Source: the human T2T-CHM13v2.0 reference genome, Homo sapiens. From it: a stretch of 64,000 nt of DNA. Below the pieces are notes generated by a model, which had not been told where the DNA came from, searched no databases, and saw only the letters and a list, made by a program, of their open reading frames with translations. The stretch covers positions 18,592,001-18,656,000 of the forward strand of contig CP086569.2 of the NCBI GenBank assembly GCA_009914755.4, in the 5' to 3' direction. Shown here piece by piece: positions 1-64,000 of this stretch. The first letter of the stretch is position 1; every line of letters starts with the position of its first letter. The position numbers and the translations under genes are program-made.

Positions 1-1487
1 ATTGCTCCACTCAACCAGGGGAAGAAGGCACTGTATTTAATGTTATCATGGGTTATAAATACCCACCTCTGTGCCTCCAACATGCACCTGATTGTATCCA
101 TCTAGAAACTCAATTCTGGGCTACTTGTCTTCCAGAGAGATCAGCCACAGAGGAACTGGGACATTTGGTCTCTGGCCTCTCCCTTTCTTCTTTAAAGGAA
201 ATGAAAGAGGGAGTAATGGGAGATACCCCATACTTTCAATATAAACCTGCAGGAAAACCATGCCCTAAAAATTTTGATGGCTCATGTAAAACCTTAATTT
301 TGGAAGACAGTGTTAACTCGCATGCAGTAACATTTAAAATGACTCATATGGTTTAGTAATAGACTGGGCACCAAAGGGTTATTTAAAATCTGTTGCTCCT
401 CTGGTGGAAGGGAATGCCTGGAGGCTGCTTATTTTATTTCTTATCTGGAGAACGAGAATCATCATTTTACTTTACATAGGAGGTTGAGCTCATTCTTTCC
501 CTTGAAATGGGAAGATGAAAGCATTACCCCACCCCATTGAGGCAGCATATAATATTCCCCATCCTGAGCTCAGAATACCCAGAACTTTGAAAATTGGCGA
601 TTGCCATGTCTGGACTGTGAGCATGGAAAGGGGAAACTATTCTGTCTGTTGTCCCCACTACCATCCCTCTCTCTCAGTATTGACTTAGATCCAGACAGTA
701 TGTTTTACTTACCTCTAACCCGACTGTTCCCATACAGAGATATGTTAAGCCTCCTTACATGCTGTTAGTGGGAAATATCAAAATTTGAACGAACAATCAA
801 ACTGTTCAATGCATCATCTGTCATTATACACTTGCATTAACCCCCATTTTCACTCCACGAAAAGTGTATTGTGGTTAGAACTCAAGAAGGAATCTGTATT
901 CCAATAATTTTGCCCAGACCTTGGGAATCTTCCCCCTCAATACATTTAATTAATGAATTGTTACAACGAATTCTAAAAAGATCTAAGAGATTTGTTTTCA
1001 CGTTAATCACAGTAATCATGGGCCTAATTAGTCACTGCACTGGTGACCACTGCCGGAATGGTGTTACATCAATCTATTCAAACAGCTGATTTTTTTAATG
1101 ATTGGCAAGCCAATTCCACCCAAATGTGGAATTCTCAACAAGGCATTGATCAAAAATTGGCTAATCAAATTAATGATTTAAGACAGTCTGTTATTTGCTT
1201 GGAGATCAGGTAGTGAGTCTCGAACATCACACGCAATTGCAGTGCAATTGGAACAGTTCTGATTTCTGTACTACTCTGTATTCCTACAATGAGATAGATC
1301 ATTCATGAGAAGTGGTCAAAGGACACCTTCTAGGTCAGGAAGATAATTTATCACTGGACATAAGTAAATTAAAGAAACAAATTTTTGAAATCTCTCAATC
1401 TCATTTGTCCATTGTGCCTGCAGCTGGGGCATTAGATCAGGTGGCAGAAAATCTTTCCGGGCTAAACCTCACAACTTGAATTAAGTC
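1..1487 (+). pseudogene. HERV-K-like (class II, betaretrovirus-type ERV) env gene remnant; 5' part lies outside the window; frameshifted and inactive
   Basis: ORF 48..356 reads GYKYPPLCL...KPAGKPCPKNFDGSCKTLILEDSVNSHAV and ORF 871..1089 reads [41 protein letters not shown] (furin-type R-S-K-R cleavage motif followed by a fusion peptide). In other frames, ~1140-1200 encodes [16 protein letters not shown] and ~1240-1300 encodes [12 protein letters not shown]. These track recalled HERV-K env SU/TM motifs at roughly 50-60% identity, so this is not HML-2 itself. The reading frame changes between segments. Confidence 0.8.
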
Positions 1488-1699
1488 TGTGGGGGCTTCA
1501 CTGTAGTAAATTTTGGAATTATGTTTTTCTGTTTAATAAGCTTGTCTTTAGTGTGCTGGAACAGTCAAAGACTCCTGCCTCAAAATTGAGAGAACAAACA
1601 AGCCTTTAACACCATGGCACATTTATATAAAAGAAAGGGAGAGATGCTGCGGGAAGTCAGGGACCCCAGTTGGAGGGACCGGCTGAAACCATGGCAGAA

Positions 1700-1880
1700 G
1701 AACATAAATTGTGAAGATTTCATGGACATTTATTATTTCCCCAAATTAATACTTTTATAATTTCTTATGTCTGTCTTTAGGGCAACCTCTGAACATAAAT
1801 TGTGAAGATTTCATGGACATTTATCACTTCCCCAATCAATACTCTTGTGATTTCCTATGCCTGTCTTTACTTTAATCTTT
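1700..1880 (+). repeat. two tandem ~90-bp copies within LTR U3 (aacataaattgtgaagatttcatggacatttat...ctgtctttag)
   Basis: The two adjacent copies, 1700-1790 and 1791-1880, differ by only a handful of substitutions when read directly. Confidence 0.65.
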
Positions 1881-2538
1881 TAACCCTGTCATCTTTCTAA
1901 GCTGAGGAGGTACATTGCCTCAGGACACTGTGATGATTGCATTAACTGCACAAATTGTTTGTAGAGCATGTGTGTTTAAACAATATGAAATCTGGGCACT
2001 TTGTAAAAAGAACAGGATAACAGTGATGTTCAGGGAACAAGGGAGAAAACCATTAGGTCTGACGGACTGGGAGCTGGGTGGAACAGCCATATTTCTCCTC
2101 TTACAAAAGTGAATAGGAGAAATATTGCTGAGTTATTTTTCTCAGCAAGCAACAGCCCTGAGAAAGGGAATGCATTCCCAGGGATATGTCTCTAAAATGG
2201 CCGGTCTGGGAGTTTCTGTCTTATAGGATTGCAGGTAATGGATGAAATAAGCCCTGGCCTCCCATTGTGCTCCCAGGCCTATTAAAATGAGGAAGTTACT
2301 GCCTAGTAAATTTTAGTCAGACTGGTTGTCTGCTCTCAAACACTGTCTCCTGATAAGATGTTATCAATGACAATGTATGCTTAGTGGGACATGAAACTCC
2401 ATTAGCAATTTTGATTTCACCACAGTCCTGTGATCTCACTCTGCCCCCATTTGCCTTGCCATATTTTATTTCCTTGTGAAGTATGTGATATCTATGACCC
2501 AAACCCTTTCATGCTCTCTCTCCCCTTTGAAAATCACT

Positions 2539-2544
2539 AATAAA
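2539..2544 (+). promoter_or_regulatory. AATAAA polyadenylation signal in the LTR R region
   Basis: The hexamer in context cactAATAAAacttgcagg, about 130 bp upstream of the LTR 3' end. The position is typical for a retroviral R/U5 boundary. Confidence 0.4.
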
Positions 2545-2740
2545 ACTTGCAGGTTTTGTGGCTTGGGGTACATCACAGAACCTGCTGACATATGATGTCT
2601 CCCCCGGACACCCATCTTTAAAATTTCTCTCTTCTGTACTCTTTCCCTTTATTTCTCAGGCCAGACTACACTTGGGGAAAATAGAAAAAAATCTACATTG
2701 AAACATTGGGGGCTGGTTTCCCCTTATAATAGATAGCTTC

Positions 2741-4088
2741 CATCTTGTTTTTATCTTGGGCTATCAGGTTTTTCCACATGGACCTCAATTGGCTCCCAAA
2801 TGTCACTTTGCAAATTCTTCAAAAAGATTTTTCCAACCGTCTGTATAAAAGAATGGTTTAACTATGTAAAGTGAATTCATACAACACAAAAACAGTTTCA
2901 AAAAATAGTTTCTTTCTACTTTTTATTCGGGTATATTCTGTTTTCCCATGTGGGCTTCAATGTGCTCCCAAATATCCCTTCACAGATTCTCCAAGGAGAG
3001 ATTTTCCAACCTGCTGAATCAAAAGAAAGGTTTGACTCTGTCAGTTGAATTCACACATCATAAAGCAGTTTCACAGATAGTTTTTATTGATTTTTATCTG
3101 GTAATATTCTGTTTTTCCTTATGGGTTTCCATGGCCTCCCCAGTTTCCCTTTGCAGATTGTTCAAAAAGAGTGTTTCCAACCTGCTGAATAAAAAGAAAA
3201 GTTTAACTCTGGGACATGAATCCAAACATCACAAAGCATTTTCACAGATAGCTTCTTTTTAGGTTTTGCCTAGGGATACTCCTTTTTTTCCTTCATTGGC
3301 TTCAATGGACCAAAATATATTGTTCCAGATTGTCCAAAAGGAGTGCTCCAAACGTGCGGAATCAAACGAAAGGATTAACTCTGTGAGATGAATCCACACA
3401 TCACAAAGCAGTTTCACAGATAGATTCCACTGTTTTTCTGGGGATATTCAGTTATTCAACAGCTCAGTGGACTCCAAAAAGTCCCTTCACAAATTCTCCA
3501 AAAAGAGTTTTTCCAATCTGCTGAATCCAAAGAAAGATTTAACTCTGTGAGACAAATCCATACATCACAAAGCAATTTCACAGATAGCTTCTTTCTAGAT
3601 TTTACCTGAAGATATTCGTTTATTTTTTCCATGGGCCTCAATTAACTTCAAAATATTTCTTCATAGATCCTTTAAAAAGAGTATTTCAAACCTGCTGAAT
3701 AAAAGAAAGGGTTAACTCTGTGAGATGAATCCACACAACACAAAGCAGTTTCACAGATATGTTCTTTCTAGTTTTTACCTAGGTATACCATATTTTTCCC
3801 CACAGGCCTCAATGGGCTCCAAAATGTCCCCTTGCAGATTCTCAGAAAATGTGTTTCCAACCTGCAGTATCAAAAGAAAGGTTTAATTATTTGAGGTGAA
3901 TCTACATACCACAGAACAGTTTCACAGATAGCTTCTTTCTAGTTTTTATCTGGGGTTATTCGAATTTTCCTCATTGCCATTGGTGGGCTCCCCATTGTCC
4001 TATCACACATTCTCCAAAAGTGTTCAACCCTATGAGAGGAATCCAGGCATCACAAAGTAGTTTCACAGATAGCTTCTTACTTATTTTC
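2741..4088 (-). repeat. alpha satellite, divergent monomeric type, ~8 monomers of ~170 bp, reverse-complement of the conventional consensus
   Basis: A recurring unit, ...ctccaaaaagagtgtttccaacctgctgaatcaaaagaaaggtttaactctgtgagatgaatccacacatcacaaagcagtttcacagatagcttctttctagtttttatctggggatattc..., is the reverse complement of the alpha-satellite consensus at roughly 70-75% identity. The period is ~170 bp, shown by the repeated cacaaagcagtttcacagatag motif at 3403, 3570, 3740 and 3913. Confidence 0.85.
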
Positions 4089-4338
4089 TTTTTTTTTAAA
4101 TGTCTAACCCCATCACAATTTTATTATTATTATTATTGTTATTATACTTTAAGTTTTAAGGTACATGTGTACAATGTGCAGGTTTGTTACATATGTATAC
4201 ATGTGTCATGTTGGTGTGCTGTACCCATTAACTCATCATTTAGCATTAGGTATATCTCCTAATGCTATCCCTCCCCCCTCCCCCTACCGCACAACAGTCC
4301 CCAGTGTGTGATGTTCCCCTTCCTGTGTCCATGTGTTC

Positions 4339-7300
4339 TCATTGTTCAATTCCTACTTATGAGTGAGAACATGTGCTGTTGGGTTTTTTGTCCTTGCAAT
4401 AGATTGCTGAGAATGAGTAATGGGATGGCTGGGCAAATGGTATTTCTAGATCTAGATCCCTGAGGAATCGCCACACTGACTTCCACAATGGTTGAACTAG
4501 TTTACAGTGCCACAAACAATCTAAAAGTGTTTCTATTTCTCCACATCCTCTCCAGCACCTGTTGTTTCCCGACTTTTTAATAATCACCATTCTAACTGGT
4601 GTAAGATGGTATCTCATTGTGGTTTTGATTTGCATTTCTTGGATGGCCAGTGATGATGAGCATATTTTCATGTGTTTTCTTGGCTGCCTAAATGTCTTCT
4701 TTTGAGAACTGTCTGTTCATATCCTCTGCCCACTTTTGGATGGGGTTGTTTTTTTTTTTTTCTTGTAAATTTGTTTGATTTCATTGTAGATTCTGGATAT
4801 TAGCCCTTTGTGAGATGAGTAGGTTGCAAAAATTTTCTCGTATTCTGTATGTTGCCTGTTCACTCTGATGGTAGTGTCTTTTGCTGTGCAGAAGTTCTTT
4901 AGTTTCATTAGATCCCATTTGTCAATTTTGGCTTTTGTTTCCATTACTTTTGGTGTTTTAGACATGAAGTCCTTGTCCATGCCTATATCCTGAAAGATAA
5001 TGCCTAGGTTTTCTTCTAGGGTTTTTATGGTTTTAAGTCTAACATGTAAGTCTTTAATCCATCTTGAATTAATTTTTGTATAAGGTGTAAAGAAGGGATC
5101 CAGTTTCAGCTTTCTACATATGGCTAGCCAGTTTTCACAGCACCATTTATTAAATAGGGAATCCTTTCCCCATGGCTTCTTTTTGTCAGGTTTGTCAAAG
5201 ATCAGATAGTTGTAGATATGTGGCATTATTACTGAAAGCTCTGTTCTGTTGCATTGGTCTATATCTCTGTTTTGTACCAGTACCAAGCTGTTTTGGTTAC
5301 TGTAGCCTTGTAGTATAGTTTGAAGTCAGGTAGTGTGATGCCTCCAGCTTTGTTCTTTTCACTGAGGATTGTCTTCGCAATGTGGGCTCCTTTTTGGTTC
5401 TGTATGAAATTTAAAGTAGTTTTTTCCAATTCTGTGAAGAAAGTCACTGGTAGCTTGATGGGGATGGCATTGAATCTATAAATTACCTTGGGCAGTATGG
5501 CCATTTTCATGATATTGATTCTTCCTACCCATGAGCATGGAATGTTCTTCCATTTGTTTGTATCCTCTTTTATTTCATTGAGCAGTGGTTTGTATTTCTC
5601 CTTGAAGAGGTTCTTCACATCCCTTGTAAGTTGGATTCCTAGGTATTTTATTATCTTTGAAGAAATTGTGAATGGGAGTTCATTCATGGTTGGCTCTCTG
5701 TTTTTCTGTTATTGGTGTATAATAATTCTTGTGATATTTGCTCATTGATTTTGTATCATGATACGTTGCGGAAGCTGCCTATCAGCTTAAGGAGACTTTG
5801 GGCTGAGACGATGGGGTTTTCTAAATATACAATCATGCCATCTGCTAAAAGGGAGAATTTGACTTCCTCTTTTCCTAATTGAATACCCTTTGCCTTCTTC
5901 TCCTACCTGATTTTCCTGGCCAGAACTTCCAACACTATGTGGAATAGGATTGGTGAGAGAGGTCATCTCTATCTTTTGCCAGCTTTCAAAGGGATTGTTT
6001 CCAATTTTTGTCCATTCAGTATGATTTTGGCTGTCAGTTTGTCATAGATAGCTTTTATTATTTTGAAAGACATCCCATCAATACCTAATTTATTGAGAGT
6101 TTTTTTTATTATTATTATACTTTAAGTTTTAGGGTACATGTGCACATTGTGCAGGTTAGTTACATATGTATACATGTGCCATGCTGGTGCGCTGCACCCA
6201 CTAACTCGTCTTCTAGCATTAGTTATACCTCCCAATGCTATCCCTCCCCCCTCCCCCCACCCCACCACAGTCCCCAGAGTGTGATATTCCCCTTCCTGCA
6301 AATCAAAACCACTATGAGATACCATCTCACACCAGTTAGAATGGCAATCATTAAAAAGTCAGGAAACAACAGGTGCTGGAGAGGATGTGGAGAAATAGGA
6401 ACACTTTTACACTGTTGGTGGGACTGTAAACTAATTCAACCATTGTGGAAGTCAGTGTGGCGATTCCTCATGGATCTAGATCTAGAAATACCATTTGACC
6501 CAGCCATCCCATTACTGGGTATATACCCAAAGGAATATAAATCATGCTGCTATAAAGACACAGGCACACGTATGTTTATTGCAACATTATTCACAATAGC
6601 AAAGACTTGGAACCAACCCAAATGTCCAACAATGATACACTGGATTAAGAAAATGTGGCACATATACACCATGGAATACTATGCAGCCATAAAAAGTGAT
6701 GAGTTCATGTCCTTTGTAGGGACATGGATGAAATTGGAAATCATCATTCTCAGTAAACTATCGCAAGAACAAAAAACCAAACACCGCATATTCTCACTCA
6801 TAGGTGGGAATTGAACAATGATATTGAGAGTTTTTAACAAGAAGCGTTGTTGAATTTTGTCAAAGGCCTTCTCTGCATCTATTAAGATAATCATGTGTTG
6901 TTTGTCTTTGGTTCTGTTTACATGCTGGATTATGTTTATTGATTTTCATATGATGAACCAGCCTTGCATCCGAGAGATGAAGCCCACTTCATCATGGTGG
7001 ATAAGCTTTTTGATGTATTGCTGGATCCAGTTTGCCATATTTTATTGAGGATTTTTGCAACAATGTTCATCAAGGATATGGGTCTAAAATTCTCTTTTTT
7101 TGTTGTGTCTCTGCCAGGCTTTGGTATCAGGATGATGCTGGCCTCATAAAATGAGTTAGGGAGGATTCCTTCTTTTTCTATTGATTGGAATAGTTTCAGA
7201 AGGAATGGTACCAGCTCCTCCTTGTACCTCTGTAGAATTCGTCTGTGAATCCATCTGGTCCTGGGCTTCTTTTTTGTTGGTAAGCTATTTATTATTGCCA

Positions 7301-8674
7301 CAATTTCAGAGTCTGTTATTGATCTATTCAGAGATTCAATTTTTTCCTGGTTTAGTCTTGGGAGAGTGGATGTGTCGAGGAATTTATCCATTTCTTCTAG
7401 ATTTTCCAGTTCATTAGCATTAGAGGTGTTTATAGTATTCTCTGATGGTAGTTTGTATTTCTGTGGGATCGGTGGTGATATCCTCTTTGTCATTTTTTAT
7501 TGTTTCTATTATATTCTTCTCTCTTTTCTTCTTTATTTGTCTTGCTAGTGGTCTGTCAATTTTGTTGATCTTTTCAGAAAACCAGCTCCTGGATTCATTG
7601 ATTTTTTGTAGAGTTTTTTGTGTCTCTATTTCCTTCAGTTCTGCTGTGATCTTAGTTTTTTCTTGCCTTCTGCTAGCCTTTGAATATGTTTGCTCTTGCT
7701 TCTCTGGTTCTTTTAATTGTGATGTTAGGATATCAATTTTATATCTTTCCTGCTTTCTCCTGTGGGCATTTAGTGTTACAAATTTCCCGCTACGCACTGC
7801 TCTGAATGTGTCCCAGAGATTCTGGTATGTTGTTTCTTTGTTCTCATTGGTTTCAAATAACATCTTTATTTCTGCCTTCACTTCGTTATGTACCCAGTAG
7901 TCATTCCAGAGCAGGTTGTTCAGTTTCCATGTAAATGAGCGGATTTGAGTGAGTTTCTTAATCCTGAGTTCTAGTTTGATTGCACTGTGGTCTGAGAGAC
8001 AATTTGTTATAATTTCTATTCTTTTACATTTGCTGAGGAGTGCTTTACTTCCAAGTATGTGGTCAATTTTGGAAAAAGAGTGGTGTGGTGCTAAAAAGAA
8101 TGTGCATTCTGTTGATTTGGGGTGGAGAGTTCTGTAGATGTCTATTAGGTTCACTGTGTGCAGAGCTGAGTTCAATTCCTGGATATCCTTTTTAGCTTTC
8201 TGTCTTGTTGATCTGTCTAATGTTGAAGTGGAGTGTTAACATCTCCCATTATTGTTGTGTGGAAGTCTAAGTCTCATTATAGGTCACTAAGGACTTGCTT
8301 TATGAATCTGGGTGCTCCCATATTGGGTGCATATACATTTAGGGTAGTTAGGTCTTCTTGTTGAATTGATCCCTTTAGCATTATGTAATGGCCTTCTTTG
8401 CCTCTTTTGATGTTGTTTCATTTAAAGTCTGTTTTATCAGAGACTAGGATTGCAACCCCTGCTTTTTTTGTTTTCCATTTGCTTGGTAGATCTTCCTCCA
8501 TCCCTTTGTTTTGAGCCTATGTGTGTCTCTGCCTGTGAGATGGGTTTCCTGAATACAGCACACTGATGGGTCTTGATTCTTTATCCAATTTACCAGTCTG
8601 TGCCTTTTAATTTGAGCATTTAACCCATTTGCATTTTAGGTTAGTATTGTTATGTGTGAATTTTATCCTGTCAT
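4339..8674 (-). pseudogene. L1 ORF2 (endonuclease plus reverse transcriptase) remnant of the 4089-10755 element; multiple stops and frameshifts; interrupted at ~6100-6825 by the nested insertion
   Basis: Minus-strand translations include ...[25 protein letters not shown]..., ...[17 protein letters not shown]..., ...[23 protein letters not shown]... and ...[21 protein letters not shown].... The reverse complement of the ORF2 start (cctgtcattatgat) is at ~8672. The reverse complement of the stop context (ttctcattgttcaattcc) is at ~4339. Confidence 0.8.
6105..6821 (-). mobile_element. nested, 5'-truncated, 5'-inverted (twin-priming-type) L1 fragment inserted into ORF2 of the outer L1
   Basis: Positions 6105-6298 are a poly-T run plus the reverse complement of the L1 3'UTR end. 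Positions 6299-6821 are L1 ORF2 C-terminal sequence in sense orientation on the plus strand (ORF 6140..6814+ reads ...[55 protein letters not shown]...FSLIGGN). The inversion junction is at ~6299. The insert is flanked by a direct repeat tattgagagttttt at 6091-6104 and 6822-6835, and the outer L1 sequence resumes exactly where it stopped. Confidence 0.75.
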
Positions 8675-8739
8675 TATGATATTAACTAGTTAGTTGATGG
8701 AGTTTCTTCCTAACCTTGATGGTCTTTATAATTTGCATG

Positions 8740-9730
8740 TTTTTGCAGTGGCTGCTACTGGTCGTTCCTTTCCACATTTAATGCTTCCTTCAGGACCTCT
8801 TTTAGGGCAGACATGGTGGTGACAAAATCTCTCAGCATTTGCTTGTCTGTAAAGTACTTTATTTCTTCTTCACTTATGAAGCATAGTTTGGCTTGATATG
8901 AAATTCTGGGTAGAAAATTCTTTTCTTTAAGAATATTGAATATTGGCCCCCACTCTCTTCTGGCTTGTAGAGTTTCTGCTGAGAGATGAGCTGTTAGTCT
9001 GATGGGTTTCCGTTTGTGGGTAACCCGACCTTTCTCTCTGGCTGCCCTTTACATTTTTTCCTTCTTTTCAACTTTGGTGAATCTGACAATTATATGTCTT
9101 GGAGTTGCTCTTCTTGATGAGTATCTTTGTGGCATTCTCTGTATTTCCTGAATTTGAATGTTGGCCTGAATTGTTAGATTGGGGAAGTTGTCCAGGATAA
9201 TATCCTGCAGAATGTTTTCCAACTTGGTTCCATTCTCCCTGTCACTTTCAGGTACACCAATTAGACATAGATTTGGTCTTTTCACATAGTCCCATATTTT
9301 TGGAAATTTTGTTCATTTCTTTTTATTCTTTTTTCTCTAAACTGATCTTCACACTTCATTTCATCTTCCATTGCTGATACCCTTTCTTCCAGTTGATTGC
9401 ATCAGTTACTGAGGTTTGTGCATTCAGCACGTTGTTCTCGCGCCATGTTTTTCAACTCCATCAGGTTCTCTAAGGACTTTCTTCATTGGTTATTCTAGTT
9501 ATCCATTGATCTAATTTTTTTTCAAAGTTTTTAACTTCTTTGCCATTGGTTCAAACTTCCTCCTTTAGCTCAGGGTAGTTTGACCTTCTGAAGTCTTCCT
9601 CTCACAATTCGTGAAAGTCATTCTCTGTCCATCTTTGTTCCATTGCTGGTGAGGAGCTGCATTCCTTTGAAGGACGAGAGGTGCTCTGATTTTTAGAGTT
9701 TCCCGTTTTTCTGCTCTGTTTTTTCCCCAT
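8740..9730 (-). pseudogene. L1 ORF1 remnant of the 4089-10755 element, disrupted
   Basis: ORF 9049..9285(-) reads KRPNLCLIGVPESDRENGTKLENILQDIILDNFPNLTIQANIQIQEIQRMPQRYSSRRATPRHIIVRFTKVEKKEK, which is the ORF1 C-terminal half. The reverse complement of the ORF1 start context, ggtagataaaaccacaaagatggg, is at ~9720-9745. No single frame spans the region. Confidence 0.65.
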
Positions 9731-10755
9731 CTTTGTGGTTTTATCTACCTTTAGTCTTTGATGATGGTGACGTACAGATGGGTTTCTGGTGTGGATGTCC
9801 TTTCTGTTTGTTAGTTTTCATTCTAGCCATCAGGACCCTCAGCTGCAGGTCTGTTGGAGTTTACTCAAGGTCCACTCCAGACCCTGTTTGCCTGGGTGTC
9901 AGCAGTGGTGGCTGCAAAACAGTGGATATTGGTGAACCGCAAATGCTGCTGCCTAATCATTCCTCTGGATGTTTTGGCTCAGAGGCGTACCCGGCCCGGT
10001 AAGGTGTCAGTCTGCCTGTACTGATGGGTGCCTCCCAGTTAGGCTACTCAGGAGTCAGTGACCCACTTGAGGAGGCAGTTTGCCCATTCTCATATCTCCA
10101 GCTGTGTGCTGGGAGAACCACTAGTCTTCCAAACTCTCAGACAGGGACATTTAAGTCTGCAGAGGTTATTGCTGTCTTTTGTTTGTCTGTGCCCTGCCCC
10201 CAGAGGTGGAGCCTACAGAAGCAGGCAGGCCTCCTTGAGCTGTGGTGGGCTCCACCCAGTTCAAGCTTCCCAGCCACTTTGTTTACCTACTCAAGCCTGA
10301 GCAATGGCGGGTGTCCCTCCCCCAGCCTCACTGCCACCTTGCATTTTGATCTCAGACTGCTGTTCTAGCAATGAGTGAGGCTCAGTGGGCATAGAACCCT
10401 CTGAGCCATGTGTGGGACATAATCTCCTGGCGTGCCATTTCTGAAGCCCATTGGAAAAGCACAGTATTAATGTGGGAGTGACCTGATTTTCGAGGTGCCG
10501 TCTGTTGCCCATTTCTTTGACTAGGAAAGGGAATTCCCTGACCTCTTGAGCTTCCTGGGTGAGGTGATGCCTCACCCTGCTTCAGCTCATGCACAGTGTG
10601 CTCCACCCACTGTCCTGCACCCACTGTCTGGCACTCCACAGTGAGATGAACCCAGTACCTCAGTTAGAAATGCAGAAATCACCCATCTTCTGCATTGGTC
10701 ATGGTGGAAGCTGTAGAGTGGAGCTGTTCCTATTTGGCCATCTTGGCTGCACCCC

Positions 10756-13700
10756 TCTTTCTTATTTTCATCAGGGGATATTTGCTTTCTCCTCATAGGC
10801 CACAATGGGCCCTGAATGTACCTTCACAGATTTTCCAAAAAGAGTTCTGTCAACCTGATGAATCAAATGAAAGGTTTAACTCTTTCATTAATCTTTACAT
10901 CACAAAGCAGTTACACAGACAGCTTCTTTCAGTTTTTATGTAGGGGTATTCAATTTTTCCTTTAGGCCTGAATGGGCTCCCAAAAGTCCCTTTGCTGATT
11001 CTACAAATAGAATGTTTCCAACCTGCTGAATCAAAGGAAGGATTTACCTCTGAGATGAATCCACACATCATAGAGCACTTTCCCAGATACCTACTTTCTA
11101 GTTTTTACCTGGGCATATTCGTCTTCATCAGCCAGGAGTTACATAGACAGCTTCTTTCTAGTTTTTATCTGGGCATATTTTTTTTTCCATTGGGCCTCAA
11201 AGGGGCTCCCAAATGTCCCTTCACAGATTATCCAAAAAGATTGTTTTTAACCTGCTGACTCAAAAGAATGGTGTAAACCTTTGAGATGAATCCAGAAATC
11301 ATTGAGCAGTTTGACAAATAGCTTCTTTCTAGCTTTTACCTGGGGCTATTACGTTGTTCTCCATGGTTCTCAACGGTCTCTCAAATGTCCACTGTCAGAT
11401 TTTCCAAAAACCGCGTTTCCAACCTGCTGAATCAAAAGAAAGGCTTAACTCAGTGAGATGAAAGCGCAAATCCCAAAGTAGTTTCCCAGATATCATCTTT
11501 CTAGTTTTTACCTGTGGATATTAGGATTTTCCCAATAGGTCTCAATGGGGGTCCAAAATGTCCCTTTGCAGATTCTCCAAAAAGAGTGTTTCCAACCTAT
11601 TGAATCAAAAGAAAGGCTTAACTCAGTGAGACGAAAACACAAATCACAAAGCAGTTTCCCAGATATCGTCTTTCTAGTTTTTAACTGAGGATATTAGAAT
11701 TTTCCTGAAAGGCCTTAATGGGACCCAAAATGTCTCTTTGCAGATACTGCTGAATCAAAGGAAATGTTTAACTCTGTGAGATTATTCCACACATCACAAA
11801 GCAGTTTCACAGACAGCCTCTTCCTAGTTTTTATCTAGAATTTTTTTTTTCATGGGCCTCAATGGGCTCCCAAATATCCCTTCACATGTTCTCCAAAAAG
11901 AGTGTTTCCAACCTGCTGTATCAAAAGAAAGATTTAACTCAGTGAGATGAATCCACACATGACAAGGCAGTGCCACAGATGTCTTCTTTCTGGTTTTTAC
12001 CTGGGGTTATTCTGTTTATCCCCATAGGCTGCAATGGGCTCCCAAATGTCCCTTTGCAGATTCTCCTAATAGGGTGTTTACGATCTGTTGAATCAAAATA
12101 AATGTTTAAATCTGTGAGATGAATCTATACATCACAAAGCAGATTCAGAGATAGCTTCTTTCTAGTTTTTACCTAAGGCTATTCAGTTTTTCCCCATGGG
12201 CCTCAGTGGGATCCAAAATATTCCTTTGCACATTCTCCAAAAAAGAGTGTTTCCAACCTCCTGAATCAAAAAAAAAAGTTTTAACTTGGTGACATGAATC
12301 CACACATGACAAAGCAGTTTCATAGATAGCTTCTCTCTAGTTCTTACTTGGGGATATTCGGTTTTCTTTCATGGGCTTCAATGGGGTCAAAAATGTCCCC
12401 AGGCAGAATCTCCAAAAGAGTGTTTCCAATCTGCCGAATCAAAAGAAAGGTATACCTCTGTGAGATGAATCCGTATCACAAAGCAGTTTCCCAGATAGCT
12501 ATTATCTAGTTTTTAACTGGGGATATTAGTTTTTTTTTCCCCCCCATGGGCCTCAATTTTATCCAAAATGGCCTTTCACAGTTTATCCAATAAACGTGTT
12601 TCCAACTGGCTGTCAAAAGAGAGGTTTAATTCTGTGAGATGAATCCACACATCACCAAGCAGTTTCACAGATAGTTTTTTTCTAGTTGTTATCATGAAAT
12701 ATTCTGTTTTCACCATGGGCCTCAATGTGTTACCAGATATCCTTTTGCAGATTCTCCAAAAATAGTGCTTGCAATATGCTGAATCAACAGAAAACTTTAT
12801 CTCTGTGAGATGAATTTACAGATGACAAAGGAGTTTCACAGATAGTTTGCTTTTTGTTTTACCCTGTGATACTCAGTTTTTGCCCATAGGCCTCAATGAG
12901 CTTCCAAATGTCCTTTCAAATATTGTCAAGAAAGAGCTTTCAACCTGCTGAATAACAGAAAGGTTTAACTCTGAGATAAATCCACACATAAAAAGCAGTT
13001 TCACAGATAGCTTCTTTCTGGTTTTTACCTGGCTATATTCGTTTTTTTGTTTTTTATGGGCCTCAGTGGGCTCTCTGATGTCCCTTCACAGATTATCTAA
13101 AATAGTGTTTCCAACCTGCTAAACCAAAGAAAGGTTTAACTCTGTGGGATGAATCCACACATCCCAAAACAGTTTTAGAGATAGCGTCTTTCTAGTTTTT
13201 ATCTGTATTTGTTTTTCCCCATGGGCCTCAAAGGCCCTCAACTGCCCTTGGCAGATTCTCCAAAAAGAGTGTTTCCAACCTGGTGAATCAAAAGAAATGT
13301 TTAATTCTGTGTAATGAATCCACACATCAAAAAGCATTTTCACAGATAGCTTCATTCTAGTTTTTATTATGGGATATTCAGGTTTTCCCCATGGGCCTGA
13401 ATGGATTCCAAATTGTCCATTCACAGATTCTCCAAAAAGAGCGATTCCAACTTGTGGGATCAAAAGAAAGCTTTAACTCTGTTAGATGAATTTACATGTC
13501 ACAAAGCAATTTCACAGATACTTTGTTTCCCTTATTTACATAGGGATACTTTTTTCCCCATGGGCCTTAATGGACTCTAAAATGTCCTTTCACAGATTCT
13601 CAAAAAAGACAGTTTTCAAACTGTTGAATCAAAAGGAAAGTTTAACTCCATGAGCTAAATCTGCACATCACAAAGCAGTTTCACAGATAGCTTCTTCCTA

Positions 13701-16700
13701 GTTTTTATCTGGAAATTTTCCATTGATTTTAATTTGGGATCTATGGTCTCCCAATTATCCCATTGATTCTCCAAAAAGAGTATTTCCATCCTACTGAATG
13801 CAGAGAAAGGTTTAACTTGGTGAGATGAATCCACACATCACAAGACAGTGCCACAGATAGCTTCTTTCTACTTTTTACCTCGGGATATTCAATTTTATGG
13901 CCATATGATGCAATGGGCTCCGAAATGTCCCTTTGTAGATTCTCCAAAAACAGTGTTCCCAACCTGCTGAATCAAAAGAAAGTTTTAACACTTTGAGATG
14001 AATCTACACATCCCAAAGCAGTTTCACCGATAGGTAGTCTTTACTTCTTTATCTGTGGATATTTGTTTTTTTCCCCTGCGCCTCATTGCATTTCCAAATA
14101 TCTCTTCACACATTCTACAAAAACAGGTTTCCAACATGATCAATTAAAAGAAAGGTTTTTGTCTGTGAGATGAATCTACACATCACAAAGCAGTTTTACA
14201 GATACTTTCTTTCTAGTTTTTACCTACGGATATTTGGTTTTTCCCCATGGACCTCATTGGTATCCAAAATACCCCTTCACAGATATTCCAGAAAAAGTGT
14301 TTCCAAATGCTTGAATCAAAAAAAAAAAAAAAAAAAAAAGGTTTAACTCTGTGAGATAAATCCATGCATCACAAATAAGTTTCACAGATTCTTTCTAGTT
14401 TTTATCTGGGGATATTAGTTGTTTTTCCTTGGACCTCACTAGGCTCCCAAATATGCCTTTGCAGATTCTCCAAAAAGAGTGTTTCCAACCTGCTGAATCA
14501 AAAGAAAGATTTAACTCTGTTAGATGAATCCACACATCACAAAGCTGTTTCACAGGTGTCTTCCTTATAGTTTTTGCCTTGGGATATTCTGTTTTTTTCC
14601 TTATAGGTCTCAATGGGCTCCCAAATGTCTCTTCACAGATTCTCCAAAAGAAGTGTCTCCAACCAGCTGAATCAAAAGAAATGTTTAATCCTGCAAGATG
14701 AATTCACACTCACAAAGCCATTTCAAAGATAGCTTCTTTTTAATTTTTATCAGGGCATATTCTGTTTTTCCCCATAGTCTCAAAGGGCTCCCAAATATCC
14801 CTTCACAGATTCTCCCAAAAGAGTGTTTCCAACCAGTTGAATAAAAAGGAAGGTTTAACTTTGTGAGATAAATCCACACATCACAAATCCATTTCACAGA
14901 TAGAGTCTTTCTTGTTTTTACCTGGGAATACTCTGTTTTTCCCCACAGTCATCAATGAGCTCCAAAATGTCCCTTTGCAGATTCTACAAAAAGTGTTGCA
15001 ACCTGCTGTATCAAAAGAAAAATTTACTTCTGTGAGGTGAATCCACACATCACAAAGTAATTTCACAGATAGCTTCATTCTAGTTTTTAACTGAAAATAC
15101 TTGGTTTTTCTGCATAGTCCAGTTGGAGCACAGAAATGGCCCTTCACAGATTCTCCAAAAAGAATGTTTCCACCTGATGAATAAAAAGAAAAGTATAATT
15201 CTGTGAGAAGAATCTACCCATCACAAAGCATTTTCACAGATAGCTTCCGTCTGGTTTTTGTCTTGGGATATTCGTTCTTTTCCAATAATTGTCCATGGGA
15301 TCCCAAATGTCATTTTGTAGATTTTTCAAAAAGAGTATTTTCAATCTCCTGAATAAAAAGAAAGGTTTATCTCTGTGACATGAATCCAGATATCACAAAG
15401 AAGTTTCACGGATACCTTCTTTCTAGTTTTATCTGGGGATATTTGGTTTCACCCCATAGACCTCAAGGGTCTCCAAAATGTCCCTTTGTAGATTATGCAT
15501 AAAGAGTGTTTCAAAACCTGTGGAATCAGGAGAAAAGTTTAACACTGAGAGATGAAAATATGTATCACAAAAAGTTCCTCAGATAGCTTCTTTGTTGTTT
15601 TTATCTGGGTATATGTGGTTATTCCCCTTTGGCCTGAAAGGGCTCCCAAATATTCAATCGCATATTTTCTGAAAAGAGTGCTTTCAACTTGCTGAATCAA
15701 AAGAAATGTTTGCCTTTGTAAGATGAATCCACATATCACAAAAAAGTTTGACAGACTATCTTCTTTCTAGTTTTTATCTGACGATATTCAGTTTTGCCCC
15801 ACAGACCTCCAGGAGCTCCCAAATGTCCCTTTGCAGATTCTACAAAAAGACTGTTTCCAACCTGCTGAACTGAAAGAAAGGTTCAACTCTGTGAGATGAA
15901 TGCGCACATCTCAAATCATTTTCACAGATAGTTTGTTTTTAGTTTTTATATGAATATATTTGGGTTTTCCTCGACTGCATCAATTGGCTCATAAATGTGC
16001 CTTTGCAGATCCTCCAAAAGCAGTGTTTTCCACCTGCTGAATCAAAAGAAAAAATTAATTCTGTGAGATGAATCCATACATCAAAAAGCACAAATAGCTT
16101 TCTTCTAGTTTTTATCTGTGGATATTTGTTCTTTCCCAGTAATTCTCAATGGGCTCCAAAGTGTTCCTTTGCAGATCCTACAAAAAGGGTGTTCCCAATC
16201 TGCTGAAGGAAAAGAAAAAAAATACTGTTTTAAGATGAATCTACATGTCTGAAAGTTTCACAGATAGGTTCTTTCTAGTTTTACCTGGGGATATTCGATT
16301 TGTCCCCATAGACCTCAATGGGTGTTCAAATGTCCCTTTGCAGATTCTCCAAAAAGAGTGTTGTAAACGAGCTAAATGAAAAGAAAGATTTAACTCTGTT
16401 CAATGAATCCACACATCACAAAGCAGTTTTACAAATACTTTATTTCTAGGTTTTATCTGGGGCTATTCTCTTTCTCCCCCAGGCCTCAATGAGCTCCCAA
16501 ATGTCTGTTCACAGACTCTACACAGAGTGTTTCCAACCTGCTGAATCAAAAGAATGTTTTAAATCTGTGAAATGAATCCACACATCACAAAGCAGTTTCA
16601 CAGATGGCTTCTTTGTAGTTTTTATCTGAAGATATTCTGTTTTTTTATATTGATCCTCAATGGGCTCTGAAATTTATCCTCATAGACTATACAAAAAGAG

Positions 16701-19700
16701 TATTTTCAACATGCTGAATCAAAAGAAATATTTAACTCTGTCAGGTGAGTCCACACATCATGAAGCACTTTCACAGAGACCTTCTTTCTAGTATTTTTCT
16801 GGGATATTCTGCCTTTCTACATAATCGTCAATGGGTGCCAAATGTCCCTTTGCAGATACCGCAAAAAGAGTGTTTCCAAACTGCTGAATTGTAAGAAAGG
16901 TTTAACTCTGTGAGACGAATCGATACATCACAAAGCTGTTTCACACATAGCTGCTTTTTAATCTTTATCTGGGGATATTCTCTTTCTGCCTTTAGACATC
17001 AAAAGACTTCCAAATATCCCTTCACAGATTCTCCAAAAATAGTAATTCCAACCTGCTGAATAAGAAAACGTTAACTCTGTGAGACGTATCCCCACATCAC
17101 AAAGAAGTATCACACAGAGCTTCTTTGTAGTTTTTATCTGGGTATATTCTTTTTTTCCCTATAGGCCTCAATGGGCTCCAAAATATCCCTTTGCAGATTC
17201 TACAAAGAAAATGTTTCCAACCTGCTGAATAAGAAGAAAAATTTAACTCTGTGAGATTAATCAAAGCAGTTACTCTGATACCTTCTTTCTAGTTTCTTAT
17301 CTGGGGATTTTCCGTTTTACCCGTAGGCCTTAATGGGCTCCAAAATGTCCCTTTGCCAATTACCCAAAAAGACTGTTCACAATCTGCTGAATCAAAGGAA
17401 AGTTTTAATGCTGTGAGCTGAATGCAAACATCACAAAGCTGTTTCACAGAGTTTCTTTCTAGTTTTTATCTGGGGATATTCAGTATTTCCCCATAGGCCT
17501 CAATGGGTTACAAATTGTCACTTCATAGATTTTCAAAAAGAGTGTTTCCAACTTGCCAAATCAAAAGAAAGATTGAGTATTGTGAGATGAATCCACACAT
17601 CATGAAGCCGTTTCAGGAATATATTTTTTCTAGTTTTTATCTGCGTATATTCCATTTTTCCCCACAGTCCCCAGTGTGCTCTGAAATGTCCCATCACATA
17701 TTCTCCAAAATGAGTGTTTATAACCAGCTGAATCAAAAGAATGGCTTAACACTGTGAGATGAATCCACACATCACAAAGAAGTTTCACAGGTAGATTCCT
17801 TCTAGGTTTTATCTGGGGATATTCAGTTTTGTTCCATAGGCCTCCATGGGCTTCCAAATGTCCCTTCACAGATTCTCCAAAAACAGTGTTTCCAACCTGC
17901 TGAATGAAAAGAAAGGTTCAAGTTGGTGAGAAGAATCCATGGATCACAAAGCAGTTTCACAGATAACTTCTTGTAAATTTTTAACTGTGTGTATTTGATT
18001 TTTCCCTGGTAGCATCACTGGGCTCCCAAATTCACAGATTCTCCAAAACGAGTGTTTCCCTCCTGCTGAAAGAAAATAATTAATTCTGTGAGATGAATCC
18101 ACACATCAAAAGGCAATTTCACAGATAGCCTCCTTCAAGTTTTTATCTGGGAATATCCAGTTTTTTCTCCATAGGCATAAGCAAGCCCTCAAACATCCTT
18201 TTGCACATTTTAAAAAAAAAAAGATGATTCCAAACTGCTGAATCAAAAGAAAAATTTCCTTCTGTAACATGAATCCACATGTCACAAACAGTTTCACAGA
18301 TAGCTTCTTTCTAGTTTATCTAAGGATATTCAATTTTTTTTCCCATAGGCTTCTAGGGGAGTTAAAATGACCATTCATAGATTCTGGAAAAGGAGTGTTT
18401 TCAACCTACTGAATAAACCAAAGCTTTTAATCTGTAAGATGAATCCGCACATCACAAAGCATCTTCACAGAGCTTTATTCTAGTTTTTATCTGGGTTTAT
18501 TCAGGTTTTCCCCTTATGCTGCAATTGGCTCCCAGGTTTCTCTTTGCAGATTCTACAGAAAGAGTGTTTCCAAACTGCTGAATCATAAGAAAGCTTTTTC
18601 TCTTTGAGAGGACTCCACACATCACAAAGCAGTTTCATATATAGCTTTTGTCTAATTTTTATTTGGGTATATTCATTTTTTCTCAATAGGCCTCAATGGG
18701 CTCCCAAATGTTTCTCTGCAGGTTTTCTAAAAACAGTGTTTACACTTTGATGAATCAAAGGAAAGCTTTAAGTCTGTGAGAGGAATCCACACATCAGAAA
18801 GAGGTTTAAGAGATAGCTTCTTTTGACTTTTTATTTGGGTATATTCAGTTTTTCTGCATAGGCCTCAATAGGCTTCCAAATGTCCCTAAACAGATTCTTA
18901 ATTAGAGTCTATCCAACCTGCTAGACCGAAAGAAATGTTTAACTCTATGAGATAAATCCATACATCACAAGGCAGTTTCACAGACTGCTTCTTTCTAGTT
19001 TTCATCTTGGGATATTTGGTTCTTTCCAATAGACCTCAATGTCTCCCAAATGTCCTTTGCAGGCTTCTCCAAAATAAGTGTTTCCAACCTGCTGAATCAA
19101 AAGAAAGGTTTAAACCTATGAGGTGAATCCACACATCACAAAGCAGTTTCACACATAGCTTCTTTCTAATTTTTATTCAGGGCTATCTTGTTTTTTTCAC
19201 CATAGGCCTGAATGGTCCTCCAAATGTCACTTCACAGACTGTCTAAGAAGTGTTTACAGCCTGCTGAATAAAAAAAATAGATTTAACACTGCAAGATGAA
19301 TCCACACGTCAAAAAGCAGTTTCACACATAGCTTCTTTCTAGTTTTTATCTGGAGATATTTGTTTGTTTGTTTGTTTGTTTCCATTGGCCTTAACGGACT
19401 CCCAAATGTCCCTTTGAAGATTCTCCAAAAAGAGTGTTTTCCACCTGCTGAATCAAAAGAAAAGTTTACTTCTGTGAGATGAGCCCACATACCTCAAAGC
19501 AGTTTCACAAATAGCTTCTTTCTAGTTCTTATCTGGGGATTCTCTTTTGCCACATAGGCAACAATGAGCTGCAAAATGTCCCTTTGCAGATTTTCCAAAA
19601 AGAGTGTTTCCAACCTGCTGAATCAAAAGAAAAGTTTAACTCTGTAAGTTGAATCCACACATCACAAAGCAGTTTCATAGATAGCATCTTTCTAGTTTTT

Positions 19701-19790
19701 CTCTAGGGTTATTCTGTTTTTTTCCCCATAGGCCTCAATGAGCTCCAAAATGTTACTACACAGATTCTTTTAAAAGATTTTTTTCCTTAG
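10756..19790 (-). repeat. alpha satellite, divergent monomeric, ~53 monomers; continuation of the 2741-4088 block on the far side of the L1 insertion
   Basis: The same ~171-bp unit as the first block, read directly through the whole interval. Monomers are visibly diverged from each other, with no obvious higher-order repeat. No CENP-B box-like TTCG....A..CGGG motif (in either orientation) was seen in the monomers inspected. The block contains an A22 run at 14318-14339 and a (TTTG)5 tract at ~19361-19382. Confidence 0.85.
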
Positions 19791-19928
19791 CAGAAAAAAC
19801 CTGAATTTGAGAAAAATATGCAGAGAATCATAAAAATAAGCACAACTTATATAACACAGACAGAACAACAGTAAAAAAAAAAAGCCTACTTTAAAAAACA
19901 AAATGGAAATATAATTACTAAAAATAAA

Positions 19929-20227
19929 AGGCCTGGCATGGTGGCTCATGCCTGCAATCCCAGTGCTTTGGGAGGCTGAGATGGGTGGATCACGAGGTCA
20001 GCAGATCACCCTGGCTAATAGTGAAACCCCATCCCTACTAAAAATACAAAAACAAAATAGCCGGGTGTGATGGTGGGCACCTGTAGTCCCAGCTACTCAG
20101 GAAGCTGAGGCAGGAGAATGGCATGAACCCAGGAGGCAGAGCTTGCAGTTAGTTGAGACTACATCACTGCACTCCAGCCTGGGTGACAGAACGAGACTCC
20201 ATCTCAAAAAAAAAAAAAAAAAAAAAA
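19929..20227 (+). mobile_element. Alu (AluS-like), full length with A~25 tail
   Basis: Starts ggcctggcatggtggctcatgcctgcaatcccagtgctttgggaggctgag. The right arm reads ...cactgcactccagcctgggtgacagaacgagactccatctc followed by poly-A. Confidence 0.9.
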
Positions 20228-23100
20228 TTCTCATTATTCAAAGACTGAATTGCATTTCCGTGTCACACAAATGTGATTATATCTACCATGGTTTGAAAAC
20301 AAACAAACAAAAAGTAGTAAATATTATTAACTAAAATTTCAAGTTACTAGATAGCAAGCACAGTAAACATGCCAGTCATAGTATCTCACATATTCTACCC
20401 GTATCATCAAAATGCAGTCCTGATAAAAATCTCATGAAAGTACACTAATTTCAGGAAGAATAACAGTATTTACTATCAGACCATTAAAAAAATTATAATT
20501 AAAACTTACCTCACAATTTTGTTCCTCATCTTTGAACAATCATCATCTTTATCACTAACTGTTTTTTCAATTGTAGAAATACTGTTTCTGATGACTAGGA
20601 TTATATATAGTTGCTGGATCACAGAATTTATGTGAAAAGTAGCACCAGCTTCTCTGAGTCCCACCAATTTTTTGGTGGGCAGGATCCAACAGAGGGCAGA
20701 TATTCCTGTTCACTGAGTGCTTCACAAGCTAAGAAAAAATAATGCTTATGCAACAAAAATAATGATTTTACCCATTGTTCTCTTAATCAGGCTGTGAAAT
20801 TTATTCTATGAGGCTAACACAGCCATTTTGAAAGAGTACTTTAAACTTTTACATCAGCAATGTGAGCCACCATAAAGACTATTGCATGCAGACTTTTTAA
20901 GTCCACATTTTTAACGGCATTGTTTTTGCAACAATTTTCTTAGAAAGAGTCATACACGATGATATAATATTAAATTCTCATGTGTTAAACAGAGACTTAG
21001 CATTAATCGTTATGACTTTACATATTAAAAAACTTTTGCACTTAAAATAAGTGTATACAATACACTTCCATCAGAACTTTATATAAATAGAACATTAGCG
21101 TTTTCTCAGTTTTAATGGAGCACTTCATTTAAATTATTGTTCTGACTCATAAAAACTATAACCTTCACATAAATATCACTTTCTTCCTCAGCTGATAGTG
21201 ATAATTGCTTTATATATCTTCACAGTTTTATTGTGAGAAGAAGTCAATTAGATGGTGTCTTTAAAATACCTGTGAAAATTGTAAATGCTACTTTTTGTAA
21301 AACAGAATACAACTTACACATCACTCCATCTTACAGGTGGATTGCATAAATTAGAACATATTGAACTTCAAGTTATGTAGCTTCAAAACAGAATTAAACA
21401 GATCTTCATGTATTGACAGGTGTGTGACTAAGTACAAAACAAGGTTAACCATATTGTATATTGCTTATGCTCATTTCCATAAAAAAAAAATAGCTAAGCA
21501 TTTGAAGATGCGCATATACCTAAAAGAAAATCTCTGGACCAGAAATATATTATTGGTGACAAGTTCATAGTTTTTACTGCATGTCCTCTTATATATTTGA
21601 AAATATATATTAATCACAAGAAAACAGTGGCTAAATAGTTTAAACAAATACTATTTTTTGTTTGTTTAAAAAACTCTTTTGAAAATATATATTTACTATT
21701 CCAATACAATAGTTAAACAAAAAAAAGTGTTTTCAAAAAGGAAATTCTTCTCTCTACGTAGATCCTACAGAACACATAAACATCTGAAATTTTGAGTAGT
21801 GAGTTTAGCTAGAAACTCCTACAATGTATTAAAAAATATACTCACAGAGAAAAAATATAAAGAAATATAATTTCACATTTCCAATGAAATATCTGTACAG
21901 AATGCTTTGTTAATTATATTCTTAACTCTCAGGTTTCTCTTGAAATAAACTAAATTTCAGGTTATCGTTTGTTAACTTACTTACATTGGTTCCCACTCTG
22001 AATTGCAGTTTTGTGTAAGATTTCAACATTGCTACCCATTTTGTTTAATTAATATGGACATTTAAAAGTAATAAAATGCACTCAAATGTTCTCTTCTCAC
22101 ATTATGATTTTTAAAAAAACACCACCCGGAATATAAGTAAAATAAATTAAGCAACTATAATGTTTGGGTTATGAAAATCTTTTTAAAGAATACGTTTTAA
22201 ATATAAACTTTTTGTAGCATTACATTTGGTTTCTTGTTATTCTAAAGGGTTAATTTTTTTTTTTCACATATGACTAAATAAAACCCACTGTGGTAAAGTA
22301 CCAAAACCAAGTATAGAAGAGAAGTTAAGAAATACATGCTTATTAAAAAATTAATGTTCTCTTACTTAAATGGCTTTAATTATATACCTGATGACTACAA
22401 AATAGTAAACTAGTTGACCAAAAACAAACAAACAAAAAAAATGAGTTAATTTTTCTAAAGGAAATAATAGAATTTTAAACAAAAGTGTGATTAATGAACA
22501 AAACTGCTTTATAATTTAAAATACTCACAGTTTTTGCTTTGTCTACGTAATATGTTTCAGTCAAACAGTGTAGCATCAATGTGAAATTCTTTACACAGCC
22601 AATAGCTGCTGCTGCAAGTAGCTCAAAACCAGAGTTTATGGTAATGGGTGACTTACAGACTAGAACAGCCTTCTCTGTTAGCAGTTCTTTGCTTGTCATA
22701 TATTGCAGGTGAACTTTAGGTGCAGGGAAGATGAAAAAAATTAATTTCTCATATGTTAGAAAAAATAATCACATATTATTAGTAGAAAAGTTAGGTTATA
22801 AAAACTTCCTTTTCAAAGAAAATACCTTTAAGTTCATTTCACATAATTGAACATCTCAATGTATCTTGAAGCAATTTTGAGTTTTCTTACAAAAGAAAAT
22901 CCTGGAGGGCAGCCAAGATGGCTGAAAAGGAACAGCTCCGGTCTACAGCTCCCAGCATGAGTCATGGAGAAGACGGGTGATTTCTGCATTTCCATCTGAG
23001 GTACCCAGTTCATCTCACTAGGGAGTGCCAGATAGTGGGCGCACGTCAGTGGGTACAGTGCACCATGAACGAGCTGAAGCAGGGCGAGGCATTGCCTCAC

Positions 23101-23355
23101 TCAGGAATTGCAAGGGGTCAGGGAGTTCCCTTTCCTAGTCAAAGAAAGGGGTGACAGACGGCACCTGGAAAATCGGGTTACTGCCACCCTAATACTGCAC
23201 TTTTCCAGTGGGCTTAAAAAATGGCACACCAGGAGATTATATCCCACACCTGGCTCAGAGGATCCTACGCCCACAGAGTCTCGCTGATTGCTAGCACAGC
23301 AGTCTGAGATCAAACTGCAAGGCTGCAGCAAGCCTGGTGGAGGGGCGCCCGCCAT
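23101..23355 (-). other. ORF0-like antisense open reading frame (84 codons) in the 5'UTR of the plus-strand L1, starting about 450 nt from the L1 5' end
   Basis: A minus-strand ORF reads MAGAPPPGLLQPCSLISDCCASNQRDSVGVGSSEPGVGYNLLVCHFLSPLEKCSIRVAVTRFSRCRLSPLSLTRKGNSLTPCNS. Its start codon lies within the antisense of ...ggcgcccgccattgctgaag..., the position where primate L1 ORF0 is reported. The equivalent frame in the minus-strand L1 (ATG at ~10304, plus strand) stops after 24 codons. Confidence 0.4.
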
Positions 23356-23938
23356 TGCTGAAGCTTGCTTAGGTAAACAAAGCAGCTGGGAAGCTCAAAC
23401 TGGTTGGAGCCCACCACAGCTCAAGGAGGCCTGCCTGCCTCTGTACGCTCCACCTCTGGGGGCAGCGCACAGACAAACATAAAGACAGCAGTAATCTCTG
23501 CAGACTTAAATGTCCCTTTCTGACAGCTTTGAAGAGAGCAATGGTTCTCCCAGCACGCAGCTGGAGATCTGAGAATGGGCAGACTGCCTCCTCAAGTGGG
23601 TCTCTGACCCCTGATCCCCAAGCAGCCTAACTGGGAGGCACCCCTCAGTAGGGGCAGACTGACACCTCACATGGCCAGGTACTCCTCTGAGAAAAAACTT
23701 CTAGAGGAACGATCAGACAGCAGCATTCGCGGTTCACGAAAATCTGCTGTTCTGCAGCCACCGCTGCTGATACCCAGGCAAACAGGGTCTGGAGTGAACC
23801 TCTAGCAAATTCCAACAGACCTGCAGCTGAGGGTCCTGTCTGTTAGAAGGAAAACTAACAAACAGAAAGGATATCCACATCAAAAACCCATCTGCACATC
23901 ACCATCATCAAAGACCAAAGGTAGATAAAACCACAAAC

Positions 23939-24954
23939 ATGGGGAAAAAACAGAGCAGAAAAACTGGAAACTCTAAAAAGCAGAGCACCTCTCCTCCTCC
24001 AAAGGAATGCAGTTCCTCACCAGCAATGGAACAAAGCTGGATGGAGAATGACTTTGACGAGTTGAGAGAAGAAGGCTTCAGACAATCAAACTACTCCAAG
24101 CTACAGGAGGAAATTCAAACCAAAGGCAAAGAAGTTAAAAACTTTGAAAAAAATTTAGACGAATCTATAACTAGAATAACCAACATGGAGAAGTGCTTAA
24201 AGGAGCTGATGAAGCTGAAAGCCAAGGCTTGAGAACTACATGAAGAATGCAGAAGCCTCAGGAGCCAATGTGATCAACTGGAAGAAAGGGTATCAGTGAT
24301 GGAAGATGAAATGAATGAAATGAAGGGAGAAGGGAAGTTTAGAGAAAAAATAATAAAAAGAAATGAACAAAGCCTCCAAGAAATATGGGACTACGTGAAA
24401 AGACCAAATCTACAACTGATTGGTGTACCTGAAAATGACAGGGAGAATGGAACCAAGTTGGAAAACACTATGCAGGATATTATCCAGGAGAACTTCCCCA
24501 ATCTAGCAAGGCAGGCCAACATTCAGATTCAGGAAATACAGAGAACACCACAAAGATACTCCTCGAGAAGAGCAACTCCAAGACACATAATTGTCAGATT
24601 CATCAAAGTTGAAATGAAGGAAAAAATATTAAGGGCAGCCAGAGAGAAAGGTCAGATTACCCACAAAGGGAAGCTCATCAGACTAACAGCGGATCTCTCG
24701 GCAGAAACTCTACAAGCCAGAAGAGGGTGGGGGCCAATATTCAACATTCTTAAAGAAAAGAATTTTCAACCCAGAATTTCATAACCAGACAAACTAAGTT
24801 TCATAAGTGAAGGAGAAATAAAATACTTTACAGACAAGCAAATGCTGAGAGATTTTGTCACCACAAGGCCTGCCTTGTAGGGCTCCTGAAGGAAGCACTA
24901 AACATGGAAAGGAACAACCGGTACCAGCCACAGCAAAATCATGCCAAATTGTAA
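23939..24954 (+). pseudogene. L1 ORF1 remnant with premature stops (TGA at ~24230 within ...KLKAKA*; TAA at ~24785 within ...QPRIS*)
   Basis: Translation closely follows L1 ORF1p (coiled-coil and RRM regions: ...WMENDFDELREEGF..., ...RPNLQLIGVPENDRENGTKLENTMQDIIQENFPNLARQANIQIQEIQRTPQRYSSRRATPRHIIVRF...). The natural stop context ccaaattgtaaagacc is at ~24952. Confidence 0.8.
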
Positions 24955-25016
24955 AGACCATTAGGCTAGGAAGAAACTGCATCAACTAATGAGCAACACA
25001 ACCAGCTCACATCATA

Positions 25017-28841
<3,825 letters not shown>

Positions 28842-29351
28842 GAACACATGGACACAGGAAGGAGAACATCACACTCTGGGGAATGTTGTGGGGTGGGGGC
28901 AGTGGGGAGGGATAGCATTAGGAGATATATCTAATGTTAAATGACGAGTTAATAGGTGCAGCATACCAGCATGGCACATGTATATATATGTAACTAACCT
29001 GCACAATGTGCACATGTACCCTAAAGCTTAAATTATAATAATAATAAAAGAAAAGAAAAGAAAATCCTGAGGAAAATAACACAAGTACAATCAACTAATG
29101 TAATTAATTATCCAAATTAGTTTTTTAAAGAAATTTCTAATCATGTTTACACACAGCAAATTAACATTCTAAATATACCTACTATTTTAATTACAGATTA
29201 ATAAAAATAAATTCATTTTCAAGTATAAGAAAATACATTAAAATGATACCATTTGCTTTAATTATGAGACATATAAAGAAACTCATCAAAAATATAATAT
29301 AGAAAATAAGGTTTTGCAAGAGGGATTTTTTTGAATTAGAATTTCAATCAG

Positions 29352-29630
29352 GGGCCAAGCATGGTGATTCACACATGTAATTCCAGTACTTTTGGAGGCC
29401 AAGGCAGGCAGAGTACTTGAGGTCTGGAGCTTGAGACAAGTGTGGCCAATATGCTAAAAATCCATCAGGTGTGGTGGTGTGCATCTGTATTCTCAGCTAT
29501 TCAAGAAGCTGAGGAAGAATAAATACTTGAACCTGGGAGGCAGGGGGTTGCAGTGTCCTACGATTGCACCACTGCACTCCAGCCAAAGAGATAGTGTGAG
29601 ATTTCATTCTAAAAATAAAAGAAAAGAAAT
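29352..29630 (+). mobile_element. Alu, older and diverged (AluJ-like)
   Basis: Reads ggggccaagcatggtgattcacacatgtaattccagtacttttggaggccaaggcaggcag...cactgcactccagccaaagagatagtgtgagatttcattctaaaaataaaag. A possible short target-site duplication, a(a/t)ttcaatca, flanks it. Confidence 0.75.
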
Positions 29631-29960
29631 TCAATCAGCTAAAAATTGAGATATACTATTTATTTGCTTTTCAATGCAGTTTGTGACGGTGCTGATTTGT
29701 AATTACAAAATGTTTTAAATAATGTGTGGCACACGTTTTAAAGCTACTATAACCTCACATCTGGAAAAAAAAAAGCTTTTTATTTATATTTAATTAATTT
29801 AATATTGTTTTATATTAAGTTCCACGGTACCTGCAGGACACCCTGGTATATTTCACAAATGACAGAATGTTAGGATAGCAGCAAGTTAGAGAAAATATCA
29901 GGATTTTAGAATAGTCAAAAATTAGAGAAAAATGACATCTCATATAAAATTTATGCAAAA

Positions 29961-30277
<317 letters not shown>

Positions 30278-30595
30278 CTCTGCAAAATTTTAAAAAGTGG
30301 CTTTTAATTTCTTCTTCAGAACTCTCTAGAATAGTAAATGCCAACAATTTAGATTCCATGAGACACAAATATGTTAGGGTATTTCAACCACAGAAAATGG
30401 TTTTTAGTATTGCATGTAGCAGAAAATGCCAGAAATGCTGCTCATCATATTACAATCCCGAGCAAAAGTGAGTCTCAAACAGAAATTATATTAAGTACAC
30501 AACATCAAAGCCCAGGAATTAGAAATACTCTTTCATAAGTAAGCTTCATAATCTACTAGGAGAATGCTGATCTGAACTCCAATGCCATGCTGCAC

Positions 30596-30715
30596 ATCAT
30601 GGTGGGTTCCTGTAATTCCAGCTCTGTGGGAAGCAGAGGCAGGAGGTACAATGAGCTGAGAAAATGCCATTGCACTCCAGCTTGGATGACAAAAGTGAAA
30701 CTCCATCCTAAAATA
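30596..30715 (+). mobile_element. partial Alu-like right-arm fragment
   Basis: Reads catggtgggttcctgtaattccagctctgtgggaagcagaggcaggaggtacaatgagctgagaaaatgccattgcactccagcttggatgacaaaagtgaaactccatcctaaaataa. Confidence 0.5.
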
Positions 30716-31971
30716 ATGCAGTGTACATAAGACCAATCACGTTGTTCAATACAAATAATAATTTTTCAAATTTGATTCTGTAAAAATTTTGAAAGATAAT
30801 CATTTGCAAATGAGGTTAAAAAATACCAAAATATAGGACGCTGAATAATCATTATTTCAAGAACCGAAAAAAGTAAGCCATTTAAACATAACCAGCTATG
30901 CTTCTATTGCTATGGGATTTTACGGGAGTCACTTTGCCAGATGAAAACCTCTGTGACCAGTGGTGCCTTTCCCTGAGCTTTAATCAGGCCTGCAAAGTTG
31001 TTCTACCCACACTACCTGACATGCTGCACTCAGCTGGTGTTAACAGCCAGGAGTTATCACCTGCCAAGGGCAAACATGGATGAGTGGTGAGTGGTGTATG
31101 AGCAAGTGTGGACTCCAGCTGCTAAACATGATCAGTCATGCCAGCTGTATCAGACCAGGAAGTTTTAGGTGCCAAGATAACTGCTAGATCATTGAAAAAC
31201 TGCAGCTGGACCAGGCCTACTGCAAGCAGCTTCCACAGCTGATACTGGGGAATGTAGTGATACCCAGAATCTTGCAGATGCCGGAAAAAGTAAAGCCCCA
31301 AAGGGTGTGATGGCTCTCCCTGGCTTTGAGAGCTCCTAGGTCTGTGAACACTGAAAGGCCACAGCTCTTGTTTTATTTTTGTCTTACCACAATGTGATAA
31401 GCAAGGGGAAACTTTTATCCCTGTTTGTGTTCCAGGTCATTCAGCTCTGCCATTCAGATAATCTCAAATTATGTTTCTGCTTCCAGGAAGAATGTGGTTC
31501 ATGCTGCCATCAGCCCTTTCACTTGTTTCTGTAGAGATAATCCCTGTGCTGGTTATGGCAACAGTCATGACCTCTCCTAGAAGATGCTTGAGTTTTCATT
31601 CTACTCATCACGTAGAATTCTCTGACCCTGGCTATAATCCTTGAAATCTTGGTTTCCATTTGGCTTGGTTATTGTAAAATCTTAGCAAAGTTTATGTCAT
31701 AAGACATTTAATATTTGTCTTATGACAATCATTATGCCTAGTGTGTATGCATAATGAATTGCACTAATGCACGTATATGTATCTGTATTCTGTATGACTT
31801 CCAGTTGTATTCAAGATTAGTTCTATCCCAAAAGCCTTTGAGTGTTCTCCATGATATCCCAAAAACAGAGTGTGCCTAGGGTTTTATTTGGCTATATTAG
31901 TGTTTTACAGAAATATTTAAAATTAATGGGAAAGAAAGGTGGAGAAAAAAGGAAATAGATAGTTTACTTTC

Positions 31972-32257
31972 TTTTTTTTTTTTTTTTTTTTTTTTTTTGG
32001 AGATGGAGTCTCACTCTCTCACCCAGGCTGGAGCGCTGTGGCACCACCTCCTGGATTCATGCCATTCTCCTGCCTCAGCCTCCTGAGTAGCTGGGATTAC
32101 AGGCACCCGCCACCATGCCCAGCTAATTTTTTTTTTTTGTATTTTTAGTAGAGATGGGGTTTCACCGTGTTAGCCAGGATGGTCTTGATGTCCTGACCTT
32201 GTGATCGGTCCACCTTGGCTTCCTAAAGTGCTGGGATTATAGCCACCGCACCTGGCC
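31972..32257 (-). mobile_element. Alu (AluS/Y-like) on the minus strand, T27 tail, target-site duplication agtttactttc
   Basis: Poly-T at 31972-31998, then ggagatggagtctcactctctcacccaggctggagcgctgtggcacc...gctgggattatagccaccgcacctggcc. The target-site duplication agtttactttc is at 31961-31971 and 32261-32271. Confidence 0.9.
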
Positions 32258-34473
32258 TACAGTTTACTTTCTAATTCTTGATTAACTGAACTGACTTCAC
32301 TTTACTAACAGTTACCCTAACTTGAATCAAATGAACTTTACAAGAGCTTCTTAAAATCCTTCTGATTTACAGAAACCAAAGATTGAGTTAAGTAACCTTG
32401 AAAATATAAAATCAATGTTTTCTAAAAAGTGTGCTTCTTTTTACAATTTTCTGGAGAGATAGTTCAATACTGTTAATTGCTGAAAGGTGCCTGAGACTAG
32501 ATTTTAAGATATTCAACAGCATTTCTAGCCTCTTGGCACTAGAGGCTAGTAATAATCTTACCAATTCCACTTCCAGTCATGAACTTGGCTTAGAGTAAAA
32601 CTAATGTAAAATCTACTGACCTATGGAAATCCTAGACAATCACATCGACTGTGTGTTTCCCCTATAATCTCATTGTCTACAGTCATTTTCCTTCCATAGT
32701 CTGTTCCATCCACAGTGACCTGGTTGTTTTTCAAACAATTTATGCAGGCTTCTGCCAGAGATCATCACACTTGTAAATCTTGCTGCATGCCTACATAATT
32801 ATTCCCTTATTGTTTTATTTAGATAGGTACTTGAAAGTCACTTTGTAAACAAATAATTGTATACATGTTTTACATAAAACCAAGTTGTAATTCATAATAC
32901 TGAATATTGTCCTTGCCTTTTATATGAAATTGATAACATCAATTAATAAAAAGCAAACAACAAACTTCATACTGTAACCACTAAAACAAAAACCTAACAA
33001 TTAGAAACACCAATTAGAAGTGTAAAATTCAATTTAAGCATTTTAAACAATATTTTCATGGGACAAATAATAGATCTCCTAAATAAAAATAAACTCTGAC
33101 ATTACAAAACAATCAGTGCTTCCCACATAAAAATGAGGGCAAAACTGCAGGGCTGGCAGCAGATTCAAACCATTCAAAGAAACATCAAACCAATCAAAAA
33201 CTGTCTGAACCCTGTAAATCAGTGGTTTGTATCAATCAAGAAACCATCAAAAGAGACAATTTTAAAGTAGTAAATATTTTTTTGGATTGCCATACTACCT
33301 CCCAGGCACAGATGAAGGCTTCGAAATTGAAATCTGCATTTTCCATTTCAGGCCCTGGTTCCTAATTCTGGGAGGAGTGAAGAAGCACTTGTGTGCTAAT
33401 TTATTGCGTTTGTTGTAGTCTTTCTAGAAGAAAAATAAAGAATTGATGAAACGTATTTATTTCTGTTTTGTCAAACTCAGAAGTCACTCTTGGTTGAAAA
33501 TACCAGGAATTGGTCACAAACAAAATGTTAAGTTGTTGAAAGCAATAATACAGTTATTTCATACAATAGACAATACAACAGATTTGTTAATACAGATCAA
33601 GTTTTTAAAAAAATAATAGTTTTTATATTGCTGTTATTCGTAATGCTAATGGAATGCATTCTAAGCTATCAATAACTAAAAAAAAACACCTTAGAGAAAT
33701 CAAGAAAATCTATATCTTGTAAAAATAATACTCAAGCAAAAAATGTCTAGATATAGAAAATCTAAAAGAATGTGTGATTAACCATTCCCTAAAAAAAAAT
33801 GCTATTACTATTGCAATCCTGGCAAAGTTAGCTATTACTATTACAGATCTCATAAGCAGCTATTACATAAAAATTTACAAATTTACATTAATGGACACTC
33901 AGGGTGTACAGATATAATCTGACTCAATTTATATTGAGAAAGATAGAAAAGTACAGGAGCAGCATATATTTATAGTGTTGAAATTAAAATTTTGATTATT
34001 CAAACAAGTTAATATTATTCAAAGAAGATTATATTATGTTTAGAATATAATTAAAATCCCAAATATAACTAATAATGACATGAAAATAATAAAAAAGGTT
34101 TAAAAAGTTAACTTTTTTTAATGGACAAAGGATTAATTGAGGATCAAATAAGAAAAATAACATAAAAAAAGTAAATAAATGTCACAGTAAGTAATTTTTT
34201 TGCTTGTAATAACTGTAAATGTGAGCTCTTACATAAAAACACACAGACCGGCACAGATGCACCTTTAAAAGAAAAATTCACAAACGTGATGTCTATGCAC
34301 GTCTTACTTTAGGTTCAAAGAAACAGAGATTGAAACTAAAATAATACAGGTTCTTGGGAAAGCATGACAAATTATTTTCAAACTTAGAAAAAAAATTCTG
34401 AGCCAGGTTCAGTGTCTCTCAGGAAAAAAAAAAATTTGGAGATGAAAATAAAACAACTGACATTAAAATTCAT

Positions 34474-34592
34474 GGCCGGGCATGGTGCCTCACTCCTGTA
34501 ATCCCAGCACTTTGGAGGCTGAGTTGGGTGAATCAAGAGGTCAGGAGATTGAAACCATCCTGGCTAACATGGTGAAACCCCAACTCTACTAA
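34474..34592 (+). mobile_element. 3'-truncated Alu (left monomer plus linker) ending in a (CA)n tract
   Basis: Reads ggccgggcatggtgcctcactcctgtaatcccagcactttggaggctgagttgggtgaatcaagaggtcaggagattgaaaccatcctggctaacatggtgaaaccccaactctactaaa. Confidence 0.7.
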
Positions 34593-34613
34593 ACACACAC
34601 ACACACACACACA
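34593..34613. repeat. (CA)n microsatellite (~10 units)
   Basis: A direct read of acacacacacacacacacaca, lying between the two Alu pieces. Confidence 0.85.
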
Positions 34614-34621
34614 AATTCACT

Positions 34622-35620
<999 letters not shown>

Positions 35621-36149
35621 TAATTTAATACACTATTTTATTTTAAAAAACTCACTAGCTTGTGTTTTTGAGATAGAATGCATATTGTTATCATTTTGAG
35701 AACTCAGTAATTGAAATAAAGCAGGCCATGCTATAAAGGAGTAAGAGTTTTTTATGTTAACTGAGAATAAACTAATGTGATTTCAGTGTTTTACTTTTAG
35801 AATGTTCAATATAATCACTGGAGCAACTACAAAGCAAAGAGTTATAGCCAGGTAGAAAGCTCTCTGCACTACACCAGAAAGTAGGAGTACCTGAGGCTAC
35901 CTTGTCAGACACCTTGGCATGATAAACAGAACCCTGAGCTGTCCCAACATGGAATAAGTGAGGAGATACTAAGGCAAATAGCATAGCTGCTTCTTCACAC
36001 AACTTTTACTACACCAGTGGCCACAAAGCGGAACAGGCTCATCCATACCCAGGGCTGGTGCAGAAATGGAGGCAGAAAGCAGTGACTATGTGGAGACTCA
36101 ACAGAAAGAAAAATGACACAATAATGGCTCCAATTCTATCTCTTCCTTC

Positions 36150-37729
36150 ATGGCATCCCAGGAGTTTGAGATTGAAACTGTTGTTGACGAAAGACAAGAC
36201 AAAAATGGGAAGGCAGAGTATTTCATTCAGTGGAAAGGCTGTGACAAACAGGATAACACTTGGGGAGTGGAGCAGCACTTCATAAACTGTGAAAAATGTA
36301 TTTATGACTTTAACAGATGACAGATTAAAAAACAGAAAAAGAAGGACACGGACTGGAAACAAGCAGAACATTGTCAAGCAAGGCCATAAAAGGAACTTCC
36401 AGATCTACCAACTCCAACTTTTTTAAGAACCTTCCTAAAACGCTAGTGACTTGCAAACACACATCCAAAAACTGCCAGTTGTTTGCTACCAACCACAACG
36501 CTAGGAGAAACACAGCTTCACCTCTCTTCGACCCAAGGAATATGGAGCTAAGAAATTAAACTATCAAGACACTTGCACTTTTAACAGCAAGAACACAGTG
36601 GATTTCAATAACTCGGGAAACTGGATCCTATTTTGCTGGATCAGCAGGACACCATGGTGCTCAAGGTGGCAGCTGAGAACCCCTTCAGGGCTGTATTATG
36701 TCCTGGTGCAGAACAGACTGGAGGAGAAAACAGGTGCAAGATACACCCACTAATGTCTCAGGGGTCTGGCTTGGTTACTGCTTCCATGGTTACAGGCCTA
36801 GCCAGCAAAGAAGGTACATTGGTATAAGCAATTCCACGAACAGCCAACAGAACAAAAAACTTGCATATATTTGTTCCAAGTGTGAGAGGGGGGCAAAGAA
36901 AGATTATTGATGATGAAAAAGACCAGCCTTTTGTCAAAAGCATGTATTTTACCATAAGGCTAACAGAAAATGCCAGTAGACTCGGAGACATTTCGGTGAG
37001 GGAAAATGATGGCTTTACCCAGAAACTATCAACAAGATTGACAGAGAATAACTCACTAAATATAGAAGTAATGAAAAAAATCAAGAATGTTCTGCATAGG
37101 GCTGCTGCAGATGACAGGAAGTTTATGCTGCCCACTCCAGCTGGTTGTGTCCTTTGCTGAGGTCTTGATTTTGTGTGTATTTAAGAAATGACAGAAACAG
37201 AGCAAGCATTGAAATAGTGGATACCATAAAGAACACTGTGAATAATTTCATTCAGTTTGATAAGCCAATTGTATCAGCCAATAGCCCAGCCATTTGACTA
37301 GCTGCATCCATACTGCCTCTTTGTGATTTGGTTAAAAGGCTTGGTTTTAAACCCCTTCTGTGACTTTTGGACCGACCCCAGGTGGCTTGTTTACCATTAA
37401 ATTTCACAAGATGATGGATGAAGCATCGGCCAAGGTAATGTTGATTGGTGGGAGAAAGCTGAAAGCATGGGAGGCATGTGCCACAGACCTGGTCTCTCAG
37501 GTGTCTTGAACTGTAACTTTTCCCCCAAGTGGTTATGATACAAATTAAGGGATTTGCTTCATATAATTCAGTTGTGCTAGAGAAAAATAATGCCCTTATT
37601 TACTGTAACATTAAGATGAAGTTGAAAGAGGCCAATGAGAGAGAGTGATGTGCCAAAAAAATCTGAATCTGAGCACAAGGAATAGAATCTATGTTCAAGT
37701 ATATGCAAAGGAAAATTGATAAGTTTTAA
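36150..37729 (+). pseudogene. CDY/CDYL-family (chromodomain plus enoyl-CoA hydratase/crotonase-like) intronless pseudogene; multiple in-frame stops and frameshifts
   Basis: From the ATG at 36150 the sequence encodes MASQEFEIETVVDERQDKNGKAEYFIQWKGCDKQDNTWGVEQHFINCEKCIYDFNR*, a chromodomain. Downstream, with frame changes, it encodes ...RSTNSNFFKNLPKTLV.CKHTSKNCQLFATNHNARRNTASPLF..., ...LDQQDTMVLKVAAENPFRAVLCPGAEQTGGENRCKIHPLMSQGSGLVTASMVTGLASKEG..., ...RGGQRKIIDDEKDQPFVKSMYFTIRLTENASRLGDISVRENDGFTQKLSTRLTENNSLNIEVMKKIKNVLHRAAADDRKFMLPTPAGCVLC.GLDF... and a C-terminus ...AQGIESMFKYMQRKIDKF* at ~37727. These follow the CDY/CDYL protein from N- to C-terminus, co-linearly and without introns. Confidence 0.8.
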
Positions 37730-38646
37730 TAGTCAGTCTGTCTGCTCAGGACACAAAAACTGAGCTGAGCAAAATACATCATTAGCTGCAAGATTGATTA
37801 ATTTATTTTAATAGCCCTAAACAATATCACGCATTCCTGCTATGGGTGAGCCAGGCACAGAGTAGAGAGAGATCTTTGAATGAGCAACTGTTGAGTCCAG
37901 CCACTTGCCACCTCCAAGCATGTCAGCTGTGATAAGGTGAGAAGTTCCAGGTACCAGATCAGGAGCCAGGTCCCTACTTATTTTTGGCTGGATCAGGCAT
38001 ACCATAACCTGTTTCCTCCAGAGGCACTCAGGAATGCCATGGCATCCAGAAGCTTAGAAATTCCAGAAACTGCAAAGACCCAAAGATTGTGTTACAGACC
38101 TGGCTTAGAAAAGGTTTCAGCCTGGGTTCTTTAAGGGCTGAACCTCTTCTATCTTTTTTTTTCCTGTAATCAACAATATTGTAAGTGTGGGTTTCTGTGT
38201 TTCAGCCTTGTGCACCATTAAGTGGGTCGTGAGTTCTTGATGCATATCCAGGGAGAATGAGGTATTTGGACAACAGGAGAATAATCAAGGTAAATAGATG
38301 CTTTATTGGATGAAGGTACAGCTCTCAAGAGAGAAAATGGGTAACTGCATTTCAAAAACAGGACATATCTACATCTGTGCAAGACTCAGTGAAGACAGGA
38401 GCGAGAGTGAACAGTTTCAGTGGAAAAGCAGGTTTTTAAAACATCTCTGAAGGCCTCAGTGGAGAGAAGCTTCAGAGTGGGTAGCTTCTATCTGCAGGAA
38501 GTTTGTTGAGATGTATCTGCAGCTTTAAGTTTGGAGGAGACTTATCTATTTGCAGCCATGCAATCCCAAGAAGTGTACAACCCACAGCAGAGAAGTGGCA
38601 TATAGTTGGTAGCTCCACTTTAAGTCAAGTTATTTCAAAATCTGAT

Positions 38647-38925
38647 GCTGGGCATGGTGGCTCACTTGTGTGTTCCCAGCACTTCGGGAGGCCAAGGCCG
38701 ATGAATCACTTGAGGTTCAAATTCAAGGCCAGCCTGACAAACATAGAGAAACCCCATCTCTAATAAAAATACAAAATTAGTTAAGTGTGATGGTGTATGC
38801 CTTTAATCCCAGCTACTCAGGAGCTGAGGCAAGACAATCACTTGAAAGTGGGAAGTGGAGGTTGTGGTAAGGCGAGTTCACACCATAGTACTCCAGTCAT
38901 GGCAACAAGAGCGAAACGCTGTCTC
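38647..38925 (+). mobile_element. Alu, followed by an (AAAT)n/(AAATA)n-like tail to ~38990
   Basis: Reads gctgggcatggtggctcacttgtgtgttcccagcacttcgggaggccaaggccgatgaatcacttgaggttcaaattcaaggccagcctgacaaacatagagaaaccccatctctaataaaaatacaaaattagtt...ctccagtcatggcaacaagagcgaaacgctgtctccaaaaacaaataaataaataaataaa. Confidence 0.85.
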
Positions 38926-39079
38926 CAAAAACAAATAAATAAATAAATAAATACATAAAATGAATAAACAAATAAATAAATAAATAATCTAAATTCGTAT
39001 GGAGTACATATGAGCTTCAGAAGGCAGAAAGAGTGTGCTGATTCTTCCATGGGTTGAGATGGGTGAAAAAGACATCTAA

Positions 39080-40300
39080 CCCTAAATATATCCCCTAATA
39101 CTAATGCTGAAACACTAACAATAACCCTGAAGCCCTAACCCTAATCCTCATATAAACCCAACCTGAACCATTAACAAAACATATCGCTAGCCATAAATGT
39201 AACCCTACCCCAACCCATAACGCTGTACATATCCCTACACCAACCCCTAACCCTAAACCTACCCCTAACCCTAAATCTACCCTAAACCCTAACACTCACC
39301 AAAACCCTAACCTAAATACTAAACCAAACCTAACTCTAACACTAATTTTAGACAATGAACCCTAACCCCTAACTCTAACTCTAATCCCTAAAGCTAACTT
39401 CGTACCTCATCCTAAATGCAACCTTGACTGTAACCATAATACTAAAATGTGAACCTTAAAAATGTAAGCTAACACCTAACCAATATCCCTAATCAAATCT
39501 ACCCTAACCCTAATTCTAACCATACATTGACCATACCCCTAATCTTAAAACCCTGACACTAACACTACTCCTAACTCTAACCCACAACCTCAAATGCAAC
39601 TGCAACCATAGCTCTAACACTGAAACCTAAACTCTAACTATAATCCTATACAATAAGCCCAATCCCAAATTTAACCCTAAACCTAACCCCACTGTAACAC
39701 TAAATCTAAACCCTGACACCAGGCCAAACCCTAACCCCTTCTCCTAACCCTAAGCTGACCCTAAGCCTAATTGCTAAACAATAACCCTAAAAATAAAACT
39801 GAACCTTAAACACTAACTGTAAGGCTAAACTGAAACCCTAACCAGGACATGAACCCTAAATGCTAAACCAAATCTTTATTCTTATCCTAACACTAACCCT
39901 AAACCCAAACCCTAACACTAATGCACTAACCCTCTTACCTTAACCCTCACTGTCACCTCAACTTTCACCTTTGGCACTAATCCTAATCCTCACCATGATG
40001 TTAACCCAGAACCTAACCCTACACTAACCCCAATCTCTAACTGTAAGCCTATTTCTTACTCTAAACCTAAACATAACCTGATCTTAAAATTAACAGCTAA
40101 TTCTGATTCTAACCCTAGCCTTAAACATAACACCAACTACCCCTGTCCCTAATCCTAATCCTAACCATAACCCTAATCCTACCACAACACTAACCTCTAA
40201 TCCAACCCCAGACCTAACCCTCAATCTAAACTTATTTCTGCAATTGTAAACCCCTATCCCTAATCCCAAACTTCTATCCCATTCTTAATGTCATCCTATC
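39080..40300 (+). repeat. ~1.2-kb strongly degenerate telomere-like (CCCTAA)n / (CCTAA)n array, C-rich strand on the plus strand
   Basis: A direct read shows dense ccctaa, cctaac, ctctaac and cctaaac units, for example aaccctaaccctaatcctcatataaacccaacctgaacc..., cccctaaccctaaacctacccctaaccctaaatctaccctaaaccctaacactcaccaaaaccctaacc... and ...taatcctaatcctaaccataaccctaatcctacc. The same period and C-strand orientation run throughout, with no switch to the TTAGGG strand. Confidence 0.75.
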
Positions 40301-42047
40301 ACCCTTCAAAAGAATTTTAAATATATTGTCTGTGACTCTCATCTCTAACCCCTAATGCCCATAAGAGTATACTAAACCTTAACTATTATTAACTCCAATT
40401 GAAAATTGAATTAAGCAGATGATACAACTGGGACAAAACTCTAAATGTTAATAAATATGATAATTAGATACATTATAATGTTTAACAAAATAATAGTACA
40501 TGAAATTTGCTACATGGGGAAGACATTATGCACCTCAATAATTATGTTCATTTTTTAGAAAATTTAGGGTTTGTTTGTTTGTCTTTAACATTCTGAAGCC
40601 ATCGTTTTTCAATGTACCATGTAAACTAAATGATGGGAAAACAGTACATGTTTATCTCAACTGTTACAGAAAATACTTAAAGTTAGTCAACATATTTAAT
40701 GTTAACAACATCCAATAAACTGTGTTTCAAATTTCTTTCATATGATAAAACATCTTTATGCAAAACCTGTAACAATCAGCATCTGAATTGTTGGGAACAA
40801 AAACTTTAAGATGAGGAGCACAGCACTGATGCACACTTTCATCATTGTATTTGATACAGTACTAGAAGTTCCATCCAAAATAATTGGAAGAGAAAAATAT
40901 ATACGAAGCTATTGATATGTGGAAAAATAAAAGTAAAACTATCTACTCATGGATCTCATGATCTCATATACAGAAAATAAGAAAACAACAAGAAATAATA
41001 AAATCTAGTAAACAAATTAAACAAACATACAGTATAAAATATCGATACACTAAAATCTATTTCTACACACTAGCAATAAACCATATGAAAATGAAATTAA
41101 CACAATAATTTTGTTTGTAAAAACAACAAGCTGTGTGTCATCCAACTTCCCTGGAATGCACAGCATCATGCAGCTAGGGGTGAAGGGTGGCCTTGGGGTG
41201 GAGTCTGCATTGCTATATTGGGACCTGTGCTGCACTCTCCGTGGGGCTAACCAGAAACTACTCATGTTCTGGGGGAGTCGAAGTAGAAACATGTAAGTAC
41301 CTAATGGATGGCGAGTAGAAAATCTAGTCATTTTGAAAGCCCTAATGCCACCATGTCAAATGGATATCTTCAGAGTCATAAATTTATGGTAAAAAGAGAA
41401 CATGCATGAACATCAGCAACAAAGAAAGTCATACTGAGTGGCCCAGGTCATTTTGCTGAGAAGAAAAGCATTGAGGTTAATTTGGAGGCATCCCTTCACA
41501 AGTGCTGCCAAAAGCACGGACATATTTTAACAAAATGTTTCACTACGCCTACAGCTCCATAGAAATTTCTAAATTCCCATTTCACCTGAAACTGCAGTAG
41601 AACTGTTGATGACTGTAAACTTTCAAGATTGTATATAAATACAATTAATTGATAGGATAAAATAAATTATAATAAACTGTTAATTTTTTTCAGTGTTTAA
41701 GATCTGTAGTTCAGTTTTTTTTTTTTTTTATAAATAGCACATTCCCTGTGTGAAGGGGCCTATAAAATTAATTGCAAAGAAGATTCTCTTCTGTTTTTTG
41801 CATAACAGAATTGAAATTTTTTTGCATCGTGAAAAAACTAAGGACATTTTCCCAAACAGAGAAATAAACAAATATGCCAATTCACAGGTGATTTTGCCTT
41901 ATCCCTTGAATGTGACTTTAAAATGAGTAATGTCAACACAGAAAATGATGAAAATTAGGCACAAATAAAAAATTGCATTATATACATGTTCATAACTTAG
42001 CCTAAAGATTGATTTTTATCTAACCCTAACATAAATGTTTTATTGAT

Positions 42048-42330
42048 GCCTATAATCTCAGCACTTCTTGAGGCCAAGGCAGGCAGACCACTTGAGTTCA
42101 GACATTTGAGACATGTCCAGGCAACATGGCAAACCTTTGTCTCTACCAAAAAATACAAAAAGTTAGCCAGAGATGATAGCTGAGTCTAAGGTGGAGGATC
42201 AGTTCAGCTTGGCAGTTAGAGGCTGCAGCGAGCCAGGATGGCAATTCCGCACTTCAGGCTGGGAAAAAGAATGAGACCCTGTCTCCAGAAAAAAAAAAAA
42301 AAAAAAAAAAAAAAGAAGAAGAAGAAGAAA
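42048..42330 (+). mobile_element. Alu, older and diverged, with A26 plus a (GAA)4 tail
   Basis: Reads gcctataatctcagcacttcttgaggccaaggcaggcagaccacttgagttcagacatttgagacatgtccaggcaacatggcaaacctttgtctctaccaaaaaatacaaaaagttagcc...ctgggaaaaagaatgagaccctgtctccagaaaaaaa.... Confidence 0.75.
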
Positions 42331-43824
42331 AGGAATAAGAGTTGAAATTTTTTATGTCCTGTGATAAACCTCAGTATTGTGTAACATTGTCTTTTCATTT
42401 TGTTTACTGCTACAATTTAAGAACTTTACTTAAAAACAATTTGGGAAGGTTACTAGGTACAATATTTGAAGAAGCAACAGAACTATACCCCGATGGTCAA
42501 TGAGTCAACTATATGACTTACAAGCAAAGCATCCCTGACAACTTTAAAAAGAGAAAGAATAAAAGATCTGGCAAAGTGTGGTGGCTTAGGATTTTTAGTG
42601 TTCGATTTTTTTTTTAATTTAAGAAATCCCTTTTTACTCTTAGATTAATTATAATTTATAACAATTTAATAGGTTATAGTTTTTTAAATAGAAGTGAAAC
42701 ACTTGTAAAAAAAAATAACTCTCACGTCCCCCCACCCACCACAGTCATCTGAATGGACCCCTCCTTTTGACCAAAGGCATTCCAAAAGTGGTTCAGTTCC
42801 CGACAAGAAAGAGGGACACACATGATTCATTACACGCTCCTCCCTTTTGAACTTTAGAAAAAGTTGACCATCATTAACAGCAATGCATACCTTAAGTCTG
42901 ATAAGGAATATTTACCTTCTATTCTCTCAAGCCTGCTACATGGAGGCTTCATCATCATGATAAAACTTTGGTCTCTACAGTCCTTACTATTTATTGTAAC
43001 CCAGTCATCCCTATCTGTTGATTTTATGTTTTTAGATAATAACTTAACTCTTTCAGCCAACTGCCAATGAAAACATATTTAAATCTACCTGTAACTTGAA
43101 AGTGCAGCCCCATCGCTATTTTCAAGTTGTCCATCCTTTCTTGACCAAACTAATGTACATCTTACATGTGTTTGACTGATGTCTCATGTCTCCTGAAAAT
43201 GCATAAATATAGACTGTGCACACACCACCTGGGGCACATGTTCTCAAGATCTCCTGAGTATGGCTGTGTCATGGACCATTTGTCACTGATATTTGGCTCA
43301 GAATTCTTCAATTAATTTTATGTTTTAATATCAAAGGTTGATACTGTTAGTATATCTCAGCTAATGTAGGATGTCAACCTTTATAAAGTAGACATTTTCA
43401 TCACCATTACAAATCCACTCTCAATTAAACTGTGATTGTCTCAGGAAAAGAAAAAATGTTGTTAACCGGGCATATACCATATATTTAAACTTAAATAATA
43501 ATTCAGCTTCTAATATGCCTACTTAAAATTTTTTCTATATTGTTTCAACTACTTTAGTTCTCTAAGAAAAATGAGTCATTAAAGCATGAAAAAAGTGTTG
43601 TTGGAGGTTGTGATGTCTCCCCTGACCTCAGCCTGTCATAGTAGTTCCACTCAGCACCTCTCCTTTCTCTGTAACAGAATCTCCGCCAGAAACAAGCTCA
43701 GATCATCTGCAAACCACACTTTGGTAGCTGTGACAATGCGTGGTCACTGCCTCGCTCAAGGGACACTTTCGTAAAGTCAGAATTGGAGGCCAGGGCTGGG
43801 AAGTAAGGCTCAGAGCAGTGACCC

Positions 43825-44210
43825 TCCTCAGTTCTGGGTGCTGCAGACAGGGGGTCTTTTCCTCACCTGTCCACCAGATGTCTGAATGCCATGTCCTCTC
43901 CTGGGAGGGTCCTGAGGAGACGTCTTTATTCTCACCTGGTCGTAGCACCAGATGTCTTGTAGCAACGGCCACTCCTGGACATGTCCAGAAGAGAAAGAGA
44001 CTTCATCTTCATGGTGGACGCGACCCCAGGTGGGCCAAAGCTGCGGCCACTCTTGGGCGGGTCCTGAGATGAAGGAGGCTTAGTCTTCACTACGAACGTG
44101 CCTCAGGTGTCCCCAGGTACCCTGAAACCACGGCCTCTCTCCGGTGTGTCTTGAGGAGAAGGAAGTGCTATCCGAGGCACTGTGAGGACACCCTGCTCCT
44201 CAGAGAGTTT
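43825..44210. repeat. GC-rich minisatellite, ~5 diverged tandem units of ~75-85 bp
   Basis: Units begin tc(t)c(c)tgg.. and share ...ggtcctgag(g/a)a..a.g..ctt.a.tc.cac..g...cc/caggtg..c....acggccac. Examples are tctcctgggagggtcctgaggagacgtctttattctcacctggtcgtagcaccagatgtcttgtagcaacggccac, tcctggacatgtccagaagagaaagagacttcatcttcatggtggacgcgaccccaggtgggccaaagctgcggccac and tcttgggcgggtcctgagatgaaggaggcttagtcttcactacgaacgtgcctcaggtgtccccaggtaccctgaaaccacggcctc. Unit boundaries are approximate. Confidence 0.55.
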
Positions 44211-44592
44211 GTTTGCGGGCTCTGCATGCTCAGTGCGTAGGCTCCGTGCACCCTCTGGTGGTAGCCTGGGAAAATTTCTGAAATTCGGGGTGGGTTAATC
44301 CAGGCGACAGTCTCAGGAAGTGGAAGTGAAATAGAGCCAACCTTCCCAAACCTTGAATGGGGATTAAAAAGAAGCAAAGGAGACGATCAATAGATAAAAC
44401 TCAACTGATTTTTTGTCTATCAGCAATCATGAATAGAAATCATTGGAATTTGAAATATTAAAACACCACTTACAATACTACCCAAAAAATTGAGTCCTTT
44501 AAGTATAAATGTAACAAAATATGCAGAATTCATTCAGTAAACAATAAGTCACCTTTGAGAGAAATCAACAGAAATATTAGTAAATGCAGAGA

Positions 44593-44878
44593 GTCCTGGC
44601 ATGTTGGCAGACGCCTGTAATCCCAGCACTTTGGGAGGCTGCCACAGGCAGATCACTTGAGCCAATGAGTCGGAGACCAGCCTGGGGAACAGGGTGAAAC
44701 TCCAACTCTACCAAAAATACAAAAAAAAATAAGCTGAGCTTGGTGGGCACGCCTGTGTTCCCAGCTACTTGGGTCATTGAAGTGGGAGAATCTCAGTGAG
44801 TTGAGATGGTGCTACTGCACTCCAACATGGGTGACACAACTCTTTTTCAATAAATAAATAAATAAATAAATAAATAAA
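44593..44878 (+). mobile_element. Alu with an (AAAT)7 tail (44851-44878)
   Basis: Reads tcctggcatgttggcagacgcctgtaatcccagcactttgggaggctgccacaggcagatcacttgagcc...ggtgggcacgcctgtgttcccagctacttgggtcattgaagtgggagaatctcagtgagttgagatggtgctactgcactccaacatgggtgacacaactctttttcaataaataaataaataaataaataaataaa. Confidence 0.85.
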
Positions 44879-45451
44879 GAGACGTTTCTTGTTCTGGAGA
44901 AGTACATTTATGGTTATTTCAGACATATCCCAATCAAATTCCAGGTAAATATATCAACAAACTCTTCCTAAACCTAGAATAGATGAAATAAGACTAAAGA
45001 AGAACAAAGCTAAAGGAATTACACATCTGGATATGAATATTTACACTAAAGCTAATGTAATAAAGAAGAGTGTGGCATTCATAATTTAACAGACCAGCAG
45101 ATAAGTGGAAGAGAATAGCCCCCAAACTGTCCCAAGTCAACTGATTTTGTCAAAAATGCGAAGAATATTCTTTGGAAAAGATAAAGCTGTTTCACAAGTG
45201 TCAAGAAAACTGCTGGAAACTATATGGAAACAAATGAACATAGACAAAAATTTTATAGTTAAAAAATTAGTCAAAAATACCCATACTTTAAATCTTTTCA
45301 CTGCAAAGTTGTAATTGGAAAGTATCTTCATGGGCCTGGTTTTGGTAATTATTTATTAGCAAGTCCATGAAAGAAAAAAATGGATAATATGAACTTTATT
45401 AAAAGATGAAATGTCTTATCTGTAAAACACCCTGTTACTTTTGAAGGTCAA

Positions 45452-45695
45452 AGCGGACAGATCACCTGAGGACAGGAGTTGCAGGTCAGCATCGTATACA
45501 TGGTGAAGTCACGTCTGTACTAAAAATAAAAAAATTTAACTGGGATTTCTGGTGTATGCCGGTAATCCTAGATGCTTAGGAGTCTGAGCAAGGAGAATCC
45601 TTTGAACTTGGGAGGTGGGGATTGCGGTGAGGCTGGTTCGGGTCATTGCACTCCAGGCTGGGTGACAAAATGAGACATCACCTCAAAAAAAAATA
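45452..45695 (+). mobile_element. Alu, 5'-truncated and diverged
   Basis: Reads gcggacagatcacctgaggacaggagttgcaggtcagcatcg...ggtgtatgccggtaatcctagatgcttaggagtctgagcaaggagaatcctttgaacttgggaggtggggattgcggtgaggctggttcgggtcattgcactccaggctgggtgacaaaatgagacatcacctcaaaaaaaaa. Confidence 0.7.
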
Positions 45696-48600
45696 AGTGA
45701 AATCCGGTAAAGAGAACCAAAAAGCCAGCCACAGATAGAAAAATTTAGCAAACTAATCTGAAAAGCGACTTGTATGTACAATATACGAGGATACCCTAAA
45801 ACTCAAAAAGATAAGCAACCCAATTTCAAGGTAAAACCTGAGTAGATACATCACTAAGGAAGATACAGAGATGGAAAACAGGCAGGCACACCAAACACTG
45901 TTTGCGGAAAGCCTGCTGATTCTGCTGAAGGCTGAGACTCCAAGCCATCCATGGGGAGCAGCAGTGGCTGCCAGAGGGGCAGTGGCTCCAAATACCGCCC
46001 CCACCTACCCCACTTCCGCCCTTCTTCCAGGGTCCAAGGGTCCCCAAGGCCTTGGGCATGCTCTCCTAGAAAGAGCCTGAAGCTGGATACTTTGTTTCTC
46101 GGCTTTTCTTAAAGTTCTGGAGGCTGCCAGATATCCTTAGGTTGGAAGTTTTATTTTGATCCTGAGCACCTTGCGGTACTGACAAGCATTAGGAGAGTTG
46201 GTTTTTAATCTACACTTGTCTTCATCAACAGATAAAAAAATTGGCTCCAATTGCTTTCTAGTAAATTCTTTTAAAATGTTTGGTACAACATATTTTTATT
46301 TTGCTTTCCTAGAGACACAAAGCACAAAGTATTAAGTAAAAGCCATATATGGAATAATCATAAATTCATGGATACTATTTAGTTGGTCATTTAACTTGAC
46401 TATTTTTTATTATAATTTAACTTCTAGGATACATGTGCAGAACAGGCAGATTTGTTACATTGGTGTACATGTGCCACCGTGGTTTGCTGCACCCATCAAC
46501 CCATCATCTAAGTTTTAAGCCCTGCATGCATTAGGTATTTGTCCTGATGATCTCCTTCCGCTTACCCCCTACTCCCTGACAGGCCCCATTGTGTCCTCAT
46601 TGTTCCATTCCCACTTATGCATGAGAATAGGTAGTGTTTGCTTTTCTGTTCCTGTGTTAGCTTGCTGAGAATAATTGTTTCCAGCTCCATTCATGTCCCT
46701 GAAAAGGACATGAACTTATTCTTTTTCATGGCTGCATAGTATCCCATGGTATATATGTTCCACATTTTCTTTATCCAATCCATAATTGATGGGTATTTGG
46801 GTTTGTTCCATGTCTTTTTTGTGTCTGAATAGTGCTGCAGTAAATGTAAATGTGCATGTTTCCTTATGTAGAATGATTTATAATCCTCTGGAGGCACACC
46901 ACATAATGGGATTGCTGGGTCAAATGGTATTTCTGGTTACAGATCTTTGAAGAATCACCATACTGTCTTCCACAATGATTTAACTAATTTGTACTAACAC
47001 CAGCAGTATAGAGCATTCCTCTTTCTCCACATCTTCACCAGAACCTGTTGTTTCCTGACTTTTTAATGGTCACCATTCTGACCGGTGTGAGATTGTATCT
47101 CATTGTGGTTTTGATGTGCATTTCTCTAATGACCAGTGATGCTAAGCTTTTTTTTATATATGTTTGTTTGCTGATTAAATATCTTCCTTTGGGAAATGTC
47201 TGTTCATATCCTTTGCCCACTTTTTGATGGGATTTGTTTTTTATTTTGTTGTAAGTTTTTTTAAATTTCTTGTAGGTTTTTGATATTAGACTTTTTTCAG
47301 ATAGATAGGTTGAAAAAATGTTCTCACATTTTGTATGTTGCCTGTTCACTCTGATGATATTTTCTTTTGCTGTGGGGAGCTCTTTAGATTAATTAGGTCC
47401 CATTTGTCAATTTTGGACGGTGTTGCAATTGTTTTTTGGTCTTTTTGCCATGAAGTTTTTGTCCATGCCTATATCCTGAATGGTATTGTGTAGATTTTCT
47501 TCTAGGGTGTTTAGGGTTTTAGGTTTTACGTTTAAGTCTTTTAGTTCATCTTGAGTTAATTATGTGGTGTGAGAAAGGGATCTAGTTTCAGGTTTCTCCA
47601 TATGGCTAGCCAGTTTTCCCATACCAGGGAATTCTTCCCCAGTTGCTTGTTTATTCAGGCTTGTCAAAGATCAGATCATTGTAGATGTGTGAATTACTTT
47701 AAGCAGCATGGTCACTTTCATGATATTGATTCTTCTTATTCATGAACATGATATTTTTGTGTCCTCTCTTTGAGCACTGGTTTGTAGTTCTCCATAAAGA
47801 AGTCCTTCATATTTCTTGTAATTTTTATTCTTAGTTATTTTTTTCTTTGGAGAAATTGTGAATTTGAGGTCAGTCATGATTTGATTCTCTGTTTTTCTAT
47901 TATTGGTGTATAGAAATACTTGTGATTTTTGCACATTGATTTTGTAGCCTGAGATTGCTGGAGTTGCTTATAAGCTTAAGCAAACTCATACAAAAGACAA
48001 GTTTCTTGTCTACTGCTAAGTAGTTTTAGAGGTGAGATACTGGGGTATTCTAAATATACAACTATGTCCTCTAAAAACAGGGAAAATTTGATTTCCTTTA
48101 TTTTTATTTGAATACCCTTTATTTGCTTCTCTTGTCTGATTGCCCTGGGTGGAACTTTCCACTCTATGTTGAATACGAGTGGTGAGAGAAGCCATCCTTG
48201 TCTTGTGCCTTGTGTTCTGTGTTTTCAAAGAAAATGTTTCCAGCTTTTGCCCATTCAGTATAATATTGCCTATGGGTTTGTCACAAATAATTCTCGTTAG
48301 TTTCTGATACATTCCATCGATACCTGGTATATTGAGTGTTTTTAGTGGGAAGGGATGTTGAATTTTATCTAAGGCCTTTTCTGCAACGAGAGAGAAAATT
48401 ATGTGGTTTTTGTCTTTGGTTCTCTTTATGTGATGAATTACGTTTGTTGATTTGTATATGTTAAAACCAGCCTTGCTCGTTGGAGCTGATCTGATCGTGA
48501 TGGATAAGCTTTTTGATGTGTTGCTGGATTCAGTTTGCCAGTATTTTATTGTGAATATTCACATTGATGGTCATCGGGAATACTGGCCTATTTTTTTTTT

Positions 48601-49243
48601 TTTTTTTTTTTTTTGGTTTCTGACAGGTTTTGGTATTAAGATGATGCTGGCCTCATAAAATAAGTTCAGGAGGAGTCCCTCTCTTTCTATTGTTTGGAAT
48701 AGTTTCAGAAGTAAATGACACCAGCTTTTCTTTGTACCTCTGGTAGAAGTAGTCTGTGAATCTGTCTGGTCTGGGCATTTTTTGGTTGGTAGGCTATTAC
48801 TGCCTCAACTTTAGAATCTGTTGGTCTCTTCAGGGATTCTACTTTTTCCTGGTTTAGTCTTGCAGAAGTGTATGTGTCCAGGAATTTACTTATTTCTTAT
48901 AGATTTTTTGCTTTATTTACATAGAGGTGTTTACAGTATTCTCTGATGGTAGTTTGTATTTATGTGGGATCAGTTTTTACATCCCCATTATCCTTTTTTA
49001 ATATGTCTAATTGATTCTTTTCTTTTTTTTCTTTATTAGTCTGGCTAGCAGTGTATCTATTTTGTTAATCTTTACAAAAAACAAACAAACAAACAAAAAT
49101 GCTCCTGGATTCATGAGGGATTTTCCTGACTCTATCACCTTCAGTTACGTTCTTATCTCAGTTATTTCTTTTTTTGTCTCAGTTTTTGGATATGTTTGTT
49201 CTTGCTTCTCCAGCTCTTTTGCTTTCTTTCTTCCTTTTTTTAA

Positions 49244-49552
49244 TTTTTTTTTTTTTTTTTGAGAAGGTGTCTTGCTCTGTCATGCACACTGGAGTGGAGT
49301 GGTGCTACCTCAGCTCACTGTGGTTTTTATCTTTTCTGTTCAAGAGATTATCTCAACTCAGCTTCCTACGTATCCTGGATTACAGGTGTGAGCCCCCATG
49401 CCAGGCTTTCTTTTTCTTTGTATTTTCTGTGGAGATGGAGTTTCATCATGTTTGTTGGCTAGGCTAGTCTTGAACTCTTGAACTCAGGTGACCTGCCTGG
49501 CACAACTTCCCAAAGTGCTGAAATATCAGGCATGAGCCACTATGTCTGTCCC
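49244..49552 (-). mobile_element. Alu nested in the old L1, minus strand
   Basis: Poly-T at 49244-49260, then gagaaggtgtcttgctctgtcatgcacactggagtggagtggtgctacctcagctcactg...ctcaggtgacctgcctggcacaacttcccaaagtgctgaaatatcaggcatgagccactatgtctgtccc. Confidence 0.8.
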
Positions 49553-50654
49553 TCTAGTTTTTTTCATTGTGATTTTATGGTGTTGATTTTAGATCTTTCC
49601 CACTTTTGATGTGGGCATTTAGTGCTATAAATTTCTCTCTTAACACTGCGTTAGCTGTGTCCTAGAGATTGTGGTAGGTTGTGTCTTTGTTCTCATTGAT
49701 TTTAAACGGCTTCTTTCTTTGTTTCTTAATTTTGTTATTTATCCAGTGGTCAATCAGGAGCAGGTTTTACAGTTCCCATGTAATTTTGCAGTTTTGAATA
49801 AGTTTCTTAATCCTGAGTTCTAATTTTATTCCACTCTGGTGCGAGAGACTGTTTGTTTTGATTTCCATTCTTTTGCATTTGCTGAGGAGTGTTTTGCCTC
49901 CAGTTATGTGGTCAATTTTACAATAAGTGCTACGTGGTGATGAGAAGAATGTATATTCTGTTGATTTGGGGTGGAGACGTCTGTAGATGTCTATTAGCTC
50001 TGCTTGGTCAAGGGCTGAGTTCACGTCCTGAGTATTCTTGTTAAAGTTCTGTCTCATTTATCAGCGTAATATTGATAGTAGGGTGTTAAAGTCTCCTGTT
50101 ATAATTGTGTGTGAATCTAAGTCTGTGTAAGTCTCTAAGAACTTGCTTTTTAATCTGAGTGCTCCTGTATTAGGTTCATATACATTTAGGATTGTTAGCT
50201 GTGCTGGTTGCACTGATTCCTTACCATTACGCAACTCCCTACTTTGTCTTTTATGATCTATGTTGGCTTAAAGTTTGCCTTAGGATAGACTACGATTTCA
50301 AGCCCTGCTTTTTTTTTTTTTTTTTTTTTTTTTTTTTGGTAACTTTCCATTTGCTTGGTAAATATTCCTCCATCCTTTTATTTTGAGCCTATGTGTGTCT
50401 TCACCCATGAGATGGTTCTCCTCAATATAGCATACCGAAGGGTCTTGACTCTTTATCCAATTTGCCAATCTGTGTACTTTAATTGGCAAATTTATTTCAT
50501 TTACATTTAGGGTTAATATTCTTATGTGTCAATTTGATCCTGGCATGGGAATGTTAGCTGGTTGTTTTGGATATTAGTTGATCCACTTTCTTCATAGAGT
50601 TGTTGGTCTTTATATTTTGCTATTTTTTTCAGTGGTGAGTACCGATTTTCTTTT

Positions 50655-50958
50655 GTTTTGTTTTTTGTTTTTTGAGACAGAGTTTCACTCTGTTGGCCAG
50701 GCTGGAGTGCAGTAGCGTGACCTTGGCTCACTGCAAGCTCCGCCTCCTGGGTTTCTGCCATTCTGCCTCAGCCTCCCGTGAGTCTGAGTAGCTGGGACTA
50801 CAGGCACCCACCAACACAGCCGGCTATTTTTTTTGTATTTTTAGTAGTGACAGGGTTTCACTGTGCTAGCCAGGATGGTCTCCATCTTCTGACCTCATGA
50901 TCTGCCCACCTACGCCTCCCGAAATGCTGAGATTACATGCGTGAGCCACTGCACCAGG
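50655..50958 (-). mobile_element. Alu nested in the old L1, minus strand, with a ~17-bp target-site duplication
   Basis: Reads ttttgttttttgttttttgagacagagtttcactctgttggccaggctggagtgcagtagcgtgaccttggctcactgcaagctccgcctcctggg...gcgtgagccactgcaccagg. Flanking repeats are gtgagtaccgattttctttt at 50635-50654 and gtgagtaccggtattttctttcc at 50959-50981. Confidence 0.85.
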
Positions 50959-53940
50959 TGAGTACCGGTATTTTCTTTCCATATTTAGTGCTTTCTTTAG
51001 GAGCTCTTCTAAGGCAGGCATGGTGGTGACAAAACCATCTACATTTTGTTATCTGTAACAATTTTATTTTTATTTTGCTCATAAAGCTTAGTTTGGATTA
51101 ATATAAAATTCTAGGTTGAAATTGTTTTCTTTAGGGTTGTTTTATATTGACTCCACTCTCTTCTGGCTTGTAGGGTTTCTGCAGAGAGATCCTCTGTTAG
51201 TCTGATGGGCTTCCCTTTGTAGATAACCTGACCTGTCTGTCTGGCTGTCCTTAACATTTTTTCTTTTTGTTCAACCTTGGAGAATCTGACAGTCATATGT
51301 CTGTTGCTCTTCTCAGCGAGTATCTTAGTGGTGTTATCTGTACTTCCTGAATTTGAATGTTGGCCTGTCTTGTTCCATTGGGAAGTTCTCCTGGATGATG
51401 TCTTGAAGTGTGTTTTCAAACTTGGTTCCATTTTTCCCATCACTTTCAGGTACACCAATCAATTATAGGTTTGGTCTTTTGACATACTCCCATATTTCTT
51501 GGAGGCTTTGTTTGTTGCTTTTCATTCATTTTTCTCTAATCTTGTCTTCATGCTTTATCTCATTAAGTCGATCTTCCATCTTTGATAATCTTTCTTCCTC
51601 TTCATTGATTCATCTATTAATACTTGTTTTTGCTTCACAATGTTTCTTGCACTGTGTTTTTCAGCTCTATGCGGTCATATACGTTCTTCTGTAAACTGGT
51701 TATTTTAGTTAGCAGCTCCTGTAACGTTTTATCAAGGCTTTTACCTTACTTGCATTGGTTTAGAACATACTCCTTTAGCTTAGAGAATTTTGTTATTACT
51801 GACCTTCTGAAGCCTACTTCTGCCAACTCATCAACCTCATTCTCCATCCACCTTTGTGCCCTTGCTGGAGAGGAGTTGCGATCATTTGGAGTTGAAGAGG
51901 CATTCTAATTTTTTGAATTTTCAGCTGTTTTGTGCTGGCTATTCCTCATTTTTCGTGGATTTATCTACCTGGGATCTTTGATACTGAATGTCTTTGGACT
52001 GGGATTTTGTGTGAGAGTCCTTTTTGTTGATGTTGATGTTGATGTCACTGTTTCCTGTTTGTTAGTTTTTCTTCTAACAGTCAGGCATCTCTTCTGCAGG
52101 TCTGCTACAGTTTGCTGGTCTACTTCAGTTGCTGTTTGCCTGGGTATCACCATATGAAGTTGCACAACAGCAATGATTGGAAGTTTTGACTCAGAGTGAT
52201 ACCTGGCTGGTGCCAGCTAGAGCTTTTCTCTATGAAGTGTCTGTTGACCCCTGCGGGAAAGGGTCTCCTAGTCAGGAGGCACAGGTGTCAGGGGCAAACT
52301 TGAAAAGCCAGTCTGCCCTGAGCAGAGCTTGAGCACTGTCCTGGGAGATACACTGCTCTCTTCAGTGCAAGCAGGCAGGAGTCTTTAAGTCTGCTGAAGT
52401 TGCACTCACAGCCATCCCTTTTCTCAGGTGTTCTGTCCCAGGGAGTTGGGAGTTTTACATATAAGTCTCTGACTCAGGCTGCTGCCTTTCTTTCAGAGAT
52501 GCCCTACCCAGTGAGGAGGAATCTAGAGAGCCAATGTGGCCACACCTGCTTTGCATGCTTCTGTGAGTTCCATGCAGCCCAAATTTCCTGGCAGTTTTCT
52601 TAACACTCTGAGGGGAAAACCTTACGCTCAAGTCTCAGTAATTGTGGTCGAACCTCTCCCCACCGAGCTTTATCATTCTAGGTTGACTTCAGGCTTCTAT
52701 GTAGGTAGTGAGAACTTGAAGCCAGTGGATCTCAGCTTGCTGTGCTCCATGGAAGTGGGGCCTGCTCAGTGGGACCACTTGGCTCCCTGGCTTCAGCCCC
52801 TTTCCAGGGGGGTGACTGGTTTTGTCTCACTGGTGTTCCAGGTGCCACTAGGGTATGAAAATTATTTTGCAGCTAGCTCAGCCTCTGTGAAAGCAGCCAC
52901 CCAGTTTTGTGCTTGAAACCCAGTTCTGTGGTTGTACAGGCACACTAGGGAATCTCCTGGTCTGTGCGTCGTAAGAACCATGGGGAAACTGCAGGTTATG
53001 GGCTTGATAGCACAGCCCCTGATTGCTTTCCATGGTTAAAGAAGGAAGTTTTCAGCCCCTTACACTTCCTGAGTGAGGCAACACTCACCCTACTTCTGCT
53101 TGCCTTTTGTGGGCTGCACTCAATGTCTAACCACGTCCAGTGAGATGAACTGGGTAATTCAGGTGGAAATGCAGAAATCAACTGTCCTTTGTGTTTGTCT
53201 CACTGGGAGCTGCAGATCAGAGCTGTTACTTTTCTACCATATTGCCAGATGCCGACCAGTTTTTATTCTTATTTACAGTGTGCACTGTTGAAATTACCAG
53301 AAGTTTCACTTGTAATGTCTAAAAGCAAAAAGGAAAAGAACAGTGAGAAATGTTTTAATAAATTAATCTCTGTATTCAAATGTCAATCAAAAGCAGTGCC
53401 ATGTCGCAAAAGGTGAAGGAAAATGAGCAGACCAAAAACAAGTGAATTGACATTTTGGTTCACTTTTGAAAAAGCAGGTTTAAGAAGGTAAACCTCCAGA
53501 TTTCTAATCTGTATCAAGTATTAAGCATTGCAAAGTATGTACTGAAATTTTTTCAATTTTCACAGAAACTAATTTGTACTCTAGAAATTCCTGTTATTGC
53601 TTTGATATCTGTTGGGGTTCAGTCAAGATGGTGGGGAAAATTAGCAGATACAAACCTTCTTGCAAGGCCTAGGGAGTTGACATAAGCTCCAGTAATAAAC
53701 TTGGCTGAAAATGGCCTTTTCCCTTTAGTTAAGTAAGTTAGAGTAGAAACACACTAAAGTGGGGTGTTTATCTAACTAGCTTGCTTACTCATACGGTCCT
53801 AAGATTAATGGTTGACTTAGTACAGTGCTAAATTGCTTTCTAATTGGGAATTCCACACTGTCAATTACCCTTTAGTGGTGTTGACTTGAGCCTTGGTCAA
53901 TTATTCTTTACCAAATAAATGTGAGTCTCACTAGCTGGTT

Positions 53941-54032
53941 GGGGCCACAGTCAAAGCTCTGCAGTGAGCAGAGACCACACCACTGCACTCCAGCCTGTGC
54001 CACAGAGCAAGACTCCATTTCAAGAAAATAAA
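53941..54032 (+). mobile_element. Alu 3' (right-arm) fragment
   Basis: Reads ggggccacagtcaaagctctgcagtgagcagagaccacaccactgcactccagcctgtgccacagagcaagactccatttcaagaaaataaaa. Confidence 0.5.
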
Positions 54033-56412
54033 AGGCTCCTACTCACTCTGGGACAGAAGGATCTTGTTTTGTTCCACGTGGAACTATTTCAGGATCAGTT
54101 CTCAGGAAGCCTTTATTGTATGTGGTAAAAGTAATATAACATAAAATTTACCAATCTAAACATTTGTGCATGTATCTAAATATTTGTAAGTATGTTTATG
54201 TTATTGTGCAACCCTCACCACCGCTTCACATTCTCACCAGCAATGCACAAGTGTTCCATTTGCTGCAGAAACTCTCCAACTTTCCATTTTTCAAAAACAA
54301 AAAACAAAAAAGACATTCTAGTGGGTATAAAGTGGTAATCCCTCTCCTGCCCCACTCATGCCTGTTTAGATAACTGTAAGACACCGTCTGGCCATTTCCA
54401 GCTCCAGGTCACTTTTTCTATGCTGCCTATCCAGACACCCAGTGATCAGTGATGTCTCCTCAGGGTTTACAAGGTCTTCTGCATCTTGCTCTATTGTAAT
54501 CCAGACCTCAGCATATAATATCCATGTGTCATTCCACTTAAGTAAAGGGAAATTAACATTTTCTGAGCACCGCCACGTGCAGGTGACTTGCTCAGGTGAA
54601 CTCACAGTGACTCTGCCAGGTATGGGTAATCCCACATGTAGAGAAAAGGGCCAAGATCAGGTGATTGAGTGACTCACTTTCAATCACACCACTTCCAAGT
54701 AACTTCAGGTTCCAGCCCCCAGCCAGGTCTCCAGTTGTCATTTAGAAAAAGTTTGTGAGTCACTTGAATGTATGTCCAGGCCACACCCAGTCTTCTTTCT
54801 ATCAATCGAGATGAGCTCCAGGGACAATGGGTGACAAGACACAACCAGTCATCTTTCTTCCATTCAGAGCCATTGTAGGTACTTGATACTCATCAGGAAC
54901 AGTCTCTTATCCCAAAACCTTCTCATACATAGGATGTTTTGAGGGCAATGTGTTACACATGGGTCACAGAAGGCAACTTTAGTGAGGGAATCAAAGCCAG
55001 CATATAGAGAAGGAGCTGGTGATTCCAAGTGTAAAGGAAGGGTGGTATGCTAAGAAGTTATTGCCCTTGAGGATGAAGGAGACAAGAGGTTAGTATGACT
55101 AAATCAGACGGAGCAAGACAGAAAGCAGGGAATGGACAAAACACTTAGCACAAGGCACAGTGGTTCCTTAGCAAGGTCGATGCAGACCTACCATGACATG
55201 ATGTGGCCACTGCCCTCCTAGGAATGAATGATGAGAAATGAAGGCGAGTTTACAGGCTATATACATAAATAAATATTCATGACATCCTTATACACAATGT
55301 TCCCAAACCAGGAACCCCAAATGCCCATACACAAAAGAAGGGTGAACAAGCTGTGGCACATCCACACCATGGTGTGTGGCTCGGCATAAAAAGGAATGGA
55401 CTGTTGATGCAATCAGAACAGAGTGACTCTGAAAGTAGTTCTGCCGAATAAAAGAACCCAGATCAGAACGATGCACAAAGATCCAAGTACATACTGTATT
55501 TACATGTAATTCTATAAAATACCACTAAATTTTAGTGAAAGAAGCAGATCTGTGGTACTAGATTGGCCAGGGAGAGATCATTATTGCCAGGAGGAAGGTA
55601 CGTTTTCATGACCTTCATAGCACTTCTGGCCTTGTGGTGAATGAAATACTCACATGGAGAAAACCATCAGTTCTCCTTTCTGCACATGTGCAGTTTACCA
55701 TATGCTGATCACACGTCAATGAAGCTGTTTTTAAATAAGGAATCACGATCCGCAGCTCAGAATATGAATGGGCAGGAGGCCTGAGAAGGCAGATTCTTTT
55801 CTTTTCCTAATCTATGAGGCTGTATAATGAGAATTAAGTTGGCCCTGAGCTCAGACACAGAACAGGCCTGAGGGAAAGGCTCACACAGTCCTTCCTTCTG
55901 CACAGAAGAGTGACCACCTAACACAGTACCCAGTTGCCCCTGAGGACCTTTATAGTTCAAAGTGATCTTCCTGTCCTTGTGTCTATTTTCTGGTATTTCC
56001 TCTTTCATGCGGAAGCTTATGTGCCCTATGCTGTAGAGGACATCATCTTCCAGTTCTAATATGAACATTCTGGTTCCATCACAGTAGAGAAATGGGTTGC
56101 ATTGTCTCTCTTCAAGACAAAGAGAAGGGAAAAGCCATGAGCACAATGTCCAAAGTTGTGTGTTCAGGTGGCAAGTGGAGGAAGAGCATCACCATGCCAA
56201 GGCAGCAGAAGGACAACTGAAGGTGAAAGTTTCTGCAGAGGAAACAAGGAAGCTTAGGGATTCCCAGTGGAAATCTTTCTTCCCATGTGTAGAACCCTGA
56301 TTTGAAGGCCAGTTCCTCTTGTCCCAATGTGAAATGAACCTGTGACCATCCTCATTTCAGCCTTATTACTAATTGCACAGGCAAACATGAGTGTTCGACG
56401 GTTTTAAAAAAT

Positions 56413-56447
<35 letters not shown>

Positions 56448-58329
56448 AAGTAAGGTAAAACAGACAACTCACCTCCAGAGAAATGAGTCTTTAAGTTCCT
56501 TTTTCCTTCTGGCCCCATGACCTCTGCTCAAGCAGAGTTCAGAATGCATGCTCCCTATAGTCTCGGAGAAGTAGAAAATATTGCATCCATAGAAAGTAAC
56601 AAAATTTAGGAAGATAATAAGAAAATTTAGAGATTAGGAAAAACAGTTTGAAATTCTCTTAAAATGTGTAAGTCTGAAAAAAAATGGAAGACAGAATCTA
56701 AAAATTATTTCAAAACCATACACAATTAAAAAAATAAACCACAAGAAAAGTGGTTAGCTCTCTGGGAGATTAGTCCCAGATTTGCAGTAGTGAAATAGCA
56801 TTTGACATGTAAAAACCCAGGGAGGCAGTTATGAAAGCCCTTGGAATGACAGCTCAATCCCAGGCCTAGAGAGATATTGGTTGGGTGGGAACAGGAAAAA
56901 GGAAGGCATCCAGCAGTGACTTTTCAGATGGGAGGTTAGAAATGAGGGAAGATATTAAGGATGTGATAAAAGGAGACAATTTAATTTTAAATAGAAAGAA
57001 GAAAAGGCAATAGAAACTCCAAGAAAATAGAAAGCTAAAGAAAAAATATGTGTATACCCATAGAATACCAAGACATGTATGGGAATTCACAGTACTAATA
57101 TACTTCCTACAAGAGGAAAGTCACAAGATTCTATTGTATTGGATCAACAAGATGTATATCTAAATATTTATACTCTACAGTTACTTACAACGTCAATGAT
57201 AACTAAGAAAGAAACTAAAATCATCATATTCCTACCATTGGCTGAGGGTGGAGGAAAGGTGGGAGTCTAAGAAACTCAGTCTTCCTCTGTTGTACCTGGT
57301 TGTTAACAGGTAGTTCAGGGGACTAGGGTGAGGTGCACATGGTGGCAGCTCCTTCTGTGTAACTCTTGCCTCACCTCTGTATTTTTCAGTCATGTGCATA
57401 TATTTTTTATTTTCAAAATAAAATATATGAGAAATAATATATGGTATCAGAGACTCTAGGAATAGTCTCTGTTCCAGCTGTCCTGGTTCCAAGTCTAATG
57501 AAGCACCACAGATTCCAGCAGAAAATCCTGGCTCTACCCACACTTCCACTCCCTCAAATGAGACCCAAGTAATCACCAGATACAGCTGAAAAACTCAAGA
57601 TCTGTCCAAAGCAGATCCACATGTAGACATCACCAAGGGTATCAATAGACACAACCACAGAGGTGTCTGCAGTGTGCATCATGAAGTCCAGCCCCTAACT
57701 TTAGACCAACTTCCCAGTCTGGAAGGAAATTTCCTTAGAGGATGCCAGTGCTAGTGGCATCAGCCACGACTCAGGTGCAGCCATGGAGTGGTCCAGCATG
57801 TTACTGTAAGCAGCCAGAGGGCAGAGGAAAGGAGCAAGAAAGATGAGAGGGAGGGTGGCAACATCATGGGTGGGCCCCTACTGGTATATCTCACTACCCT
57901 ACAGTGGCCTGGGGGACACAAAGAACACGATATTTTGATGGGCAGAGGCTCTCTCAGGCCAGAGCAGTAGGACTTGGAAAGAAACTGAAGCCAAGCTGAG
58001 GAATGAGGTTTCCTGTTTCAATTTGACCACTCGTGGCTGTGGATCCCAGGATATCACAAATTGCAATGCCTTTCCCATTTTCTCTGTGGCTGCAAACACT
58101 TGGGTCAGGCTCTCATTGACCTGGCGCCCTTGAGGCACTTAATAAAGCCTATTACTTGAAACTGATAATACATTAGCACTTTATTTACTATGACTTTCAA
58201 TGAAGTATTGTTCTCCAGTATTGAAAATAGGAAAACGATTAACAAGAGCTTGATAGTTACGTGAATAAACAATGGTTGATCCTAAAGAACAATTAGGCAG
58301 CACTTGATAATAAACAGTTGGTATTTCAT

Positions 58330-58480
58330 GTATGCTCACTGTGTCTCAATGGTACTCTTAGGCTTTTGATAACCACCCCCACTTAATCTTTGCAACAATC
58401 CCCATGGCAGGTCCTGGCACCATCCCTATTTTAGAGGTGAGAAGTCACGTGAACCCACCAAGGGTCACACACTTGGGCAG
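58330..58480 (+). mobile_element. MIR-like ancient SINE fragment
   Basis: Reads ...ccccatggcaggtcctggcaccatccctattttagaggtgagaagtcacgtgaacccaccaagggtcacacacttgggcag, which resembles the MIR core (..attttacagatgaggaaactgaggc...aaggtcacacag). Confidence 0.4.
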
Positions 58481-60197
58481 TGCAGGATCTAAATATAAGC
58501 AGGCAAAAGAGGTGCCAAGAAAGATGATAATATCCTAATGGTAGGTGGAAAGGAGGAGAAAAAGTACACACGATGTGAAGGCCAGACAAGACATAGGCCA
58601 GCCCCAAATGTAGACCAGATCCACAGCTGGCCAGCCTTCACTTTTCTTATCTTAAAGGATCCTCCTCATCAAAGGAAGATCACAGAGTGCAGGGAGTGTG
58701 CTCAAAAAAGTACTGATATGAAGCAGAAACATGAGAAAAGAGAAACCAAAAAAAAAGCTAAAAATAAACACACCAGAATTACAGCTGGGTTTGTCTTTAG
58801 GTGACAGGCCCACAAGTGTCTTTTTCTAAGTCTGTTTTCTCCATTCTCCAAAATAGACATAAATTCAGGTGATGAGTCAGGCTGCAGGAGTAAGCATACG
58901 ATCAGAGAAAACTGCTCCCCAAACCTGGCCCCTGGCCTGGGCTCCTGGCTGGTGGCTTCCCCTTCCCTGGGGTCTGTCCTTATCCCAGAGACAGAGCCCT
59001 GTCATCTCGACACCCATTCCATGCCCTAGTCACCCATAAAGAGTAGAGGGGAACTGAACAGGCGAAATGGTCTCGTGGCCCATGGGATGACAGTACCTGG
59101 CAGTCAGTGCCATTCAAATTGTCTTGTCTCCAGGAAAGTCCAAGCCCAAGTCCTTGAGTGTTGTCTTGGGACTGTGGAGGCCCATTTTATTCATGTCCCT
59201 CTAAAAGAGATCAGATGGAAGAAGAAGTTTTGTGGGACTCTGAGGCCCAGCCTTCTTCCCAGCAGGTAAAGCAGGCCTGCTGTCTGGAAAATGCTGTCAC
59301 CACAGGGCCACCCCAATATTCTTTGTTTATCTCTTATCCTGTCTTTGGTCCAAACCAAATACCCATAATTACTAACTGGAAAAGAGAGTTTCTGGGGTGC
59401 CAGTTGAGTTGGTCACCCCTGTGTGAGAAACCCATGGGGAGCCATGGGCAGCCTCTGAGTAGAAAAGTCTCCTTATTGCCTTCACGTATTTATGCCCCGA
59501 GTGCATAACTGCTCAGCAGTATTCCACAGGTTGCTCAGGGAGATAACACTCCCTTGAAGCAATGGAGTATAATCAAACATCTTGGCTCCTCCTGAAACCA
59601 GCTCCCACCCGTTTCAGTCCCGATAAGTTACAGATCTTAAGTAGGTTAGACACACACTTTTGCTCAAGGAAATTCACAGAAACCGCCAGTGCCAAACATC
59701 TTACTGAATGGCTCAGGAGTTCTCCTTCTCTGATTAATCCTTTTCCTCATCCATTTCTCCCCCTCCCAGCTGCCCTGAGAACAAAGAGCTTGTAAACCAA
59801 TAAATTGGGTGAAGCCCAAGAGCAATGGGCCATGAGCAAGCCTTCAATGCTCTGGTCCTCTAGATGCACCTTTTAAATGTTTATTCTCTCTCTTTCTAAT
59901 TCCTTTGTCTCCTCCAGACTCAGGGTACCCACTGGGTGGTGTGGGACTGGTTTCCCCAACACTAACCTCGGACATTCCAAATATTGATGCTTGTATTGTC
60001 TCTCGAATCAACTCAACAAGCCCTCCTCTGGTAACACAATAGCCTTTTCTCTAGCAAAGAACTGAACCTACCATACAGTGACCCTGAAATGCAGACAGGC
60101 AGACACAACCCTGCTTGGGCCTGTCCTGAGCCTCAGATCTCTGGTTTCAATGATCTCACAGCCAGCTGATTGAAAGGGACGGGGAAGTGTGTGGAGG

Positions 60198-60257
60198 AAG
60201 CACTCTCCACACGACTGCACTCCAGCCTGGGTGACAGAATGAGTCTCCGTCTCAAAA
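60198..60257 (+). mobile_element. Alu 3' end fragment with an A14 tail
   Basis: Reads cactctccacacgactgcactccagcctgggtgacagaatgagtctccgtctcaaaaaaaaaaaaaa. Confidence 0.55.
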
Positions 60258-60296
60258 AAAAAAAAAATACCTTTAAAAATGCATCCTATTTTTTCC

Positions 60297-64000
<3,704 letters not shown>

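What the first reader, a model, noticed from the sequence alone, without database searches (positions are those of the whole stretch)
6091..6835. Nested twin-primed (5'-inverted) L1 inserted into ORF2 of an older L1, with a 14-bp target-site duplication
The outer minus-strand L1 reads continuously up to ...cctaatttattgagagttttt at 6104 and resumes at 6822 with tattgagagtttttaacaagaagcg..., which is exactly the next L1 sequence. The tattgagagttttt motif is therefore duplicated on either side of a 717-bp insert. The insert begins with a poly-T run plus the reverse complement of the L1 3'UTR (6105-6298). It then switches abruptly at ~6299 to ORF2 C-terminal sequence in the opposite orientation (6299-6821, ending ...ggtgggaattgaacaatga). 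An inverted 5' segment joined to a 3' segment, with an internal deletion of roughly 250 bp of L1, is the classic signature of twin priming during target-primed reverse transcription. The outcome is L1 within L1 within alpha satellite, three layers deep.
Basis: partly seen in the sequence, partly recalled or inferred. Interest (0 to 1): 0.5.

Follow-up and report, generated by a model that had tools for sequence, protein, structure and literature searches.

The report
Inverted L1 fragment nested in L1
A 717-base fragment of a younger L1 retrotransposon, with its front part flipped, sits inside an older full-length L1 that itself sits in alpha satellite; this is a textbook "twin-priming" insertion and is ordinary.

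Summary
TATTGAGAGTTTTT occurs exactly at 6091-6104 and 6822-6835, bracketing a 717-bp insert (6105-6821). Removing the insert and one repeat copy restores the host L1 ORF2 sequence; two other L1 copies in the window carry this site once. The insert has two parts. 6105-6298 is antisense L1 3'UTR ending in a very short A tail. 6299-6821 is sense ORF2, covering residues 1105-1275 of human ORF2p, the stop codon and 7 nt more. The inferred first-strand nick is TTTTT/AA, the L1 endonuclease consensus. The two halves meet at a 2-nt microhomology (TG).

One detail is wrong. The L1 sequence missing between the two halves is 13 nt (GAACACATGGACA in a colinear in-window L1), not about 250 bp. A 228-bp deletion does exist, but in the host L1 at 4415/4416, unrelated to the insertion.

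That fits the nesting order. The host is a full-length L1 with its own ~13-nt target duplication inside an alpha-satellite monomer.

Verdict: a real, classic 5'-inverted (twin-primed) L1 insertion. About one in five L1 insertions look like this. Low interest.

The parts
6091..6104 (.). Target-site duplication, left copy (TATTGAGAGTTTTT). It adjoins the A-tail end of the insert. It is host L1 ORF2 sequence (minus strand AAAAACTCTCAATA, within ORF2 codons 614-619).
   Evidence: Exact 14/14 repeat. The site is single-copy in L1-B and L1-C. Codon position comes from the ORF2p alignment.
6105..6298 (-). Non-inverted (poly(A)-primed) cDNA segment: the last ~191 nt of the L1 3'UTR plus an A tail of only 3 nt (6105-6107). 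The tail is up to 8 nt if the five T of the duplication are counted. This segment has the same orientation as the host L1.
   Evidence: Matches L1-B 28855-29048 in reverse orientation at 90%.
6297..6298 (.). Inversion junction with 2-nt microhomology (TG). These two bases fit either half: ...CCTTCCTG|TGTCC on the 3'UTR side and ...AAATG|CAAATC on the ORF2 side.
   Evidence: Read from the alignment to L1-B and the host L1.
6299..6821 (+). Inverted (internally primed) cDNA segment. It holds ORF2 codons 1105-1275 (6299-6811), the stop TGA (6812-6814) and 7 nt of 3'UTR (6815-6821). It is sense on the + strand, opposite to the host L1 and to the 3' segment.
   Evidence: phmmer to ORF2p 8uw3 residues 1105-1275, E = 7e-113, 161/171 identical, no stops. 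95.2% identical to L1-B 28319-28841.
6822..6835 (.). Target-site duplication, right copy. It abuts the priming end of the inverted segment, with no filler and no clear microhomology.
6831..6837 (+). Inferred first-strand nick site TTTTT/AA on the + strand, between 6835 and 6836 (6104|6836 in the empty site). This is the L1 endonuclease consensus.
   Evidence: Sequence read directly. Consensus as listed in PMC12016303 and PMC2837659.
4120..10756 (-). Host L1. It is full length and older, and is interrupted at 6105-6835 by the insert plus one duplication copy. It has its own 228-bp internal deletion at 4415/4416.
   Evidence: Colinear with L1-B 22909-29047. The RT-domain translation matches ORF2p 547-715 but carries stops.
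2731..4087 (+). Alpha satellite (171-bp period) flanking the 3' end of the host L1.
10753..19785 (+). Alpha satellite (about 172-bp period, about 47 monomers, 71% matches) flanking the 5' end of the host L1.

Best explanation
A single L1 retrotransposition event by target-primed reverse transcription with twin priming, into the reverse-transcriptase region of an older L1.

Shown by the sequence:
- The target AAAAACTCTCAATA (minus strand, ORF2 codons 614-619 of the host) is duplicated.
- The + strand shows a TTTTT/AA nick site.
- Antisense L1 3'UTR runs rightward on the + strand from the T run (6105-6298).
- On the minus strand, antisense ORF2 runs leftward from the other duplication copy (6821 down to 6299).
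- The two cDNAs meet at a TG microhomology.
- The L1 RNA positions where the first cDNA stops and the second one starts are 13 nt apart.

Inferred mechanism:
1. ORF2p endonuclease nicked the + strand at TTTTT/AA.
2. The T run primed on the poly(A) tail and copied about 190 nt.
3. The minus strand was then cut 14 nt away.
4. Its 3' end (...CTCAATA-3') primed on the same RNA, 13 nt upstream of where the first cDNA had reached, and copied 523 nt.
5. The RNA was removed, the two cDNA 3' ends were joined at the 2-nt microhomology, and the gaps were filled, giving the duplication.

The result is a dead 717-bp fragment with no function.
For: - Exact 14-nt duplication flanking the whole composite.
- Opposite orientation of the two halves, and their L1 coordinates 28319-28841 and 28855-29048 on a colinear in-window L1, hence a 13-nt gap.
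- The ORF2p alignment covers residues 1105-1275.
- The host is colinear across the site, and the site is single-copy in two other L1s.
- The insert is closer to L1HS than the host is: 97.5% against 91.4% over 488 shared columns.
- In published sets, 18-22% of L1 insertions are 5'-inverted. In 46% of these, the end of one cDNA and the start of the other lie within 20 bp. Median duplication length is 13 bp (PMC12016303).
- A captured intermediate with a 12-nt gap between two cDNAs of one mRNA is described in bioRxiv 10.1101/2024.12.14.628481.
Against: - The A tail is very short: 3 nt beyond the duplication, 8 at most.
- There is no clear complementarity between the minus-strand primer end (...CAATA-3') and the L1 RNA at the internal priming site (at best 2 bp, with a terminal mismatch).
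- Twin priming is a model inferred from such structures. A static sequence cannot show the order of events.
- No orthologous empty site and no independent assembly of the junctions could be examined (searches found nothing).
Confidence: 0.9

Rival explanations
1. Two RNA templates ('dual priming' or template choice in trans): the two nicked target strands were each extended on a different L1 RNA molecule, then joined.
For: Priming of both strands on different mRNAs has been proposed (PMC2837659) and observed at rearrangement junctions (bioRxiv 10.1101/2024.12.14.628481). The final structure would look the same.
Against: The second cDNA starts only 13 nt upstream of where the first stops. With an independent RNA, the chance of a start within +/-13 nt on a 6-kb element is about 0.5% (my arithmetic). 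Both halves have similar identity to L1HS. The inverted half starts internally, not on a poly(A) tail.
Confidence: 0.04
2. An ordinary 5'-truncated L1 insertion of about 730 bp, whose 5' 536 bp was inverted later by a DNA rearrangement that lost 13 bp.
For: The end product is formally identical, and sequence alone cannot exclude it.
Against: One inversion breakpoint would have to fall exactly at the boundary between the insert and its duplication (6821/6822). No inverted repeats lie at the two breakpoints; the only inverted pairs in 5900-7000 lie elsewhere. 5' inversions are a common direct outcome of L1 integration.
Confidence: 0.03
3. Assembly artefact: a chimeric join of L1 reads in a repeat-rich pericentromeric region.
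For: The region is L1 within L1 within satellite, which is hard to assemble. The junction sequences were not found in other collections, though those hold microbial and metagenomic data.
Against: A misjoin would not produce an exact 14-nt duplication of the host site, a TTTTT/AA nick site and near-contiguous L1 coordinates all at once.
Confidence: 0.02

Closest known systems
Twin-primed (5'-inverted) L1 insertions (Ostertag and Kazazian 2001, Genome Res 11:2059; cited through PMC12016303 and PMC2837659)
   Same: - A single target-site duplication (14 nt; published median 13).
- An endonuclease-type nick site.
- The A-tailed sense segment is joined to an inverted upstream segment.
- A small gap (13 nt) separates the L1 coordinates of the two cDNAs.
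- Short microhomology at the internal junction.
- Segment lengths of 194 and 523 bp, the same order as the published medians (germline 571 and 751 bp, somatic 253 and 292 bp).
   Different: Nothing of substance. The A tail is unusually short (3-8 nt against a median of about 34-39 in new insertions), which is not unusual for an old copy. No microhomology is visible at the internal priming site.
Nested L1-in-L1 insertions, and L1 insertions in pericentromeric monomeric alpha satellite
   Same: New L1 insertions tend to land in existing L1 sequence (stated in PMC12016303). The host L1 lies in a diverged alpha-satellite array and has its own target duplication.
   Different: Nothing notable. This is one more example.
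Twin-priming variants with an inverted poly(A) tail, and dual priming (Meyer et al. 2010, PMC2837659)
   Same: Both target strands are used as primers.
   Different: Those loci have a 5' poly(T) and an extremely short or absent non-inverted part. Here the non-inverted part is 194 bp of 3'UTR and there is no second homopolymer.

Membership tests
Twin-primed (5'-inverted) L1 insertion | Two adjacent segments of L1 in opposite orientation | tested here: met
   6105-6298 is antisense and 6299-6821 is sense relative to the + strand.
Twin-primed (5'-inverted) L1 insertion | One target-site duplication flanking the whole composite, with none around either half alone | tested here: met
   14/14 exact repeat at 6091-6104 and 6822-6835. 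No other repeat lies at the internal junction.
Twin-primed (5'-inverted) L1 insertion | The non-inverted segment reaches the L1 3' end and a poly(A) tail that abuts the duplication | tested here: met
   The segment reaches ...TATAATAATAATAAA followed by the duplication. The tail is only 3-8 A.
Twin-primed (5'-inverted) L1 insertion | L1 endonuclease consensus (TTTT/A) at the first-strand nick | tested here: met
   TTTTT/AA on the + strand at 6831-6837. Consensus as listed.
Twin-primed (5'-inverted) L1 insertion | The inverted segment comes from L1 sequence just upstream of the non-inverted segment (small deletion or overlap at the inversion point) | tested here: met
   13-nt gap: L1-B 28842-28854, GAACACATGGACA. 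46% of published cases lie within 20 bp.
Twin-primed (5'-inverted) L1 insertion | Microhomology at the internal priming site and at the cDNA-cDNA junction | tested here: inconclusive
   2 nt (TG) at the cDNA-cDNA junction 6297-6298. None convincing at 6821/6822.
Twin-primed (5'-inverted) L1 insertion | Both segments derive from the same L1 RNA (same subfamily) | tested here: inconclusive
No curated L1PA consensus library was available.
Twin-primed (5'-inverted) L1 insertion | An empty pre-integration site exists | tested here: met
   Met by proxy only. Paralogous L1 copies (26852-26865, 48330-48343) carry the site once, and the host is colinear with them. An orthologous empty site could not be examined.
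Primate L1 (L1PA lineage) | Encodes ORF2p closely related to human LINE-1 ORF2p, with the L1PA-type 3'UTR end | tested here: met
   161/171 residues identical to PDB human ORF2p 1105-1275.
Alpha satellite (outer layer) | Tandem array with a period of about 171 bp | tested here: met
   Periods of 171-173 bp at 2731-3961 and 11153-19753. Monomer BLAST coverage reaches 4087 and starts at 10753.

The most novel reading that the evidence does not exclude
The most novel reading still open is a slightly atypical twin-priming event. The first strand would have been primed almost at the very start of the poly(A) tail, or on the A-rich AATAATAATAAA end of the 3'UTR, because the tail is only 3-8 nt. The second strand would have been primed without base-pairing between the target overhang and the RNA. 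That would hint that ORF2p can start internal priming without complementarity. A single old copy, whose tail may simply have shrunk, cannot establish this.
Probability: 0.1. Interest if true: 0.15.

Novelty: already known. Interest (0 to 1): 0.08.

Why it matters
It matters little in itself. It is a clean teaching example of a 5'-inverted L1 insertion with all junctions readable.

The nesting gives a relative time order that could help date this pericentromeric segment:
- the alpha-satellite monomers are oldest;
- the full-length host L1 is next (91% identical to L1HS);
- the insert is youngest (97.5% identical to L1HS).

The corrected gap of 13 nt, instead of ~250 bp, puts the event in the most common class of twin-priming products.

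Tried and rejected
- I searched for the two junction sequences in public collections to get independent support for the assembly. The inversion-junction 26-mer gave 0 matches in metagenome contigs. The 5'-junction 31-mer gave 0 matches in genome contigs. These are microbial and metagenomic collections, so the result is uninformative.
- An Rfam scan of the whole window at gathering thresholds found nothing.
- The original twin-priming paper (PMC311219) is not in the held library. Its content is cited through PMC12016303 and PMC2837659.
The alignment to a colinear L1 shows 13 nt missing. The only deletion of about that size (228 bp) is in the host L1 at 4415/4416.
- I considered complementarity between the TCTCA of the target overhang and the UGAGA just after the ORF2 stop as the internal priming register. 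I rejected it because it predicts a junction 6 nt further upstream than observed.
- I did not assign L1PA subfamilies. Its coding part translates exactly to the PDB ORF2p residues 1105-1275; its 3'UTR part is unverified.

Full report
**1. The observation.**
The + strand reads ...cctaattTATTGAGAGTTTTT up to 6104. TATTGAGAGTTTTT recurs at 6822-6835, followed by aacaagaagcg.... The repeat finder reports this as an exact 14-nt direct repeat with 731-nt spacing. It is the only direct repeat of 14 nt or more in 5900-7000. With up to one mismatch the 14-mer has four matches in the window, against 0.08 expected from shuffles. The other two matches (26852-26865 on the minus strand, 48330-48343 on the plus strand) are the same ORF2 site in two other L1 copies, where it occurs once.

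**2. What the insert is.**
The window contains a full-length, colinear L1 on the + strand (here L1-B, 22900-29053). It serves as an internal reference that does not depend on memory.
- 6299-6821 matches L1-B 28319-28841 in forward orientation (95.2%, no gaps).
- 6105-6298 matches L1-B 29048-28855 in reverse orientation (90.2%).
- Translated, 6299-6811 gives 171 residues without a stop. They align end to end to residues 1105-1275, the C-terminus, of human LINE-1 ORF2p in the PDB (8uw3, 8sxt; E = 7e-113; 161/171 identical).
- The stop codon is 6812-6814, and 7 nt of 3'UTR follow.
- The reverse complement of 6105-6298 is the last ~190 nt of the L1 3'UTR, ending ...CTTAAAGTATAATAATAATAAA.

So the two halves are opposite in orientation, and the switch is at 6298/6299, as reported.

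**3. The correction.**
On L1-B the two halves end and begin at 28841 and 28855. Only 13 nt (GAACACATGGACA) of L1 are absent between them. A deletion of that order (228 bp, L1-B 28537-28764) exists in the host L1 at 4415/4416. It has nothing to do with the insert.

**4. The host.**
The host L1 lies on the minus strand from about 4120 to about 10756. It is colinear with L1-B on both sides of the insert: 4416-6104 matches 28536-26852, and 6822-10750 matches 26865-22909. I removed 6105-6835 and translated the minus strand. This gives ...[26 protein letters not shown]..., which aligns to ORF2p residues 547-715, the reverse-transcriptase domain. The duplicated target AAAAACTCTCAATA falls in codons 614-619. 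The host reading frame carries stops.

**5. Anatomy of the junctions** (read).
- In the empty site the + strand reads GAGAGTTTTT/AACAAG. The junction with the A-tail end of the insert is exactly after the T run. This is the L1 endonuclease consensus TTTT/A (as listed in PMC12016303 and PMC2837659).
- From the T run the + strand continues as antisense 3'UTR, as expected for a first cDNA primed on poly(A).
- The A tail is short: 3 nt beyond the duplication, or 8 if the five T of the duplication are counted.
- On the minus strand the other duplication copy ends ...CTCAATA-3'. It continues directly as antisense ORF2 (6821 down to 6299), as expected for a second cDNA primed by the staggered top-strand end. 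There is no filler and no convincing complementarity at this site.
- The two cDNAs meet at 6297-6298 (TG), two bases that fit either half.

**6. Mechanism.**
The structure is the one the twin-priming model was proposed to explain. It has one duplication around two opposed fragments of one L1, the inverted fragment coming from just upstream of the non-inverted one (model as described in PMC2837659). In a recent long-read survey:
- 18.4% of germline and 21.9% of somatic L1 insertions were 5'-inverted;
- in 46% of these, the end of the non-inverted cDNA and the start of the inverted cDNA lay within 20 bp;
- the median duplication was 13 bp (PMC12016303).

A trapped intermediate with two cDNAs of one mRNA 12 nt apart has been reported (bioRxiv 10.1101/2024.12.14.628481). 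The present case (14-nt duplication, 13-nt gap, halves of 194 and 523 bp) is in the middle of these distributions. The steps of nicking, double priming and joining are inferred. The sequence shows only their product.

**7. Rivals.**
- Two independent insertions, or two RNA templates. The inverted half has no A tail and no duplication of its own. A start within 13 nt of the other half's end has a chance of about 0.5% on a 6-kb element (my arithmetic).
- Inversion after insertion. This needs a breakpoint exactly at the insert boundary, and no inverted repeats lie at the breakpoints.
- A misassembly. This would not create a duplication, a nick consensus and contiguous coordinates together.

None of the three can be formally excluded without an orthologous locus or reads.

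**8. Relative age.**
Its coding part translates exactly to the PDB ORF2p residues 1105-1275; its 3'UTR part is unverified. Against it:
- the two halves of the insert are 97.1% and 96.4% identical;
- over 488 columns shared by all four sequences, the insert is 97.5% identical, L1-B 93.0% and the host 91.4%.

This agrees with the order that the nesting already imposes. The insert has GAG where I recall L1HS-Ta has ACA, so from memory it is an older L1PA element, not L1HS-Ta. The exact subfamily was not determined.

**9. Context.**
Alpha satellite (171-173-bp period, 71-77% matches) covers 2731-4087 and 10753-19785, directly abutting the host L1. The host L1 has its own duplication, CTT[A/T]CTTATTTTC, at 4076-4088 and 10757-10769 inside one alpha monomer. 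"Three layers deep" is therefore correct.

**10. Verdict.**
The feature is real and correctly interpreted apart from the deletion size. It is a well-known kind of event that makes up about a fifth of L1 insertions. Interest is low.

Noticed in passing
window 4076-4119 and 10757-10769: The host L1 has its own target-site duplication, CTT[A/T]CTTATTTTC (13 nt, 1 mismatch), within one alpha-satellite monomer, with a TTTC/A-type nick site. Between its 3' end (4120) and its poly-T (4089-4097) lie 22 nt of non-L1 sequence (aaatgtctaaccccatcacaat, 4098-4119). This may be a very short 3' transduction or use of a downstream polyadenylation site.
   Followed up: partly
window 4415/4416: The host L1 lacks 228 bp of the ORF2 C-terminal region (L1-B 28537-28764). 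The deletion is bounded by a short CATT microhomology.
   Followed up: partly
window 22900-29053, 46404-53244, 60294-64000: Three more L1 elements are present. L1-B is a full-length + strand copy, 93% identical to L1HS at its 3' end. A much older minus-strand L1 is 74-77% identical to L1-B. A + strand L1 (79% identical to L1-B) is cut by the window end.
   Followed up: no
window 1-64000: Rfam at gathering thresholds finds nothing in 64 kb: no Alu-related 7SL matches and no tRNA or snRNA pseudogenes. This fits an AT-rich, L1- and satellite-dominated pericentromeric setting.
   Followed up: no
window 10753-19785: The alpha satellite is monomeric and diverged (about 71% matches between neighbouring monomers, no higher-order repeat detected). 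All monomers have one orientation.
   Followed up: no
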